A stretch of 64,000 bases of DNA from Rhodothermales bacterium (GTDB lineage: Bacteria; Bacteroidota; Rhodothermia; Rhodothermales; Bin80). The notes below the pieces were generated by a model. The model did not search any database. It saw nothing but the letters and a program-made list of their open reading frames with translations, and was not told where the DNA came from. Shown in pieces: positions 1-64,000 of this stretch (within the stretch, counting starts at the first letter, position 1; every line of letters starts with the position of its first letter). The stretch spans positions 547 to 64,546 of the forward strand of contig JAJECE010000079.1 of assembly GCA_022822185.1 (NCBI GenBank). The letters run 5' to 3'. The position numbers and the translations under genes are program-made.

Positions 1-68
1 CAGACCGGTCGCATGACGCTGGTGAAGTAACTTGCCAAGAGTCGCCTCACGACTTGGTTAAAAGAAAC

Positions 69-104
69 AGAGCGCCCCGGTATCGAAAGATGCCGGGGCG
101 CTCT
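69..104. terminator. Stem-loop downstream of a truncated + strand ORF end (possible terminator)
   Basis: 16-bp stem agagcgccccggtatc / gatgccggggcgctct (one G-U pair) with a GAAA loop. It lies 39 nt after an in-frame stop at 28-30. No T-tract follows, so intrinsic-terminator function is uncertain. Confidence 0.4.
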
Positions 105-272
105 TGGGTTGGAGGGACAATCAATTAATATTTTATAAAATGGGATTAGAATCTGTATGCAGATGAGGTGGGTTTAGGCAAATGAAACGGATACGCCCAT
201 GGTTATTTTTACCGAAAATTCATCTTTAGCCTGAAGCATGAGCGGTCATTTCGGCCGGAAATTCAGTTTGAC

Positions 273-632
273 TCACAATCGTGTGCGGGATGCTGACCAA
301 ATCCCCCCTCCCTTGCGCCCCTTCCTCAGCACAATGTCTAATCCTTTGGCGGATGTCTGTCCGTCATTCTCTTTCAGGTAGCGAATGGCAGGCCATACAT
401 ATGCCATAATATGCTGTAGCCAGCCGTAGGTCTGCTCCGCAATCTTTTCTTCCCATTCTGTGGTATCCATGTCCACACCACCATTATTTACGAGCCAGTC
501 CCGAATGACCGCTCTTGTGGCTTCCCTCTTAAGTGCTCCCAATTCAAATTTTCGTCTCCCGTCAAAACGTGAAACCCCTGCCTGTCGGAAAGCCTCCGTG
601 CTCCCGCCCAGGCCTGTCGCGACCGGCATCAC
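273..632 (-). CDS. C-terminal half of the same ATPase family (possible frameshift product or pseudogene fragment)
   Basis: GGSTEAF...SRFDGRRKFELGALKREATRAVIRDWL matches the GS....spLfGR...i.L.pL..eea..fl segment that follows Walker B in intact PF01637-like ATPases. It is in a different frame from 629-1168. Confidence 0.45.
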   Translation of the reverse strand: MMPVATGLGGSTEAFRQAGVSRFDGRRKFELGALKREATRAVIRDWLVNNGGVDMDTTEWEEKIAEQTYGWLQHIMAYVWPAIRYLKENDGQTSAKGLDIVLRKGRKGGGIWSASRTRL

Positions 633-1168
633 CGCTCTCCCGCATGAATCTTTTTGAGAAAACTCTGTGCGGCCGTGAAGCGGTCTCCGTGATCTGGCGT
701 GATGTCTTCCAATAGGCGCTGCGCCTCATCCAGTTGCAGCATGAGCGGTGTACGTACATTCCTGATCACATTTTGGAGTGTCAGTTTCTTCGGACGCTCG
801 AATTCTATTCCTGCCGTGAATCCTTTCACGTCGCCGCCAATAGATAGGAGCTTCAGCCACTCGAAGCGTACTTTTTTCAAAGTGCGGAACATGATTTCGG
901 GATCAAGAAGGTCGTCTGGCTCAATATTGGCCACCATCCACTTCTGCTCCCGTGCCTGTCTTGCACATTCAACGAGCAGGGCGGACTTCCCGGCTCCAGT
1001 GCTGCCTGAATCAGGATTACGGTGCCGGATTTGGCCTCCTTCGCCAGAGAACATGGACTCTTTCAAGTTTTTCAGGATTCCCGTGCGTCCATGAAAGTAT
1101 TTCGCCTCCCCCCGCTCAAAGGAGCCGGTAGGATGCGGGGCAGGTGGAGGTGTTTCTGATTTACTCAT
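629..1168 (-). CDS. AAA-type ATPase, N-terminal half (Walker A/B); apparently split from the next ORF
   Basis: Walker A GSTGAGKS and Walker B LMLQLDEAQ. The N-terminal FHGRTGILKNL resembles the F.GRe.EL start of PF01637/PF13191-type ATPases. The stop overlaps the next ORF's start as ATGA at 629-632. Confidence 0.6.
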   Translation of the reverse strand: MSKSETPPPAPHPTGSFERGEAKYFHGRTGILKNLKESMFSGEGGQIRHRNPDSGSTGAGKSALLVECARQAREQKWMVANIEPDDLLDPEIMFRTLKKVRFEWLKLLSIGGDVKGFTAGIEFERPKKLTLQNVIRNVRTPLMLQLDEAQRLLEDITPDHGDRFTAAQSFLKKIHAGER

Positions 1169-1476
1169 GGAAGTACAAGTTGTGTGGATGACGGGAATCT
1201 GTTCGTGAGTAGCTATGTGCTGTTAAGGTTCCTCTGAATCTATTTCACGTGTCATCGGAGTCATCAACAGAGACATTCCTGCCCGAGCAGCAGCCTCAGT
1301 CCTAAAGACCGCTGGAGGGTAAAACCACACTGTGTCCCTGCTTACTCAGCCGGAAAGGTTCCATGCCGCCCTTATCGTTCAAGGGCATAAATCTGGATTT
1401 TTATCCGTCTTGTCGATTCTACGATCTTATCCGATCTGGACGGGGCAGGCTTGATGCAGAATACGCGTAGGTTTTG

Positions 1477-3036
1477 TTATTCATAATCTTCTTTGATTGC
1501 GTGCATCGTTGCGCTGGCCGATAGAACGACCCCCGGCACTCCCGCACCTGGATGTGTCCCTGCTCCGACCAGATATAAGCCGTCCACATCTTCGCTCCGA
1601 TTGTGAGGCCGAAACCATGCGGTCTGCGTAATTCTTGGCTCAATGCCAAAAGCATTGCCCAGTGTCGAGTTATATTCAGATTCAAAATTACTCGGGGTAA
1701 AGGCATGTTGAACTTCAATGGAGTCTCTCAGATTTTCTAGCCCCCACTTTTCGAGTGCGTTAATAACGCGATCTGTCATCAGGTCCGTGGTAAGTTTCCA
1801 GTCGGTGCCTGAAGCAAGATTTGGTACAGGGACAAGGATGTAGATACTCTCCCCTTCCGGGGGTGCCATGGCCGGTTCCGTCCGGCTTGGTACATGCAGG
1901 TACATGCTGAAGTCTTCTGCCAGGATCTTTCGATCAAAGATGTCCTGCACTAATCCTTTATAGCGTGGTCCAAGGATGATCGTGTGATGGGACAGCTGCG
2001 GATATTTTCTCCGCACTCCGAGATAGAGCAGAAAGCAGCTCATGGACTGATGAATTTTTTTCAGCCGGGAGTTTGTCCAGCGGCGGCAATCAACATGATC
2101 CAACAGTTTGCCGTACGTATGACTTACGTCAGCATTGCTGACCACAATATCAGCAGGGATGAATGATTTGGCATTTTGCTGCTGATCCCGCACCTGGACA
2201 CCTGTAACCTTCGGGCGCCTGCCTTGGCTGTTAGCCACTTCAATACGCTTCACAGAGGTTTGTAATCGGACATGCCCGCCGATATCCTGAAATAATTGTG
2301 CAAACCCTTGGACAAGGCTGTAAATCCCCCCGTTCGCATACCATACGCCCCCTTCTTTTTCAAGGTAGGGGATCATAAGAAAGATGGATGGGGTACGGAA
2401 TGGGCTGCCTCCTAAAAAGAGTGGATGGAATGAGTAGAGGAAGTGGTGTCGCCAGTTACGAAAATATTGACGAACAAATCTCGCTACCGGCTGCCATGCA
2501 CCCAGACGAATGACACGCGGTGCAAATGCAGCCATCATACCGAGTGAGTCAAAGGGGCGTGCTCCGAGGCCTTCGGTGATTACAGATTTATAGATGGGTT
2601 CAAGTCTGGAGAAAAAATCTTCCAGGCGATCAGCATCACGTTGATCAAACTCGGCCATAGATGCTTTCATTTGAGCAAGATCAGACCGGTAATCCAGATG
2701 GGTTCCATCATGAAACCAGACTCGGTAAAACGGGTCAAGGGGAACCAGCGTCACATAGTCGTCCATCCGCCGTCCCGCCGTTTGGAAGACATCGTCCAAT
2801 AGTGGCGGGGCGGTGATGAGGCTGGGACCGGTGTCAAACGTATACCCGGCATCGACAATTTGCCCGGCCCTTCCGCCTAGTTGAGGGCGTTGCTCAATAA
2901 GGGTCGTTTCCATGCCGGCTGCCTGCAGCCGGATGGCAACTGCGAGTCCCCCAAAACCGCTGCCAATCACGACGGCCCGACGTTTCGGACATGATGGGTC
3001 ATTCAAATGAGTTTGCATGCAGGAAAAGTCAGTCAC
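1477..3036 (-). CDS. Phytoene desaturase family FAD oxidoreductase (CrtI/CrtD-like)
   Basis: N-terminal dinucleotide fold VVIGSGFGGLAVAIRLQAAGMETTLIEQRPQLGGRAG. CrtI-like length of 519 aa. GTGA overlap with the upstream phytoene synthase gene. An alternative ATG start is at 3018. Confidence 0.85.
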   Translation of the reverse strand: MTDFSCMQTHLNDPSCPKRRAVVIGSGFGGLAVAIRLQAAGMETTLIEQRPQLGGRAGQIVDAGYTFDTGPSLITAPPLLDDVFQTAGRRMDDYVTLVPLDPFYRVWFHDGTHLDYRSDLAQMKASMAEFDQRDADRLEDFFSRLEPIYKSVITEGLGARPFDSLGMMAAFAPRVIRLGAWQPVARFVRQYFRNWRHHFLYSFHPLFLGGSPFRTPSIFLMIPYLEKEGGVWYANGGIYSLVQGFAQLFQDIGGHVRLQTSVKRIEVANSQGRRPKVTGVQVRDQQQNAKSFIPADIVVSNADVSHTYGKLLDHVDCRRWTNSRLKKIHQSMSCFLLYLGVRRKYPQLSHHTIILGPRYKGLVQDIFDRKILAEDFSMYLHVPSRTEPAMAPPEGESIYILVPVPNLASGTDWKLTTDLMTDRVINALEKWGLENLRDSIEVQHAFTPSNFESEYNSTLGNAFGIEPRITQTAWFRPHNRSEDVDGLYLVGAGTHPGAGVPGVVLSASATMHAIKEDYE

Positions 3037-4922
3037 TTTGTGTTGAGGGTTTTCGAGACCTGCTGGAGCTGTTTCAGGCCTTTGCGTGCTAAGACGGTCT
3101 TCTTCTGAAACGAGGTAAATGCTCGCCGGGTCATGTTATCGTGCCCATTGGCCCGGACTTCGTCATGAATTCCGCGATATACCCGTGCCGCAATGGCAAT
3201 GGAACGGCGCAAGCGGGGCGGAAGTGACGGGATACCTTTATATGCCCGGTTATATGCGGAATCGGCCTCCGCCATAATCTCCTCAAGAAGTTTGATGTAA
3301 TCGGTGGGAACCATGCCGGTTGATGCCGCCTGTGATTGTATGTTCGTAAGCATTTCTGGTGTGATATGGTGTATTGCCATGAGGTCCGCGGGCAGATAGA
3401 TCCGTCCCATATCCAGATCTTCGCCAACATCACGCACAATATTTGTGAGTTGCATGGCGTGTCCCAAATCGTGTGCACGTTCCAGCACCCAGGGTTCTCT
3501 GACTCCAAATGCCTGGGTAATCCAGTCGCCAACCACGGAAGCGACCCGATAGGTATATCTGCGCAATTCCTCCATTGAACGGTAGATCTGCGGCTCAACA
3601 TCCATCCGCATTCCCTGAATGAGTTCAGAAACCAAAGAGTAGGGGATCTGCATCTTTGCCATCCGGGTCATGACAACATCCGCCACATGGATTCCCGTGG
3701 AAGATCCGCGATAAGCGGAATGCGTGATCTGATCCCACAGGTCAAGTGTCTCATGGGCATGAATTTTCATATCCCCATCCTTGTCAACCAGATTATCGGT
3801 AAACCGGCAGAATACATAGATCTCGTTGATGATTGTCCGCTCTTCCGGGGGGAAGAATCGTGAGGCAAAGGAGAAACTCCGGCTATTTCGGGCAAAAAAC
3901 TTTCGCCAATCTGCAACCTCTCCGAGTTGTTGGGATCGGATTGCAATTTGTGCAGTGGTGACGACTTGGGTTAAGGGGGATGGCGGAGAAAGTTTTCGGG
4001 GTGCAGCCAGATCAGCACAATTGCCGTTTCGGAAGGCATCAATACATTGATCAATCCATTCGGATAAAACTTCGGTTAGGGGAGACTGTGTCCCCAGGTC
4101 ACGGATTTGTTTCAAAAGCGTGGTTCCACGTTCCTGTATTTGTTGCAGAGCTTCTTCGGCCATGGACGGTTTGCCATGGTCTCTGCGAAAAAATGTATTC
4201 AGCGCTTCTTCAGGAGATTGATCAAACCATTCATTTCCACGGCTCCCCAAAACAAATGTCCAAATCTTGTTGTTAAAATCCTGAAGTTTGGGTTTACCGG
4301 TATTCCCTGCCGGGCAGTAATCCAGGAAGTCATCGACCATCTGGTATAAGACACCCAGTTCAGTCCCCACTTCGCGTAACTCTGCAGCGGTGGCATCAGC
4401 GTAACCGGCCCAGCCGGGTAATGCCGCTGCGATGCCAAAAAGCGCTCCGCTTTTCATGCGTACGATTTGTTCATACTTCGTCTGATGGTCAATCCGTGCC
4501 TCAAGTTGGTCCTGGAGACTCTCTCCCCGGACCATGGCTTCAACTGCGTCAATAAATTCCGTAAGAAACTCCTGAATCCCGCTCTTGCTGGCGATTCGGT
4601 ATGCACTGGTCAGGTATAAATCACCTAACAGCAATGAGGCATCCGTTCCTTTCCGAGCCAGAAGAGTTGCAGCACCACGTCGTTGTAATCCGCCGTCAAG
4701 TACATCATCGTGATGAAGGGATGCCTCATGCACCATTTGGATCGCAAGGCAACCCAGCCAAAACTCTTCGCTCAGTGATTGCTGCCGGTCAGGAGACACA
4801 AAACACAGTGCGGTTAGAGGACGAAGCAGTTTTCCTTGCGGATGGGACACGGTCATGCCAAACCTCTCGGCCAGAACACATCCCCTCGTAATTCCATTCT
4901 GCACAAGTTCAACCGCGGTCAT
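3033..4922 (-). CDS. Fusion protein: polyprenyl diphosphate synthase (N-terminal) plus phytoene/squalene synthase (C-terminal)
   Basis: The N-terminal half has two DDxxD motifs (HHDDVLDG, MVDDFLDY) typical of trans-prenyltransferases. The C-terminal half has SFSFASRFFPPEERTIINEIYVFCRFTDNLVD and NIVRDVGEDLDMGRIYLP, typical of CrtB/SQS_PSY enzymes. It is a single uninterrupted 629-aa ORF. Confidence 0.85.
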   Translation of the reverse strand: MTAVELVQNGITRGCVLAERFGMTVSHPQGKLLRPLTALCFVSPDRQQSLSEEFWLGCLAIQMVHEASLHHDDVLDGGLQRRGAATLLARKGTDASLLLGDLYLTSAYRIASKSGIQEFLTEFIDAVEAMVRGESLQDQLEARIDHQTKYEQIVRMKSGALFGIAAALPGWAGYADATAAELREVGTELGVLYQMVDDFLDYCPAGNTGKPKLQDFNNKIWTFVLGSRGNEWFDQSPEEALNTFFRRDHGKPSMAEEALQQIQERGTTLLKQIRDLGTQSPLTEVLSEWIDQCIDAFRNGNCADLAAPRKLSPPSPLTQVVTTAQIAIRSQQLGEVADWRKFFARNSRSFSFASRFFPPEERTIINEIYVFCRFTDNLVDKDGDMKIHAHETLDLWDQITHSAYRGSSTGIHVADVVMTRMAKMQIPYSLVSELIQGMRMDVEPQIYRSMEELRRYTYRVASVVGDWITQAFGVREPWVLERAHDLGHAMQLTNIVRDVGEDLDMGRIYLPADLMAIHHITPEMLTNIQSQAASTGMVPTDYIKLLEEIMAEADSAYNRAYKGIPSLPPRLRRSIAIAARVYRGIHDEVRANGHDNMTRRAFTSFQKKTVLARKGLKQLQQVSKTLNTK

Positions 4923-5749
4923 GGAGATCCCGTCAATCCTGACGTTGAGTTACTTCGGTAAAGCATAATTCGGATTCCTGCAAACGCAGTGAAGGTTAGG
5001 ATTCCGGCAAGCCAGTAGCCTGCAAGGAGTGTCATTCCCAAAGAGAGCATGATCACGGTGATATAGTACGTTTCCATGATGGGTACCGGAATCCGGTCGG
5101 CGATCTTATCTACCTTTAACAGGTGGAAACCAACCATAATGAGGAGCCCGGTTCCGAGCCATCCCAGCAGGTTTACCAGAGGCATTCCGTAGTAGGGGCC
5201 TGGATTTTCCCACTGCCAGTAGGGGGTCAGATCACTCATTGCCGGATCAAGCGTTAAATCCCAGACTGTCAGTAGTACGGCACCCAGGATCCAGACCAGG
5301 ATTTTGCTGGACGTAATCTGTCGTGCGAGTAAATAGGATGGAAATGCCATCATAAACCAACTGAAGGGAATCAGGAGTGGAACTAAATTCGCAATACGGT
5401 ATCCCAGCAGCCCCGTATATTCGTATCCCCCGAAAGGGAATCCAGTGTACGTTCCTGTTAATTCCATTCCCAATGAGATGATACAGGTCAGCACCATGGC
5501 GGGAAGCCATTTGAGGCCAATACGCGGGGTGAGCAGTATCGCTAGCACCAGGAAGGCCAGAATTACATGTCCGCGCGAAAAAAGAAGGAAGGCAGTTCCA
5601 TAAAAATTCGCTGCCGATGGAATCTCGGCCAATAGTTCTGGATGTAATCCAAATGTACCGTAGCCGGCTATGGTTACTGCGGTAAAGAGCCAGAGAAAGG
5701 CGAAATTTGACCAATCCAGGAATGTGAAGGCGGGCGTAGGCTTAGACAT
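4919..5749 (-). CDS. Polytopic membrane protein, carotenoid biosynthesis protein family (PF04240/CruF-like, putative carotenoid hydratase)
   Basis: About 7 hydrophobic segments and a GFPFGGYEYTG motif like the G.PFG.Y.Y signature of the Caroten_synth family. ATGA-coupled to the phytoene synthase gene. Confidence 0.65.
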   Translation of the reverse strand: MSKPTPAFTFLDWSNFAFLWLFTAVTIAGYGTFGLHPELLAEIPSAANFYGTAFLLFSRGHVILAFLVLAILLTPRIGLKWLPAMVLTCIISLGMELTGTYTGFPFGGYEYTGLLGYRIANLVPLLIPFSWFMMAFPSYLLARQITSSKILVWILGAVLLTVWDLTLDPAMSDLTPYWQWENPGPYYGMPLVNLLGWLGTGLLIMVGFHLLKVDKIADRIPVPIMETYYITVIMLSLGMTLLAGYWLAGILTFTAFAGIRIMLYRSNSTSGLTGSP

Positions 5750-5991
5750 GACAGGGGAGGCAAACTATAACAGTCAGTGAACTGAGTGTGTGTCTAATCG
5801 TCAAGGTTATCCTGCTGGTATTACTTACTGTGCTTGAATATTCGTCCCGAAGACACGCCGTGTACCTGAATTGCTATTATCTGTTCCAAGCAGGATGGAT
5901 CTAATTACGGGATCTGTTATCGAGGGAGCATGAGAGTCCGGCAGCAACCATCTCCGGCCCCTTGAGACATCGTTAGCAGAAACAGTTATCT

Positions 5992-7764
5992 TCAATTTTG
6001 CTGTGTGTGGGGAATGGATTTGGGAAGATCAACGCGGACCGTCATAATATCCGCTCCATGATATTGCTGATGTCGCACCGAGGCCGCTAAATGGCGTAGG
6101 AGCCGGAGCGAGATTTCTTTTTCAAGGAATCCTTCTTCGGCCTGCTCGCTGAGCAAAGCAACCTGATCCTGAAGGTTCTCTCCTTTGCCAGTTGTTGAGA
6201 TGAACTCCAGAACGGCCCCGCCGCTCACCTTGCGCACAAGTACTAAAAGTCTGCGCATTCCAGTGTCCCTGTCCGCTTCGTACTGATCGATGAGGGTGAT
6301 CAATACTTCCTCTCCCACTGCACACAGACGGTCCTTCATCCGTTGTCCCCACCCATGGCGGTCTGCAAACTCGTCAAAGAATGTCATAAGTCGTGTAAGA
6401 GCAGCAGGATTTAGTTCAGCAGTGAGACGTCTTGGGCGGGATTCCGTCATCTTCATGAGCAAGGTCATCAGAATTGCGACTATTCCACCTGCAGTCATTC
6501 CATTGTTTAGAAGCCCTCCCGCAAATTCAGACACAAGATCTGGAAAGATCAGTTGATTCTGGAATCCTAAACCAATCCAGAACGAGACACCGGCGATGAG
6601 GCTTTTTTGATAATCCAGCCCATCCTGAACGATCATTTGAACTCCGATCATGAACAGCATTGCCATCATCACGATCAGGTAGGCAGCAAAGACGGGGCCG
6701 GGGATTGCCAATACTAGTGCGATCACCTTGGGGAGGAAGGCCAGAGCCACCAGCAATGCTCCCGCTGCGATTCCCATGTAGCGGGATGCGACTCCTGTGA
6801 GCTGGGCCAAAGATGCGGCTATTGAGTAGGCGGTGCCGGGGATCGCCCCCGCAAGGCCTGCAAGCATATTGCCGGCTCCGTCTGTGGCTACGGCTCCCTG
6901 AACGAGGCGATAGTCTACGGCTCCAGGCTTCCGCCAGGAAACCCGGTGTACGGCGACGGCGCTGCTCATCGTACGGATCGAACTAATGGTGGCCGCCAGA
7001 ATGAACCCTGGAAGAAGCCCCCAGAAAGCCGGCCCAAAATGAAGACTGAGTCCAGACCAGCCCAGTTCAGGCAGGCCAACCCATGGTGCTTCCATGACCC
7101 GAGATACATCGTAAATACCATACACCGCTGCAATGACGGTTCCTGCTATAACGCCCAGAACGGATGCCCATAAACGGAGCATCCCCCGACTCAGAAGATA
7201 TGCGCCGCAGATTGCGGTCACGGTGACGAATGCAATCACGGGAGCTGCCAGTGAAGACCGGCCCGTCGGCACCTCTCCAAGCAGATTGAACATGGGCGAC
7301 ATCACCGAAATCGGGATCAGCATGAGTACGGTTCCCGAAACGGTTGGGGTCAAAATCTTCCGAAATAATGAGAGTTTCTGAGAGATGACAATCTGGGTCA
7401 GGCCTGCGAAGAGAACGAGGATTCCCAGCATGCCGGCTCCGCCGCTGTTGAGCGCGTCAATACAGACAGCGACGAAAGTCCCTGTACTTCCCATCAGAAG
7501 TGTGTGTCCCATTCCGAAGCGCCCCATTCGCATGGATTGCGCAATGGTGGTTGCCCCCGTCACCACAATAGCGGCAAATACAGCCCAGACAAGGTATGCC
7601 TCGCTTACTTCCCCGGCTCGAAATACAACCATAGACAATAAAATTGTCATAGATAGTGCAACAATCATCAGTTGCAACCCTAGTCCAAGGGAGACAGGCA
7701 GGGGCAACCTGTCGTCGGGTTCATACAAAATGCCCGACAATGCGCCGTGTTTGTCAGATGACAT
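5992..7764 (-). CDS. NCS2 (xanthine/uracil/vitamin C) family permease with a ~130-aa cytoplasmic C-terminal extension
   Basis: 590 aa. About 12-14 TM segments with a glycine-rich NCS2-like pattern. The soluble tail starts near TESRPRRLTAEL. Confidence 0.7.
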   Translation of the reverse strand: MSSDKHGALSGILYEPDDRLPLPVSLGLGLQLMIVALSMTILLSMVVFRAGEVSEAYLVWAVFAAIVVTGATTIAQSMRMGRFGMGHTLLMGSTGTFVAVCIDALNSGGAGMLGILVLFAGLTQIVISQKLSLFRKILTPTVSGTVLMLIPISVMSPMFNLLGEVPTGRSSLAAPVIAFVTVTAICGAYLLSRGMLRLWASVLGVIAGTVIAAVYGIYDVSRVMEAPWVGLPELGWSGLSLHFGPAFWGLLPGFILAATISSIRTMSSAVAVHRVSWRKPGAVDYRLVQGAVATDGAGNMLAGLAGAIPGTAYSIAASLAQLTGVASRYMGIAAGALLVALAFLPKVIALVLAIPGPVFAAYLIVMMAMLFMIGVQMIVQDGLDYQKSLIAGVSFWIGLGFQNQLIFPDLVSEFAGGLLNNGMTAGGIVAILMTLLMKMTESRPRRLTAELNPAALTRLMTFFDEFADRHGWGQRMKDRLCAVGEEVLITLIDQYEADRDTGMRRLLVLVRKVSGGAVLEFISTTGKGENLQDQVALLSEQAEEGFLEKEISLRLLRHLAASVRHQQYHGADIMTVRVDLPKSIPHTQQN

Positions 7765-8101
7765 ACTTCATTGGATTGACCCGAAATGCACACGATTTGT
7801 CCCTGAAAAGTAGCACATTTCATGCTCACGAAAATTAAACTGCACGAAGTTCATGGAGAGATGCCCTGTATCATCATGTGTCGGGAGAAATAGGAGTTCA
7901 GTTGGAGGCGGAAGCATTGGGGCAGGTTGATTGCCGAAGTAGAACCGGGTGGATCAACCCTGAATCTTCAGACGCTTTATTGCTGCTCCTGAAAAAACGT
8001 CCAGTCGCTTCAGGTTTTTGAAAATCCGCAGATTGGAGATTGTGCTGGAGGGAAAATGCATTCAATAACAGACATGTTCGTTTTTTTTGCAGGCGGTCCC
8101 C

Positions 8102-9280
8102 TCATTGGAGCAGCCACGCACGAAATCGCTCATTCATTTCGTCCTGATGATCCACCCACCAGGACGCGTCATAATATAAAACACGCTGCATATTGGCCGG
8201 ACTTGCAGGCAGATGGGGTTCCATGTCCACACCGGCGACTACATGAGTAGTCACCAGTGACATCCCGGACTCCCGAACAGGAGAGTAGGAGATTCTTCTC
8301 CCGATCTGCGATAGCGCCTCCGCGCTGGTTGCGTACGCAATATATTCCAGGGCCTCCTTGAGGCGGGGGGTACCTGCGACAATTCCGATCTGCCCTACAT
8401 CAAGCATCTGCCCGTCCCAGACAATCACAAATGGCTGGTTTTCAAGGATCTGTGCGTTGAATATCCGCCCGTTAAATGATGTGCTCATGATCACTTCTCC
8501 GTCGGCAAGCATTTGGGGCGGCTGTGCGCCCGCCTCCCACCAGACGACTGCGTCCTTGATAGTTTCAAGCTTTTTGAAAGCACGATCTTTGCCCTCTGGA
8601 GTGTCCAGGGTTGCGTACACCTGATGGAATGGAACGCCGTCCGCAATCAGTGCCCATTCAAGGTTTACCTGCGGGACGCGTCGCATTCCCCGTCGCCCTG
8701 GGAAGGTCTCCAGGTCAAAAAAGTCTGCGATCGTCGTGGGCTTCATGCCGGAGACAGTTTCCTCGCTGTAGGCATACACAGTGGAATAATAGACATTGCC
8801 GATCCCGCATTTAGTGATAGTTCCGTCTACAAAATCATCAATTGCAGGGGTTCCGTCGGGGCCGGGCGGGAGCAGTCTGACATCAATCGGTTCCAGAATC
8901 CCCTCATCACACCCCCGAATTGCGTCGGCCATCTCAAGATCCACCACATCCCAGTGGACGTTGCGAATCTGCACTTGTGCACGGATCTGGGCAAGTCCGC
9001 CATTGTAGTCCAGAACGTCAATGCCAGTACCGGTTATATCTGTAAAAGGGATATTTACCCCTTGATTGACGGCATGTCCATACGAACCTCCCCAGGAGGC
9101 CAGCGTGATGGACCGGGGCCTATCGGTTCCACATCCGGCGATCAACAGGGTGATCAGGAATGTGAAGCCGGCCGCTTTCAGTGAATTATTCACGGGTTCA
9201 TCTTTTTGACGGGAAGGAATCTCGTACATAATCGCAGCCTTTGTGGGATTTCTGGCAGGTCGCTTCACTGAACCAGCCAT
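8102..9280 (-). CDS. ABC-transporter-type periplasmic solute-binding lipoprotein (PotD/PotF-like family 1 SBP), paralog A
   Basis: Lipobox LIAGCG, then SWGGSYGHAVNQGVNIPF. Length and pattern match extracellular solute-binding proteins. The likelier start is M18 at 9229, which removes the overlap with paralog B. Confidence 0.75.
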   Translation of the reverse strand: MAGSVKRPARNPTKAAIMYEIPSRQKDEPVNNSLKAAGFTFLITLLIAGCGTDRPRSITLASWGGSYGHAVNQGVNIPFTDITGTGIDVLDYNGGLAQIRAQVQIRNVHWDVVDLEMADAIRGCDEGILEPIDVRLLPPGPDGTPAIDDFVDGTITKCGIGNVYYSTVYAYSEETVSGMKPTTIADFFDLETFPGRRGMRRVPQVNLEWALIADGVPFHQVYATLDTPEGKDRAFKKLETIKDAVVWWEAGAQPPQMLADGEVIMSTSFNGRIFNAQILENQPFVIVWDGQMLDVGQIGIVAGTPRLKEALEYIAYATSAEALSQIGRRISYSPVRESGMSLVTTHVVAGVDMEPHLPASPANMQRVLYYDASWWVDHQDEMNERFRAWLLQ

Positions 9281-10389
9281 GCGCTGAACCGTTCATTGAT
9301 TTCGTCTTGATGATCCACCCACCAGGCTGCATTGTAGTGTAAAACGCGTTGCATGTTGGCGGGACTGGCGGGCATATGCGGAGCCATGTCTATGCCAGTG
9401 GTCAGATGGGTCGTGACCAGTGGCATCCCCGACTTCCGTGCGGGAGAATAGGAGATGCGGCTTCCGATTCGGGCCATTGATTCGGCACGGGTTGCGAAGG
9501 CAAGGTATTCCAGAGCCTCTTTGAGTCGGGGTGTTCCTGCGACAATTCCAACCTGTCCTACATCAAGCACCTGTCCATCCCACACAATTACGAACGGCTG
9601 GTTTTCAAGCACCTGTGCGTTAAAGATGCGACCATTGTATGCTGTGGTCATGACCACCTCTTTGTCGGCCAGCATTTGTGGCGGCTGCGCACCTGCTTCC
9701 CACCAGATGACTTCGTCCTTGATCGTTTCAAGTTTTGCAAATGCGCGATCCACCCCGTCAGGAGTATCCAGTACGGCGTAGACCTGATCTAGTGGAACAC
9801 CGTCTGCAATCAGTGCCCATTCAAGATTTACCTGGGGCACCCGCCGCATCCCCCGGCGGCCCGGAAAGGTTATCAGATCGAAAAAATCCGCCATTGTGGC
9901 GGGCTTGGGACCGGAGATGCTCTCTTTATTATATGCGTACACGCCAGAGCCGTAGAGTTTACCTATCCCGCATCGGGTGAGGGTTCCGTCCATAAAATCC
10001 TCTATTGCAGGGGTTCCATCGGGGCCGGGCGGAAGTATGCTGATGTCAATTGGCTCCAGAAGCCCCTCATCGCATCCCCGAACTGCGTCCGCGAATTCCA
10101 GATCCACAATATCCCAGTGGATCATCCCAATTTCCACTTGTGCACGGATCTGGGCAAGGCCTCCATTGTAGTCCTCCACCTTTACATCAATTCCAGTCTC
10201 CCCGGTAAAGGGAATGTTGACCCCTTCATTGACGGCATGTCCGTATGAGCCCCCCCATGACACCGCCGTGATGGAGCGGGAAGGTTCTGTATTGCATCCG
10301 GTAATCAACAGGATGCCCATTAGGCAGGTGATACTCCGCTGTATGTGATGATTCATGGTGCAGTTATATTTCGATGGTTCATCATTCAT
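9265..10389 (-). CDS. ABC-transporter-type periplasmic solute-binding lipoprotein, paralog B
   Basis: Lipobox LITGCN. Collinear with and highly similar to 8102-9280 along its full length (e.g. FPGRRGMRRVPQVNLEWALIADGVP is identical in both). Confidence 0.75.
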   Translation of the reverse strand: MNDEPSKYNCTMNHHIQRSITCLMGILLITGCNTEPSRSITAVSWGGSYGHAVNEGVNIPFTGETGIDVKVEDYNGGLAQIRAQVEIGMIHWDIVDLEFADAVRGCDEGLLEPIDISILPPGPDGTPAIEDFMDGTLTRCGIGKLYGSGVYAYNKESISGPKPATMADFFDLITFPGRRGMRRVPQVNLEWALIADGVPLDQVYAVLDTPDGVDRAFAKLETIKDEVIWWEAGAQPPQMLADKEVVMTTAYNGRIFNAQVLENQPFVIVWDGQVLDVGQVGIVAGTPRLKEALEYLAFATRAESMARIGSRISYSPARKSGMPLVTTHLTTGIDMAPHMPASPANMQRVLHYNAAWWVDHQDEINERFSAWLVQ

Positions 10390-10606
10390 TCTCTGGAATC
10401 AAATCAGCCCGGCAGAATGAACTTCACAGTCTGCCGGAAAAATACGGCTTTTGCGGATTGGAGTGTTCTATCATGGCTGCTGCCCAGATCTGATTCAGCA
10501 TGAGGTCGCGGCGGTTGCAGCCATCAGATAAGATTTACCTGTTGCGCCTCAGGGTTTGCAGGGGTATTTGTAAAGAGTAATGTGATTGATCATAGCCGAA
10601 TTGAAA

Positions 10607-10659
10607 GGGAATGTCGAGTAGCCGGGGGGATTTTCACCCCCCGGCTACTCGACATTCCC
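10607..10659. repeat. 53-bp perfect palindromic element flanked by an 8-bp direct repeat (MITE/REP-like)
   Basis: Arms gggaatgtcgagtagccgggggg (10607-10629) and ccccccggctactcgacattccc (10637-10659), with loop attttca. It is flanked by AATTGAAA at 10599-10606 and 10660-10667. Confidence 0.7.
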
Positions 10660-11196
10660 AATTGAAAATAGGTCCAGACAGATGTTTGATAATAGCCAGT
10701 GTTCAAGGGAAAGAACGTTTTCGATTTCGTGCATTCTTTTGGGAATGTCATTATTTATCTGGGATTTAGTATCTCGATCCCCTAACCGCGTCAGATTCTC
10801 AACTGACATCACTTATTGAACCTGTGGCCGTGATTGTTTAACGGAACCCCTATATACAGCAAACCCTGCGTTGAGAGCGCAGGGCAAGCCGTCATGAAAA
10901 ATATTAAGACAATACAATATAAGCATAATTCTGATAAAGGTTCCAATCTGGAGCCAAAAACTTCTACAATTCTTGGCAATCGCCAGGAAAAGCATAAGAA
11001 TCTCCTGCGGGGTTACTCCAAAACCTTTCATTCCGAGCGGCGGAGCCGTGTACCGGATAAGGTGGATGGCAGGTGTCTGCAAAAACTCCGTAACCGCGGT
11101 CTTCTGGAGACAGAGGTTGTCGGTGTCGGCAAAGCCAAAGAGGTTCGTGGGTTGCGGGTGACGCTCCTCTATGATGATGATTCGGAGAGACTGGGA

Positions 11197-11466
11197 GTGA
11201 TCCGACACTTCACGGAATCGGAGTTGTTTGGGATATTCCGGCGGGTTCCAGAGATAAGGAAGGCGGCGAACGCCATACGGGAGACCATTCGCAGTTGGGA
11301 GTTGGCTCGTCTGAGTCCTCTGTCAATGGAATCTATCGCGGGCAGGATAAATGTCACGGTACGCGGATGGATTGACTACTATGGCGCATTTTTCAAATCG
11401 GAGTTGAAACGAGTGTTTCGAATATTCAAGATCCAACGGCTGCATGGTAAGAGCCGTGTGAGTTGA
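11197..11466 (+). pseudogene. Group II intron maturase (X/thumb domain) fragment; the reverse-transcriptase domain is missing
   Basis: AIRETIRSWELARLSPLSMESIAGRINVTVRGWIDYYGAFF matches the maturase pattern (R.L....l..lNp.lRGWinYYg). No RT motifs (e.g. YADD) occur in the preceding part of the ORF. Confidence 0.65.
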
Positions 11467-11484
11467 GAGGCTCACGCACGGTTC
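11451..11484 (+). ncRNA. Group II intron domain V
   Basis: 34 nt, GAGCCGTGTGAGTTGAGAGGCTCACGCACGGTTC. It has an 8-bp lower helix with the AGC triad, a 2-nt CG bulge on the 3' strand, an upper helix, and a GAGA (GNRA) loop. It sits immediately at the end of the maturase fragment, as in real introns. Confidence 0.75.
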
Positions 11485-12073
11485 TGTGGAGAGCCGGAGG
11501 GTGAAATTTCCTCCGGCTACTTGACATTCCCATTCTTTTTGGTTCCATCCCGGCCAGTATTCGGTGCTGCGTAGATGATCTCAACTGAACAACGGCACTA
11601 TATCAGACTCATCCCGGGTGAATGTATGATCCCGGATGAATCCCGCTTTGCATAAATGTCCTGTAATCTCCGTAAACCGCTGAAGCGGGATGCCTCGGCA
11701 TCTGTGAGGCATTCTGTGGATACGATTAGCAGATGATCGAATAGGCTGGTTCCCGGTCGCTTCATACAGGTGGAAACAAAGCAGAGCAATGTCTCACATG
11801 CCAGGACTCTGTCTCTCAGGCGGCATTCATAGTTACAGTTCCCGCTCATACTGCAGATTTTGTATGCGGTGCGATTACGGCAACGGAGAGCTGTTACGGT
11901 CCGGCATTTTGAAAATGATGATTCTGCTTACCTGTAGACGGACGGGAACGTCTGCTGTCTTCCGCAGTCCGGTTTTCCCATCCTTGATCTCGCTTGAATG
12001 ATGATCGGCAATCACATCTGGATTCACGCGGCAGCACTCACGATACTTCACCGTAAAGTGTTCCGGCGGTCCA

Positions 12074-12565
12074 TTATGGTTCCATGAGTTCTTCCGCAAT
12101 CACGGCAGGTACAAAGGGGCGGATGTCTCCTCCCCACTGCAGGATGTCACGGACTAGAGAGGAACTTGTCAGAGCGTGGGCTGCGGAGGTGTGAAAAAAT
12201 ACTGTATCAAGTTCTGGAACCATCCTGCGATTTGTATGCGCCATCTGTGACTCGTAGTCAAAGTCCCGGGGACTGCGCAGCCCTCGGACCAGAGCACAGG
12301 CCCCTAGATTTTTTGCGTGCTCCGCAATGAGCCCCTCGAAACTCATCACCTGCACCTGATTCAAATGCGCGGCGGCCCGCTGAATTAGATCAATACGCAT
12401 GTCTGAAGGCAGAAGAGAAGATTTTTCCGCATGAACTGCGACGGTAATTACGAGTTGGTCAAATATGTGGAGTGCACGCTCGGCAATGTCCAGATGCCCT
12501 AGTGTGAACGGATCAAATGTGCCGGGATAGACTGCTAGTTTCATGAGATTGAGATTGGAATACAC
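12074..12565 (-). CDS. coaD: Phosphopantetheine adenylyltransferase
   Basis: AVYPGTFDPFTLGHLDIAERA is the T/HxGH nucleotidyltransferase motif. About 160 aa, the typical CoaD length. An alternative start is at 12544. Confidence 0.9.
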   Translation of the reverse strand: MYSNLNLMKLAVYPGTFDPFTLGHLDIAERALHIFDQLVITVAVHAEKSSLLPSDMRIDLIQRAAAHLNQVQVMSFEGLIAEHAKNLGACALVRGLRSPRDFDYESQMAHTNRRMVPELDTVFFHTSAAHALTSSSLVRDILQWGGDIRPFVPAVIAEELMEP

Positions 12566-13082
12566 TTACATGTGTTCGGCCATAGGTGCGGGTGGTATTG
12601 AGAGAAGAATGTCCGGTAAACTGGGTTCGTGTATCATGTTCTACCACAAACAATCCTCCAGGTCGCAAACAGGGCAGTGCGAGATCTGGAAGATCGTCGA
12701 TTTGTTCAAGTTCGTAGGGCGGATCCGCCAGAATGAGGTCTAATGGAGGTCCATGATATTGTTTCAGATAGGTTACGGCATCTGCGCATAAAAAATGACA
12801 TTTCGAGGACAGATTCAGGTGCGCAGCATTTTTTCTTGAGGCATTGACAGTCCTGCGGTTCGATTCGACGAGAATCGCACTTTGTGCACCACGACTGATC
12901 CCCTCAAAGGCGAGTGCCCCCGTGCCGGCAAACAGGTCAAGTAGCCGAGCATCCCTCAACGAGAGCCTAGCCTCGACCAGCGCATACAGGGCCTCACGTA
13001 CCCGGTCTGTCGTCGGACGTGTTCGCAGATATTTTGGGCGGACCAGTTTGCGGCCGCGCAGACTGCCGGCAATTATACGCAT
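12513..13082 (-). CDS. rsmD: 16S rRNA (guanine966-N2)-methyltransferase
   Basis: MRIIAGSLRGRKL...PTTDRVREALY...LDLFAGTGALAFEGISRGA...LADPPY is the classic RsmD signature. Synteny with coaD supports the call. Confidence 0.9.
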   Translation of the reverse strand: MRIIAGSLRGRKLVRPKYLRTRPTTDRVREALYALVEARLSLRDARLLDLFAGTGALAFEGISRGAQSAILVESNRRTVNASRKNAAHLNLSSKCHFLCADAVTYLKQYHGPPLDLILADPPYELEQIDDLPDLALPCLRPGGLFVVEHDTRTQFTGHSSLNTTRTYGRTHVSVFQSQSHETSSLSRHI

Positions 13083-13139
13083 GGTTGAATTGTGCTGGAG
13101 GGATACAAACGCATCCTACTGTGATGGCAGGCGTACCAT

Positions 13140-14066
13140 ATGCAATCCCTGAATTCTATGCGCATACTTTTAACAGGTGGGACAGGTTTTGTTGGCCGCC
13201 ATGTACTTCGTGAATTATTGACAAAGGGGTACCAAGTGCGTGCTCTTGTACGACGCGGAGGTGCTCCCGAAGGGTTTGAAGGGGAGCAGGTGGAGGTCGT
13301 ACGCGGAGATATTAATGGTTCCCTGGCGCCGTTTATGGATGACATAGACGGAATCATTCACTTGGTTGGAATCATTGAAGAGGTGCCGACACAAAACGTA
13401 ACCTTTGATGCACTTCATACGCGTGCAACTCAAAATGTCGCCAATGCCGCCCGAATCGCCTGTATTCCCCGGCTTGTATTTGTAAGTGCCAACGGGGCCG
13501 AACCGTATGGTAAAACAAAGTACCAGACCACAAAATGGGCCGCCGAAGAAGCGGTGCGGAATTCAGGTCTGGATCATTGGTGTATTCTTCGTCCTGGACT
13601 GATCTTTGGGGATCCAGGTAGGGAACGGGAAGAATTTTGCACGATGCTGTCCAGGACGCTGATCAGGCCGTTCCCCGTTCTGCCGATATTCGGGAATGGT
13701 CAGTACCAGTTGCAGCCTGTTTCGGTTGAAGAGGTGGCGGCGGCAACGGTTCAGGCGTTGATACTCTCTGATGCACATGGAAAAACCGTTCCAGTTCTTG
13801 GAACCGACCGATTCACGTATATTGATTTGCTGGATATAATCACCCGGGCGCTTGGAATGAAGCCGAAGCCAAAAATAAAACTCCCCCTGTCGTTTGTGCA
13901 TGCAGGGATGCGCTTCGCAGGCGGTTTGTTACCGATTACACCGGATCAACTCACGATGCTGATTGCAGGTAACATTGGAGATGAGTCTGATTTTTATAGA
14001 CTATTCCAGGTGGCGAAGTACTCATTCAACGAAGAAAATCTGGGATATCTGCGTCTTCGGGTATAG
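13140..14066 (+). CDS. NAD(P)-binding SDR/epimerase family protein (NDUFA9/NmrA-like)
   Basis: The Rossmann motif ILLTGGTGFVGRHVLRELLTKGYQVRALVRR is near the N-terminus. Confidence 0.8.
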   Translation: MQSLNSMRILLTGGTGFVGRHVLRELLTKGYQVRALVRRGGAPEGFEGEQVEVVRGDINGSLAPFMDDIDGIIHLVGIIEEVPTQNVTFDALHTRATQNVANAARIACIPRLVFVSANGAEPYGKTKYQTTKWAAEEAVRNSGLDHWCILRPGLIFGDPGREREEFCTMLSRTLIRPFPVLPIFGNGQYQLQPVSVEEVAAATVQALILSDAHGKTVPVLGTDRFTYIDLLDIITRALGMKPKPKIKLPLSFVHAGMRFAGGLLPITPDQLTMLIAGNIGDESDFYRLFQVAKYSFNEENLGYLRLRV

Positions 14067-14067
14067 G

Positions 14068-15900
14068 ATGCTTGCGCTTCGCGCGGTCCTGTTTTTTCTG
14101 GTGAGTTTGAGTGCACCAGTCGTACACGCCCAGATTCGGGCCGACACGGTGCGTACATTGATGTCATTTCGTGCGGTGGAGGACACGGTGAGTCGGGCAG
14201 TATTGACGGCGCATCATGACATTACCTACGCGCTCTCACAGTTGCCGGGCAGTTTTGTGTATGATTTTAACACCTTTGCTTGGCCGGCTGCCTGGAGCAT
14301 CTATGGACTTAGCCCACATTCGGTTCAGCTTTATTTCGGGCCGGTTCCGTTTGATGATCTGCTTACGGGGCGCAGTCGTTATGATTTGCTTCCAACCGCG
14401 CTCCTGCGAGTTCCTGAAGTGGATGCCGGTCTGCCGGGTGGAGGAATCGGAATTCAGACAGAACTTCGAACGGTAAATACAGCACTGCCAATCACCCAGC
14501 TCCATTATCAGGCAGGGGATCATAAACTTCAGCGTGTGACGGCATTGCATGCGCAGCAGAGGAATCGACTATTTGACCGGACAGGCCGGTTGCAAGGAGT
14601 TTTTGCTTATGGCGGTGCCTCAGATGCGGGGGACTATCCTGGAAGCCGTTTGCGGCGGCAGCGGCAGCTTTTGCTCAGGACACGCTACCAGCGGATTACG
14701 TGGTCACTGGAACTCATGTATCTGCATAATCAGCGCCGCCTGGGTGCTCACAGCGGCGTGCTGGGAGCAGAGGATGTACGCTACAATCGTCTCATTGCCG
14801 GGGTCATCGGGCAAAATCGGACAAGGAGGACCGTACGGAATGATTTTCTAAGTACTTTCCGAACAGGGTTTGTGACGGCAACGGTGTATCTGTCAACGCA
14901 AACCAACCGCTACGAAGATGCGGGTGCATCCGCGTGGCGGTTCGGGGGATCCGTCACAAGGAATTTTAATTTTGATCGGAACCGGCTGCGGTTACGCGTT
15001 AAGGCCTATACGCAGCGCGTTCCCAGGGGGAGTGCACTTCCAGAGGGGCGGCAGGTGTCGCTGATGGAATTCCAGATAACGGATTCTTTGCAACTGCGGG
15101 CAGGCGTTCTCTTTGCACAGGCAGGGCTTCGGCATCAGGCGGGAAGCTGGTCCCCGCTGGGGTGTCTTCAATGGGGGGCATCCATAGCGGCATTCGCCCC
15201 CCATATAGAGGTCACCTACAGCACAATGCCGACTCCGACCCCTGGGTGGGGAAAGTATCTGGTCAATGAAGTAACCGGAACGGGGCGCGTAGTGCGGGCG
15301 CATACAGGAATTGGTCTGCACATGGGGTGGTTTACGATTACGCCTTATGGATTTATGTCTGATGCCCGGAATGTGCCGGACTACCGGGAGATCACCATCG
15401 ACTCGGTGCATGTGGTTCAGGATACGTACACTGCGTTTGGGGGAGGGATTGGTCTGTCTCTTGCAGAGGATCCAGGCCGTGGCGTTTATGCTGCCGTGAA
15501 CTCCGGCTTCATCGAAACCGGACGTATCGGATATGAGACAGAACGCATCCTGCCGCAGTGGACATTGTCAGGGCAGCTGGGATTTCGTGCGGTTCTGTTT
15601 ACCGGGGATTTGCGTCTGGACATGTCCTTACGCGGCAGGTCATGGAGTGCCATGACGGGGCGCACCCTGCACGCGCCCACTGGATTGCTGGTGATTCCGT
15701 CTGGTGAACGCATCCCCGTTAAGGCATCGTACGCACTGGATCTGGTTGTGGAGGGAGGTATTCGCACGGCAACCGTCTATGTTCTTTACGAGAATATGAC
15801 CAGCGGTACCGGGTTGATGGCCGGGAATGAACTGGTAGCAGATTATCCACTTCCTGCAGGCCAGTTGCGTTTCGGTGTATACTGGCCAATCATAAACTGA
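14068..15900 (+). CDS. Hypothetical secreted or outer-membrane protein
   Basis: The ORF is open from 13963, but MLALRAVLFFLVSLSAPVVHAQ at 14068 is a clean signal peptide starting just after the upstream stop. It is rich in alternating Y/R/G/T segments suggestive of a beta-barrel. No named family was recognised. Confidence 0.6.
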   Translation: MLALRAVLFFLVSLSAPVVHAQIRADTVRTLMSFRAVEDTVSRAVLTAHHDITYALSQLPGSFVYDFNTFAWPAAWSIYGLSPHSVQLYFGPVPFDDLLTGRSRYDLLPTALLRVPEVDAGLPGGGIGIQTELRTVNTALPITQLHYQAGDHKLQRVTALHAQQRNRLFDRTGRLQGVFAYGGASDAGDYPGSRLRRQRQLLLRTRYQRITWSLELMYLHNQRRLGAHSGVLGAEDVRYNRLIAGVIGQNRTRRTVRNDFLSTFRTGFVTATVYLSTQTNRYEDAGASAWRFGGSVTRNFNFDRNRLRLRVKAYTQRVPRGSALPEGRQVSLMEFQITDSLQLRAGVLFAQAGLRHQAGSWSPLGCLQWGASIAAFAPHIEVTYSTMPTPTPGWGKYLVNEVTGTGRVVRAHTGIGLHMGWFTITPYGFMSDARNVPDYREITIDSVHVVQDTYTAFGGGIGLSLAEDPGRGVYAAVNSGFIETGRIGYETERILPQWTLSGQLGFRAVLFTGDLRLDMSLRGRSWSAMTGRTLHAPTGLLVIPSGERIPVKASYALDLVVEGGIRTATVYVLYENMTSGTGLMAGNELVADYPLPAGQLRFGVYWPIIN

Positions 15901-16274
15901 TCCTCTTGGGACTCCGCTGTCATTTTTAGGTTGTATAAGGGATGGAAGCGGCATTTTAACGGCCGATGAGGGGGAAGAATTGGGGAACGAAAAAGATGGA
16001 CAAGATTCATACTGATATGGAGGCCTGCCCGTTGAACTTCAAGCCAGGGTGCATATATGCACAACTGGATTTTGCCTATGTGTATGGAGTTGGCCCCGGA
16101 ACCGGAATGTAGCTGCTCATTTTATATAGATCGTAGCACGACCTGGGGAGAAGCAAGCGGGTTGGGATACTCCCAAACATCGGGAGCAAGATGCTCTACC
16201 GTAAAGCAAATTAGCCGAATTGGCCACAATTCATAATCATTCCGTATAAACTCTGTTATCAGGTCAAACTGCAA

Positions 16275-17096
16275 ATGAAACCCAGTTTCTACGAAGAGCA
16301 GGTATTGCGGAAAATCCATATGTGGCGGAATGAAGAGCCGTCATGGCTGCGCCAGAAAGTACAATGGGTCAATCGGCCGCTGAAAATACTGTCAAAGCAG
16401 GTAATGCGGGTTCCAGGAGTCGAATGGACATTGGAGAATGTCATTGCAGGTCTCGTAAAATGTGCCAATGAGATGGTTCAGGATACGACATCACGCTCGG
16501 CTATCATGACGACGTTTCGCGCAAAAGGTTATAATGTCCGTAAATTTTCGGATATTGGGGATCTTGATTTGAAAGCAGTGGATCATGTACTTGACGGTCT
16601 GGACCTCCGCTATCAAACCCTGACGGCTGCACACGGCGCAGTTGCAGGGCTTGCCGGAATGGCGGGACTGGCTGCGGACATTGCCGCTTTGGTTGCATTG
16701 AATCTCCGTGCGGCCGGGCAGATTGCACTGTACTGTGGATACAATATCCACCTGCCACAAGAACGCACATACGCATTGAACATATTGGCGATGGCCGCGC
16801 AGTCAGAAGAAAAAGAAGACAGACATGCACAGGCGCTCGCAGAGCGGCACCTTCGTGCGGCCATTGAGCAGACGGCGGTCGGGATTACGCTGCGCAGCAC
16901 TGCACGCGTTCTCGGTATGCGTCTCATTAAATTGAAACTGGCTCAGGTGATTCCCCTGGCCGCAGTGGTTGCCGGAGGTGGATTCAATGCGTACTACACC
17001 GCACGCGTGTACGAGATGGCGAGATATCTGTATCAGGAGCGCCGTTTACAAGACAAGTACTCGACTGATGTACTGAACTCTCTACTGGAAGAATGA
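16275..17096 (+). CDS. EcsC family protein
   Basis: The N-terminal YEEQVLRKIHMWRNEEPSWL and the central Gly/Ala-rich AGLAGMAGLAADIAALVALNLRAAGQIALYCGY resemble the EcsC (PF12787) pattern. Confidence 0.55.
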   Translation: MKPSFYEEQVLRKIHMWRNEEPSWLRQKVQWVNRPLKILSKQVMRVPGVEWTLENVIAGLVKCANEMVQDTTSRSAIMTTFRAKGYNVRKFSDIGDLDLKAVDHVLDGLDLRYQTLTAAHGAVAGLAGMAGLAADIAALVALNLRAAGQIALYCGYNIHLPQERTYALNILAMAAQSEEKEDRHAQALAERHLRAAIEQTAVGITLRSTARVLGMRLIKLKLAQVIPLAAVVAGGGFNAYYTARVYEMARYLYQERRLQDKYSTDVLNSLLEE

Positions 17097-18529
17097 GACT
17101 CCTTGGCGCACTGACTTTACTGCTGGTCTCTGCTGGCTGTCGGGTCACGGAACCGGCGAATTTTGTATTTATTCTGGCGGACGACTTAGGGTATATGGAT
17201 GTCGGTGCATACAACTCGAACACGTTTTATGAGACTCCGAATATTGATCGCTTAGCCGAGGAAGGAGTTCGATTTACACAGGGGTACGCTGCCGCACCCG
17301 TATGCAGTCCTACCCGTGCAAGTTTGATGACGGGGCTGTATCCCGCACGAATGGCGACCACGGATTATTTTGGTGCTCCGCAACCGGATCATGTGTCCAC
17401 ACACTGGACACGTAATAAGCCGCTGCTTCCTGCCAGATATGAGTCGCAGTTGCCGCATAATGAGGTGACACTTGCCGAAGCTTTCTCGGCGGCGGGGTAT
17501 CGGACATTCTGGGCGGGGAAATGGCATCTGGGCGGGGAAGGATCATATCCTGAAGATCATGGATTTGATGTAAATCGGGGTGGCTGGGAGGCGGGCGGCC
17601 CCTATGGGCGGGGGAATTATTTTGTCCCCTATGATAATCCGCGGCTAGAGGATGGCCCAGACGGAGAGCATCTGCCAGCGAGGCTGGCTGCCGAGACGGT
17701 CCGGTTTATCGGAGAAAATCAGGGACAGCCGTTTGTGGCATTTCTGTCGTTCTATTCGGTTCATACGCCGCTCATGGCGCGGACAGACCTGCAGGCCAAG
17801 TACGAGGTCAAGCCTGCACCGCCGGATGAGTGGGGGACTGAAGGGGAGCGCCAAATGCGACTGACACAAAACCATGCGGTTTATGCCGCCATGATTGAGG
17901 CGATGGATCAGGCGGTGGGCACGGTCCTTGCTGCACTGGATGAATTGGATCTTGTACGCAATACCGTGGTTGTTTTCACTTCAGATAACGGAGGCCTCTC
18001 CACCTCGGAAGGACATCCAACCAGTAATCTGCCACTCAGGGCAGGCAAAGGATGGATGTATGAAGGGGGAATCAGGGAGCCGCTGCTTATGCGCTGGCCT
18101 GCACTGTTAAGCGGAGGGCGGGTGGAGGATACGCCGGTTACCAGCCCCGACATTATGCCGACCCTCCTGCACATGGCAAGACTGCCGGAACCGGATTTTA
18201 CCGACGGAGTCAGCCTGCTGCCACTTCTGATTGAACGACGCGCACCCGAGCGGGATATCTATTGGCATTATCCGCATTACGGTAATCAGGGAGGAAGCCC
18301 CTCTAGTGCAGTGCGGCGCGGAGACTGGAAACTCATTCGATTCTATGAAGATGACCGGGAAGAATTATATAATCTGGCTGTGGATGTGTCTGAATCGGAA
18401 GATCAAGCGTCTAATCAACGGGAGATTCGAGATGAACTCTCAAGATCACTGGATGTATGGTTGGATCAGGTGAATGCACGCCTGCCAACCCCGAATCCTG
18501 ATCATATAGATCAATCACCCCATGAGTAA
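17093..18529 (+). CDS. Sulfatase (arylsulfatase A family), lipoprotein
   Basis: Lipobox LVSAGC. FVFILADDLGYMD and the formylglycine motif CSPTRASLMTG are present. Confidence 0.9.
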   Translation: MRLLGALTLLLVSAGCRVTEPANFVFILADDLGYMDVGAYNSNTFYETPNIDRLAEEGVRFTQGYAAAPVCSPTRASLMTGLYPARMATTDYFGAPQPDHVSTHWTRNKPLLPARYESQLPHNEVTLAEAFSAAGYRTFWAGKWHLGGEGSYPEDHGFDVNRGGWEAGGPYGRGNYFVPYDNPRLEDGPDGEHLPARLAAETVRFIGENQGQPFVAFLSFYSVHTPLMARTDLQAKYEVKPAPPDEWGTEGERQMRLTQNHAVYAAMIEAMDQAVGTVLAALDELDLVRNTVVVFTSDNGGLSTSEGHPTSNLPLRAGKGWMYEGGIREPLLMRWPALLSGGRVEDTPVTSPDIMPTLLHMARLPEPDFTDGVSLLPLLIERRAPERDIYWHYPHYGNQGGSPSSAVRRGDWKLIRFYEDDREELYNLAVDVSESEDQASNQREIRDELSRSLDVWLDQVNARLPTPNPDHIDQSPHE

Positions 18530-19796
18530 AAAAAGAGATAACGAGCGACTCACCTGCTCATTTTGTCACCGTACAACCGATGAGGTGGACTCCCTTGTTG
18601 CAGGTCAGAATGCGTTTATTTGTGATCAGTGTATTGCAGATGCTTACATCATGCTGAATGATTCAGAAAAGATGAGTTCAAGATCAAAGCGTCGTGCCCC
18701 GAGAAAGAAAAAAAATCGCCGCCTGCCACTGCTCCCTAAAAAAATCAAGGCAGAACTGGATAAGTATGTAATTGGACAGGAGTATGCCAAAAAATCTTTG
18801 GCGGTGGCCGTGTACAATCACTACAAACGGGTTGACTCTGAACAGTTTGTAACGGATTACAAGGATGTTGAAATCGAAAAATCGAATATCCTGCTTTTAG
18901 GATCAAGCGGTACCGGAAAGACCCTGCTTGCACGTACCCTTGCCCGGATTCTGGATGTGCCATTCTCCATCAGTGATGCGACAAGTCTGACGGAAGCCGG
19001 CTACGTTGGTGAAGATGTGGAAACAATTTTGTCGAACTTGCTGTCCGCGGCGGAATTTGAGGTCGGGGATGCAGAGCGTGGAATCATATTTATTGATGAG
19101 ATTGATAAAATTTCGCGCAAAAGCCATAATGCCTCCATTACACGGGATGTGTCCGGGGAAGGAGTGCAGCAGGCATTGCTGAAAGTCATGGAAGGAACCG
19201 TCGCCGGCGTACCTCCCAAAGGCGGACGCAAACATCCCGAACAAAGCCTGATAAATATTGATACGAGAGGAATCCTCTTTATTTGCGGAGGTGCATTTGA
19301 AGGACTCTCCGAAATCATCGCCCGCCGGCTCAACGTAAACCAGATCGGGTTTGCATCTACCCCCGAGCGGCGCTATGATGAATCGGATACGTCCATATTA
19401 CAGTTCGTGGAGCCGGAAGACTTGGTGCAGTATGGGCTGATCCCTGAACTTATTGGACGGTTACCACTTGCGGCGGCCCTGGAACCGCTCTTGGATGAAG
19501 AGATGATGCGAATCCTCACAGAGCCAAAAAATGCCGTAATCCGACAGTATCAGAAGATGTTTGCAATGGATGGGGTGGATCTGGTGTTTGATGAATCGGC
19601 ACTGCGCAGTATCGTGAAGCGTGCGCGCAAACTGGGCACCGGTGCACGAGGACTCCGCAGCGTACTGGAGCAGGCCATGCTGGATATCATGTTTGAGATT
19701 CACAGCGTGAAGGATGTAGGCCTCTGCCTGATTACCGAAGAGACCATCACATTGGGAAAACCGCCGGTTTACGAAAAGCGCAAGGCTTCTGCCTGA
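18522..19796 (+). CDS. clpX: ATP-dependent Clp protease ATP-binding subunit ClpX
   Basis: N-terminal zinc ribbon CSFCHRTTDEVDSLVAGQNAFICDQC. Walker A LLGSSGTGKTLLA. Walker B IIFIDEIDK. Sensor region GTGARGLRS. Confidence 0.95.
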   Translation: MSKKRDNERLTCSFCHRTTDEVDSLVAGQNAFICDQCIADAYIMLNDSEKMSSRSKRRAPRKKKNRRLPLLPKKIKAELDKYVIGQEYAKKSLAVAVYNHYKRVDSEQFVTDYKDVEIEKSNILLLGSSGTGKTLLARTLARILDVPFSISDATSLTEAGYVGEDVETILSNLLSAAEFEVGDAERGIIFIDEIDKISRKSHNASITRDVSGEGVQQALLKVMEGTVAGVPPKGGRKHPEQSLINIDTRGILFICGGAFEGLSEIIARRLNVNQIGFASTPERRYDESDTSILQFVEPEDLVQYGLIPELIGRLPLAAALEPLLDEEMMRILTEPKNAVIRQYQKMFAMDGVDLVFDESALRSIVKRARKLGTGARGLRSVLEQAMLDIMFEIHSVKDVGLCLITEETITLGKPPVYEKRKASA

Positions 19797-19801
19797 ATTG
19801 C

Positions 19802-22003
19802 ATGAGGGGCCTGCTAGGAATTGCCCTGTTCGGACTCGTACCCGTGTCAGTAGCTCTGGCGCAGTCAGACCTCTTGAATGTGAATGAGAACACATCTGTG
19901 CGGCGCATAGAGTTTCGCTATGTGGATGCAGAGCGCTACCCGCCCAGGTTCAGCATCTCGGAACTTCGTCAATTGACCGCACTGCGTGCGGTTCCCCGCC
20001 GGTACCGGCTTATCAGATTATTGCAGCGCACGGTACGGGATGATTATATCCTGAACCCGATTGAATTGCAACGGGATGTGGTTCGGCTTCGTCAGGCTTT
20101 TCAGGAAGCCGGTTACCTGCATACTCATGTAGACTATTCCGCTTCCTTACTGAATCAGGCATCCAACACTGTAACCATCCGGTTTCAGATTACTCAGGGA
20201 CCTCCAGTGATTATTCAGGATGTCGGGTTTTATGCAGAATCGGGGTATCTGGCGGCGAGCCTGGATACAGAATTGCGTGAAGCATGGATTGACTTTCGGG
20301 ACCGGACTAGTTTTGAAGTAGGGGATGTGTTCACGCATTTTGAACTGGTACAGATTGAGGATGAAGTGTTGAGCTGGTTCAAGGATAAAGGATATGCGTT
20401 CGCCGAATTGGTTACATCCTTCAATGTTGATTCGGTCATCAATGCCGCAGATATCAGTTTTCAGGTGGATACAGGGCCACTCGGTTCGGTTCATCAAATT
20501 GAGATTCAGGGAGCGTCTGCCGTGAACCGGCGGGTTATTTTGCGAGCCCTGCCTTTCAGGGAGGGGGATCTGTTTTCGCAGCGGGATCTGATTGATGGAC
20601 AGCGGGCATTGTTTGCTTTGGGGCTTTTCAGTGTTGTTCAGGTGCAGACCCCTCCGCAGGCACGGGACAGCACGGTCAATGTGCGGATTAACCTGGAGCG
20701 TGCACGGCCCCGTCATATATCTGCCGAAACCGGGTATCACCAGCGTGAGGGAATCACGGGGGAGGGGCGCTGGACGCACCGCAATTTTCTGGATGGGGCA
20801 CGGACTTTAACCCTGACCGCCCAGATTCAGACCGGCTTATTGGCGACAGCCGGGATTGGCGCAGTAACAGGGCGATCTGCACGCGGCGCCGTTGCGCTGA
20901 CGCAGCCCTACCTTGGGATCAGCCAATTGCGGGCAATTCTGGAACCGTTCATACAGTATGAGCGGGATCCCCTTGCCGGAGCATCCTCGAAGATCTTCGA
21001 CTTTAACCGGCGTGAGGTTGGCGTGTCCACAACGTTTATTTATGGCTTACAGCAGACGCGGGTCACTAGTCTGCGCTACAGTTTCAGTCGCACAAAAAAC
21101 TTTACGGCGATTACATCGGGAGATGCCTATGATAAGAGTATTTTGATTCTTGGCGGAACACTGGGGTGGACGGATAACCTGTTGCGCCCGACCTACGGGG
21201 TAATTCTGCAGCCACTGATTGAGCAGGGGGGGCGGATTGAATCCTGGCTTGGTACCCGCCCGTTCGGGGTCAATTACCTGAAGATGCAATTGCAGGTGGC
21301 GGGATACTGGCCTCTATCCAGGAATGTCAATTTTAGCGGGCGATTCAAGGCAGGGCGGATTTGGCCGGGAGGAATCCGGCACAGGACACTTTACAGTTCT
21401 GAAGGAGCTGAGACCGTGGACACACAGTTTTTGCAGCCTACCGAAGACCGGTTTGATCCATTGAGGTTTTATATTGGCGGAGCAGATGATGTACGGGGCT
21501 GGAGTACAGGGCTGGCAGGCCCCAAGGCAATCCGCATCCCGTCACGCACACCCGGTGAGGGGGGCGATTCGGTGGACGGTGTGTATGAACCGATTGGAGG
21601 GCTGGCTCGTTTAGCAGCCAGCGTGGAACTCCGGTTTCGTCTGAGTGGGCCGTGGTACGGGGCGGCGTTTGCAGATGCGGGAGCGGTCTCCTCCCTGCGT
21701 GCAGAAAATTGTGCGAAGACTTTCTTTGAGGATCCAGACCGGACCATTCGCATTCCAGTTCAGTGCGGATTCAGAGATACCGGGCGGATTACCCTGCGCC
21801 AGTTCAAGGTTGGGGCTGGATTGGGGCTGCGCTATGATACCCCGATTGGATTTATTCGCCTCGATGTGGCGGCGAAACTAAATCCCGATCCCCTGGATTT
21901 GCAGTCCTCTGGCGATGCACTGGCAGCCGCCGGATCCCAGAAAGACAGCAGGAATACATGGTACCGTTTTAATGTCCATTTCAGTATTGGGCAGGCATTT
22001 TAA
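19802..22003 (+). CDS. BamA/TamA family (Omp85) outer membrane protein
   Basis: Signal peptide, POTRA-like N-terminal region, and C-terminal beta-barrel ending in ...HFSIGQAF. It lies immediately upstream of the TamB-like gene. Confidence 0.8.
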   Translation: MRGLLGIALFGLVPVSVALAQSDLLNVNENTSVRRIEFRYVDAERYPPRFSISELRQLTALRAVPRRYRLIRLLQRTVRDDYILNPIELQRDVVRLRQAFQEAGYLHTHVDYSASLLNQASNTVTIRFQITQGPPVIIQDVGFYAESGYLAASLDTELREAWIDFRDRTSFEVGDVFTHFELVQIEDEVLSWFKDKGYAFAELVTSFNVDSVINAADISFQVDTGPLGSVHQIEIQGASAVNRRVILRALPFREGDLFSQRDLIDGQRALFALGLFSVVQVQTPPQARDSTVNVRINLERARPRHISAETGYHQREGITGEGRWTHRNFLDGARTLTLTAQIQTGLLATAGIGAVTGRSARGAVALTQPYLGISQLRAILEPFIQYERDPLAGASSKIFDFNRREVGVSTTFIYGLQQTRVTSLRYSFSRTKNFTAITSGDAYDKSILILGGTLGWTDNLLRPTYGVILQPLIEQGGRIESWLGTRPFGVNYLKMQLQVAGYWPLSRNVNFSGRFKAGRIWPGGIRHRTLYSSEGAETVDTQFLQPTEDRFDPLRFYIGGADDVRGWSTGLAGPKAIRIPSRTPGEGGDSVDGVYEPIGGLARLAASVELRFRLSGPWYGAAFADAGAVSSLRAENCAKTFFEDPDRTIRIPVQCGFRDTGRITLRQFKVGAGLGLRYDTPIGFIRLDVAAKLNPDPLDLQSSGDALAAAGSQKDSRNTWYRFNVHFSIGQAF

Positions 22004-25000
22004 GAACCGCTGGCTGGTGATCACTGGAGTCGTACTGGTGCTCGGGTTTGCACAGACTCCATGGTGCCTGAGTTGGCTGGCACGCCGGGCATTGGATGCC
22101 GGTGAGACAGAATTCACATTTGACTCCCTGCATGGGTTCTGGATGCACGCATTGGAAGTGCGGGGATTGGAGGGGATGGTTGGCAGTCACCGGATTCAAG
22201 TGGATACGGCAGAAGTCCGTCTTTCCCCCGCACACCTGCTAGCCGGTCGCATCCAGATACGTCATGCAGTGCTTAAGCAGCCGGCATTTCATTTCAATCA
22301 TTCGCCATCCGAAAAAACTGAGGATATGGACGAAGGGGGAGCGGGGTTCGGGTCTCTTGGTTTTCTTCGGGTTGAATCCATGCATCTACAGGGAGGCAGT
22401 TTTTATCTGGAGGAACAGGAACTTGAAATTTCCCGGATTGGGATACAGGGCCAGATTACTTCGTCTGCACTGCAGGTGGATACGCTGTACGGTGACCTTG
22501 CCTGGCAGCAAGCGGATTTACAAGTCTCTGCAGAGTTCCGCATGGAACTGGATCAAGGGCTGTTCAACATAGATACGCTCTCGCTGAAGGGGCCGGCGAC
22601 CGCGATTGGCGCCCGTGGGATTCTGGGACCGCAAACGAATCTGGATATTGTTGCAACACCACTTTCGAGAGATGTATTAGAAGTGTTTTTGCCGAACATG
22701 GAGGAAGAGCTGGTTGTGGAGATGGCAATCCAGGGAATGAAGGATTCACTGCATTTGGCATTCGATGGAAAATCCCGGCATGGATCGGTGCTGAAATTGC
22801 GTGGAAATACGCAGATTGGTTCGCCCTCCGTACAGCTGGACACGTTGGAGTTTTCGAACTTTAATCTGGGGCATGTGTCTTCATATCTGGCCGGTAATCT
22901 GACGGGATCCGTATACGGTTATGTGGATGGGATGTCCTGGGATTCGCTCAATGGGAGAGTTGAGGTCAATCTGGAAGCGGGTACTCTCGCAGATATTCCC
23001 ATTGAACGGGTAAGCATACATGGGGACATGCGAGGGGGGGACATGCAGGTTCACGCTGACTCCAGACTTGCGATGGGTTCGCTGGAGTTGGTCGGAATGG
23101 CTCGTCTTTCGCCTGCACGAGGGCAGTTTACCGGTCAATTCAGAGACCTTAATACCCAGGTGCTTGCCGCGCAGCATGAAAGTGCCATCAGTGGTGATTT
23201 TAGCGTCGCATGGGGAGATTCTCTGGAGGGAGTTGTGGAATTATTGCCGGGAAAATTGGGGAAATTGGACATCACCGGCGGGGAATTGCACTTGTACTCC
23301 AGGGATGATCTCCTCCGGTTTGCAGGTATTTTGCGGGGGGATTCTACACGAATTGCTCTGGAAGCGGGCCGCCATGCGTCTGGACTCACGGCGAGGCTTG
23401 AGGTAGATGCACTGGACGTAGATGCACTGATGAACCAGCAAAATATGCGCAGTCAGGTGAGTCTGACTGCTGTATCAACGACCAACTGGCCTCCAGACAG
23501 TATCATGACCCGGATTCATGTGCAGCCGTCTTCCTGGAATGAGATTCCCGTTACCCAGGGGGATATAACATTGTTACTGCGGGGGCTGAATCTTGATGTA
23601 GACGGAAGGATAGCGTTTCCATCGGGAAGCGTTGAACTGGAGGGTGGAGTACATTTTAGCAGTGCTTCTCCTGAATGGAACATAGATCACGGGCAGATCA
23701 GCGGCTTGAATTTGCAGGATATGGGGATTGATATAGAGACCGTGCTGAATGCACAGGCGCAATTTTCCGGCAGAGGGCTGCAAAATGCTAACGGGACGTT
23801 CACTGTCGCATCTTCAATGATCAATCGTGAGACGGTTACCAGAGGCATAATTGCGCTGGAGATGTCACAGGGAGAGGCCGTCATCGACAGTCGGTTGCGG
23901 GTTGGGTCTGGAGAGTTGGAGATGCGGGCGCATTCGATTCCATTTGATGCTCCGCTGACCGTCAATCTTTCAGGAGGTGCATTTTCGGATATTGATGCGG
24001 GAGCACTTGTGGGGCTGGATTCATTCTCAACCCTGCTTACGGGACAGATTGACAGTTTGCAGTGGGGCACCAGAAGATATGTCACCTTGTCCCTGGACTC
24101 CTCAACGGTAAATGAATTGGTGATTACTGCCGCCCAGATGCACATAGAATCAGCGGGAGATTCGGTATCTGCCTCTGGAGTGGTTGAACTAGAGGACGGA
24201 TATGTAGATGTTGAGCATGTGCACATCGGCGCAGAACAGGAAGTACTGGCCAGAGGATCCTTCCGCAATCTATCCATGAATGATCTGGGCTTGGCAGATA
24301 TACAACTCAGCGGATCTCTCGATATAGATATGAAGGGGATGGACCCGCGAACCATGATCGTCCGTCATGTACGGATTGAAGCCGACAGCACGAAGATAGG
24401 TAATGTAGAACTGGACCGCTTCAGGTTTACAGGGACACTGGATAGGGGGATCGTCCGGCTTGGTGCATTTGATCTATCCAGTAATGCCGGTTGGCTGGGT
24501 GCACAGGGAGGGGTTGCGATCTTTGGCGGATCATCGGACTCTGTACAATTTCATGGAGCACTTACAAATCCAGGGGTTCTTGCAGAATGGACGGGAGGTA
24601 TTCCGGTTGCCGGCGGCACAACAGATACCCTGTGGGGACAGTTGACCTATCATGCCGATTCACTGCGATGGGCCGCGGGAATCACGACGCGGCCGTTAAC
24701 CTGGCGCACCATGCGTGCGTTTCGGGTTTCCGGGTATGCGGAGGGGACACTGGAGGATTTGAAGCCCCGTCTCAGCAGCGCCGAAGTGGTTCTTGAGCGG
24801 CTGTCGGTTCCAACGCTGGCGACCCGGCGCACCTGGCTCAAACTTGAAGGGCAGCAGGAGAGAATCCACTATGAGGCGCGGCTCGGTGTAGATGACCGCC
24901 GCTCCCTCTACATGGACGGGGAGGCCGATCTGACGGCACGTCGGGGAAGGTTACGCAATTTGGACCTCTATCTGGATGATGCCGAGTGGCATCTAGGGGT

Positions 25001-26816
25001 GCCGGCTGAAATTCTGGTCGATGACGGGATCCGGATTCGCTATTTTGTTCTGGAGAGTGAAGATCAGGAAATCACCCTGGACGGGATCGTGAACCCGGAC
25101 GGGGAGCAGCGGCTGGGGCTTAACCTCTACAATGTCCAACTTGCTCCCTTTACCGATATTCTGGGGATACCAAGTCTTGGAGGGGTTGCCAATGCCGATC
25201 TGTTCTTTCATGGACCGGCAACCGCACCGCAGTTGACGGGTTCGGTGAATCTGATGGTGAATTCAGACAATGAGCGGGTTGGGAGCGTAGATGCCCGGAT
25301 GGATTATCAGGAGAATGGTCTGGATATGGAAGCAGAGTTTGTCCATGTAGACGGGAGCACCCTCACCATGGTTGGTCTTTTGCCTCTGGATCTGCGATTG
25401 AAAAAGGATCAGGAGGCTTTCTTCCCTGATGCATCCCTGTCAATGCAGGCGGATGCATTCAATATCTCGTGGGTCAGCCCTTTTCTGGCCCAGGATGAAA
25501 TCAGCAGCCTCAGGGGGAAACTGACTGCAGATATTGGAATGACAGGATCTCTGACTGCTCCCAGGCTGAGCGGAGAACTCTCTCTCTCTGGGGGATTCGC
25601 CCGGCTGCCGCAGCTCAGGATTCGGCCAGCAGAGGTACAACTCAATGCGGTGATGCGTCAGGATACGGTTTATGTTCAAAATCTGTATGCCGAAAGTGGT
25701 CAGGGTGCCGTCAGCGGGACAGGGCATATGACCCTGGGTGAACCGGATCGGGGAGGAATTGATCTGGCGATGAATCTGCGGGATTTCCGGGTGGCGAATA
25801 CGGCCCCCTATGTTGCGGATGTCAGCGGATCGGCGGTATTGGGGGGGACGGTGCGGAGCCCGGAACTGACGGGGCATATTGAGATGACCAGTGCGGTGAT
25901 TCGGCCGCAGGATGTACCGGTGACGCTGGCAGACGGCACCATTAATTTTACGGAAACGGATCTGCAGATGCTGGAGCAATATTTTAATATCCGTGCAAGT
26001 GTATGGGACACCACCACCTATTCACTTGTAGACGCGCTTTCGATGGATTTATCGGTGGGGCTTCCGGGAACGGTGCGGTTACACAGTCTGCAGAACCCCG
26101 AGATGACCGTATTACTGAGTGGTTCGGTTTCCTTGAACAAGGAGCCGTACGCGGATCAGGAGCTTCATGGAACCGTAAGTATTGTGCCGGAACTCAGTTA
26201 TTTGCGGCAATTTGGGCGGCGCTTTGACATCCGGCGCGGGAGAGTGACCTTTGCGGGTGCGGCGACCAACCCGTTCTTTGACCTGCAGGCCGCGCTGGAT
26301 ATTCCGAATCAGAGCGGGCAGGAAACGCCCGTGACCATCCTGATGGATGCATCCGGGCGCTTGCAGGATCCGGAATCACTGACGCTGGAATTGCGGAGTG
26401 AGCCCGTACAACTTGACCGGGCAGATATGATCTCGTACATGGCGACCGGGCGGCCTGCGGCGGATGCATTTCAGCTGGCTGGAGGGGGCGCACTCCAGAG
26501 CGGCAGTGATCTGGCACTTCAGCAGCTGTCCAGTCTGGTGGCAGGGGCAGCGGGGGCGGGGCTGGGACTGGATGTGGTGCAGATCAATCCGGAAACCGGA
26601 CGCGGGGTGACGCTCACTGCCGGAAAGTATGTCTCTCGCAAGCTGTTTGCTTCGGTTAAATGGCCGATCAACGAAGCATCAACGACATCCAGCCGTTCGG
26701 TGGAAACGAATCGGGAATTAGTGATTGAATATGCCCTGTATCCATGGCTGATCGCCCGTATGCGCGGAGAGACCGGTGCGTTAGGACTGAGTATATTATC
26801 CCAGTATACATGGTAA
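21972..26816 (+). CDS. Translocation and assembly module protein TamB-like (DUF490 C-terminus)
   Basis: About 1600 aa with an N-terminal anchor WLVITGVVLVLGF, a long repetitive beta-rich body, and a C-terminal LTAGKYVSRKLF...YALYPWL...ILSQYTW typical of TamB. The ORF is open from 21915, but the start at 21972 precedes the TM anchor. Confidence 0.8.
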   Translation: MSISVLGRHFKNRWLVITGVVLVLGFAQTPWCLSWLARRALDAGETEFTFDSLHGFWMHALEVRGLEGMVGSHRIQVDTAEVRLSPAHLLAGRIQIRHAVLKQPAFHFNHSPSEKTEDMDEGGAGFGSLGFLRVESMHLQGGSFYLEEQELEISRIGIQGQITSSALQVDTLYGDLAWQQADLQVSAEFRMELDQGLFNIDTLSLKGPATAIGARGILGPQTNLDIVATPLSRDVLEVFLPNMEEELVVEMAIQGMKDSLHLAFDGKSRHGSVLKLRGNTQIGSPSVQLDTLEFSNFNLGHVSSYLAGNLTGSVYGYVDGMSWDSLNGRVEVNLEAGTLADIPIERVSIHGDMRGGDMQVHADSRLAMGSLELVGMARLSPARGQFTGQFRDLNTQVLAAQHESAISGDFSVAWGDSLEGVVELLPGKLGKLDITGGELHLYSRDDLLRFAGILRGDSTRIALEAGRHASGLTARLEVDALDVDALMNQQNMRSQVSLTAVSTTNWPPDSIMTRIHVQPSSWNEIPVTQGDITLLLRGLNLDVDGRIAFPSGSVELEGGVHFSSASPEWNIDHGQISGLNLQDMGIDIETVLNAQAQFSGRGLQNANGTFTVASSMINRETVTRGIIALEMSQGEAVIDSRLRVGSGELEMRAHSIPFDAPLTVNLSGGAFSDIDAGALVGLDSFSTLLTGQIDSLQWGTRRYVTLSLDSSTVNELVITAAQMHIESAGDSVSASGVVELEDGYVDVEHVHIGAEQEVLARGSFRNLSMNDLGLADIQLSGSLDIDMKGMDPRTMIVRHVRIEADSTKIGNVELDRFRFTGTLDRGIVRLGAFDLSSNAGWLGAQGGVAIFGGSSDSVQFHGALTNPGVLAEWTGGIPVAGGTTDTLWGQLTYHADSLRWAAGITTRPLTWRTMRAFRVSGYAEGTLEDLKPRLSSAEVVLERLSVPTLATRRTWLKLEGQQERIHYEARLGVDDRRSLYMDGEADLTARRGRLRNLDLYLDDAEWHLGVPAEILVDDGIRIRYFVLESEDQEITLDGIVNPDGEQRLGLNLYNVQLAPFTDILGIPSLGGVANADLFFHGPATAPQLTGSVNLMVNSDNERVGSVDARMDYQENGLDMEAEFVHVDGSTLTMVGLLPLDLRLKKDQEAFFPDASLSMQADAFNISWVSPFLAQDEISSLRGKLTADIGMTGSLTAPRLSGELSLSGGFARLPQLRIRPAEVQLNAVMRQDTVYVQNLYAESGQGAVSGTGHMTLGEPDRGGIDLAMNLRDFRVANTAPYVADVSGSAVLGGTVRSPELTGHIEMTSAVIRPQDVPVTLADGTINFTETDLQMLEQYFNIRASVWDTTTYSLVDALSMDLSVGLPGTVRLHSLQNPEMTVLLSGSVSLNKEPYADQELHGTVSIVPELSYLRQFGRRFDIRRGRVTFAGAATNPFFDLQAALDIPNQSGQETPVTILMDASGRLQDPESLTLELRSEPVQLDRADMISYMATGRPAADAFQLAGGGALQSGSDLALQQLSSLVAGAAGAGLGLDVVQINPETGRGVTLTAGKYVSRKLFASVKWPINEASTTSSRSVETNRELVIEYALYPWLIARMRGETGALGLSILSQYTW

Positions 26817-26826
26817 TGGATCCGTA

Positions 26827-27588
26827 ATGCGTATATGGGCGAAAATACTTGATGAAGTGGGCGCAATTGCAACGTTCGCGGGCATGTTCTTTCAGCAGTT
26901 GTTTCAGCGTCCGTTTGAGGGGCGGGAACTGATCCGCCAAATGGATGAGACGGGCTCCAAAAGCCTCCTCCTTGTTCTGGTAACCGGCTGTTCCATCGGG
27001 ATTGTGCTGTCTATGCAGAGCCGGGGTACTCTTGCACGGTTCGGGGCCGAGGCCGTTCTGCCGAGTATGCTGGCATTGTCGGTGGTCAAGGAGATTGGGC
27101 CGGTCATTACCTCGCTGGTACTTGCGGGTCGACTGGGAGCGGGCATTGCGGCAGAACTGGGATCCATGCGGGTCACGGAACAGATCGATGCATTGGAGGT
27201 CTCTGCCTTACAGCCCTTCAAGTATCTTGTCGTGACACGCGTTCTGGCCTGTGTGGTGATGTTTCCGCTTCTGACGATTGCCTGTGATATGGTTGCGCTA
27301 TTCGGAGGTTATGCAGAGTCGCTCCTGTCCAGTCATCTGGATTATCGCCTGTTTATTGATCAGGCGTTTTCGAGTCTCCGTCTGTCCGATGTGCTTTTCT
27401 CCACCGGGAAAACCGGTGTATTTGGATTTCTGGTCGCAATTATTGGCTGCTACTCAGGATATCATGTTCGGGGTGGCACCCGCGAAGTGGGGCAGGCTGC
27501 CATGCGTGCAGTGGTGATCGGGTCATTACTTGTACTTTTGGCGGATGTTATGATGGTTCGTCTGTCTCTGATTCTTTTTGGAAGTTGA
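26827..27588 (+). CDS. mlaE: MlaE-family ABC transporter permease
   Basis: 253-aa polytopic protein. GPVITSLVLAGRLGAGIAAELGSMRVTEQIDALE is the MlaE/YrbE signature. Confidence 0.9.
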   Translation: MRIWAKILDEVGAIATFAGMFFQQLFQRPFEGRELIRQMDETGSKSLLLVLVTGCSIGIVLSMQSRGTLARFGAEAVLPSMLALSVVKEIGPVITSLVLAGRLGAGIAAELGSMRVTEQIDALEVSALQPFKYLVVTRVLACVVMFPLLTIACDMVALFGGYAESLLSSHLDYRLFIDQAFSSLRLSDVLFSTGKTGVFGFLVAIIGCYSGYHVRGGTREVGQAAMRAVVIGSLLVLLADVMMVRLSLILFGS

Positions 27589-27589
27589 A

Positions 27590-28324
27590 ATGACAGAAAT
27601 ACAGCCAGAGATTGAGATCAGGAATCTTCACAAGGCATTTGGGGAGCGCAAAATTCTGCAAGGTGTGTCGGTTTGTGTTTCACGGGGCAGTACACTTGCG
27701 GTTATGGGAGGGTCCGGTACAGGGAAGAGTGTTCTGTTAAAGCATATGGTGGGCTTGATTGCACCTGATTCGGGAGAGGTGTGGGTTCAGGGAAAGCGGG
27801 TGGATCAGTTGGACCGGTCCAGCCTCAATGCATTGCGTCTTCGGATCGGATATTTATTTCAGGGAGGTGCACTGTTTGATTCAATGACGGTGGAAGAGAA
27901 CCTGGATTTTGTTTTGCGCCGACACAGTACACGATCTCGTTCGGAGCGCATGGAGCAGATCCAGGAGGCGATTGCATGGGTCAATCTCCCACATGCAGCT
28001 GCGCAGTATCCGGCCGAACTGTCTGGAGGTCAGAAAAAGCGGATTGCACTTGCACGTGCGATCATCTTGCGCCCGGACATTCTGCTCTGTGACGAACCTA
28101 CGACGGGCCTAGATCCTGTGAGTGTCCGGACCGTATCCAATCTGATCATGCGGCTCAAAGCCGAACGCGGCATTACGACCGTTGCCATCACCCATGATCT
28201 TTTGTGTGCGGAAATCATTGCGGATCAGGCAACGTTTCTGTATCGTGGACAGGCACTGGCCGAGGGTACGCTGGATGAACTGCGCACAAGCCCGCACCCG
28301 CAACTGCGTGAATTTTTCGGATAA
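27590..28324 (+). CDS. mlaF: MlaF-like ABC transporter ATP-binding protein
   Basis: Walker A GGSGTGKS, ABC signature LSGGQKKRIALARA, and Walker B ILLCDEPT. The ATG at 27590 is preferred over the TTG at 27578. Confidence 0.9.
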   Translation: MTEIQPEIEIRNLHKAFGERKILQGVSVCVSRGSTLAVMGGSGTGKSVLLKHMVGLIAPDSGEVWVQGKRVDQLDRSSLNALRLRIGYLFQGGALFDSMTVEENLDFVLRRHSTRSRSERMEQIQEAIAWVNLPHAAAQYPAELSGGQKKRIALARAIILRPDILLCDEPTTGLDPVSVRTVSNLIMRLKAERGITTVAITHDLLCAEIIADQATFLYRGQALAEGTLDELRTSPHPQLREFFG

Positions 28325-28457
28325 TGAGCATGGGGTTTCGGAGTTTTTGCAGCGATGATCGTGCGCGGCATTGCATGTTTACGGGAGCGATTGATGCACT
28401 TCGGTGCAACATTGCAGGGCGATTTGCTTTTCATTGCCGATCATGTCTATCTGTTGA

Positions 28458-29522
28458 ATGATGTCCACCCGGGTCCGTGTTGGTCTTGTTGTCATGATTT
28501 GTTTAGGGCTTCTGACGGCCGTCCTGTTCGTTGTCGGCAGCCAGACCTTACTCTTCAGTGACCGGTTTCTGGTCCGGTCGCAATTCAATTCGGTCGCCGG
28601 CCTGAGGCCTGGTGCGGATGTGCAGTTTCAGGGGGTGAGTATTGGTGCGGTTCAGAGTGTTGCCCTCCCCAATGAGCCGGGGGGGATGATTGAAGTCACG
28701 ATGGGGATCCGGACCAGAGCCCGGTCCATTCTGCATCAGGGCACTCAGGCAGAGATCAAGACCGAGGGACTTCTGGGCAGTATGATTGTCGTACTAGTGA
28801 ACCCCCCGATGGCGGGCGGGGAACCCGCCCCGCTGGAGAATCTTGATCTCATTACAGGAGTCGATCCCTTTGATCTCTTCGAAATCACCGACAAGGCCCT
28901 TGCATCGGTGCAGCGGTTTGAGCAGTCCGCGACATCATTTGAGGGGATCGTTGATGATATCCGGGCGGGCGAAGGCACCTTGGGCAAACTCATTTACGAT
29001 CCTGAATTATACAACAGTATGGTGGCTACCGCACAGGAAACCGAACGTCTTATGGCCAATCTTGGGGACGATGCAGAGGCGCTGGTCATGCTTGCCACTC
29101 AGGCTACAGAGGGAGTGGAATCTATCCTTGGAAAGTTGGATGCGGGGAGTGGGACGTTTGCCCAGCTCCTCAATGATTCGGGGTTGTACGAGTCGGTGCA
29201 GGCCAGTGCGGATACGCTTCAGCAGATCATTGTCGGGGTCGGGATTTTGACGCGGCGCGTGGAGGCGATGGCAGAATGGGCATCTCTGGGGGCATTCCGG
29301 TTTGCAGAACTCATGGAGGCCGGGAAACATAACTGGCTCTTCAAGCGATACTTTGAGGAGCGGGGATTCATGGAGCAGGCACCGTTTGAGGTGCGGGAAC
29401 AGGCGATTGCAGAAAGTTTTGAGGCGCTTGAGGCAAAGACGCAGCAGCTTCTGGCACTGGAGGCGCGTCTGGAGGCGAGGGCGGCGATGCTTGACTCATT
29501 ACAGCGGCAACTGGGCCAGTAG
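28458..29522 (+). CDS. mlaD: MlaD/MCE family protein with a long helical C-terminal extension
   Basis: N-terminal TM segment, then an MCE domain (FNSVAGLRPGADVQFQGVSIGAVQSVAL). Positioned after mlaE and mlaF. Confidence 0.85.
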   Translation: MMSTRVRVGLVVMICLGLLTAVLFVVGSQTLLFSDRFLVRSQFNSVAGLRPGADVQFQGVSIGAVQSVALPNEPGGMIEVTMGIRTRARSILHQGTQAEIKTEGLLGSMIVVLVNPPMAGGEPAPLENLDLITGVDPFDLFEITDKALASVQRFEQSATSFEGIVDDIRAGEGTLGKLIYDPELYNSMVATAQETERLMANLGDDAEALVMLATQATEGVESILGKLDAGSGTFAQLLNDSGLYESVQASADTLQQIIVGVGILTRRVEAMAEWASLGAFRFAELMEAGKHNWLFKRYFEERGFMEQAPFEVREQAIAESFEALEAKTQQLLALEARLEARAAMLDSLQRQLGQ

Positions 29523-29605
29523 ACGTGGATTCTCCGCTTGTTTATTCCAGCCGGGCACGGTGGTGCGCAAGCCGTTCGCTTTTAGGGCATCTCTTTCGGC
29601 GTAGC

Positions 29606-30103
29606 ATGAAGGATGCAAGACAGGCGGAAGCATGGTATCTGATCGCCATATCGAGTGTCGTCGCTGCGGCGATTATACTGCAGTTTATGATCTGGAGCCT
29701 CTGGCATGAAGAGATTACGAATCATTCTCAGACTGCCACCTGGTACTGGTGGGTTCAACTGGGAACTGCAGTTCTGATTGTGGCGGGAGGCTTCATCGGT
29801 TATTGTCCAGGGGTTCGGGTGGTTTTCACGGGATCATCAATCCGTGTCTCGCAGGGAATAAGAAGTGTAGAGTTGGACATGGATTCGGTGATTGATTACA
29901 GCGTTATCCCTGCACTGCGGTATTACCGAAAATGGGATGGTCGTGTAGAGAGCTATATGACGCACATCCCGGAAGATGTGCTTCTTGTTCACGGGGAGCA
30001 GGAAGCGATTGCGATTGGAGTTGACTCGCATGCTCATGCGCTGCTGGTTGCGGCACTGAACCGGTTTAAGGGTACGGAAGTCACTGAGTCCAATGCAGTT
30101 TGA
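29606..30103 (+). CDS. Hypothetical two-TM membrane protein
   Basis: Two hydrophobic helices (YLIAISSVVAAAIILQFMIW; VQLGTAVLIVAGGFIGY) followed by a ~90-aa soluble part. The ORF is open from a GTG at 29525. No family was recognised. Confidence 0.5.
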   Translation: MKDARQAEAWYLIAISSVVAAAIILQFMIWSLWHEEITNHSQTATWYWWVQLGTAVLIVAGGFIGYCPGVRVVFTGSSIRVSQGIRSVELDMDSVIDYSVIPALRYYRKWDGRVESYMTHIPEDVLLVHGEQEAIAIGVDSHAHALLVAALNRFKGTEVTESNAV

Positions 30104-31217
30104 AGTGTCTCATACATCCGAGGGGGCGCGTGCGGGTGTCCTCACGACCGGGCGCGGCAGGATCCGTACGCCGGTATTCATGCCTGTGGGGACACTGGGA
30201 ACCGTCAAAGGACTTTCTCCACGGGAATTGAAAGGGGATTTGAATACACAAATCATCCTCGGAAACACCTACCACCTTTATTTGCGCCCGGGATCACAGC
30301 GGATCACAGAAGCCGGTGGGTTGCATAAATTCATGGCATGGGAAGGGCCGATTCTTACGGATTCGGGCGGGTTCCAGGTATACTCACTGGCGAGTCGCTG
30401 CAAGATTACTGATGAGGGGGCAGTATTTCAGAGTCACATTGATGGATCCCGCCATCTCTTTACGCCGGAGAATGTGGTGGATTTTCAGCGGACATTGGGA
30501 TCCGATATTATGATGGTGCTGGATGAGTGTCCTCCGGCAGGGGTCAGTCGCTCCTATGCGCAGCAGGCAAATCGACGAACGGCTGCATGGGCAAAGCGGA
30601 GTAAGGCACAGTTTGCAGATTCGGGTCCCCGGTATGGGGTTCCGCAATATCTTTTCGCAATTGTACAGGGGAGCACGTTTGCGGATTTGCGCCGTGAATC
30701 TGCACAGGAACTGATGGACATGGATTTTTCCGGCTATGCAATCGGCGGATTATCGGTGGGGGAAGAAGCGGAGGCCCTCTATGCAATGGTGCATGTCTGC
30801 TGTGAAATGCTTCCCCCCGGCAAACCCCGTTATCTGATGGGAGTCGGCACGCCTGCCAATCTTCTTGAGGCCATTGGACGGGGGGTGGACATGTTTGACT
30901 GTGTGATGCCGACACGCAACGGGCGCAACGGCATGCTCTTCACCACGCGGGGAGTTGTCAATATTCGGAACCATAAATGGGCCGGTGATTTCAGTCCGCT
31001 GGACAGCGGACTGAACACGTACGTCAGCCAGACCTTTACCAAGGCATACGTCCGGCATTTATTTCAGTGTAATGAAATCCTGGGATTACAGATTTCTGCG
31101 ATGCAGAATCTGGGTTTGTATGCATGGTTGATGCGAGGTGCCCGGCAGGCGATCAAGGAAAACCGTTACGCCGATTTCAGTAAGGAGATGAGTGCACAAC
31201 TCAGCCGGCGGCTGTAG
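30093..31217 (+). CDS. tgt: tRNA-guanine transglycosylase (queuine tRNA-ribosyltransferase)
   Basis: ARAGVLTTGRGRIRTPVFMPVGT, LTDSGGFQV and MFDCVMPTRNGRNG are canonical Tgt motifs. Confidence 0.95.
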   Translation: MQFEVSHTSEGARAGVLTTGRGRIRTPVFMPVGTLGTVKGLSPRELKGDLNTQIILGNTYHLYLRPGSQRITEAGGLHKFMAWEGPILTDSGGFQVYSLASRCKITDEGAVFQSHIDGSRHLFTPENVVDFQRTLGSDIMMVLDECPPAGVSRSYAQQANRRTAAWAKRSKAQFADSGPRYGVPQYLFAIVQGSTFADLRRESAQELMDMDFSGYAIGGLSVGEEAEALYAMVHVCCEMLPPGKPRYLMGVGTPANLLEAIGRGVDMFDCVMPTRNGRNGMLFTTRGVVNIRNHKWAGDFSPLDSGLNTYVSQTFTKAYVRHLFQCNEILGLQISAMQNLGLYAWLMRGARQAIKENRYADFSKEMSAQLSRRL

Positions 31218-31645
31218 TTGAATCCTGGAGGCAGGCTTTCCTGAACAGGTGTCCCTCTAAGCCCAAAGGATTCTCATTGCAGACAACTTCCAGTGTCTCT
31301 CTCGCCGAAGTTTCTGTTTTACAGCCGATCAGAAATTGAGAAGGGTATGGGGGAACCGGTATTTGGACATTTAAGTTCAGACCGTCAGGTATCGCCTCCT
31401 TTGCCGTTTTTCTCAGTTTCAAAGATTTCTCAGATTTCTTGCGTCTTCTCGAAGGCCGCTATCAGCCTGTGTATGAAATCCAGAAAAATCTGAGCAACGC
31501 TTTTCGGGTTGGTTTTTGTGGATTAGACCGATCAAAATAGCCATAGAAGAGATTTTTTTCGTCCTTTAGAGTCCCAAAAGGGCAAAAATAGATGGGTTGG
31601 CGATTTACGACACGCAGTTATGCTGTCTAATTCTGTGATCATACT

Positions 31646-32329
31646 TTATCCACGGGATGCCAGTCCAGTGTGTTCCAGTAATTTATCCCGCAGTTCAATT
31701 GCGAGGACGCGGCGAATTTCTTCTGCCATGATCCCCCGTTGATAGGCAACTTTGTGGATAATTCTTCGCTCCTGATCACTATACTGGTCGGTATTTTCCA
31801 CATAGTCAAAACAGAAGGATTGAATCTCATAAGCATCTTTGCCTGCAACGCTCACTTTCAGCTGATCGGCAATTCTTTCAACCCATGCTCCGGCATCAAT
31901 TTCTTCCGACAGGGTTTTCCCGAGTTCCGAAAGTCGGAGGGGACTCTCAGAAGTTACCGAAGGAATGTTCAAACGGGTAAACACGATTTGACGGAGTTGA
32001 TTAATTGCAGTACTATTGGTTTCGATCTTTCTATCCACGCGATCCAGCCTCCCTTCCACGTGATCCAGCCTCCTATCCACGCGATCCAGCCTATCATTCA
32101 GTCCATTCAGTCTCCCATCTAGTCCATTCAGTCTTTCATCCATTCTATTCAGTCTCAGGCGCACTTCCCTTAATTCGTCCATGATTCGCTCCAAGACAGT
32201 ATCAATCCGTCCCTTCCATTCTGCCTGTTCTTCATTACGGGTACGATTAGTGCTGCGCCACATAAGATAGGTGACAATGGCAGCAAGTCCGGCAAAGAGC
32301 GCTGATAGCCATGCAAGAGCAATTTCCAT
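31646..32329 (-). CDS. Hypothetical membrane-anchored coiled-coil protein with heptad tandem repeats
   Basis: N-terminal TM helix ALAWLSALFAGLAAIVTYLMW. Repeats RLNGLDG/RLNGLND/RLDRVDR/RLDHVEG/RLDRVDR. About 100-aa C-terminal globular part. No family was recognised. Confidence 0.65.
   Translation of the reverse strand: MEIALAWLSALFAGLAAIVTYLMWRSTNRTRNEEQAEWKGRIDTVLERIMDELREVRLRLNRMDERLNGLDGRLNGLNDRLDRVDRRLDHVEGRLDRVDRKIETNSTAINQLRQIVFTRLNIPSVTSESPLRLSELGKTLSEEIDAGAWVERIADQLKVSVAGKDAYEIQSFCFDYVENTDQYSDQERRIIHKVAYQRGIMAEEIRRVLAIELRDKLLEHTGLASRG
32031..32156 (-). repeat. Six imperfect 21-nt tandem units encoding the heptad repeats of 31646-32329
   Basis: The units are ctatccacgcgatccagcctc / ccttccacgtgatccagcctc / ctatccacgcgatccagccta / tcattcagtccattcagtctc / ccatctagtccattcagtctt / tcatccattctattcagtctc. 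Confidence 0.8.
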
Positions 32330-32947
32330 GATATCTCAGTTTATGTTGGAATTAGAACTACTGGTTAACCGTGTTGTTGATGGATGTTTCTGCGCGTATC
32401 GTCTAAGTTACGTTGATTCGGAACATATAGAGCCATATTCTCATATTGAGAGACAGGAAAACCGTTCAACAACGGCGACTCCGTATGAGTAACCCAGCCC
32501 TGACCGATAAGTTCCGCTACCATAACAAAACTGGTCTGCGTAGCTATTATTGTCTGAATAATCATTTCTTCGAGATCGTTTTCTCAGTTAGGGTTATCCT
32601 CTCCCGATGACGGGGAAACCCCTTCTAGATGCTGAATTCTGATTGTATTCGGGGTGTTCCCGGATGTCGGTTCTACGTAAGGGGCGAGTAAGTGCCTCCC
32701 ATATTCTATCTGGAATGAGGTTCTTCCAAAACTGATAATCCAGAAAAAAGCGCTCCTGGGTGCACTCAAGTGAACAAAAACTTTCAAGATTGGGAGTTTT
32801 ACAAGATGCTCGAATGTGATAGAACATCCGTAATGAAGCGCGGTTTACTGTAAAGTCTGATTCTATCGTACAGGACGGGAGTTTTCCCCTGAATACTTCC
32901 AAAAACAGGCTGTTCGCTGAAAAACATGAAAATCCTCAGGTTCAATT

Positions 32948-34180
32948 ATGCCACGAAACTTTGATATTCCCCAGTTTTATCGAAGTCCGATTATTTCGGT
33001 GATCAAGACGGCACGGATGGCTGCTGATCCGCGAAAAAAAGATCTTGCCCCGTCACTTTTGGATTTTGGGCCGGTCAAAGTGTGGATTGCACGGAACTTC
33101 GGATTCTGCTTTGGTGTGGAGAATGCCGTAGAAATTGCCTATCGTGCTATCTCCGAGCATTCCGACCGGCGGCTGTTTATGCTGTCGGAGATGATCCACA
33201 ACCCACAGGTCAATAATGATCTTCGTCGTCGGGGAATGCAGTTTCTGCGCTCAAGTACGGGGGATCAACTGATCAGTTTTGACACGCTGACCCCGGAGGA
33301 TATTGTGGTCATCCCCGCCTTTGGAACGACACTGGAAATTAAAGAAGATCTCAAAGACCGTGGGGTGGATGTTCGCACCTATGATACCACCTGCCCGTTT
33401 GTAAAAAAGGTCTGGCGTCGGAGCGAGCAGATCGGGGATAAAAACTATACTGTAATTATTCACGGGAAGCGGCTGCATGAGGAGTCAAGGGCATCCTTTT
33501 CGCATGCCAGTAAGCATGCGCCGGTGATTGTGATCCGGGACACCGATGATGCGCAGGATCTTGGAAAGGTGATTCGGGGAGAGAAAGATCGCACATATTT
33601 CTATGAACGGTTTGCAGAGTGTTACAGCGACGGGTTTGATCCGGACCGGGATTTGGAGCGTATCGGTGTTGTAAATCAGACCACGATGCTGGTCACCGAG
33701 ACATTGGCCGTGACGGATATCTTGAGGAACGCCATTAAGGAACGTTATCAGGAAGATGGACATTTTGTAGATACCAGTGATACGCTCTGTTACGCGACGC
33801 ATGAAAATCAGGAGGCTGCGCGTGTAATGCTGGAGCAGCCGCTTGATCTGGCGCTGGTTGTCGGGGGATACAATTCCTCCAATACCAGTCAGATTGTGTC
33901 ACTCTGCGGTACGGTTGTCCCTGCCTATTTCATACGGGGGGCAGATGAAATCGGGTTGAAGCGGATCCATCATTACGATTATCCGATCATGGAGGTGCGT
34001 ACGACCGTTGACTGGATCCCGACACATCGGCCAATATCTATTGCAATCACATCGGGGGCATCCTGTCCAGACATGATCGTAGATGATGTAATCCGGAAAG
34101 TGGTGGCATTTTTTGAAGATGCCGCTTCTTTTGAGGATGCACTGGCTCCTTATGAAGCTGTTTCTGTGCCAGCCGGATGA
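32948..34180 (+). CDS. ispH: 4-hydroxy-3-methylbut-2-enyl diphosphate reductase (long-form IspH/LytB)
   Basis: FGFCFGVENAV (first Cys ligand region), TTCPFVKKVW and DTLCYATHENQ are IspH Fe-S ligand motifs. 410 aa with an N-terminal extension. Confidence 0.9.
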   Translation: MPRNFDIPQFYRSPIISVIKTARMAADPRKKDLAPSLLDFGPVKVWIARNFGFCFGVENAVEIAYRAISEHSDRRLFMLSEMIHNPQVNNDLRRRGMQFLRSSTGDQLISFDTLTPEDIVVIPAFGTTLEIKEDLKDRGVDVRTYDTTCPFVKKVWRRSEQIGDKNYTVIIHGKRLHEESRASFSHASKHAPVIVIRDTDDAQDLGKVIRGEKDRTYFYERFAECYSDGFDPDRDLERIGVVNQTTMLVTETLAVTDILRNAIKERYQEDGHFVDTSDTLCYATHENQEAARVMLEQPLDLALVVGGYNSSNTSQIVSLCGTVVPAYFIRGADEIGLKRIHHYDYPIMEVRTTVDWIPTHRPISIAITSGASCPDMIVDDVIRKVVAFFEDAASFEDALAPYEAVSVPAG

Positions 34181-34184
34181 AAAA

Positions 34185-34742
34185 ATGAGGCACAGCATAT
34201 GGATAGGGCTGGTGTTTCTGGCCTCCTGTGATGTGTTTGGTGCTCGTACACCGGAGGCACCTGTTGGCGAGGCAGGTACATGGCTGCAACCCGTTGCCCC
34301 TGATCTTGTCGTTGATAACTTACGTGCTGCCGTGGCGGAGTTGAATGCCGCCAATTATCGCCGCTCACTGGATCAGGAGTTTATGTTCACGCCCACGGCG
34401 GCAGCGCATGCGCGTGATCCAGACCAGTGGACGAACTGGGATCACGCGCAAGAGAACGGATATTTTATCACGGTTGCAGAGGCCGCCAAGGGGAGTTCGG
34501 GGAATCTTCTGCGTTTGGAAGATGCCAAGACGGAACTCAGTGAAACCGAATACATTCTGGATGCCCATTATCTGCTGCTGATTCAACATGGGAGCCAGCA
34601 GATTGCGGATACCCTTCAGGGAAGGCTGGTCTGGGTGATTACCAAGAAAGTGGATGGTCTGTGGGTGCTCAAAAGATGGAGTGATCAGAGTATTGGCACC
34701 GAGGATTCCTGGAGCGATCTAAAGGCAGAGTTCGCCAGTTAA
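34185..34742 (+). CDS. Hypothetical lipoprotein
   Basis: MRHSIWIGLVFLASCDVF is a signal peptide with a lipobox. The ORF is open from 34113 but overlaps the ispH end. Confidence 0.55.
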   Translation: MRHSIWIGLVFLASCDVFGARTPEAPVGEAGTWLQPVAPDLVVDNLRAAVAELNAANYRRSLDQEFMFTPTAAAHARDPDQWTNWDHAQENGYFITVAEAAKGSSGNLLRLEDAKTELSETEYILDAHYLLLIQHGSQQIADTLQGRLVWVITKKVDGLWVLKRWSDQSIGTEDSWSDLKAEFAS

Positions 34743-34749
34743 TCAGGTT

Positions 34750-35271
34750 GTGTCGGATCAATCGTATATATCGCCCCTAGCGGTCATCGTTTTTTCGTTT
34801 CTGTGCGGCGCGTGTAATCCGTTTGCTCCGGCAATCGGAGACGGGGATCCGTTTGAAGATCTTTTTGGAGATCCAAAAACGATTGAGGGGTATTTCACCA
34901 ATTTCCGTCACGCGTATGAACTGCGGGACCTGTCGCTCTATGAACCCCTGATTGACTCCTCGTTCGTATTCATTTATACGGATTTTGATACGGGCATTGA
35001 GCGCGAATGGGGATTTGGCCAGGAGTTGGAGTCAACCCGCCGTTTATTTGAGAGTACAGTGGATGTGCAACTGCGATGGAAGCAGATTATTACCAGACAG
35101 GAGTATGACGAAGGGAAACGGGCGGTTGCAGTGCGAAGTTTTAATTTAGCGGTTGCCCTGAATACCGGGGATGTCTTCCGGGGGGATGGGAATGTGAATT
35201 TTTTGCTCGCACGTGCAGACACGACGCGGGCATGGCGACTGCTTCGATGGCGAGATGAGAGTGAATTATAG
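34750..35271 (+). CDS. Hypothetical lipoprotein
   Basis: GTG start. The lipobox-like FSFLCGAC is near the N-terminus. 173 aa with no recognised family. Confidence 0.5.
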   Translation: MSDQSYISPLAVIVFSFLCGACNPFAPAIGDGDPFEDLFGDPKTIEGYFTNFRHAYELRDLSLYEPLIDSSFVFIYTDFDTGIEREWGFGQELESTRRLFESTVDVQLRWKQIITRQEYDEGKRAVAVRSFNLAVALNTGDVFRGDGNVNFLLARADTTRAWRLLRWRDESEL

Positions 35272-35287
35272 GTCCCAATTATACTAA

Positions 35288-36670
35288 ATGAACATGAGTG
35301 CAATTTCCCAGGCGCTGGCATACTCACAGGCCAACCAAAACCGTTTTATAGCGGAGTTGACAGATCTGCTTCGCATCCCTTCGATCAGTACGGATCCTGC
35401 CTATTCGGATCAGGTTGTGCAGACCGCAGACTGGCTGGTGGAGCATCTCAAAGGTCTAGGTGTACAGGATGCCGAGGCAATCCAGACCGAGGGGCATCCA
35501 ATTGTAGTCGGAGGGATCACGGTTGATCCGGCGTGTCCGACCGTTCTGGTTTACGGTCACTATGATGTGCAGCCAGCAGATCCACTGGATATCTGGACAT
35601 CCCCCCCTTTTGAACCGGTCATTCGGGAAGGCGTGCTCTATGCACGCGGTGCCTGTGACGATAAGGGACAGATGTTCATGCATCTCAAGGCTCTGGAATG
35701 CTGGATGCAAACGACGGGTGAACCTCCGGTGAACCTCAAGTTTATTCTCGAAGGGGAAGAAGAATCTGGATCTGCGAGTCTTCCAGGGTTCATTCGTACA
35801 CACAAATCGGAATTGTCGGCGGATGTCGTGGTGATTTCGGATTCAAGTCTGTTTGCACCGGGGATCCCCTCTATCACCTATGGGCTTCGGGGAATGACGT
35901 ATGTGGAGATTACCTTGACCGGGCCGGATCGTGACCTGCATTCGGGCACATATGGAGGGGCAATTCACAATCCCATTCACGCATTGTCCGCGCTAATTAC
36001 AGAGATGCATGATGGAGATCACCGGATTACGATTGACGGATTTTATGATCGTGTACGCCCTCTTTCCGACGAGGAGCGCAGTGCCATGTCGGGTTTACCC
36101 TTTGATGCAGCGGCCTGGGCACAGGAGGTTGGTGTTCATACTCCACGTACCGAGTCGGGGTATTCTGTTCTGGAAGCATCTACCTCACGTCCGACCCTTG
36201 ACTGCAATGGAATCTGGGGAGGGTACACCGGAAACGGTGCCAAGACGGTTCTTCCTTCAACAGCCAGTGCAAAGATTTCCATGCGGTTGGTACCGGATCA
36301 GGATCCAGACGAGATTGCTGAGTTGATGGAGGCATGGTTACATGCGCGGGTTCCTGCATCCATGCAGTTGGTGTTCCATGTGGTTCATGGTGCTCAACCT
36401 GTACTGATTGACCGGGAGAGTGATGCGATGTCTGCGGCATCACATGCACTGGGGGATGTCTATGGTCGTCCGCCTTATTTTACACGTATTGGGGGAAGTA
36501 TCCCGGTGGTGGCGGATTTTAAGCATCTATTGGGACTAGACAGTGTATTGATGGGATTTGGACTGGATTCGGATGCAATTCATTCCCCGAACGAGCATTT
36601 TGGACTGGACCGGTTTGCGGAGGGGATTGATGCGATTTTGCGATTCCATGCCCATTATGCCTCGGGATAG
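35288..36670 (+). CDS. M20 family metallopeptidase (dipeptidase, ArgE/DapE/CPG2-like)
   Basis: LVYGHYDVQPAD, ARGACDDKGQ and ILEGEEESGS are M20 metal-binding and catalytic motifs. 460 aa. Confidence 0.85.
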   Translation: MNMSAISQALAYSQANQNRFIAELTDLLRIPSISTDPAYSDQVVQTADWLVEHLKGLGVQDAEAIQTEGHPIVVGGITVDPACPTVLVYGHYDVQPADPLDIWTSPPFEPVIREGVLYARGACDDKGQMFMHLKALECWMQTTGEPPVNLKFILEGEEESGSASLPGFIRTHKSELSADVVVISDSSLFAPGIPSITYGLRGMTYVEITLTGPDRDLHSGTYGGAIHNPIHALSALITEMHDGDHRITIDGFYDRVRPLSDEERSAMSGLPFDAAAWAQEVGVHTPRTESGYSVLEASTSRPTLDCNGIWGGYTGNGAKTVLPSTASAKISMRLVPDQDPDEIAELMEAWLHARVPASMQLVFHVVHGAQPVLIDRESDAMSAASHALGDVYGRPPYFTRIGGSIPVVADFKHLLGLDSVLMGFGLDSDAIHSPNEHFGLDRFAEGIDAILRFHAHYASG

Positions 36671-36709
36671 GATCCGTGCAGGCCGGGAGCAGTAGAAGTG
36701 CTTGTGATA

Positions 36710-36794
36710 GCCCGGGTGGCGGAATTGGTAGACGCGACGGACTCAAAATCCGTTGGCCATCGCGGCTGTGTGGGTTCGAGTCCCACCCCGGGTA
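36710..36794 (+). tRNA. tRNA-Leu (anticodon CAA), type II with long variable arm
   Basis: Acceptor stem gcccggg/cccgggt (one G-U pair). Anticodon arm acgga-ctCAAaa-tccgt. Long variable arm. T-arm gtggg-ttcgagt-cccac. Discriminator is A and no CCA is encoded. Confidence 0.9.
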
Positions 36795-37129
36795 CATTCA
36801 TTCCCGCCTCTGTACAGGATTCTGAATAATGTGCAATGGGGAAATTCAAGGGCTGCTAAGTGTTGCATAAGTGGGGATCTGATGTGGGGTTTATTCTTCA
36901 CGAAACCGCGATAGGCGGTTGTGGCAGGGGACTAGTCGGGGTACATTCATGTGCAGGTGCATACATCCGTACAATCCCGAATCAGGGAATTAAAGGGCGA
37001 TATTTTGGCATCCGCCACCGCCTGAAAAATATTTTTACTCTGAAACTCTTTTAATCAAATATTATTTGGTATATTAGGGCATCCGGTTGAGGGTCAACCG
37101 GTTTAACTATAAACAAAGCAAATTTAAAA

Positions 37130-37357
37130 ATGGCTACAGTTGAACAACGTTTCAAATCTCTTTTAGAGAAACATCTTGGCATAACCGATCTGGGTGCAAT
37201 GAACTCCACCCTTCCAGATCTCGGGGTGAACTCCGTAGATGCCGTCAACTTTCTGAAGGCGGTGTGTGAGGAGTTCGGGGTTGATTTTAAGCCTGAAGAT
37301 GCGGCGAAATTCAAGAATCTGCAGGAAGCGGTCGATCAAATAGAATCCGCAGGCTAG
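37130..37357 (+). CDS. Stand-alone acyl/peptidyl carrier protein-like protein
   Basis: 75 aa and acidic. LGVNSVDAVNFLKAV occupies the position of the LG.DS.d.vel phosphopantetheine-attachment motif, with Asn in place of Asp before the Ser. Confidence 0.6.
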   Translation: MATVEQRFKSLLEKHLGITDLGAMNSTLPDLGVNSVDAVNFLKAVCEEFGVDFKPEDAAKFKNLQEAVDQIESAG

Positions 37358-37467
37358 ATACCGCTAGGTGCTGTCCTGCTCCATCTTGTCAGGAATAAGT
37401 TTCTGCTCGCCAGAAGGGGGGAGGTACATCTTTTTACTAAAAGTTGAATTCGCTATTCGGTTGATCT

Positions 37468-38424
37468 ATGTTCCTTGATTATTATTCAGGAATGATCTCC
37501 AAACAGGAGTCAAGAGATGATGCGGATAGGATTTGGGTCGTGCCCCGCCCCTATTCCATCAGTGAGGTGCGTATGCAGGACGGTGCATCAGTGGTAATTC
37601 GGCGCCATGGAAATCCAGAAGGCCCGCGTTTGGTCTTAAGCCATGGAAATGGTCTCGCCATTGACTTCTATTATCCATTCTGGTCACAATTTACCGAGGA
37701 ATGTGATGTTGTCATATTTGACATCAGAAATCACGGCTGGAATCCGGTCGGAGAATTTAAGAATCACAATTTCCCGACGTTTGTGCAGGATTTTGAACAA
37801 GTCGCCGATGCGATTGACCGTTACTATGGTACCAAGCCAAGCGTGGGGATTTTTCATTCGGTTACAGCCCTTGCAGTGCTGCAACCCTTTTTCAAGCAGG
37901 GATTATTTGCAGGTCTGATCCTTTATGATCCCCCCCTGTGCAAGCGTGGGAGGGGATATGAGGAGTTTGAAGCGGCCGCTACACGCCTTGCCAATTTAAC
38001 CCGGATGCGTCAAAACAAATTCGCAACCAGAAAAAATCTGGCAGAGGTGCTTCCCTATCTTCCTAGTTTTCAAAGAGTTCTTCCAGGGGTTTGTGAACTT
38101 CTGGCAGAAACCACACTCCGAAGTTCCAGCGACGGGGACGGATACCAGTTGTGTTGCCCGCCGGAATATGAAGCGCAGATCATGGAGTACGCAGGGAATT
38201 TCTCGGTACTCGTGGACTTTGATCATATTGAGTGTCCGATAAAGGTTCTTGGAGCGGACCCCACATTGCCGTATTCTTACTTACCAACCTATGAACTAGG
38301 GAATGTGGTAAAACTGGATTATGATTTTCTACCTGAAGCGACGCACTTCCTCCAACTGGAACAACCGGAAAAATGTGCGGAGATTGTTTTTGATTTTATC
38401 AAAAAGCACGACCTGACGGGCTGA
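37468..38424 (+). CDS. Alpha/beta-fold hydrolase
   Basis: Oxyanion region LVLSHGNG, nucleophile-elbow position GIFHSVTA (atypical, not GxSxG), and C-terminal His motif EATHFLQLEQPEK typical of alpha/beta hydrolases. Confidence 0.7.
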   Translation: MFLDYYSGMISKQESRDDADRIWVVPRPYSISEVRMQDGASVVIRRHGNPEGPRLVLSHGNGLAIDFYYPFWSQFTEECDVVIFDIRNHGWNPVGEFKNHNFPTFVQDFEQVADAIDRYYGTKPSVGIFHSVTALAVLQPFFKQGLFAGLILYDPPLCKRGRGYEEFEAAATRLANLTRMRQNKFATRKNLAEVLPYLPSFQRVLPGVCELLAETTLRSSSDGDGYQLCCPPEYEAQIMEYAGNFSVLVDFDHIECPIKVLGADPTLPYSYLPTYELGNVVKLDYDFLPEATHFLQLEQPEKCAEIVFDFIKKHDLTG

Positions 38425-38794
38425 GATAACGAGTGTTTGTGCGTTTGGCCCCCCCCTCACAAACGTGAGAGATCCAGATGTCTTCCTGACAACTTCTGTC
38501 CAGTCAGCGTTCACGGGGCATGCCGCCGGTAGGATGGATATGCTTTCGCTACTCACCGCTGTGGGTGTGACGTTGAAACGAGTAAAGAGGCGAGTGATGC
38601 GGCCCGCGGCCTGCTAGCGCCGGTAACGTATTTCCATCGTGATCATTTAAAATTCTCCATTCGGAGGACAATCTGAGTGCATAGGCAGATAAGTGAGTTT
38701 TCATTTACAAATGTGTGTGGGTAAGTGGTTACACGTTCGCAGGATAAACTGCGGTTACATTCTGGAAACGAAGGGTAGGTGTATGCTCCGTCGG

Positions 38795-40717
38795 TCATAA
38801 TCTTCTTCTTGCCCCTCTGCCTTTGATTTGCCAGTAAACCTTAGTGCCTTTGAGCGGGCTGGAATTAGAAATGTAATCAAAAGGCCGGTTCCCCTTGTGG
38901 TCACATGCGTTTATATCTGCACCTGCATCAAGCAGTGCCTGTAACACCCTCGGGGTGTAATCTTTTTCCGAAAACAACTCAAGTATTGGTGAAGCCTTGA
39001 GTTCGGCCGGACTGAGATTGAGATCTGTATGAAACTGGTTTTTACTAGACTCCCCATTCCTGATTGCGCAGTGAAGTGGGGTCATACCATTATTTTCTGG
39101 CAGGTTCACATCTGCCCCCGCCTGGATTAATGATGCTACAATCTCAGGTATCATACGCTGTTCAACCGCCTTATGCAGTGGAGTCTCTCCTTTTTCGTTC
39201 ACGGCATTCACATCCAGACCCGCATCAATCAGAATCGATACAAGATCAAGGTGTTCAAACCATCTCAAAGCCCAGTGAAGCAGAGTATTGTTATGTTCAT
39301 CCATCACCGTCACATCTGCACCTTTTTGAATGAGAAGTTGGGGAATCTGGAAATTTGAACAGTACTTTACCGCCAGTTGAAGGGGAGTTTTGCCTTCTGC
39401 ATTCCTGGGATCCACCTCTGCGCCCGCATCAAGGAGAAGCTGTGCTATTTGGGAATTACTGCGGAATATCACAGATTCATGAAGAGGGGTATGGCCGTCT
39501 TTATTCCTGGGATCCACCTCTGCACCTGCATCAAGGAGAAGTTGTATGTTTTCGGGATTTTCATTTCCCCTCGCAGCTTTATGGAGCGGAGTATTGCCAT
39601 GTTTATCGGTGACCGTTACCTGTGCGCCCGCTTCAAGCAGCAGTCTTAGAATCTCCGGATTTGTATGGTTATATGCGGCCAGAAAAAGCGGAGTCTGTCC
39701 TGATTGGTTGACGGCATGCGGGCATGCACCTGCCTCAAGCAGCATCTGTGTGATCTCAGGATTGCGATTTCGTTCTGTGACAGATGCAAAAAGTGGAGTA
39801 TGTCCCTTATCGTCTACTGCGTGCACATTTGCACCTGCATTCAGCAGCAATCGTATGATTTCGGGACTGTCGCTCATTGCCGCGGCCCAATGAAGCGGTG
39901 TATATGATTGGGAATTTTTTGCATTCACCTCCGCACCTGCATTCAGCAGAGTCTCAACGATTTCCGGGGTTTTGTTGTGACCCACAGCGAGGTGAAGCGG
40001 GGTGGGATCCTTATCTTTTTTCGCATTCAAATCCGCACCAGAGTTAAGTAACATATTGAGGACTTCCGGGTTCTTGTTGAGTGATGCAGCCCAGTGCATT
40101 GCGGTTGCCTCATCACAGTCTCGGGCATGAAGGTCAGCACCTGCACGGATTAAGAGACGGATTGTATGTGGATTCGAGCTGTGGCCTGCTGCAAGATGGA
40201 GGGGAGTTTCATCCTCTGTTGAGCGTGCGCTTACCTTCGCACCGGCACGGATAAGCAGATCTAAAACTTCCGGTGAGGTACTGAATCCAGCTGCCAGATG
40301 GAGCGGAGTTATATTTTCTTTTGTCTGTGCATTCACATCGGCCCCTGCCCCCAGCAGCTTCCTGATCATTTTAGGACCCTCATCAAATCCAACTGCCAAA
40401 TGGAGCGGGGTGAGTCCTTGTTCTGTCTGTGCATTCACATCGCATTCTGCGTCCATAAGCGATTGAACCTGCTTTGTAATCTCCCCGAATCCACTGGCCA
40501 TGAGGAATTGCTGCAAATGAGGCATATCCGGTTTAGGATCGGATTTTCGGTCAAGATCAAGAATCTTCCGAAAAAATGTATGTAGACGTATGCTGACTGG
40601 ATCAATTCCAGCAAATGCGATGTTTTTCATGTGCTGCAGTGTGATTTGAATGTTTGATAAATTCCAGAGTAAGACAAAGCCAGGGAAGATGAAATACCGG
40701 CGGGGAGCCATCTTCAA
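38795..40717 (-). CDS. Ankyrin-repeat protein (about 17 repeats), paralog 1
   Basis: Serial 33-aa units of the form G.TPLH.AA....PE....LL.AGADVNA.D. A likelier start is MKNIAFAG at 40630. Confidence 0.85.
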   Translation of the reverse strand: MKMAPRRYFIFPGFVLLWNLSNIQITLQHMKNIAFAGIDPVSIRLHTFFRKILDLDRKSDPKPDMPHLQQFLMASGFGEITKQVQSLMDAECDVNAQTEQGLTPLHLAVGFDEGPKMIRKLLGAGADVNAQTKENITPLHLAAGFSTSPEVLDLLIRAGAKVSARSTEDETPLHLAAGHSSNPHTIRLLIRAGADLHARDCDEATAMHWAASLNKNPEVLNMLLNSGADLNAKKDKDPTPLHLAVGHNKTPEIVETLLNAGAEVNAKNSQSYTPLHWAAAMSDSPEIIRLLLNAGANVHAVDDKGHTPLFASVTERNRNPEITQMLLEAGACPHAVNQSGQTPLFLAAYNHTNPEILRLLLEAGAQVTVTDKHGNTPLHKAARGNENPENIQLLLDAGAEVDPRNKDGHTPLHESVIFRSNSQIAQLLLDAGAEVDPRNAEGKTPLQLAVKYCSNFQIPQLLIQKGADVTVMDEHNNTLLHWALRWFEHLDLVSILIDAGLDVNAVNEKGETPLHKAVEQRMIPEIVASLIQAGADVNLPENNGMTPLHCAIRNGESSKNQFHTDLNLSPAELKASPILELFSEKDYTPRVLQALLDAGADINACDHKGNRPFDYISNSSPLKGTKVYWQIKGRGARRRL

Positions 40718-40850
40718 GATATCGAACAGATTTTCCGCCGTTCACATGGAACTCAACCGGTTTAAGATCAACCATCTAAAAAGTTATCCCGGATGCCCTC
40801 TACTTCATTGTTTGGCATCAAAATGGGGGGAACCTCCAGTTTTGCGCCCA

Positions 40851-42683
40851 TTATTTCCTGTCAGATCCGATTCCTCTCATTTTCCAGTAAATGTCTGTGC
40901 CTCGGATCGGGCTGGAATCTGGAATCAAATCAAACGGTCGTCTCCCCTTGATGTCATGTGCGTTGATATCTGCGCCTGCGTCAAGCAGTGCCTGCACAAC
41001 CTCAAGGGTCGTATTGCGATAGGCTGCCAGATGAAGAGGGGTGATGTCGAAATCATCCCGCCCATTGACATCTGCGCCCATCTCCACCAAAACCCGAATT
41101 GTATCCGGGTTGGTTGATTTCACGGAGGCTATATGCAGCGGGGTCATTTTATCTATGTTTCTATTATTCATCTCTGCCCCGGCTTCAAGCAGTACCTGCA
41201 ATACCTCAGGATCATTGGATGCCAAAACGGCCAGAAAGAGAGGAGTTCTTGCATCTTCGTCCCGTGCATTCACATTGGCCCCTGCATCAATCATGATTTG
41301 CAGTATTTCCAGATTGGTACATTTCACCGCCGCCATGTGCAACGGAGTCAGGCCATCTTTAGCGGCTGCATTCACATTTGCACCTGCAGAAACTAAAACC
41401 CTGAAAATATCCGCGTTCTCACACAGTGACGCAGCGATATAGAATGGGGTCAGGTAATCTTCGTCCCGTGCATTCACATCGGCCCCTGCATCAATGAGGA
41501 ACTGTACGATGTTCGGGGTCTGATTATCGGCTACAGCCGGGTAAAGCGGGGTCCAGCCCGCCACCGTCGGTGCATTCACATCGGCCCCTGCATTAAGTAA
41601 CAGTTCAATGATCTTGCGAGGTGCACCGCCTTCAGCGGCCGCGTGCAGGGGCGTTTGCCCATGGTGATTTGCTGCATTTGGATCCGCCCCGCCGTGAAGC
41701 AGATTCTGAATGATTTCGTAACGATCATTGAATTGAGCAGCAAGATGGAGCGGGGTTGCCCCTATTTGATTCGTCCCCGTTACATCTACTCCCGCATCCA
41801 TCAGGCGCTGAATGACATCGGGATTGTCATTTTGCTTCCCAGCGAAGTGAAGTGGATTTCGGCCAGCGTCATCCACCTTGTTTATCTCCGCTCCGGCATC
41901 TATAAACGCCTGAACGATTTCACCACTCTTGTCTATTCCGGCGGCGAAATGAAACGGTGTCATGCCATCTCTGCATGCCGCATTCACATTCGCCCCTGCA
42001 TCAATCAGGGCCTTGACCATCTTACGGCTCTCCCCCATGATTACGGCGATGTGGAGCGGAGTTATGCCCCTTGTATCCTCGACATTGGGCTCCGCGCCGG
42101 AATCAAGGAGAATCTGTACAGTCTCTTCCGTTGCAGCCTGCCTGCAAGCCACATGGAGCGGGGTTTCGCTCTTTTCATTTCGTGCCTGAATGTCAGCCCC
42201 CGAACGGATAAGGGCGGTGCTCAGATCAGGATTTGGATTAAGTTCTGCGGCCAGATGCAGGGGACTCCGGTCCTTCAATGATCGTGCATTTACATTTGCG
42301 TTTGCGTCAATCAGAGCGTCGATAAGTTCAGAGGAGGAACAGTATATAGCGGCCAGGTGAAGGGGGGTATGACCACTTTTGTCGGCTGCGTTCATATTGC
42401 AGCCTGCCTCCAGCAAGATCTCAACCGCCTTGGATAACATTCCCCGCTTCACCGCGCGGCGAAGTGAACTCCGTTTCCTTTTACTCAGCACCTGTGCATC
42501 ATTTGCATAATCAACCAGGTCCTTGAATTCGTTAAAATCTTCACTGAATCTGGCAACAAGGTGCAACATAGTCCAACCGGACTTCTCCTGACCATTCTTT
42601 TTCTTTTCCGCATCAGATTCATTCTGGAGCGTATTCAGAAGTTCTCGGATGATGTCAGTATCGGGGAGTCTCTTTTTCTTCAT
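40851..42683 (-). CDS. Ankyrin-repeat protein (about 15 repeats), paralog 2
   Basis: Same repeat consensus. Its N-terminal ~100 aa and C-terminal ~35 aa are shared with paralog 3. Confidence 0.85.
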   Translation of the reverse strand: MKKKRLPDTDIIRELLNTLQNESDAEKKKNGQEKSGWTMLHLVARFSEDFNEFKDLVDYANDAQVLSKRKRSSLRRAVKRGMLSKAVEILLEAGCNMNAADKSGHTPLHLAAIYCSSSELIDALIDANANVNARSLKDRSPLHLAAELNPNPDLSTALIRSGADIQARNEKSETPLHVACRQAATEETVQILLDSGAEPNVEDTRGITPLHIAVIMGESRKMVKALIDAGANVNAACRDGMTPFHFAAGIDKSGEIVQAFIDAGAEINKVDDAGRNPLHFAGKQNDNPDVIQRLMDAGVDVTGTNQIGATPLHLAAQFNDRYEIIQNLLHGGADPNAANHHGQTPLHAAAEGGAPRKIIELLLNAGADVNAPTVAGWTPLYPAVADNQTPNIVQFLIDAGADVNARDEDYLTPFYIAASLCENADIFRVLVSAGANVNAAAKDGLTPLHMAAVKCTNLEILQIMIDAGANVNARDEDARTPLFLAVLASNDPEVLQVLLEAGAEMNNRNIDKMTPLHIASVKSTNPDTIRVLVEMGADVNGRDDFDITPLHLAAYRNTTLEVVQALLDAGADINAHDIKGRRPFDLIPDSSPIRGTDIYWKMRGIGSDRK

Positions 42684-42800
42684 TTACCAGAGGCAAAGGC
42701 TTGATGGCAGGTCAAAAAAAAGGCAATCTAAATTCGTTCTATGGGGAACGGCCGACAGGTCAAGGAAGTGTGCACCATGATTCTGTTCCGGGATACTTCG

Positions 42801-45236
42801 TTATCTCCTCCTGGATCCTCTTCCTTTCATTTTCCAGTAAATCTGGGTGCCTTTGATCGGACTGGAGTCTTGTACATAATGAAAAGGCATCGCCCCGTTA
42901 CATTCACATGCATGGATATCTGCGCCTGCATCAAGCAGGGTCTCTACGACTTCAAGGGTCTCATTGTGATAGGCCGCCAGATGAAGAGGAGTTCGGTCAT
43001 AATTGTCCCGCCCATTCACCTCTGCGCCCATCTTGATCAAAAGCTGAATAATTTCAGGATTGGTTGATTTCGCAGAGGCCATATGCAGTGGGCTCATTCC
43101 AGCTCCCTCCCTCTCGTTTACATTTGCCCCCATGTCAATCAGGTGCTGCAGACTCTCAGGCGCAATGGGCGCATAGGCCGCCATAAAAAGTGGAGTTTGG
43201 CCATCCTCATTCCGCGCGTTCACATCCGCCCCCGCATCCAGTAAGATGTTCATTATTTCAGGACTGAGACATTCCGCAACCGCCATATGAAATGGTGTTG
43301 TTCCATCGTCAGAGGCGGCATTCACATCGGCCCCTGCAGAAATAAGAAATCTGAAAATATCTGGATTTTTACAGAGCATTGCAGCGACAAGGAGAGGGGT
43401 TCGGCCTTCTTTGTCCCGCGCATTCACATCTGCTCCGGCATCAATGAAAATCTGTAGAGTTTCTGAGGACAGGGCATTACCCGGTGCCGAGTGAAGCGGA
43501 GTCCAACCGGGACGATCCCGGGCATTTATATTTGCCCCCGCATCAAGTAACATTTCAAAGATCTCCGTTGGTGCACCGCCTTCAGCGGCCGTGTGCAGGG
43601 GCGTCTGCCCATGATGATTTACGGCCTTCACATCCGCTCCCTGATGAAGCAGTGTCTGAGTAACTTTGTGATTTTCATTGAATTCAGCAGCAAAATGGAG
43701 CGGTGTGCGTCCCTCCTGATCTTTCACGTTCAGGTCTGCTCCCGCGTCAATCAGAGTCCGAATGATTTCAGGATTGCTGTTCAGTCTCGCAGCGAAGAGA
43801 AGAGGGGTTTGGCCATCGTCATCTGCTGCATGCAGATCTGCTCCTGCATCAATCAACCCCTTGATAATCTCAGGATTCCCGTTCAGGGCCGCGGCGCAAT
43901 GGATCGGCATTTTTCTGCTTTCAAGCCTCCAATGTATATTGGCCCCTGCGTGAGTCAGAGTTTTGATCAGTTCAGGATTTCTGCCCATCGCTGCGGCGAT
44001 ATTGAGCGGAGTATTGCCGTCTTGATCCACTGCGTCTATATTTGATTCTGCATCAATAAAAACATCAAGGACTTCACGATTCTCGTTCAGTACCGCGAGA
44101 TGGAATGGAGTTTTGCCATTTTTGTCGATCCGTCCCAAATCTGCTCCCGCATCAATCAGGATTTTTGCAATCTCAGGGTTTTCGTTCAGCAATGCAGCGC
44201 AGTGGAGCGGAGTTTCGTGCTCCGCGTCTAGTGCGTTCAGATCTGCTCCGCCGTCAATCAAGGCCTCCAGAACCGCAGGGGTTTCATTCACTGTGGCGGC
44301 GGTGTGCAGGGGAGTTCCCCCGTCGTATTGCTTTGCGTTCAGATCAGCCCCGGCATCCATCAAGGCCTTCACAATTTCAAGATTCTCGTCTACTGCTGCA
44401 GCGGCGTGAAGCGGGGTCATGCCCTGATTGTCCACCGCGGCGATGTCAACCCAGGAGTCAAGGAAAATCTTTATCACCTCCAGGGATTCGACCCTCAGGC
44501 AGGCCAGATGCAATGGAGTTCTGCCATATTGATTCCGCATGTCAAATTCAGAACCTGCACAGATCAGGGTTATAATGACATCCTGATTTGTGTTGTACGC
44601 TGCAGCCATGTGCATGGGCGTACTGCCATCCAGTGATTGTGCATTCACTTCTGCCCCTGCATCTACCAGAGCGTCTATAATCTCATATTCAAGGCAAAGT
44701 GTAGCAGCCCAGTGAAGCGGGGTACGGCAGGCACTGTCCACTGCGTTCACATTAAGGTCTGCGTTCAATAAGATCTTTACCGCCTCGGGGATCTTACCCT
44801 TCTTTATGGCACGGCAAAGGGAAGTTCGCTCCTTTCGGTTCAGGGCATGTACATCCGCAACATGATCAATCAGGGCCTTGAATGTTTTAGGATGCTCACT
44901 GAATCCAGCAACGAGATGGAATAAAGTCCAGCCAGAATGCTTCTGATGGTCAGATTTTTTTTCCGCGTTCGGCTCTCCCTGCATGATCTCAGTGAATCTT
45001 TTGATCCGATCAGCTTGGCGAGATTGTCTTTTACTCATGTATCCAGGTAAAAGCTTTAATGGCAGAGCATCTAGCAAAGCTCCCAATCTTGAAGGTTTTT
45101 GTTCATCTGATTGCCCCCAAGAGTGCTTTTTAGCCTGGATTATTCGTTTTGCAAGAACCTCGGCAGATTGAAAAATCAAACTAGGCCAAATTCGCTCTAC
45201 GGGGAACCTGCGATAGACTGTATGAGTGTACTTCAT
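42801..45236 (-). CDS. Ankyrin-repeat protein (about 20 repeats), paralog 3
   Basis: Same repeat consensus, 811 aa. The start is uncertain because several in-frame Met lie in the first 70 aa. Confidence 0.85.
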   Translation of the reverse strand: MKYTHTVYRRFPVERIWPSLIFQSAEVLAKRIIQAKKHSWGQSDEQKPSRLGALLDALPLKLLPGYMSKRQSRQADRIKRFTEIMQGEPNAEKKSDHQKHSGWTLFHLVAGFSEHPKTFKALIDHVADVHALNRKERTSLCRAIKKGKIPEAVKILLNADLNVNAVDSACRTPLHWAATLCLEYEIIDALVDAGAEVNAQSLDGSTPMHMAAAYNTNQDVIITLICAGSEFDMRNQYGRTPLHLACLRVESLEVIKIFLDSWVDIAAVDNQGMTPLHAAAAVDENLEIVKALMDAGADLNAKQYDGGTPLHTAATVNETPAVLEALIDGGADLNALDAEHETPLHCAALLNENPEIAKILIDAGADLGRIDKNGKTPFHLAVLNENREVLDVFIDAESNIDAVDQDGNTPLNIAAAMGRNPELIKTLTHAGANIHWRLESRKMPIHCAAALNGNPEIIKGLIDAGADLHAADDDGQTPLLFAARLNSNPEIIRTLIDAGADLNVKDQEGRTPLHFAAEFNENHKVTQTLLHQGADVKAVNHHGQTPLHTAAEGGAPTEIFEMLLDAGANINARDRPGWTPLHSAPGNALSSETLQIFIDAGADVNARDKEGRTPLLVAAMLCKNPDIFRFLISAGADVNAASDDGTTPFHMAVAECLSPEIMNILLDAGADVNARNEDGQTPLFMAAYAPIAPESLQHLIDMGANVNEREGAGMSPLHMASAKSTNPEIIQLLIKMGAEVNGRDNYDRTPLHLAAYHNETLEVVETLLDAGADIHACECNGAMPFHYVQDSSPIKGTQIYWKMKGRGSRRR

Positions 45237-46077
45237 GAATTCTGAACCAATACAATACTAATCAAAGGGGGGCAATCGGCAATGAGTTAGAGGAAGCAGG
45301 GGGAATTGTCCGGCTATATTTTTGAGATTATTTCAAAACTACTTGAATCCAATTTCGGCAGATCGTTTGCACAGAATGTGTATCACTGGAACGGGAATTG
45401 ATGCAGCGGGATGGACTCAAGCATACCGAGCGGACTCATTCCGCATCTCAGATACGTTCGGCGTGCTACCTGATTCTAAATGTATATTTTAGTCTGACCC
45501 CATTGTGACGCAGATGTTCCATGAGACAGAATACGAATAGCGTCCCAATGCAAAAGAACGGCAGAGGCGTACTGAAAGCCGAAGAAAATACACGAAAACT
45601 GCGGGGCTCATTGGGCAGATCATCCTGAATTACTACGGATCGGACGCACGCTACGAAGAGCAATCCCCATCCTATCCGGTTTGGGTGGCAGGGCGTGAGC
45701 GAAAATTAAATTAGCCGGGTACGAGATTTATACGAGACCCATCTTGCCGTTCCATAAAATGTCAGTGCAGGAGTTCTATCAAAAAGCCCGAAGACAGAAA
45801 ATGTCTATATTGTGTGCTCCCCGCAAATCGGGGCTAGGTTCATTGTTTTGCAGGAGGAACCTTGAAGCCGGTGAATGGAGAATTTTATCGGCGGGCTGAA
45901 ATGGATCTGGTTGCGCGGCCCCTGCATGATCAAAAAGAACGGGGATGCAGGATTTCAGGGCAGTAAATATCGGCCTCGTAGATCCTGTGAAGGCAGCGTT
46001 TCGTCATCGCAGTTCATTCAGGTACCTATGCGGGGCGGTGTGCGTAAAACTGAATCTGCCACCTGTAGTACTGAAGC

Positions 46078-48069
46078 ATGAGTAAAATCAATATTGGCCG
46101 GGCGGTCCAGAATATACTGCCGAGGACGAATTCTTACACTCCCCTCATTGAGGTGATTGTTAACGCAATTGAGTCCATTGAGGAGACGGATACCGAAAGT
46201 GGAGGCCGCGTTGAGATACGGGTGCTGCGGAGCGAACATTCCGAGTCTGGAACTGCGCTTCACATGGTTGAAGGGTTTGAGGTCAGCGACAATGGGATCG
46301 GGTTTTCGGAGGATCACCGCGAATCGTTTGATACGCTGTACACGGATCAAAAAATCAAAAAAGGGGGCAGGGGCTTTGGGCGCTTTGTTTGTCTCAGACA
46401 TTTTGATGATTTCCGGGTCGAAAGTGTTTACCGGGCGGATGAAGACAGATTTATGGCCAGAAAATTTTCAGTGGGCCGCAGGAATGAGATCATTGAAAAT
46501 GAGGTGATAACGGAGACCCGAACCACGAACACAGGGACGATGGTTCGCCTTTGCGGGCCGATGGAGGGGACTTCGTTTGATCTGCGGCTGGACACCATTG
46601 CGAAAGTACTTGTACAGCGTCTTCTTCCGTTTTTGATTGAAGAGGGAGATTCGTGTCCAAAAATCGTTCTTTCCGAGAGAGATGGAAGTGAGGCGATCAT
46701 TCTAAATCAATACCTGCGATTCATTGAGGAGATTGAGGAAGGCAGTTGCGGGTTCAAATTGCCGGTAATCCCCCCGCAGGAAGAATTCAGAGTTCGCATA
46801 TTCAAGATTTACGAGCCGAGGAATCAGAAGAACCAGATCAGTCTGGTCGCGCACCGGCGTGAGGTTTCGGAAACTCCGCTCAGGAGATACATCCCCGAAT
46901 TTGAGGATGCATTTTATGAAGACGGCGATGATGAGCAGAAGTATATCGTGAAGGCATACGTGTTCGGCGATTATCTTGACCGCCATGTATCTGTGGAGCG
47001 TGGTGGATTCCGGTTTGGAATGGATCCGGAAATGCATGCTCCCATTGGAAAACGAGACATTGAGATCAATGCGGCGGAAATTGCCCGTGAAGCCATCGGC
47101 AATGATTTTCTGGACAGGAAGGCGATCAAGCGGGAGTATGTTGAACGACATGTTGAGGCGGAGGCACCGTGGTTCGACAGTGTTCTGGATGAGTCGGATT
47201 TAACCGAGCTTCGGTGGAATGCGTCTCCGGATGAGATTGAGAAATTTCTTCATGCGGAGAAACTCGCACAGGAAGCTGAAATTCGGGGACGAATGGATGC
47301 AATTGCAGCGGAGGGGAGTCTGGACAGGATTGGGGGCGATGTTGCGGAAGTGGTCAGAAGGGCATCCGATAAGCACCGGGACGATCTGGTCCGCTATGTG
47401 GCATTTCGCGGGGTGATTCTGGAACTGCTGGGGCAAAGTCTTGCGAGAGATGAAGAGGGTGAGTATTTCCTTGCGGGTGCGGTGCATGACATTCTTTTTC
47501 CACGGAGCAGAGATCCAGACTGGATGCCGTTTGATCATCATAATTTATGGATCCTTGATGAGCGGCTAAATTTTGCAAACTATCTTGCCTCCGATCAGGA
47601 TCTCGGAGATGTTGATCCTGATAGAGGAGCAGATCTGACCGCCTATGATCAGCGGCTGCTTTTCAGGGGAGAGGATGTGGAGGAGAATCCCGTCACGATC
47701 ATTGCACTCAAGTATCCGGGGCGTGAAGGTCTGGTGAAGGATGGCACCGCAGAAAACCCGGTAGATCAGGTCATAAACTATGTTGAAGAAATTCGAGACG
47801 GAAGCGGTGAAACCTCTGCGGAACCTCCAATTCGGGTTCCCCGGAACACGCCGGCCTATGGCTACATTATCTGTGATCCATCACCGGAATTTGAGAAATG
47901 GCTCATCAACGGTAGAAATTTCACATCTATGCCGGATGGCCTTGGTTTCTTTCACTGGATCAGCGGAAGCAATCTTTACATTGAGGTTCTCAGTTGGGAG
48001 AAAGTTCTGAAGGATGCAGAGATGCGGAATTATTTTTTCTTCAGAAGATTAAGAGGGCGCTCCATTTAA
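46078..48069 (+). CDS. GHKL-superfamily (HATPase_c, MORC/paraMORC-like) ATPase with a C-terminal PD-(D/E)xK-like region
   Basis: Bergerat-fold motifs are present: N-box EVIVNAIESIEE, G1 SDNGIGFS, G2 KKGGRGFGRF. The C-terminus has GADLTAYD...VTIIALKYPG...YGYIICD, arranged like a restriction-endonuclease core. Confidence 0.7.
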   Translation: MSKINIGRAVQNILPRTNSYTPLIEVIVNAIESIEETDTESGGRVEIRVLRSEHSESGTALHMVEGFEVSDNGIGFSEDHRESFDTLYTDQKIKKGGRGFGRFVCLRHFDDFRVESVYRADEDRFMARKFSVGRRNEIIENEVITETRTTNTGTMVRLCGPMEGTSFDLRLDTIAKVLVQRLLPFLIEEGDSCPKIVLSERDGSEAIILNQYLRFIEEIEEGSCGFKLPVIPPQEEFRVRIFKIYEPRNQKNQISLVAHRREVSETPLRRYIPEFEDAFYEDGDDEQKYIVKAYVFGDYLDRHVSVERGGFRFGMDPEMHAPIGKRDIEINAAEIAREAIGNDFLDRKAIKREYVERHVEAEAPWFDSVLDESDLTELRWNASPDEIEKFLHAEKLAQEAEIRGRMDAIAAEGSLDRIGGDVAEVVRRASDKHRDDLVRYVAFRGVILELLGQSLARDEEGEYFLAGAVHDILFPRSRDPDWMPFDHHNLWILDERLNFANYLASDQDLGDVDPDRGADLTAYDQRLLFRGEDVEENPVTIIALKYPGREGLVKDGTAENPVDQVINYVEEIRDGSGETSAEPPIRVPRNTPAYGYIICDPSPEFEKWLINGRNFTSMPDGLGFFHWISGSNLYIEVLSWEKVLKDAEMRNYFFFRRLRGRSI

Positions 48070-48649
48070 GAGCAAGGCATCGAGTTTTCAGTATTTCGTC
48101 ATTCTTTGTACACCTGCAGATTTGGGTACACTTGAAACAATCTAGTGCGTATCTCAATCCTGTTGTTCATGCCGATCCGGATCAATGAAGCGCATGGCGG
48201 TGTCGACCATGATTCGGATTCTGTAGAATCCCGCTTCGATGAATATTTGGATTCGGTGAGGCACGGGGCATCCGGCGGCAATCATTTTTTCGTAGAGGAG
48301 ACCGCCCTTTCCATCCGCTGTCTAGCGAAGAAACCTTTTATCCGGCGAAGAACGTGCCGTAGGCGAGCATGATAGTCAGTAACGCGCCGATTCCGCCAAC
48401 GGTCTAGAGCAGGAAGCGGCTGGAAAGCGCGTCCAGTTGCGCCTTGGTGGATTCGGCGTGAGGCTTCATCGTATCGTTGAGTGCGGTAATCTGTGCCTGC
48501 CGCCTTCATGTTCGCATTGAACTGTACGATAATATTGTTTCCTGCCATATTAGAACCAGAGAAATCAGTCTCTTTCGCGGTAGTTCAGGATAGAATGGGA
48601 ACCTTTCCATCAGAGGAATGTTCGCCACTTAGTCTATTCGGTTAGAAAC

Positions 48650-49078
48650 ATGATCAATACACTATCACTCTCACGTGAACTCACCAAGTCGGGGCTTCAA
48701 CGAGAGCACGCTGAGGCCATTGCAGATGTCGTTGCGAGAGCGGTTGTTCAGCACAACGGGAATCTTGCAACTAAAGAGTTTGTACATACCCGTATTGTTG
48801 AGATACAGAAAGGCACAGATGGTAAAATTGATACTTTACGTGTGGAAGTCGGCGATTTACGTGCGGAAGTCGGCGAGTTGCGTGTGGAAGTCGGCGAGTT
48901 GCGTGTGGCAATCAGTGAGTTACGCAGTGATATGGAGACCCAGATAGCTTCAGTTCGCGTGGAAATCAGTGCTAGCGAGGCACGAATCGTACGCTGGTTA
49001 GTGGGAGTCGCCATAGCTTTAGGCATCTTTGAGGCATTAGGTGATGTCCTGCCCAGCCTGATATCAGGGCTTGGTTAA
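48650..49078 (+). CDS. DUF1640-like coiled-coil protein with a C-terminal membrane anchor
   Basis: LSRELTKSGLQREHAEAIADVVARAV...ATKEF, then heptads VEVGDLR/AEVGELR/VEVGELR/VAISELR, then the hydrophobic tail RWLVGVAIALGIFEALG. Confidence 0.6.
   Translation: MINTLSLSRELTKSGLQREHAEAIADVVARAVVQHNGNLATKEFVHTRIVEIQKGTDGKIDTLRVEVGDLRAEVGELRVEVGELRVAISELRSDMETQIASVRVEISASEARIVRWLVGVAIALGIFEALGDVLPSLISGLG
48842..48925 (+). repeat. Four 21-nt tandem units (two nearly identical) inside 48650-49078
   Basis: The units are gtggaagtcggcgatttacgt / gcggaagtcggcgagttgcgt / gtggaagtcggcgagttgcgt / gtggcaatcagtgagttacgc. Confidence 0.85.
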
Positions 49079-49360
49079 TCCTTTGTTGGGCAAGTATTTT
49101 CGTAGCATCAAGGGCTAGCCGATCAGGATTTATTGCCCGTGCTCTTCCCTGATTGGAAGCTTATAACTGGTTGCATAGAATAAAAGTTAATGTCGTTAGA
49201 CAACTCCTGAATTCTATGATATTCAAATCGTCGTAGTCGGGTCGATAGCCCGTCTAATTCAGGGATGGAGGGGAGACAATTCTGGATTACTGAATTGAGG
49301 CGGGAGTTGCGCATGACCATGTGCAAAGTCTGGCATCATGCAGTTTCGAGGATTTCTGGA

Positions 49361-51475
49361 TTAGCGGTTTCTCTGTTTGACCACATCCGCGACCAACTCA
49401 CTCTGTTTTCCGTAACTGGCAATAAATAATGATTTGCGAGCCCGGGTACAGGCCACATACAGGAGGGAACGCGCCTTCCGGTAAATTTCTTTCTTTGCCA
49501 TCTCATCCTCTGCCTCTTTGAGTACGCCTTGATGCGGGAGGTAGCGTTTATTTGCACTTGCCACAATCATATGATCGTATTCCAGTCCCTTCACACGGTG
49601 CATTGTAGCGAGCCGGATCCCAGGAATAGATGCACGGTCATTGTTCTTTTTGAGTTGATGGACCTTGATTCCCCGAGCAGTGAGTGCTCCCTCATAACGT
49701 GCCAGTTCGTGCAAGGTTGGGGCAACAAGGCAAATATGATGAAGGTGATCCTCGTTGCATTCCAGACTGTTGATGTACTTGATGATGCCTTCCTGTTCTT
49801 GAATCTGGGTACGGTAGGTTTTTATGATCGGTGGTCTTTCGCCCTGGATCAATGAAGTATATCCCTTCAGCGTATCCCGCTGCCCGTCCATGTCATCGTA
49901 CGGGATCCCCCTCAGAAATCCGATGGCCCAGTTACGTACTCGCTCCGGGGTGCGATAATTAATGCGCAGCCGTCGGCCGCGTCCACGGATATTAATACCA
50001 CAGTGGGATAAAATCACCTTCCGTCCATAAATGCGCTGGTGTGTATCGCCGGCAAGGAGCAGATCATTTTGTCCTTCGGGGAGGATTGCACGGATCATTC
50101 GGAGGGATGCCTGGCTCATGTCCTGTGCTTCATCAACAACCACACTGCAGTAGCCTGGTGGATCGGTCTGGAACTGCTCCACCAGTTGATGTTGAAGATC
50201 ATAGGGGTCTGTAATCCCCTGTCGTTTGAGTTCGTCACGGTAGGCTTCAAAGACCTTCCAGAGTTGCCCGCGAGCGGTTCGCGTTAATCGCTGGCCACGC
50301 CCCCGGCGGGATGCGCGAAGATATTGCTGCAGGGACTGCAATCCGCCTGCTGCAACGACGGCTTCAAATTCATCTCGAATAAAATGCTGAGAATAGGGGA
50401 GGTCATCCATCATATCCATGGCGATCCTCCACGCTTGATTCGCCAGTTCTTTTTCGCGACTGAAATAGGTCATGCGATCCGGCAGACCACGCTTTTTGGC
50501 CTGGATTCTTACCCAGGAATCAATATTGTCCACCTCAATACGCTTGAACACGTCCGGAGCGCACATGCGCCTCAGATTATTGGAAATATCGGAGGCCAGG
50601 TTACTGTTGAATACAAGGAATAAAATCCGGTCACGCTCACCGGTAAAGATCTCACTTGCGAGGTGATGGGCCCGGTGCATGGCAACCACGGTTTTACCAG
50701 TCCCTGCACCTCCGAGTACCCGTATTGGGCCGTTGGCGTGCATTTTGACGATACGTTCCTGAGATGGATGCAGGTAGATTCTCCATTCGGATAGTGGTGC
50801 GTCAATCATTTTCTGGAGATCTTCATCCGTGATCGTCACAAACTGGCGCCTGTTTTCGGGGTGATTCAGTTCATTTTCCTCATCATACTGGCGGGCAAGC
50901 TCGGTGATTTCTTTGAGGATGTCCTCATAGGATGTACCGGAGGCAAGGTCATCCAGCGCAAGCCAGACATCTTCGGGCAGTACATTGGAGTACTCCCCAA
51001 GGTCATGGACGGTTTTAAAACTCCGCACTAAATCCAACTGCGCCTCTGGCACTCCCAGGCGCAGAAGTTGGCGGTCACGGTAGGCAGAGAACAGGGTTTG
51101 CTCCTGTTGTTCTTCCCCGGGCTTATCCTCGGAGGATTCAGAGATCTGGATCGTCTGATAGACCCCCGTGTACTGGTTCTTCTCAAAACGGTGTGTGCGT
51201 GCCCAGGCATAGGCGGCATCATGTACATCCACATGCAGGCAGATGACCCGGTTACTCTCTTTTTCCTGATATGCAATGATGCGATACTTCAAGTCCAGCC
51301 GGATGGAGCGCATCCTGCTGCTGGTAGACAGGACGATCTTCTCAAAATTGAAGCCGCTGGAGTGGGGGTTCGTTTGATAGCGGCTCATGAAACTGAATAC
51401 TTTGGATTTTTGCGCGGTGGGGAGTCTTTCGGCAGCGGCCCAAAAGGTTGATGTCTGCATGAGAGCAACATTCAT
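49361..51475 (-). CDS. SF1 UvrD/Rep-like helicase with an N-terminal RelE/ParE-like domain
   Basis: Walker A LGGAGTGKTVVAMH, motif II VVVDEAQD, and C-terminal ATMHRVKGLEYDHMIV...LLYVACTRARKSL. The first ~100 aa (ERLPTAQKSKVFSFMSRYQTNP...RSIRLDLKYRIIAY...VICLHVDVHDAAY) follow the RelE/ParE toxin-fold pattern. Confidence 0.8.
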   Translation of the reverse strand: MNVALMQTSTFWAAAERLPTAQKSKVFSFMSRYQTNPHSSGFNFEKIVLSTSSRMRSIRLDLKYRIIAYQEKESNRVICLHVDVHDAAYAWARTHRFEKNQYTGVYQTIQISESSEDKPGEEQQEQTLFSAYRDRQLLRLGVPEAQLDLVRSFKTVHDLGEYSNVLPEDVWLALDDLASGTSYEDILKEITELARQYDEENELNHPENRRQFVTITDEDLQKMIDAPLSEWRIYLHPSQERIVKMHANGPIRVLGGAGTGKTVVAMHRAHHLASEIFTGERDRILFLVFNSNLASDISNNLRRMCAPDVFKRIEVDNIDSWVRIQAKKRGLPDRMTYFSREKELANQAWRIAMDMMDDLPYSQHFIRDEFEAVVAAGGLQSLQQYLRASRRGRGQRLTRTARGQLWKVFEAYRDELKRQGITDPYDLQHQLVEQFQTDPPGYCSVVVDEAQDMSQASLRMIRAILPEGQNDLLLAGDTHQRIYGRKVILSHCGINIRGRGRRLRINYRTPERVRNWAIGFLRGIPYDDMDGQRDTLKGYTSLIQGERPPIIKTYRTQIQEQEGIIKYINSLECNEDHLHHICLVAPTLHELARYEGALTARGIKVHQLKKNNDRASIPGIRLATMHRVKGLEYDHMIVASANKRYLPHQGVLKEAEDEMAKKEIYRKARSLLYVACTRARKSLFIASYGKQSELVADVVKQRNR

Positions 51476-54400
51476 TTGTCGAGGAGTTTGAGGATTTCGG
51501 GAATATTGATGGCCGTCAGTTTCTCCAGTTCAAAGCAATTCCATCCGTCACGCTCACACACGGAGCGATCCTCCCAGCATTCTCCATAAAGGAGCGCCAC
51601 GTTCTGCGCGGGCCATGCGATTTCGGCAGTGGTGAGGATCTCGTTAGCGGGATTGGTAATCTCAAAATATATCTCAGGTGCAGGGGCATCATGATCTGCC
51701 AATTTTTCAAGCAGCGGCAGATAGGAGGAATCCAGAACTTCGTCATTCAAAACATTGCTCCATGCGTTTGACCTACCGGGATGGATTTCCTGGATACTCA
51801 GTGCTTCGTAGTGCTCATTCCTTTGAATCCCGGATGCACAGAAAAAGCCAGTGCGGGGATGAATGAACTGGAACAGGTTCATTGCCCGCAGGAATCCATT
51901 CCAGATCGGTTGAAATGTGATCTCGGACTGTGCACGGTCATCGATATAGGCAAAAACCCGCAAAGCGGCAGGATCAATTGTTTCGGAATTGGCGAGATTG
52001 ACGGCGACGCAGCTGGTGTGCAGTTCTTTTTGATCACGGATCCAGTACGCTCCGATACGAGCGCCTTTTCGCATGAAACAGTCCTCCATGAACCATTCCG
52101 GGGCAAGATCGCTGAGCTCGTCCGCGGAGGCGGTCTCAATGACATTCAGTACGGCATGACAGTACGCCAGTGCCTGCCATTTTTCGGGGTCTGGGTCTGT
52201 CAGATATGCTTTTAGGAGATCAAAACTTCCTGCCCCTTTCACGTTGTTCTGCTGTGACAGACTTCCCAGATCTGATTCAAATTTTTTGATAAAACTGTCA
52301 AAATTTCTGAATGCACTGCGCCGGGAGTCAAGCGGGAACAGATCTCCGTTTCGTTCGGGCTCATCCTGTTTGAGGTCATTCCATGTCAGGGACCAGACTA
52401 GGTAGCGTCCGGAAGCCAGAATTGCCATGCGTTTCAGTGTGTCATCCGCGAATTGATCCCGATGATACTCGAAGCCGTCCGTAAAGACGGCAACAGGGAG
52501 CGCGTTCGAGTTGGGGTCCGGTGTGAGCAAAAAATCCGGTTTAGAGGGCACCTGTACGCCTTTACTCCTGTCCAGAAGAACCTGACATTCAACGGTCCAG
52601 ATCTCGTTACCGACTTTGAGTTCGTATAATTTATCGGTGCCGCGGTGGATTGGTGACAGACTGGCTGAGTGCCATTTTTTCAGATGTTCAAGGAACCTCT
52701 GTTCCAGTGCACTGTCTACGAGTGGATGGACAGGAATATCATCCAGGCTTCTAGTCTCATCCAGACCGTCTCCTTTGTTCACAATGCTTTCCAGGATATC
52801 AATAGCAACCTCTCTGGAAATCGCCCCTCTATGGAACGAGTTGCGGTATGCAAAGAGGCATCGATAGCACCCGTCTTTGGCCGGATCCTCTTTGCATCGG
52901 CATTTTTTTAGATCATCCAATGCAGGCCTCAGGACTTTCTCAAGAATTGTTTTGTCTGTGAGGAGATCCCTGAGATGCCCGGTTCCACCTGGCACGGTGT
53001 CGTAGAGATAAATGAATGTACGCCGAATCTCTTCGCCGGGGACCGGTGCATCCTGCGTGATCGTTTGCAGGTGGTTTACCTGACCGCGAAAATGCTCTTT
53101 CAGCCCCATGAAAAGGGCCGCGGAGAATGATTCGGCCTGGAGTCCGGTTTCGGTATGATCTACAACCGGTAAGAGGATGCGGATACATTCGGATTCAAAG
53201 TTATGATACAGAGACAGGGAAACTCTTGGCTCTTTGTCTTTGTCCCGATATCTGCAGTAGTATTCATGGGGAGAAGTCTCATTTTCCAGTTCCACTCTGC
53301 CGCATTCGGTGCAGATACGGAATCCTGCAATGATTTCTTCCTCGCCGGCGATCTTTACCCGGGATCCATCGGAGGATGGATCTCCGTGGTTGATGAAGGT
53401 GAATGCGGCCCCTTGAATAAAGTCAAATCCAAACGGTACCTCGGAATGTCGGGCTTTGTAGGCGATTTTCACATCTTCGGGATCAAATTTTACATGGGTT
53501 CGAATGACAGGGCTGATGTGCTGTCGCTCGTCACGCCGGTCATCAATCCGGTTGTTACTTTCGTGGGAGGTGGATCTGGCGGTGGAGAGGCAGACCAGTT
53601 TTAGTGTCTGTCCCATATCTCCCCATCCATCAGAGTTACATTGCGGACATTTGGCAGTTCGTTCTTCTGACTCGGGTTCATGCCAGGAGCAGTCGGGACA
53701 GAACCGCCAGGTCTGGATGTCATTTTTGTCAAAGCGTATCCCGTTGATGCGAACCTTTTTCCCGTTCGCATAGAAGTAATTCCCAGGGGCGAATTCCCGT
53801 ATGGCCCGCTGACCGGGCCGTTCAAAGGTTTCGGTCAGCGGCTTCTGCTGTTCCTTTTCTTTTCGCTGCAGGATTGTGGAATGCAATTGGACACTGCTCT
53901 GGGGGAAGGCATAGTTCGGAAGGATACCTTCGTCCGAGAGAAAATTGAACACTTCTTTGTCACCGATATGAAATCGGAGGCTTCGCAGTCCGGCCCGGTG
54001 ATTCTGGAGGTCTTTCAGATTCTTTTCATAGTTCTCATCACGCGGTGCATGTTCATAGTCTTTGATCCGTCTGCTCAGGCGCTCAATGCGGTTATGCAAC
54101 TCCCTGCGTTCGGCATACTGCTGAATAAATGCTTCCGTGACTCGATATCTCAGGTTGGTTTTAGAGGAGGCATCCGGGTAGAAGAAGTGAGTCAGAGATT
54201 CAAGCAGTTCCGGTTGCAGGTTGCCAAACAGTTCCTTGAACCCCTGCGCCAGCTCATCAGCATGAGTGGTAACATAATTCAGCCAATTGAACGGGAATTT
54301 CCCATCATCCTCGTTGGCCAGAGAACTGAGAATAATCCTCAAATTATCTGGAACGGCCGCATTTTTTGAATGGGCAACCCACATATCCAGGCTATAGGCG

Positions 54401-57400
54401 GCCATTTGGCGCTCCAGTACGGCAGGTGCTTTTAAGAATACCCCAGGTACAGTCACTTCACCGCTGATCATATCCTGCGGTTCGGCAAAGAAATAGAGGT
54501 CATGGGGCTGATTGGTTGCAACCGCAAATCCAAATGAATTTCCATCTTTCCGCCCGGCCCGTCCGATCCGCTGGACATAATTTGCCTGTGACGGCGGGAT
54601 GCTGCACAGAAATACCGTTGACAGGTCTCCGATATCGATCCCCAGTTCCAGGGTTGGGGTACAGGAGACGATATTCGGATCCCAGGGGTGTCGCTCCTTG
54701 CGCATGAATGTCTTTTCAATCTCTTCCCGATGCCCGGCGGTCAGGAGACCGGTGTGCTCTTTGGGAACGAATCGGCAGACATCCCCGGCCCCGTAGAGTG
54801 CGCGGTAGTAGTCTATATCATGATCCTCTTGAATTTTGAATTGTCCCCGGCATTTGTGGATCATACAGGGCATCGCCTGCCAGATATCGTGATCCTGTGC
54901 AGGGACGCTGACATCATACGAACAGGTTTCACAGGCGAAACGGGTCACTTTTGTGGTAACCGTGAGTTTGTTCGGCGCAACTCCCCAGACGGTGTGCTGA
55001 TTGGCGGAGTACGGCTTGAGGATGCCGGCAGGTGCAGCATCAATGATATCCTTGAGTGCCGCATCAAATCCGGCGGGAGTCAAGTTTTCTTCTGCGACCA
55101 AACATTTATGCCCCCATCCCTGGACCCAGGAGTTGTTTCTGCTCCCTGTGAGGGGAAGAAAGTTTTTCGTAGATTTAGTGGATAAGAAGCCGTGACGCGG
55201 GCTGTTGGGCTTGAATCGGGGTGCCCATTTTTGCTGGAGATAAAGTTTGGTTTTCCCCAGCCCCTGGATATAGTCTTTGAGTGCGGGATGTGCAATGCCG
55301 CCACCGGTTCGGAGTCGATAGAGGAGGCCGGTCAGAAATTGGATCAAGTTCTGTTCTGTGATGGATCCCAGCCCTTCGTGATATTTTCCCCTGATGGCGG
55401 GCAGGATTTTCGCCGTCCAGTTTCTCAGTAGATTCTGATCCACCGAGACGGCGGCGGAGTGGGTGTTTTCGAGGGTGCGTCCTCTGCGGGCACGAAGTCC
55501 GAGGTTGTCAAAGACTTCCCATTTGAGGCGTTCTGCCACGAGGTAGGGCAGATTTGAGTTTTCGGGGAGTGTTCCTCTTTTGACCAGTACTCCATAGTCA
55601 TCCATCCAGTCCATATTGGGCGCAATGAATGTGCCTACAAAGTCTGCATCTCCCAGGTTTTCACGCTGAGATTGCACAAGCCCGTTTGCAATCGCTCCAA
55701 TATTCCGATCTTCATCCAGGTTTTTGAGGTATTGCAGGATTGCTGTTCGGACGCTAAAGGCATACGTCCGGGCCTCAAAGTAGCCCGCGCGGTGCGCAGC
55801 ATCCTGCACGGAGTCGGAGAAGGTCAGGACCTTCTTATCGTCATTGTAACGGGATGAAAAGGTTTGCCCTAACGCTGCGGACAGCAGCGTTGCTCCCCCC
55901 GCACCGAATATGTTCGGCTGATTGGACTCTCCGCAGTGCGGGCATTCAGGCCTTCCATTCTGTCCGAATTTCAGGGAGGGGATATGAACGGGGAGGAGGG
56001 CTTCTTCCGTTGAGCAGTCTGAGCATTTTGTTGCACGGGCATTCTGGGGTTGCAGGCATGCTGGACAGAGGCGCCAGTTTTCCGTGAAGTTTAAGTCTTC
56101 TCCTGGGTAAATGACCTTCAGTTCAGCGGCGGCGGACTTGCTGAAGTAGGTGCGATAGATCTCCTCAAGGTTCGTGATAAAGGGATCGGTATCGGTTTCC
56201 TGCGCCGTCACCCATCCTGCGGTCCCGCACTTGATGCAGGAGGCAAGCGGAAGGTAGTGCGGGGATTCGGTTGAAGCCAGATCGGCATCCCATGCTAATC
56301 GGGGATTCGGATCCACGGAGACGACCATCCTTTTGAGTTCACGCATCCAGAATTGGATTCTTACATCCAGCAGGGGCCGGTCTGCGGTTTTTGGGTCTCG
56401 GGCATGGCTGACCAGAGACAGAAGGCTTTCCAGAAGAAGTTGATGATCCGCGCCTTCTTTCGCATCTTCTTCCCCGGGCAGTCTCCATTGCCCGGCCACT
56501 TCTGTCATTAGCAGGGTATTGGGGCCGACCAGTTGTACTAGGTTCTTAAAGGCACCGTGCTGGTGCAGTTTTTTGCCAAGATCTTGTCTCCATTTAGGCG
56601 TATTGAGCGTCTCTTCGGAAACTTCACCTCCGAACCATGCCTTGTACTGTGCCTGGAGGTAAGCCTCACTGGATTCAAACTGATCTGACCGAAGTAACTC
56701 ATCACTGGTTGGAAACTTAACATACGATGTCTGTAAATCTGTCAGATAATCTCTCGGATCCAGCCGTGCCTCGGTAATGATTGCATCGTCATCAAATTCG
56801 GCATCAAAGATCGTTCTGGCATATTCACGCAGTTTGTTACCGGATCCGGTACCCAGCGTGGCAGACGTTCCAACGGGGCAGATGGTTTTGCACTGAAGGC
56901 GTGTTTTGAGCCTCCGCAAAAGGCACGCCAGATCGGTTCCCTGCGCTCCGTCAAACGTATGGAGTTCATCCACGACCACATAGCGCAGGGTATCTGGATG
57001 GTTCTTCTCCCAGAGGGGTTTATCCTTTGGCCGGATCAGGAGATAATCCAGCATCTTGTAATTGGTCAGCAGCAGATCAGGAGGCGATTCGCGCAGCTTA
57101 TGCCGATCTGAAATGATATTGGACTCGGTCATACGGGAGTGAGAACTTGCACCGAGTCCACCGACATAAAGGCCTGCGGTAACCACTGCTTTGAGGCTGG
57201 GGGTCTGGAAGATGAGTCTTGCAATCCGCTTGGCCTGATCTGCCGCAAGTGCATTCATCGGGTAGATGAGGATTGCCTTGATCCCGGACTGCCCGGCGGT
57301 CTGCCGGCAGTAGTCCAGAATTGGAAGCAGGAAGGACTCGGTTTTCCCGGACCCGGTGCCGGTCGCCACGATCGTCGGTTTGGGCGGGTCCGCGCCCAGC

Positions 57401-57648
57401 CGCTCAAATGCACGCGTCTGATGCAGGTAGGGGGGAAAGCCCAGTGGGATTTCCGGGAAGGGCTCTTCGTTCGAGGTGCTTTTCACGAACGGGAGCTGGA
57501 AGGACAGATAGCTTCCCCGGATGGCTTCTTTGTTCCTGATGAACTGATCCAGCGCCTGCGCGAGTGCCGGCGTGGTAATCCGGTAGCGTGTCCGCAGGAA
57601 ATCCTGGATGGTTTCGTGGACTTCCCGTCCCACAACGGAAGGAATCAT
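51472..57648 (-). CDS. Giant DEAD/DEAH helicase + DUF1998 (MrfA-type Zn) + Vsr/DUF559-like endonuclease fusion (DrmA+DrmB-like or DruE-like)
   Basis: VATGTGSGKTESF (Walker A, aa 94-106), VVVDELHTF, LTFSDSVQDAAHRAG, TLELGIDIGDL, QRIGRAGR. DUF1998 signature YLYDTVPGGTGHL and GCYRCLFAYRN. Then PDFLLTP...LPVAVFTDGFEYHRD...LKRMAILASGRYLVWSLTWNDL. ATGA overlaps at both ends. Confidence 0.85.
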   Translation of the reverse strand: MIPSVVGREVHETIQDFLRTRYRITTPALAQALDQFIRNKEAIRGSYLSFQLPFVKSTSNEEPFPEIPLGFPPYLHQTRAFERLGADPPKPTIVATGTGSGKTESFLLPILDYCRQTAGQSGIKAILIYPMNALAADQAKRIARLIFQTPSLKAVVTAGLYVGGLGASSHSRMTESNIISDRHKLRESPPDLLLTNYKMLDYLLIRPKDKPLWEKNHPDTLRYVVVDELHTFDGAQGTDLACLLRRLKTRLQCKTICPVGTSATLGTGSGNKLREYARTIFDAEFDDDAIITEARLDPRDYLTDLQTSYVKFPTSDELLRSDQFESSEAYLQAQYKAWFGGEVSEETLNTPKWRQDLGKKLHQHGAFKNLVQLVGPNTLLMTEVAGQWRLPGEEDAKEGADHQLLLESLLSLVSHARDPKTADRPLLDVRIQFWMRELKRMVVSVDPNPRLAWDADLASTESPHYLPLASCIKCGTAGWVTAQETDTDPFITNLEEIYRTYFSKSAAAELKVIYPGEDLNFTENWRLCPACLQPQNARATKCSDCSTEEALLPVHIPSLKFGQNGRPECPHCGESNQPNIFGAGGATLLSAALGQTFSSRYNDDKKVLTFSDSVQDAAHRAGYFEARTYAFSVRTAILQYLKNLDEDRNIGAIANGLVQSQRENLGDADFVGTFIAPNMDWMDDYGVLVKRGTLPENSNLPYLVAERLKWEVFDNLGLRARRGRTLENTHSAAVSVDQNLLRNWTAKILPAIRGKYHEGLGSITEQNLIQFLTGLLYRLRTGGGIAHPALKDYIQGLGKTKLYLQQKWAPRFKPNSPRHGFLSTKSTKNFLPLTGSRNNSWVQGWGHKCLVAEENLTPAGFDAALKDIIDAAPAGILKPYSANQHTVWGVAPNKLTVTTKVTRFACETCSYDVSVPAQDHDIWQAMPCMIHKCRGQFKIQEDHDIDYYRALYGAGDVCRFVPKEHTGLLTAGHREEIEKTFMRKERHPWDPNIVSCTPTLELGIDIGDLSTVFLCSIPPSQANYVQRIGRAGRKDGNSFGFAVATNQPHDLYFFAEPQDMISGEVTVPGVFLKAPAVLERQMAAYSLDMWVAHSKNAAVPDNLRIILSSLANEDDGKFPFNWLNYVTTHADELAQGFKELFGNLQPELLESLTHFFYPDASSKTNLRYRVTEAFIQQYAERRELHNRIERLSRRIKDYEHAPRDENYEKNLKDLQNHRAGLRSLRFHIGDKEVFNFLSDEGILPNYAFPQSSVQLHSTILQRKEKEQQKPLTETFERPGQRAIREFAPGNYFYANGKKVRINGIRFDKNDIQTWRFCPDCSWHEPESEERTAKCPQCNSDGWGDMGQTLKLVCLSTARSTSHESNNRIDDRRDERQHISPVIRTHVKFDPEDVKIAYKARHSEVPFGFDFIQGAAFTFINHGDPSSDGSRVKIAGEEEIIAGFRICTECGRVELENETSPHEYYCRYRDKDKEPRVSLSLYHNFESECIRILLPVVDHTETGLQAESFSAALFMGLKEHFRGQVNHLQTITQDAPVPGEEIRRTFIYLYDTVPGGTGHLRDLLTDKTILEKVLRPALDDLKKCRCKEDPAKDGCYRCLFAYRNSFHRGAISREVAIDILESIVNKGDGLDETRSLDDIPVHPLVDSALEQRFLEHLKKWHSASLSPIHRGTDKLYELKVGNEIWTVECQVLLDRSKGVQVPSKPDFLLTPDPNSNALPVAVFTDGFEYHRDQFADDTLKRMAILASGRYLVWSLTWNDLKQDEPERNGDLFPLDSRRSAFRNFDSFIKKFESDLGSLSQQNNVKGAGSFDLLKAYLTDPDPEKWQALAYCHAVLNVIETASADELSDLAPEWFMEDCFMRKGARIGAYWIRDQKELHTSCVAVNLANSETIDPAALRVFAYIDDRAQSEITFQPIWNGFLRAMNLFQFIHPRTGFFCASGIQRNEHYEALSIQEIHPGRSNAWSNVLNDEVLDSSYLPLLEKLADHDAPAPEIYFEITNPANEILTTAEIAWPAQNVALLYGECWEDRSVCERDGWNCFELEKLTAINIPEILKLLDK

Positions 57649-60600
57649 AGCCGGTTCTCCCGTTTTGCTTTTTCAAAGAACGCCCATGCTTCGCGGTAAT
57701 CTTCTTCGCGGTCGCACTTGTCAAACGGGGCATGGAACTCTATCGTCCGCTCTCTGGGTCCGCCCGGCAGCGTATCATCCATAAACGTATGGGTAACGAT
57801 GCCTTCGGTCATATCTTTGATGTCGTTCCATCCGAGGGGGATGCCTGTTACCGAGCTTGTGGGGGTATGAATTCCGAATGAATTCTTTTTGCCGGATTTG
57901 GTGCGCGGGATGGGGCTTTGTCCGGTTTTCTTGGAGAACACAATACGCCCCCGGGTATCATAGTACGTTTCATTCTCGTAGGATTGCAGGATGGGGAACT
58001 GGATCCGGTAGAGGGTGAGGAGTTCTTCGAGGGTGAGGCCGAGTTCCAGAGCGTGCAGGGTGTCAATTTCGATGAGTGCCTGCCGCCGCGCATAATCGGT
58101 GCGGAGCGGACTGTGCCATGACCAGGGAGACTCCAGTCTGCCAAACCACTCCGCATCCAGCCGCGGATCCTGCCGGGACCAGGGAAGCGGCCTGCGCTGT
58201 GTCATTTCCGGGGTGCAGGCATCCCATAGAGTGCGGTAGTCGGTGGTCAGGCACGAAAGCCCCAGGATCCTTGCAGTGGCCGCCGGGGAAGCGTTTGAGA
58301 ATGGAAGTCCGGCAAAGAAAATTGGATGTAAGTCTGATTTAGTACCGATTTTTACCGCCATATCCGTCACGACCGAGAGAACCGTAAAAAGCATACTGAT
58401 CAGATTTTTCATATTCTTCATGGCTACGCTACCCACCGAATCAATATGTCCTGTTCCCGGCGGAACGAGTGCGGGAATCAACGTCCGTTCACTTCCAGGT
58501 CCCAATCTTTTCCGCATGGCCACCCGGTACTCGTCGGTTACGCGGGTCCCCCAGAGCGTGGTGGGGGTTCTGCGGGTATAGAGTTCCGGGGCACATGCCC
58601 GCACATAGTTGGTTCGCGGGAGGTAGGTTTCGGGGAGCGTGGTCAAATCAATCCTTGAATAATCACTGTTCGTCTTGCATCCTTCGTTCGGGGTCTGAAA
58701 AAATGGGGTTCCGACAAAGATATGCGGTCCGGAGAGGATCCAGCCGGCGGCCTCGTCGGGGAAGCCGGTCTGCCGGCGGATCGTGCCCTTTTTCTGTGCC
58801 CCTGTTTCGTGCCACATTGCGGTCATTTTATAATCCAGATCCCGCATTCGTCGCGGGGCCTGTGCGAGTTTCTGGAGGATGCCGGCCAGCTGCCGCGCGT
58901 GTACGAGGGGGAGCCGGGCCTGGCGGGGCGGGGTTCCGGGGGCATCGTAGAGCAGGGCGTAGGTCTGCAGTTCTTTTTTGGTGACCCGGATCACGCGGTG
59001 CCGGTGTTCGGACAGCTCCCACTGGTTGCCCTTGGTTTTGATTCCCGGCACCGGCCCGAGGCCGTCGTGCTTCAGGGACTTGATGGCGGTCAGCGGTGAA
59101 TATAGGTTCGCCATGGAGATGAAGACAATCTCATCTTTCTTCTGTCCGTAGATATTGATGCTGAATTTAACCCGCGTATCCACCTCTTCAAACAGATGCA
59201 GCACATTTTCAAACTGCAATCGGTAGCGGAGTCGTGGATAGAGAACTTCCCGGAGTGTTTGTCCCCGCGCTTCATCATAGACGGAGTCGGGATGCAGGAG
59301 GCCAACGGCGCCGCGGCTGACGGCCCAGCTGGTGCAGAGGAACGCTTTGTAGAGATTGGTCTGCATCCCTTTGAGGAGCGGATAGTTCTGCATTGCATTG
59401 AGGAAGGAGAGCTGTCCGCCGACGGCTTCATAGGCCGACAAATAATACTCCCGGCGGCCGGGCCGCTCCAGCCATGCGCCCCGGAGTTTGGCCGTTCGGG
59501 ATGCACTCAGTTTCTTGGTGACGAAGCGGGGTTCGGTGTCGCCGATAATATGTTTTTCGATGAAGTCCGGCTTGCGCCAGGGCGGGTTTCCCAGCACCAC
59601 ATCAAAGCCGCCGTGCTGTTTGAACTGATCGGCGTACTCCAGCTGCCAGTGATGAAACCGGTGCTGGCGGGCCAGTTTCTGGACCAACTGCAGCCGCGGC
59701 CGTGCGGCAATGAGGGAGTTTATATCGACAAAGCCCAGTGCATCCCGCTCGGCATCTTCGCTGAAGAGTGCATAGGTTTCGGCGGCGTGTTTGCCGGCCA
59801 GAATCTCGGCGAGATCGCCGAGGTATTCTTCGCGGTGAGGCAGGAGGGGGGCCTGATCGATGGGCCAGTACCAGAGGGCGCACCAGTAGTCCATGACGAG
59901 TTTAAGCCGCTGGTAGGCACTGATATTGCCGTTTTCTGGCGTGAGGATCCGCTGGAAGTGGGCTTGTTTGGTGCGTGTGGAGGAGATGCCGGAGGTAGGC
60001 AGGGCGGCACCGGTCCCTTGCTGCACGGATGGATGGCCGGTTCTGGTGCCTGCTTCGCCCTCCCCATGAGGCCCGTCTTGCACAGGAATTCCGCCTCGCG
60101 CATCCATCCCGCCTTGCGTATCGATCCCACTTTGTGGGTAGATGGGAAAGGGATCGGTGGTGACTTCTTCCAGCCGGATCAGGTCCCGGATATGCTGTTC
60201 CCAGAGACGGTCCACGATGGCGGCGAGCGTGATCAGTTGCTTTGTCTCGACTTCGGTGATCGGCTTTGTGAAGGTTTTCCGCCATGCGGCGATCTGCCGG
60301 ATGGCCTCCCCGGCCAGTTGTCGGACGACTTTGTCTTTGTACATGGCCATTCCGGGATCGCCGACCAGGAAGTGGTAGACCTTGTCTTCGGGGTACGCTT
60401 CCTGCATCCCGGAGATGACGGCCTGCACAAAGGAGTCGCCGCTGCGGGCCTGCTCGTGGAAGGGCAGATCGGCGGGCGGCTTCTCCCACCATTTGCCCTG
60501 CTGCAGCACTTTGCAGGAGTAGACGCGCCGCCAGGCGCCCACGAGCGAGTTGCCGCACTTGAGCTGATTGCCGAACCACGGCACGAACCCGCCTTCGACC

Positions 60601-62525
60601 AGCGTATTGAGCCAGATGGAAATTTCGCCCAGTTCCACGGCGACCGGGTTCAGGTCTACGCCGTAGACATTGTTGTCGGCAAAGTACATTTTGACGCGCT
60701 GCAGTTCGGTCTTCCACCGTTCCGGCGGCAGCACCTCGCCCCGCTCCCGGGTTTTCCGGGTCAGATAGGCTTCGGCGAGCTGCGAGACAGCTTCATTCAG
60801 AAAGGCCGCCGATCCCATGGCGGGCTCGCAGACGGTGATCTGCAGGATCTCGTCCGCGGGCTTGCCCTCCAGGACTTCGTTCAGTGCGAATCGGGTGACG
60901 CACCGGGTCAGGCTTTCGGGCGTGTAGTAGGAGGCGGATTCTTCGCGGGCGCGTCCGGTGAGGCGGTAGATGAAGGTGCCTTTGGGGTGGCTGCGCAGGG
61001 TTCCGTCGGGATTGGTGACCCGCTCGCTCATCTCATAGTGCTTTTCCAGAGCATCCTGATTCACGAAGTAGGCGGCATCCAGCACGTCGGGCGTTGTCTT
61101 TGCGGGCTTGACTTCATACAGGTGTTCGGTCGCAATAAAGCCGCGGTAGCTTAAGAGCGCCTCGTAGACGGCTCCCAGGTGGTTTACACTCAGATGCCGG
61201 TACGAGATGCGTCCGCGCCCCTGCCACTTTCCTTTTTTCTTTTTCTGAAAGTCCTCATGCCCGAGCGACATCATCTGCAGGATCCGCTGCCAGCTCTGGT
61301 TTGTGATCCGGATTGCATTCAGGCGCGGGGTCTTCTCGGGGTCAAAGAGGTCGCACTGCAGGGGGGAGATGGCAAAGGTGTGGACCCCTTCCTGCAGCAC
61401 CTCCTGCTGCGTTCCCTGCTCGTCATAGCCTTCATAGACGAGTTCAAAGAGCATCTTCAGGGACTCATCAAAGAAGCTCCCTTCGGCGCTCCCGTTCTCG
61501 TGGAGCGAGACCAGTTCCAGGTCCCGCAGTTTTTCCAGGCTGTAGCCGCTGCGGTAGGCTTCGGCGTTCATGGGCAGGTACCCCAGTTCTTTCCGCGCTT
61601 CCACATTGAACAGGAAAAGCAGCCGGTACATGTAGTACAGGCATTCCAGCGTCAGTTCGTCCACGAACGCATCCGTATACGGTCCGTGCCAGTTTTTCCG
61701 GGCCCGCATAGACGACAGATACTCATTGCCGAGGATTTCAATGGATTCGCGGAGGGCGTATTTGAGACTGCCGGACACGCCGGTGGCGTGCCGGAGGGCA
61801 TGCTCCTGGAGTTCCTCTTGATAGGAGGGCCCGGTGCCGGGACACAAGGTGGATTTATGGAGGAGCATGGTGAGCAGTTTCCAGGTCTCAATGCGGGGCA
61901 GCTGTTCATAGAGTCCATCCCAGTCAAAGCGCAGCATGCGTCCGGCACCCCATTTGTCCCGCTCCAGAAGCACCCAGGTCTGGAGTCCGGTGAGCAGGAT
62001 CCAGCGGGGCGGGGTCTGGATGGAAAAGGCTTTGGTGATCAGGCGCTGGAAGGATTCGCTTTGTTCCGGTGGAACAAGGGACAGCAGTTCTTCACCGCTG
62101 CCGTCTGCATCTGCTGCTTCGACGATCCACATGTAGGGTTTTTGGAAGGCGTCCAGCTGTGTCAGAACCTGCAGGTGCATGCCGGCATCCAGTTCAATCC
62201 GTTCAGGACTGCGCGGATAGCCCAGCAGATAAAGCAGGCGGCGGGTCCATGTTTGCTGGATGGCCGCCCGCTCCGATGCAGGTGCGCTGCGAAATTGCTC
62301 CCGCGCAGTCAGATAGTCCGTGCCCAGTGCTTTGAGGGGGATCCAGGGCCGGGCCTCCGCCTCTTCGGAGCCCCCGTGTCTAGACACCTCGAATTCCTCC
62401 GCCTTCCAGCGCTTCTCGAAGTCTTTGATGGACTCCGGCAGGATGGCATGCCAGTAATGGTCGGGGTAAAACTCGTTCTGGTTGACGAGTCCGGTGAAGT
62501 TAAATTCCATGAGATGATTCGGCAA
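57645..62525 (-). CDS. Large gamma-class N6-adenine DNA methyltransferase (Eco57I/PglX/DrmMI-like)
   Basis: Motif I ITVCEPAMGSAAFLNEA (60801-60830). YGVDLNPVAVELGEISIWL. FHHWQLEYADQF...GGFDVVLGNPPW (NPPW at 59577-59588). The listed start at 62525 is TTG. An ATG at 62510 (MEFNFTGL) is likelier. Confidence 0.85.
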   Translation of the reverse strand: MPNHLMEFNFTGLVNQNEFYPDHYWHAILPESIKDFEKRWKAEEFEVSRHGGSEEAEARPWIPLKALGTDYLTAREQFRSAPASERAAIQQTWTRRLLYLLGYPRSPERIELDAGMHLQVLTQLDAFQKPYMWIVEAADADGSGEELLSLVPPEQSESFQRLITKAFSIQTPPRWILLTGLQTWVLLERDKWGAGRMLRFDWDGLYEQLPRIETWKLLTMLLHKSTLCPGTGPSYQEELQEHALRHATGVSGSLKYALRESIEILGNEYLSSMRARKNWHGPYTDAFVDELTLECLYYMYRLLFLFNVEARKELGYLPMNAEAYRSGYSLEKLRDLELVSLHENGSAEGSFFDESLKMLFELVYEGYDEQGTQQEVLQEGVHTFAISPLQCDLFDPEKTPRLNAIRITNQSWQRILQMMSLGHEDFQKKKKGKWQGRGRISYRHLSVNHLGAVYEALLSYRGFIATEHLYEVKPAKTTPDVLDAAYFVNQDALEKHYEMSERVTNPDGTLRSHPKGTFIYRLTGRAREESASYYTPESLTRCVTRFALNEVLEGKPADEILQITVCEPAMGSAAFLNEAVSQLAEAYLTRKTRERGEVLPPERWKTELQRVKMYFADNNVYGVDLNPVAVELGEISIWLNTLVEGGFVPWFGNQLKCGNSLVGAWRRVYSCKVLQQGKWWEKPPADLPFHEQARSGDSFVQAVISGMQEAYPEDKVYHFLVGDPGMAMYKDKVVRQLAGEAIRQIAAWRKTFTKPITEVETKQLITLAAIVDRLWEQHIRDLIRLEEVTTDPFPIYPQSGIDTQGGMDARGGIPVQDGPHGEGEAGTRTGHPSVQQGTGAALPTSGISSTRTKQAHFQRILTPENGNISAYQRLKLVMDYWCALWYWPIDQAPLLPHREEYLGDLAEILAGKHAAETYALFSEDAERDALGFVDINSLIAARPRLQLVQKLARQHRFHHWQLEYADQFKQHGGFDVVLGNPPWRKPDFIEKHIIGDTEPRFVTKKLSASRTAKLRGAWLERPGRREYYLSAYEAVGGQLSFLNAMQNYPLLKGMQTNLYKAFLCTSWAVSRGAVGLLHPDSVYDEARGQTLREVLYPRLRYRLQFENVLHLFEEVDTRVKFSINIYGQKKDEIVFISMANLYSPLTAIKSLKHDGLGPVPGIKTKGNQWELSEHRHRVIRVTKKELQTYALLYDAPGTPPRQARLPLVHARQLAGILQKLAQAPRRMRDLDYKMTAMWHETGAQKKGTIRRQTGFPDEAAGWILSGPHIFVGTPFFQTPNEGCKTNSDYSRIDLTTLPETYLPRTNYVRACAPELYTRRTPTTLWGTRVTDEYRVAMRKRLGPGSERTLIPALVPPGTGHIDSVGSVAMKNMKNLISMLFTVLSVVTDMAVKIGTKSDLHPIFFAGLPFSNASPAATARILGLSCLTTDYRTLWDACTPEMTQRRPLPWSRQDPRLDAEWFGRLESPWSWHSPLRTDYARRQALIEIDTLHALELGLTLEELLTLYRIQFPILQSYENETYYDTRGRIVFSKKTGQSPIPRTKSGKKNSFGIHTPTSSVTGIPLGWNDIKDMTEGIVTHTFMDDTLPGGPRERTIEFHAPFDKCDREEDYREAWAFFEKAKRENRL

Positions 62526-64000
62526 TCAGGACGGCAGAGACATGGATGTAGGGCTCCGCTTCCATGGTCATGGAGGTTTGAATCCAAAGCCGGAACTCCT
62601 CAAACCGCCGCCGGATTTTTTCCAGTTCCTTCTGCCTGCGGGAAAACTGCACCTGCGCAATCCCGCGCTCCGGCTGAAAGGTCTCTTCGATGTAGGTCTG
62701 CTGGCGGTGTTCAAGCTCGCGCAGATCCTCCAGGTGCTGATTCAGGGAACGCGTCAGGTCATCCTGGAACCGGGTTCGATCCTGAAGGGCATGCGCTTTT
62801 GCGCGGTCCACGGCATCCGGGACCCGCTGCTGTGCAATCTCCAGCAGATCCGAGGTGTTGTGTCCCTGATTGGGGAGTTTGTCGGAGCGGAGGACCGGGT
62901 GGAGTTCCGAGTCTTCAAACCGGCGGATCTCAAAGGAACCAGGGGGCCCGGATCTACGGCCGGTCATCAGGTACCACCGCTGAAAGACGGTCACGCCCTT
63001 GCGGTTGGGCCAGAGCACGGTAATCAGATAGGAGAACGTGTCCGGGGTCATGGAGGAAAGCCAGATGGCGGGGGCTTCCAGGCGCTTGAAGGACAGGCGG
63101 ATCTTGTCGGTCATCCACTCCGTGAACGGGTGGACAGGCCACAGGAACTGGAGCTCCGGCCAGGTATGCTCAAAGGCGCGGCACCGCGCAATGGATTTCA
63201 TCACGGCCGCTGGATCCGAAGAGAGGACAAAGCGGCTCCCTTTCGGGCGCACCGCGACCGGCAGCTGGTTCACGACACTTTTCAGCACGGTCTGTCCCTG
63301 CTTATTTTGGGGGGCCACAATGATGCGCTGATTTTCGTCCGAGCAGGTGATGTCCAACTGTGCGCCGATCTGTCGGGCCCAGTTCTGCCGGATATAATTC
63401 AGGGCGGCCTTCGAGTAGGCGTAGTCGGTTTCAAAGAGGGAGGGGAGTTCGCCGGTCTCCGACTCTTCAGCGACAATTAGATTTGGGGGAGGATTTAGAA
63501 GGGCGGCAAGCGGATCAAAGTCCGGGTCGTCCTCCGGGTTGCGGCTGCGGGCCGTAAGCCGTTTTTCGGCCTCCTCCACAGTCAACTTCTCCTCCATGGC
63601 CCCGGCGGTGAGTTTTTCCTCTTCCTCAATCTGATAGACCCCCATCAGGGTCGCGGGATCGCCAAGATTCTTTTCCGCCTGCTGTTCTTTCTCAATGAGC
63701 AGTTCCAGGATCCGCGCATCCCCCTTGAATTTTTCATTCCCGCTGTCGGTGATCAGATAGACAATCTGAGGATTGCGCTTCTGTCCATAGCGGTCAATCC
63801 GCCCGTTGCGCTGCTGGAAGCGCATCAAAGACCACGGAATATCAAAGTGGATCAGCCGGCGGCAGTGATAGTGCAGGTTAATCCCCTCGGAGCCGACATC
63901 CGTGGAGATCAGAAGGCGCACCGGAGACTGATCCTGTCCGAACCGGTCCACGACCTCCTGCTGCTGCACATCGGAGAGCGTGCCGTGGAGAATGTCCACG
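62500..64000 (-). CDS. SNF2-family helicase, C-terminal part (5' end lies beyond the window)
   Basis: The reading frame is open to the window edge. Helicase motif V LISTDVGSEGINL and motif VI QQRNGRIDRYGQ, followed by a ~400-aa C-terminal extension. Confidence 0.8.
   Translation of the reverse strand, partial: VDILHGTLSDVQQQEVVDRFGQDQSPVRLLISTDVGSEGINLHYHCRRLIHFDIPWSLMRFQQRNGRIDRYGQKRNPQIVYLITDSGNEKFKGDARILELLIEKEQQAEKNLGDPATLMGVYQIEEEEKLTAGAMEEKLTVEEAEKRLTARSRNPEDDPDFDPLAALLNPPPNLIVAEESETGELPSLFETDYAYSKAALNYIRQNWARQIGAQLDITCSDENQRIIVAPQNKQGQTVLKSVVNQLPVAVRPKGSRFVLSSDPAAVMKSIARCRAFEHTWPELQFLWPVHPFTEWMTDKIRLSFKRLEAPAIWLSSMTPDTFSYLITVLWPNRKGVTVFQRWYLMTGRRSGPPGSFEIRRFEDSELHPVLRSDKLPNQGHNTSDLLEIAQQRVPDAVDRAKAHALQDRTRFQDDLTRSLNQHLEDLRELEHRQQTYIEETFQPERGIAQVQFSRRQKELEKIRRRFEEFRLWIQTSMTMEAEPYIHVSAVLIAESSHGI

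Follow-up and report, generated by a model that had tools for sequence, protein, structure and literature searches.

The DNA analysed here, a 64,000-nucleotide window from an uncultured Rhodothermales bacterium, carries an operon that we assign, with a probability of about 0.92, to the ARMADA type II anti-phage defence systems (armA-armB-armC-armD). Type II is indicated by gene order, by the occurrence of ArmD and by full-length similarity to E. coli ArmC; judged by these sequences, ARMADA type I would be ruled out by gene order and ArmD presence only. ARMADA stands for disARM-related Antiviral Defense Array, and its type II, namely armA-armB-armC-armD, has been named and found to defend E. 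coli (Bell et al., bioRxiv 2025, PMC12458937). It was independently confirmed in EHEC EDL933 by authors who report that DefenseFinder predicted the system (mBio 2026, PMC13463889), and the systems described are those of E. coli NCTC 12900, ATCC 8739 and EDL933 OI-172 (PMC12458937, PMC13463889). The operon is a Rhodothermales copy of a known system, and the kind of system is not new. The original prediction had taken the architecture to be non-canonical or uncatalogued, which fails because all four proteins fall in ARMADA II with exactly this architecture; the same order and domains already bear that name (PMC12458937). It had also offered two readings, a divergent DISARM or a distinct methylation-linked system built from the same parts, and it is the second that stands.

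The operon consists of four long minus-strand ORFs whose successive stop and start codons overlap, as had been predicted, namely: ATGA at 51472-51475 and 57645-57648 (read straight from the sequence), and 11 nt between the armA stop codon (62500-62502) and the armB start. The genes are translationally coupled and lie on a single strand in the order armA-armB-armC-armD, with armA as the operon's first gene. The portion of the operon past 64000 was taken from an ENA metagenome contig (L001), which represents the window's own DNA (1 mismatch in 16,356 bases compared). A methyltransferase of 1626 aa with an 11-26 nt overlap had been proposed, and such a longer ORF does run from a TTG (57645-62525, minus strand). 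The methyltransferase and the overlap are confirmed, but translation most likely begins at the ATG at 62510, for a product of 1621 aa and an overlap of 11 nt, because the exact 1621-aa product is the called gene on the ENA contig and the 1626-aa TTG product is absent from the record. Around the operon lie genes for an ImmA/IrrE protein, a small coiled-coil protein and an HATPase_c protein; on the contig, the gene upstream is a divergent HTH-ImmA/IrrE gene. The window shows neither an integrase nor an att site. By homology, the four ORFs are real genes and not chance ORFs, because thousands of full-length homologues exist for each (at least 8000 for ArmC).

Table 1. Coordinates of the four genes and their principal domains and motifs (window positions unless stated).
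Feature	Position	Strand	Description
armD	49361..51475	-	704 aa, UvrD/GajB-like helicase with RelE-like N-terminus
armD N-terminal RelE/YoeB-fold domain	51140..51475	-	~residues 1-112; AlphaFold2 model, pLDDT 82.7
armC	51472..57648	-	2058-aa YprA-family (DruE-like) DEAD/DEAH helicase
armC putative Vsr-type (PD-(D/E)xK) nuclease-like domain	52354..52743	-	residues 1636-1765
armC MZB / DUF1998 zinc-binding domain	52855..53124	-	residues 1509-1598; Pfam MZB 2.7e-12
armC RecA1 / DEAD domain	56851..57423	-	Pfam DEAD 6.1e-20
armB	57645..62510	-	1621-aa PglX-like / YeeA-related N6-adenine DNA methyltransferase; most likely start
armB catalytic motif NPPW	59577..59588	-	N975 = E. coli ArmB N971
Gly-rich low-complexity insert in ArmB	59967..60143	-	~residues 790-848, lineage-specific
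armB SAM-binding motif CEPAMGSAAF	60801..60830	-	from residue 561; G566 = E. coli ArmB G605
armA, 3' part only	62500..64000	-	C-terminal 499 of 949 aa, SNF2 / BrxHII-RapA-like helicase
armA, full gene	L001 1500-4349		949 aa as called; 5' part beyond window end

In the published system, ArmA is a BrxHII/RapA-like SNF2 helicase, ArmB a PglX-like methyltransferase and ArmC a YprA/DruE-like helicase whose C-terminus holds a Vsr-type nuclease with predicted activity, and a 'strict gene order' of BrxHII/SNF2, PglX-like MTase, YprA-like helicase and GajB-like helicase is kept on one strand (PMC12458937). On sequence comparison, the four window proteins are full-length orthologues of E. coli ArmA-D at 36-43% identity, namely: 43% over 947 aa for ArmA (705 bits), 42% end to end for ArmB (1172 bits), 36% over 2110 columns for ArmC, aligned from residue 1 (1255 bits), and 38% over 707 columns for ArmD (475 bits). 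In E. coli, the four genes jointly protect against a subset of phages and each gene is needed (PMC12458937, PMC13463889). Defence also needs the ATPase motifs and the NPPW motif of the methyltransferase, and is lost in ArmB N971A (PMC12458937). The protection is direct and not by abortive infection, with infected cells remaining intact and metabolically normal. Among the eight residues mutated there, i.e. ArmA K136/D236, ArmB G605/N971, ArmC K110/D234 and ArmD K266/D454 (PMC12458937), six mutations abolish defence, while ArmB G605A and ArmD D454N reduce it. All eight are kept in the window, as K116/D216, G566/N975, K102/D227 and K261/D448, respectively. At the reference E. coli locus (L082), the eight residues lie at exactly the published positions, and the context is also as published, with Zorya II, Druantia III and the four-gene array beside tRNA-Phe.

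ArmA carries a Walker A motif GLGKT (K116), DEVQ (D216), STDVGSEGINL and QQRNGRIDR, and Pfam finds Helicase_C in the part inside the window. Pfam identifies Eco57I and N6_Mtase in ArmB and no nuclease domain. The SAM-binding motif of ArmB is kept in 39 orthologues. Its Gly-rich insert falls in a gap of the E. coli ArmB alignment and is unconserved among these orthologues. Each motif quoted in the original prediction was located, including CEPAMGSAAF at 561 and NPPW at 975 in ArmB and GCYRC at 1593 in ArmC.

ArmC contains several CxxC zinc modules, an OB-CON-DUF1998 module and a C-terminal nuclease-like region, and Pfam places DEAD, Helicase_C and MZB (formerly DUF1998) in this one 2058-aa ORF. 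A fused DrmA/DrmB-like helicase resembling DruE had been foreseen and is what we find: the PADLOC matches are DruE1 (1.7e-115), DruE3 (2.1e-102) and DrmA (2.8e-15). The Walker A lysine K102 and D227 of the DELH motif, together with the MZB cysteines (C1583, C1585 and those of GCYRC), are invariant in alignment A1. Within the nuclease-like domain, E1649, D1705, D1724, G1725, H1729, D1736 and D1758 are invariant in 42 orthologues and also in alignment A1, and the domain is modelled confidently (pLDDT 86). These invariant acidic and histidine residues suit the predicted nuclease-like domain; hhalign places D1705/D1724/H1729 on Vsr D51/H64/H69 at a probability of 23% only, and Foldseek (E<=0.001), Pfam and a PDB profile search of the domain gave no match. 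The Vsr-type label for the ArmC C-terminus comes from the ARMADA study (PMC12458937). A conserved HxKxxxxD (PLD) motif is absent from all four proteins, as is any PLD domain, in line with the prediction that a PLD-type DrmC is missing; the lone HVKFDPED at ArmC 1385 occupies a column that is not conserved.

The core of ArmD is recognized by Pfam as UvrD-helicase and UvrD_C, and by PADLOC as GajB and NERD+UvrD. The N-terminus of this additional SF1 helicase had been predicted to be toxin-like, and a Foldseek search with a model of residues 1-230 agrees, the best matches being the RelE and YoeB toxins (probability 1.00, target TM-scores 0.67-0.77). E45, R59, Y64, R65 and H85 are invariant in this domain, and E45, R59, R65 and H85 echo YoeB E46, R65 and H83. 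Several ArmD homologues are annotated by JGI as 'helicase/mRNA-degrading endonuclease RelE'.

The four-gene order was examined in 80 genomes found through ArmC. ArmD comes after ArmC in 74 of the 76 loci where this could be tested, ArmB comes before it in 53/65, and ArmA is present in 40/51. The loci come from Rhodothermales, Desulfobacterota, Lachnospiraceae, Cyanobacteria, Acidobacteriota, Bacillaceae and Enterobacteriaceae, and the armA-D order is conserved across many phyla. Related loci often carry other defence systems at the armB-armC junction, an observation that may merit follow-up.

Two close Rhodothermales relatives (L003 and L004) lack armD, and one has a shortened armC, so that even this clade does not carry all four genes throughout. 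These losses, together with the lineage-specific low-complexity insert of ArmB, could suggest that the window holds a decaying ARMADA II relic that no longer works in its host. We consider this very unlikely, since none of the four overlapping reading frames is interrupted, all catalytic motifs are kept, the insert sits in a non-conserved linker, and a population variant (L002, P0001) at 94-97% identity has the genes intact.

Less probable still is a stand-alone Type IIG restriction-modification methyltransferase beside unrelated helicase genes, which is what PADLOC v2 would report. Most of ArmB does match REase_MTase_IIG (PDLC03614; 7.4e-236), and an (E/D)RxKW element is conserved in the N-terminal region of the protein. 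However, the PADLOC model was evidently built with ArmB-type sequences included, nuclease activity of ArmB is undocumented, and neither the overlap of the four genes, nor their order across phyla, nor the need for all four in E. coli defence fits an isolated methyltransferase.

A strongly divergent class 1 DISARM, with drmD-drmMI and a fused drmA/B, is hardly tenable. The SNF2, adenine methyltransferase and DUF1998 helicase parts are indeed those expected of class 1 DISARM by Pfam and PADLOC, as had been predicted: DrmD is the best match of ArmA in PADLOC (4.7e-32) and NCBIfam (4e-36), ArmB matches DrmMI (7.7e-46), ArmC holds the helicase and DUF1998 content of DrmA and DrmB, and ARMADA itself is termed 'DISARM-related' (PMC12458937). 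Nevertheless, the NCBIfam DISARM_DrmD equivalog reaches 124.7 bits against a cut-off of 610, with the 499-aa window fragment covering profile positions 537-683 only; no NCBIfam DrmMI model reaches threshold, and DISARM profile scores are far under their cut-offs. The DrmA match of ArmC is likewise far behind that of DruE. Separate adjacent drmA and drmB genes were not found, a single ORF taking their place, whereas the DrmA/DrmB split characterises DISARM (PMC12458937). A PLD DrmC is absent throughout the operon, which has no gene beyond these four, ArmD has no DISARM counterpart (PMC13463889), and the published YprA tree groups ARMADA with Druantia and not with DISARM (PMC12458937).

Equally implausible is Druantia, be it type III or a novel type that pairs DruE with other genes: DruE1 and DruE3 are the best PADLOC matches of the giant helicase, but PADLOC v2.0.0 (2023) is older than ARMADA, so DruE is the nearest model on offer; no DruH, DruA-D or DruM/F/G homologue accompanies it, the partners being SNF2, MTase and UvrD proteins; the DruE of the co-resident E. 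coli Druantia III gives local matches only (121 bits), while the ArmC encoded in that island aligns over the whole length; and type III DruE carries PLD-type nuclease domains (PMC12458937), as opposed to the Vsr-like motif set of ArmC.

For the operon as ARMADA type II, we propose the following mechanism. ArmB, as a PglX-like adenine methyltransferase, would mark a host-specific DNA motif; the main text of PMC12458937 makes no mention of methylation. By analogy with PglX in BREX, ArmB may also help to recognise the target; its loss abolishes defence and does not cause cell death. Like DrmAB, DruE and MrfA, ArmC is a YprA-type translocase, and it would load on unmodified invading DNA or on single-stranded replication intermediates, and would then track along the DNA, cutting with its predicted C-terminal Vsr-type nuclease. 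The SNF2/RapA-like motor ArmA and the UvrD/GajB-like motor ArmD could remodel or unwind the target or strip its proteins, and the RelE/YoeB-fold domain of ArmD, with its YoeB-like invariant residues, may add RNA cleavage, or sense, or dock. A bolder proposal, which we regard as doubtful, is that this domain is a catalytically competent RNase. The methylation-guided attack of ArmC on DNA would then be joined, in ARMADA II, by a helicase-coupled cleavage of RNA or one directed at the ribosome, and this second arm would be invisible in the published 'non-abortive' phenotype. Separately, and with the same doubt, the armB-armC junction may be a conserved docking site that carries and co-expresses other defence systems.

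Compared to E. coli ARMADA II, the window operon keeps all four genes and their order, on a single strand, with lengths within 3% (949/952, 1621/1642, 2058/2113 and 704/704 aa). Both have the RelE-like N-terminus of ArmD, the DUF1998 module of ArmC and a putative C-terminal nuclease region with a Vsr-like motif set. The host differs, being an uncultured Rhodothermales bacterium as opposed to Enterobacteriaceae for the E. coli-type system. In addition, the window operon is without a neighbouring Druantia III or Zorya II, its genes are more tightly coupled, its ArmB has the extra Gly-rich insert of about 60 aa, and its ArmC is 55 aa shorter.

The operon and class 1 DISARM both line up, in one relative order, an SNF2 helicase, a large N6-adenine methyltransferase and a helicase of the YprA family together with a DUF1998 module. 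The nuclease of the operon, however, is putatively Vsr-type and fused, whereas DISARM has the separate PLD protein DrmC, and the operon has an extra UvrD/RelE protein. An EVE-like or trigger-loop region has been described in DrmA (PMC12458937). Druantia III, too, is built on a giant YprA-family helicase (about 2100 aa) that bears zinc modules, DUF1998 and, at its C-terminus, a nuclease (putative in ArmC); the published YprA tree places its DruE as the sister lineage to ArmC (PMC12458937). Unlike Druantia III, the window system is without DruH, has a putative Vsr-type in place of a PLD nuclease, and adds a methyltransferase and SNF2 and UvrD helicases. Finally, ArmB is PglX-like, ArmA BrxHII/RapA-like and the helicase core of ArmD GajB-like, but the operon is without BrxA, BrxB, BrxC, BrxL, PglZ and GajA; the likeness to BREX and Gabija is one of shared modules and not of system membership.

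The four long minus-strand reading frames at the right end of the window were recovered by ORF listing, and direct reading of the sequence shows stop and start codons overlapping as ATGA at 51472-51475 and 57645-57648. The motifs quoted in the original prediction are all found in the sequence, and its domain assignments match the Pfam domain calls. The operon is real and had been read accurately. The methyltransferase gene does overlap the SNF2 gene, but the predicted product of 1626 aa and overlap of 11-26 nt most likely become 1621 aa and 11 nt. Its start is likely the ATG at 62510, since the 1621-aa product is that of a gene called on a metagenome contig in ENA (L001; ERZ23491617 scaffold_2684), while no record was found for the 1626-aa TTG product. 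This contig differs from the window by 1 mismatch in 16,356 bases and reaches past position 64000; in it, the SNF2 gene stands first in the operon and codes for 949 aa.

Coordinates of the operon, its surroundings and features of related loci (L numbers)
Feature	Sequence	Coordinates	Strand	Remarks
armA	window	62500-63999	-	SNF2; continues past window end
armB	window	57645-62525	-	MTase; 1626 aa if TTG start
ArmB Gly/Thr/Gln-rich low-complexity insert	window	59967-60143	-	residues ~790-848
armC	window	51472-57648	-	giant helicase; 2058 aa
armD	window	49361-51475	-	UvrD-like; 704 aa
Small coiled-coil protein	window	48650-49078	+	142 aa; after HATPase_c gene
HATPase_c (GHKL ATPase) protein	window	46078-48069	+	663 aa; N-terminal match only
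Three tandem ankyrin-repeat genes	window	38795-45236	-	640, 610, 811 aa; ~10+ Ank units each
tRNA-Leu	window	36710-36795		
HTH-ImmA/IrrE gene	L001	3-914	-	beyond window; ~600 bp upstream of armA, divergent
armA-armB-armC	L003	16189-22000		no armD within 10 kb downstream
armA-armB-armC	L004	15820-22000		no armD within 10 kb downstream
Gabija GajA+GajB	L012	6819-9958		armB-armC junction
Gabija GajA+GajB	L074	4289-10004		armB-armC junction
AbiEi+AbiEii	L031	4992-9985		armB-armC junction
GmrSD	L080	8066-9964		armB-armC junction
SMODS+patatin	L079	7523-10004		armB-armC junction
SIR2	L057	9109-9972		armB-armC junction
AAA_15/21 ATPase+HNH	L050	7898-9981		armB-armC junction
Schlafen-AlbA	L011	8183-9904		armB-armC junction
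DUF3800	L006	7444-8319		armB-armC junction

A full-text search led to the anti-phage system ARMADA type II (Bell et al., bioRxiv 15 Sep 2025, PMC12458937), in which armA to armD follow a 'strict gene order'. ArmA is a BrxHII/RapA-like SNF2 helicase, ArmB a PglX-like methyltransferase and ArmC a YprA-like DEAD/DEAH helicase described as Druantia-like (PMC12458937). Besides an OB-CON-DUF1998 module and modules that bind zinc, ArmC has at its C-terminus a Vsr-type nuclease, which is predicted to be active and after which inactive EEP and Vsr domains often follow (PMC12458937). ArmD, which is 'almost always' present, is a GajB-like UvrD helicase with a RelE-like domain fused to its N-terminus (PMC12458937). 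The system of E. coli NCTC 12900 protects against 13 of 80 phages; defence is abolished by deletion of any gene as well as by Walker-motif and NPPW mutations, and is considered non-abortive because infected cells remain intact (PMC12458937). In an independent study of EHEC EDL933 (mBio 2026), armA-D were all required, the system having been predicted by DefenseFinder, as the authors state (PMC13463889).

When the window operon was compared by megablast with genomes and plasmids of E. coli, no usable match was obtained. A syntenic relative in Enterobacter wuhouensis (L069) provided the connection to E. coli: its DNA is 84.5% identical to a locus that 528 of 5426 complete E. coli genomes carry. 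In the reference copy of that locus (L082, NZ_CP042903.1), Zorya II and Druantia III (DruH and DruE) are accompanied by four genes, with products of 952, 1642, 2113 and 704 aa, that lie next to an integrase and tRNA-Phe; the same island layout is published for ARMADA II (PMC12458937). The L082 proteins carry all eight published mutated residues at the exact positions (8/8), and L082 is therefore the published system. These residues, each followed in brackets by its window equivalent, are: ArmA K136 (K116) and D236 (D216); ArmB G605 (G566) and N971 (N975); ArmC K110 (K102) and D234 (D227); and ArmD K266 (K261) and D454 (D448). All are conserved in the window. The window proteins align with those of L082 from end to end, with identities of 43% for ArmA (705 bits), 42% for ArmB (1172 bits), 36% over 2110 columns for ArmC (1255 bits) and 38% for ArmD (475 bits), the last being 704 aa long in both. 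As judged from these sequence comparisons, the window operon is a Rhodothermales member of ARMADA type II, a described system that has been validated experimentally in E. coli.

Full-length homologues of the giant helicase, ~2100 aa in size, number at least 8000. An alignment of such proteins was scanned against one genome per GTDB species, which yielded 80 loci from at least 587 hits, and synteny was scored by tblastn with the four window proteins as queries. The four-gene order that was to be looked for in other genomes is kept across this set, usually as SNF2, MTase, giant helicase and UvrD-like genes on a single strand. Of 76 loci with sufficient flanking sequence, 74 have the UvrD-like gene after the helicase; the MTase lies before the helicase in 53 of 65, and an SNF2 gene was found in 40 of 51. 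Carriers include Rhodothermales, Desulfobacterota, Lachnospiraceae, Cyanobacteria, Acidobacteriota, Halobacillus, Anoxybacillus, Thioalkalivibrio, Mangrovibacter and Enterobacter; given this span, the cassette is ancient, widespread and mobile, and no local oddity. Within the window's own clade, one Rhodothermales locus (L002) is 94% identical. The closest non-identical Rhodothermales relatives, L003 and L004, have no armD in the flank covered, and ArmC of L004 is cut to 1939 aa; three-gene or decaying variants thus occur within this clade.

The first of the C-terminal domains of ArmC (residues 1636-1765) has E1649, D1705, D1724, G1725, H1729, D1736 and D1758 invariant among 42 orthologues. 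An hhalign comparison with E. coli Vsr, at a probability of only 23%, places SKPDF...VFTDGFEYH on GRPDF...IFTHGCFWH and ArmC D1705/D1724/H1729 on Vsr D51/H64/H69. The region is consistent in sequence with the Vsr feature of ArmC. The last 442 residues were modelled confidently (pLDDT 86.2); a Foldseek search of this model against the PDB returned 0 matches at E<=0.001, probably owing to the three small domains in the query. Neither Pfam (E<=10, isolated C-terminal domains; nothing relevant) nor a search of PDB sequences with a profile built from 42 Vsr-like domains gave a match. Many ArmC homologues resemble the window protein only up to about residue 1760, where the Vsr-like domain ends, and ~1 kb of unmatched sequence precedes armD (for example L031, L041, L044-L046, L049-L051, L056, L057, L061, L063, L064, L067 and L075). 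The post-Vsr region thus differs between lineages by sequence, in agreement with the report that the extra domains are 'often but not invariably' present (PMC12458937).

The toxin-like N-terminus predicted for the UvrD-like helicase is borne out by an AlphaFold2 model of ArmD residues 1-230 (27 homologues; pLDDT 82.7), whose best PDB matches by Foldseek are the RelE and YoeB toxins 2khe, 1wmi, 7v5y, 3g5o and 3bpq (probability 1.00, target TM-scores 0.67-0.77, ~87 columns). The family is invariant at E45, R59, Y64, R65 and H85, and hhalign against E. coli YoeB, itself insignificant (E=0.37), places E45 on catalytic E46 and R65 on R65. A Pfam search at E<=10 with the ArmD N-terminus alone gave nothing relevant. 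The low-complexity insert of ArmB is missing from E. coli ArmB and unconserved among 39 orthologues, and is probably a disordered linker. In the N-terminal region of ArmB (residues ~168-187), a PR...L(E/D)RxKW element conserved in 39 orthologues recalls, by analogy, the nuclease-like domains at the N-terminus of Type IIG/IIL enzymes.

In about 25 of the 80 loci related to the operon, armB and armC are separated by 1-10 kb of additional genes, most of which share their strand; one of these loci (L033) has only a split armB. The window operon has no insert there. The annotated inserts are known defence modules (see table). From these sequences, the junction resembles a hotspot where defence cargo is embedded, a point absent from the main text of PMC12458937.

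Housekeeping genes (carotenoid synthesis, TamA/TamB, MlaD) lie to the left of tRNA-Leu. Between it and the operon are an alpha/beta hydrolase gene, the ankyrin-repeat genes, whose large products are unusual for a free-living bacterium, and the HATPase_c and coiled-coil genes. The latter two are directly 3′ of armD and convergent with it, and may be a further component of the defence island. Neither an integrase nor a repeat of the tRNA-Leu 3′ end (a possible att site) was found in the window, and mobility of this copy is thus not established. Scans for sigma-70 promoters and terminators gave no excess over shuffled controls. The GC content is 0.59 for armA and armB (57645-64000) and ~0.52 for armC, armD (49361-57648) and the flanks; the operon may be a mosaic, or different constraints may act on its two halves. 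Beyond the window, the HTH-ImmA/IrrE gene, truncated at the contig end, encodes a Peptidase_M78 with a HELAH motif and an N-terminus that is HTH-like by eye, and may regulate the island or act as its sensor. In L060, too, there is an M78-like gene, which lies inside the operon.

ARMADA II in E. coli acts directly and non-abortively, and needs all four proteins as well as the ATPase and MTase motifs in them (PMC12458937). By analogy with PglX, ArmB probably marks self DNA and shares in recognition, while ArmC, like DrmAB, DruE and MrfA, would translocate on invading or single-stranded DNA, which its Vsr-type domain would then probably cut; ArmA and ArmD are probably accessory motors. No evidence on ARMADA methylation or its target was found in the main text of PMC12458937.

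That the window copy is a decaying relic of ARMADA II is unlikely, since every frame and motif is intact. The operon had been proposed to be a strongly divergent class 1 DISARM, and PADLOC-DB v2.0.0 (2023) does match the SNF2 fragment to DrmD (4.7e-32), the MTase to DrmMI (7.7e-46) and the giant helicase, at just 2.8e-15, to DrmA. We reject this reading: the defining split DrmA/DrmB is absent, the conserved PLD motif of DrmC occurs in none of the four proteins, as predicted, and profile scores fail, with no protein reaching its curated NCBIfam cut-off (DISARM_DrmD, 124.7 bits vs. 610). Druantia, suggested by a DruE match of 1.7e-115 for the giant helicase, is likewise rejected, as neither the partner genes nor the nuclease type fit and full-length similarity is wanting; DruE from the E. 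coli island of L082 gives no more than a local match to the window helicase (121 bits). A stand-alone Type IIG enzyme, the best match of ArmB (57645-62510; REase_MTase_IIG, PDLC03614, 7.4e-236), is contradicted by the four overlapping genes, their conserved linkage and the E. coli genetics.

Taken together, ARMADA II is present in Rhodothermales with its catalytic residues all intact, and the related loci place the same cassette in Cyanobacteria, Firmicutes, Acidobacteriota, Desulfobacterota and other phyla, a diversity of orthologues useful for mechanistic and structural work. The locus alone raises no new question. Taken alone, PADLOC, which also calls ArmD GajB or NERD+UvrD, and NCBIfam make the operon look like an unclassified hybrid, as it was originally read, and the E. 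coli orthologues bear only generic RefSeq product names. Given the PDLC03614 match, pipelines of that date would mislabel ARMADA II as Type IIG restriction-modification plus an orphan DruE. PADLOC-DB v2.0.0 breaks the locus into 'DruE', 'Type IIG RM', 'DrmD' and 'GajB', for which the correct annotation label is ARMADA type II.

Follow-up and report, generated by a model that had tools for sequence, protein, structure and literature searches.

The 64,000-nt stretch of DNA analysed here (the window) carries four consecutive genes on one strand in the order armA-armB-armC-armD, named according to the assignment discussed below, with armA lying only partly inside the window (Table 1). The stop of armB and the start of armC overlap by 4 nt, as do the stop of armC and the start of armD, and the neighbours of the operon are housekeeping genes. 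The armC ORF begins with ATG and runs through 2058 codons with zero internal stops. More than 100 homologs of 2050–2130 aa, from a family of more than 7900, cover 99–100% of ArmC in alignment, which rules out an unnoticed stop or frameshift. The original prediction of a single intact polypeptide is thus borne out by the translation and by the homolog lengths, and nothing splits the ORF into DrmA- and DrmB-like genes.

The start of armB is probably the ATG at 62510, as judged from the sequence and the alignment with E. coli ArmB, instead of the TTG at 62525 reported by the ORF finder. In PADLOC, armB was matched by REase_MTase_IIG (7e-236) and DrmMI (8e-46), while the description of the truncated armA is based on Pfam Helicase_C and on NCBIfam and PADLOC matches to DrmD.

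Table 1. Genes of the operon and domains of ArmC, in window coordinates (armC with stop codon included).
Feature	Position	Strand	Description	Basis
armA	62500..64000	-	SNF2/BrxHII/DrmD-like helicase; C-terminal ~499 codons only, gene cut by the window end	
armB	57645..62510	-	~1621-aa PglX/DrmMI-like N6-adenine methyltransferase; probable start	Pfam Eco57I and N6_Mtase
armC	51472..57648	-	Complete 2058-aa YprA-like helicase-nuclease (nuclease predicted)	ORF list and translation
armD	49361..51475	-	704-aa UvrD/GajB-like helicase	Pfam UvrD-helicase and UvrD_C; PADLOC GajB
ArmC RecA1 lobe (aa 76-266)	56851..57423	-	GTGSGKT, DELH	Pfam DEAD, 6e-20
ArmC inter-lobe insertion (aa 267-964)	54757..56850	-	~700 aa	Gap between Pfam DEAD and Helicase_C
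ArmC RecA2 lobe core (aa 965-1034)	54547..54756	-	Motif VI QRIGRAGR	Pfam Helicase_C, 2e-10
ArmC MZB/DUF1998 (aa 1509-1598)	52855..53124	-	Zinc-binding domain	Pfam PF09369, 3e-12
ArmC D1 (aa ~1645-1760)	52369..52716	-	Predicted active Vsr-type PD-(D/E)xK nuclease domain	AF2, Foldseek, hhalign, conservation
ArmC D2 (aa ~1766-1958)	51775..52353	-	Conserved helical plus beta domain	
ArmC D3 (aa ~1959-2058)	51475..51774	-	Terminal alpha-beta-beta-beta-alpha-beta domain	AF2 topology

Domain architecture of ArmC

The Pfam matches to DEAD, Helicase_C and MZB all exceed their gathering cut-offs on one polypeptide. DEAD ends at aa 266 and Helicase_C begins at aa 965, so that about 700 residues are inserted between the RecA lobes, in agreement with the very large insertion predicted for the helicase core. 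This insertion contains five CxxC motifs (at aa 471, 528, 542, 569, and 906), and Bell et al. place BrxA-like, zinc beta-barrel and MarR-like domains in the inter-lobe insertion of ArmC (PMC12458937). The Walker A motif, sought at aa 95-103, is present as GTGSGKT at aa 97-103, and DELH lies at aa 227-230 as expected; QRIGRAGR is also present, but at aa 1026-1033 and thus slightly off the position near aa 1050 originally given. The proposed DUF1998 signature is equally supported by the Pfam MZB/DUF1998 match and by the motif YDTVPGGTGH (aa 1549-1558) and the cysteine motif KKCRCKEDPAKDGCYRCLFAYRN (aa 1581-1603) in this region.

When modelled with AlphaFold (pLDDT 88), the C-terminal 439 residues resolve into three domains, D1 to D3, the first of which is supported by AF2 models with pLDDT values of 88 and 87.5. 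D1 contains PDFLLTP (aa 1704-1710, nt 52519-52539), LPVAVFTDGFEYHRD (aa 1717-1731) and RMAILASGRYLVWSLTWNDL (aa 1740-1759, nt 52372-52431). The best Foldseek matches of this domain were PD-(D/E)xK nucleases, with TnsA, VRR_NUC, BsoBI, DrdV, PaqCI, and FAN1 at the top; these matches were weak (TnsA prob 0.97, E 0.056), none reached E 0.001, and Vsr structures were absent from the top 50. A Foldseek search with the whole three-domain model gave no matches. Profile alignment pairs PSKPDFLL..VAVFTDGFEYH of ArmC with the catalytic PGRPDFVV..VIFTHGCFWH of Vsr; hhalign probabilities were 50–80% across the catalytic motif, the 80% match spanning 28 columns only. In these alignments, D51, T63 and H69 of E. 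coli Vsr correspond to D1705, T1723 and H1729 of ArmC, and H64 is replaced by D1724. This replacement yields a DG-type motif, which we take to resemble the DUF559 pattern cited in the original prediction. Candidate catalytic residues of D1 are E1649, D1705, T1723-D1724, and H1729, plus D1736 and R1740. Among 92 homologs with 26–97% identity, E1649, D1705, D1724, G1725, H1729, D1736, and R1740 are invariant, and the alignment assigns D1748, D1768 and H1773 of E. coli ArmC as counterparts of D1705, D1724 and H1729.

The claim of a Vsr/DUF559-type nuclease fused in cis thus holds on the grounds of the PD-(D/E)xK fold, the placement of PDF...FTDGFEYH on the Vsr catalytic segment and the invariant residues. 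The database and structure checks proposed for the C-terminus returned the PD-(D/E)xK fold weakly but neither PF04480 nor, among the top 50 Foldseek matches, Vsr structures. Pfam gave no match at E<=1 for aa 1620-2058, including Vsr PF03852 and DUF559 PF04480, and the related PF18741 was matched weakly by 4 of 26 homologs (best E 0.001). D1 would work like Vsr and is Vsr-type by motif without being a canonical member of the Vsr/DUF559 family by profile score.

An alternative option could be that D1 is a DNA-binding or mismatch/modification-sensing module regulating the motor and not a nuclease, in which case the killing of phage DNA would need another component, such as a host nuclease or the putative RelE-like end of ArmD. 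For the latter, the published support is an HHpred value of 0.0085 (PMC12458937); here, ArmD features a conserved N-terminal extension of ~230 aa that aligns with E. coli ArmD and on which Pfam is silent. The missing Pfam nuclease match and the Asp at the position of Vsr H64 are in line with such a sensing role, as are the predicted inactivity of the Vsr-like domains in DruE of Druantia I and II and the absence of ArmC nuclease residues among the mutants of the founding paper (PMC12458937). However, the full acidic/His set of the Vsr metal site (E1649, D1705, D1724, H1729) is invariant in the 92 homologs, a pattern expected of a working active site, and Bell et al. also class the D1-type domain as predicted active (PMC12458937). 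We consider a purely regulatory D1 unlikely and regard the domain as a predicted active nuclease.

The ~300 residues further downstream, described originally as of unknown fold, fall into D2, whose fold has no convincing assignment, and D3, whose topology is taken from the AF2 model. AEIAWPAQNVALLYGE (aa 2008-2023) and RDGWNCFEL (aa 2033-2041) are located in this terminal part. D3 is probably a Vsr-like module that has degenerated: the D...H motif is missing, only a weak Vsr-like 'GW' motif is present, the domain aligns weakly (hhalign prob 5–22%) with the 'LQELGWRVL' segment of Vsr, and a subset of homologs is devoid of it. Neither D2 nor D3 appears to have an evident active site, and that D2 represents a new ArmC-specific regulatory fold seems quite improbable.

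Assignment to ARMADA type II

ARMADA type II was named, and shown to protect E. coli from phages, in 2025, and is defined by a strict order of a BrxHII/SNF2 helicase, a PglX-like methyltransferase, a YprA-like helicase and a GajB-like helicase (Bell et al., PMC12458937). In the published description of its ArmC, a YprA-like helicase is joined to a C-terminal Vsr nuclease that is predicted to be active, and degenerate domains resembling EEP and Vsr come after it (PMC12458937). The traits of this system are found here as well, namely an SF2 helicase and DUF1998/MZB in one polypeptide, the orthology of ArmC, the gene order and the Vsr-type C-terminus. In comparison to the experimentally validated cluster of E. 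coli O157:H7 (ECs_5261-5264), ArmC is 36% identical to ECs_5263 over 2110 aligned columns, and its C-terminal 430 residues still share 28% identity (E 1e-39). ArmB shows 41% identity with GNPPW kept, ArmD 38% to ECs_5264 over the full length, and the window part of ArmA 36% to residues 480-949 of its E. coli counterpart. Moreover, the identical four-gene order surrounds two ArmC homologs of 60% and 38% identity, and the identities run in parallel across all four genes.

In E. coli, defence requires all four genes and is non-abortive (PMC12458937; EHEC study 10.1101/2025.09.22.677730), and it depends on the ATPase motifs of ArmA, ArmC and ArmD and on the NPPW motif of ArmB, the mutation of ArmC K110 or D234 abolishing it (PMC12458937). 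The corresponding ArmC residues K102 and D227 are kept, as are the N of ArmB GNPPW and ArmD K261. The closest genomes are Rhodothermales MAGs, with relatives at 94–95% identity. Taken together, the locus very likely represents armC in an anti-phage operon of ARMADA type II that lies on the minus strand of the chromosome of a Rhodothermales-like host, and the 2058-aa protein is, by sequence comparison, an ordinary intact ArmC ortholog in its usual four-gene setting. The architecture originally described was right, but its claimed novelty falls away, since both the operon and the fused helicase-DUF1998-Vsr arrangement were published in 2025. The locus accordingly carries little weight as a discovery. 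Its use lies rather in offering a clean and complete ArmC that has diverged to 36% identity from the tested ortholog; the comparison shows constraint on the predicted nuclease residues E1649, D1705, D1724, H1729, D1736, and R1740.

GC3 drops from 0.72-0.74 in armA and armB to a host-like 0.57 in armC and armD. This step could reflect a mosaic operon, in which armA and armB were acquired or exchanged apart from armC and armD, and which we rate as rather doubtful; if true, methyltransferase/SNF2 'specificity' and helicase-nuclease 'effector' modules would be swappable between ARMADA systems.

The original prediction had set the locus beside DISARM, and in this framing it would be a class I variant with fused DrmA and DrmB and a Vsr-like nuclease in place of the PLD nuclease DrmC. 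The DrmD-like and DrmMI-like neighbours (NCBIfam DISARM_DrmD 4e-36, PADLOC DrmMI 8e-46) and weak DrmA matches to ArmC, up to 3e-15, would fit this view; all DISARM matches are, however, far under the NCBIfam cut-offs (e.g., 124 bits vs. 610), and the DruE/ArmC-type similarity exceeds that of DrmA by ~100 orders of magnitude. The operon contains neither DrmC nor any other PLD gene, it includes ArmD, which is missing from DISARM, and it has the helicase and DUF1998 in a single ORF, while in the literature ARMADA forms a monophyletic class of its own, with Druantia and not DISARM as the nearer relative (PMC12458937). Membership in DISARM class I was rejected on these grounds and is very improbable, even if the distinction between a DISARM variant and ARMADA is a naming question as much as one of biology.

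Least credible of all is that the protein is DruE of Druantia with an inactivated Vsr remnant as in types I and II, which the best PADLOC matches (DruE1 2e-115, DruE3 2e-102, DruE2) and the nearest solved structure (E. coli DruE, 9tu7, E 3e-46) might suggest, but which is largely refuted by the gene context of ArmA, ArmB and ArmD orthologs without any adjacent Druantia partner (DruA-D, DruM/F/G, DruH), by the end of the best listed DruE model stretches at ~aa 1624, by a PDB match restricted to the helicase lobes when E. coli ArmC, unlike DruE, aligns along the entire protein, and by the invariant, non-degraded catalytic-type residues of D1. PADLOC 2.0.0 (2023 models) assigns the DruE label because its library predates ARMADA and contains no ARMADA model.

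Proposed mode of action

ArmC would act as a YprA/MrfA-family SF2 motor whose RecA lobes are split by the ~700 residues of zinc-rich accessory domains; past the motor, an OB-CON-DUF1998 'canopy' would be followed by the Vsr-type PD-(D/E)xK nuclease and the two conserved domains. In the working model that we consider most probable, ArmB would methylate host DNA, and ArmC would load onto unmodified or structurally aberrant phage DNA alongside ArmA as the SNF2 motor and ArmD as the UvrD-like helicase; both the DNA substrate and the methylation-based self/non-self discrimination are steps that we infer. ArmC would then translocate and unwind with ATP and cut the threaded DNA with its own fused nuclease, so that the infection is cleared and the cell survives. 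On balance, we favour a helicase-coupled nuclease, by analogy with the related DruE, for which this activity was shown biochemically and which acts at duplex-ssDNA junctions. The PDB copy searched contained no ArmC structure.

Comparison with known systems

The founding helicase plus DUF1998 architecture is that of the DNA-repair helicase MrfA/YprA (PDB 6znp; sequence match E 6e-16), although MrfA has ~750 aa, contains neither the inter-lobe insertion nor a fused nuclease, and acts in repair with MrfB and not in defence (PMC12458937). With Vsr (E. coli b1960) and DUF559/MTES_1575, D1 shares the PD-(D/E)xK fold, including the matched D51, T63 and H69, and the block order S-x-x-E-x-R-F, P-D-F, F-T-x-G-x-x-x-H and D-x-x-x-R...G-x-x-x-V-W of Vsr. 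It differs from Vsr by the Asp in place of H64, by an inserted three-stranded sheet that separates helix 1 from the PDF strand, and by being joined to a 1600-residue motor, whereas Vsr is free-standing.

DISARM class I (DrmD, DrmMI, DrmA, DrmB, DrmC) likewise features an upstream SNF2-like helicase, a large PglX-like methyltransferase, a motor of the YprA family and DUF1998. Its motor, DUF1998 and PLD nuclease are separate genes, as the original prediction correctly pointed out, while ArmC combines all three functions with a predicted nuclease of Vsr type, and the operon described here includes an additional UvrD-like gene. DruE of Druantia type III (PDB 9tu7 and related) belongs to the same YprA-derived clade and also has a large insertion splitting its helicase core, DUF1998 and a fused C-terminal nuclease; this nuclease is however PLD-type and not PD-(D/E)xK, the partner is DruH instead of ArmA, ArmB and ArmD, and the sequence similarity is confined to the RecA lobes.

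In contrast to the ARMADA II of E. coli, which has Druantia III and Zorya II as neighbours, the operon described here belongs to a different phylum, is located beside housekeeping genes, displays the GC3 step described above (0.72 in armA/B, 0.57 in armC/D), and encodes an ArmC with a C-terminal region shorter by ~55 residues. Nevertheless, ArmC is similar in length (2058 vs. 2113 aa) to the protein of E. coli O157:H7/NCTC 12900 (WP_000937974.1), is collinear with it over its whole length at 36% identity, and has the same domain order, including a Vsr-type domain at the C-terminus that carries PDF/PDY...F(T/L)DGFxxH; the two systems share the armA-B-C-D order and an ArmD of 704 aa.

Reading frame and operon structure of armC

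The gene armC, third of four same-strand genes (armA-armB-armC-armD) read here as an ARMADA type II anti-phage operon, is a genuine full-length gene, and a fusion created by sequencing error is ruled out. ORF listing and translation gave an ATG start and zero internal stops, and more than 7900 database proteins match ArmC, those listed being 2050–2130 aa long with 99–100% query coverage. Conservation of the C-terminal 439 residues extends to 119 of the 120 homologs listed. The single polypeptide proposed in the original prediction was thus borne out, and a hidden stop or frameshift is not the case.

Consistently, the Pfam domains DEAD (aa 76–266), Helicase_C (965–1034) and MZB/DUF1998 (1509–1598) were all found above gathering thresholds, which places helicase and DUF1998 on one chain, as had been read from the sequence. 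About 700 residues therefore separate the RecA lobes, in line with the very large insertion noticed previously. Every motif quoted at that stage is present at or very near its proposed place, with QRIGRAGR located before, and not around, aa 1050. A megablast of armC against all complete E. coli genomes gave no match; the window is not E. coli DNA. A PDB search returned no ArmC structure, the nearest entry being E. coli DruE (9tu7).

Features of the window (nucleotide positions) and of ArmC (amino acid positions)
Feature	Position	Strand	Description
armA (partial)	62500..>64000	-	C-terminal half, SNF2/DrmD-like helicase; ends at window edge
armB	57645..62525	-	~1620-aa Eco57I/N6_Mtase protein; best PADLOC matches REase_MTase_IIG, DrmMI
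armC	51472..57648	-	2058 aa
armD	49361..51475	-	704-aa UvrD/GajB-like helicase (ORF and domain matches)
Walker A GTGSGKT	aa 97-103		ArmC motif
DELH	aa 227-230		ArmC motif
QRIGRAGR	aa 1026-1033		ArmC motif
YDTVPGGTGH	aa 1549-1558		ArmC motif
Cysteine cluster	aa 1581-1603		ArmC, DUF1998
PDFLLTP	aa 1704-1710		ArmC motif
LPVAVFTDGFEYHRD	aa 1717-1731		ArmC motif
RMAILASGRYLVWSLTWNDL	aa 1740-1759		ArmC motif
AEIAWPAQNVALLYGE	aa 2008-2023		ArmC motif
RDGWNCFEL	aa 2033-2041		ArmC motif
D1	aa ~1645-1760		helix, three-stranded sheet, two strands, helix, strand (AlphaFold2)
D2	aa ~1766-1958		helical bundle, then beta-beta-beta-alpha-beta (AlphaFold2)
D3	aa ~1959-2058		alpha-alpha-beta-beta-beta-alpha-beta-alpha (AlphaFold2)
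tRNA-Leu(CAA)	36710-36795	+	
Ankyrin-repeat proteins	38795-45236	-	three consecutive; 640, 610, 811 aa; Pfam Ank_2 1e-123 to 1e-137
GHKL ORF	46078-48069	+	663 aa; N-terminal GHKL/HATPase_c (3e-7)
Coiled-coil ORF	48650-49078		142 aa
GIIM ORF	10834-11466	+	210 aa; sole match GIIM (group II intron maturase-specific), 4e-8
Carotenoid-pathway ORF	3033-4922	-	629 aa; polyprenyl synthetase and squalene/phytoene synthase domains

Overlaps of 4 nt occur at both the armB/armC and the armC/armD junction, and the ATG at 62510, overlapping the armA stop, is the probable start of armB. A scan for terminators 3' of armD found none. The GC3 content is 0.735 in the partial armA and 0.72 in armB, compared to 0.57 in armC and armD and 0.51–0.58 in host genes; three other ARMADA II loci show a mild gradient only, and protein identities to these loci vary in step across ArmA, ArmB, ArmC and ArmD.

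The C-terminal region and its putative nuclease domain

Pfam assigned no family to aa 1620–2058 even at E ≤ 1, and the suggested check for PF04480 gave no match in this region. An AlphaFold2 model of the C-terminal 439 residues (35 homologs; mean pLDDT 88, pTM 0.73) resolved three successive domains, D1 to D3. Foldseek found nothing below E = 1 in the PDB for the whole model; for D1 modelled alone (pLDDT 87.5), the matches were PD-(D/E)xK nucleases, headed by TnsA (1f1z_A, prob 0.97, E 0.056, TM 0.53; 1t0f_B, prob 0.94) and followed by VRR_NUC, BsoBI (TM 0.49), DrdV, PaqCI and FAN1. The D1 profile gave chance matches only against PDB sequences. D2, compared with D1, D3 and Vsr, showed no similarity to any of them.

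Moreover, a local hhalign comparison of D1 with E. coli Vsr paired GVQVPSKPDFLL...LPVAVFTDGFEYH with DASLPGRPDFVV...CVIFTHGCFWH, mapping Vsr D51 to D1705, T63 to T1723 and H69 to H1729, with H64 replaced by D1724. The probability was 50–67% with Vsr as a single sequence and 80% once an enterobacterial Vsr alignment was used. This profile raised it only from 67% to 80%, and had itself gained little diversity, all of the 120 Vsr matches listed being at least 80% identical. By eye, Vsr TAIEKRL (E25) resembles D1 SALEQRF (E1649), and Vsr D..R...L...GW.V..VW resembles D1736..R1740...G.Y.VWS. Neither block is covered by the local alignment, and the inserted three-stranded sheet is the probable reason; this sheet likely also accounts for the failure of global hhalign between D1 and Vsr.

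Invariant in an alignment of 92 sequences (26–97% identity) are E1649, D1705, D1724, G1725, H1729, D1736, R1740, W1756 and D1758, and 4 of 26 homolog D1 segments match the related Pfam family MTES_1575 (PF18741; best E 0.001). D1 could alternatively act as a non-catalytic sensor, a role that fits poorly with this invariant acidic and histidine set. Fold, motif order and conservation together follow the pattern of a working Vsr-type nuclease, so that D1 is predicted to be one, and the Vsr/DUF559-like module had been read correctly. At the level of profiles, D1 is a canonical member of neither PF03852 nor PF04480.

Chromosomal setting

In the genome collection scanned, two Rhodothermales MAGs (94–95% identity) came nearest, and in both the locus is too short upstream to include armB. 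The rest of the window carries housekeeping genes, including those for carotenoid synthesis, ClpX, BamA, TamB, Mla, Tgt and IspH, and the ARMADA locus is therefore chromosomal. The tRNA-Leu gene directly precedes a non-housekeeping block ending in ARMADA, a placement in keeping with published tRNA-targeted islands of ARMADA carriers; no integrase and no further copy of the tRNA 3' end were seen in the window.

Between this tRNA and the operon lie the three large ankyrin-repeat proteins, the 811-aa one matching the PADLOC candidate-defence models PDC-M72A (3e-100) and “Ankyrin”. The 663-aa GHKL ORF, which matches no PADLOC or NCBIfam model and is followed by the coiled-coil ORF, could be another defence-island gene. 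Elsewhere, the GIIM ORF comes without a reverse-transcriptase domain and is probably a remnant, and the 629-aa ORF encodes a fusion enzyme of the carotenoid pathway, its neighbours being genes for a phytoene-desaturase-like amine oxidase and for a carotenoid biosynthesis protein.

Relation to ARMADA type II and other defence systems

ARMADA type II was defined as a strict array of four genes, encoding a BrxHII/RapA-like SNF2 helicase (ArmA), a PglX-like methyltransferase (ArmB), a YprA-like helicase (ArmC) and a GajB-like helicase (ArmD) (Bell et al., 2025; PMC12458937). According to that paper, the C-terminus of ArmC carries a predicted active Vsr-type PD-(D/E)xK nuclease, and in many cases EEP-like and Vsr-like domains that have lost their activity come after it. 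The genes were compared one by one with those of E. coli O157:H7 (Sakai ECs_5261-5264, from O-island coordinates), a cluster validated by experiment. Identities were 36% for ArmA (aligned to E. coli residues 480–949), 41% for ArmB end to end with GNPPW kept, 36% for ArmC over 2110 columns (28%, E 1e-39, over 430 residues of its C-terminus) and 38% for ArmD over all 704 residues including the N-terminal extension, to which Pfam assigned no family at E ≤ 1. The C-terminal ArmC alignment sets E. coli D1748, D1768 and H1773 opposite D1705, D1724 and H1729. The defence-essential E. coli residues are all conserved: ArmC K110 and D234 as K102 and D227, ArmB N971 as the N in GNPPW, and ArmD K266 as K261.

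The four-gene order also surrounds a 60%-identical ArmC homolog (locus L001) and a 38%-identical one (L002/L003, Desulforhabdus amnigena), identities to both being parallel across the four Arm proteins. In the latter locus (300–9997), a DDE transposase splits armA, three small genes (DUF4160, DUF2442 and one without a named family) lie between armB and armC, and one lies between armC and armD, so that insertions are compatible with the order published as “strict”.

In E. coli, ARMADA II defends against many phages, and neither membrane damage nor metabolic shutdown accompanies this protection. None of the four genes is dispensable, nor are the ArmA, ArmC and ArmD ATPase motifs or the ArmB NPPW motif (PMC12458937; 10.1101/2025.09.22.677730). 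ArmC nuclease residues are not among the mutants reported in PMC12458937. DruE, which is related to ArmC, is a helicase-coupled nuclease, autoinhibited as a dimer and activated at duplex-ssDNA junctions. ArmC is probably an ATP-driven translocase whose own D1 would cut the DNA being threaded, while ArmB would provide self-marking and ArmA and ArmD may help in loading or processing.

PADLOC (2023) labels ArmC as DruE (DruE1 2e-115, DruE3 2e-102), the best DruE stretches listed ending near aa 1624; a Druantia assignment is rejected on gene context and the extent of similarity. An assignment to DISARM is rejected because the architecture is fused, DrmC is missing, ArmD is present and the scores stay below threshold; the contrast originally drawn with that system was correct. 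What the locus still offers lies in family-level questions and the minor GC3 step inside the operon; armC itself is an ordinary intact member of the family described in 2025.
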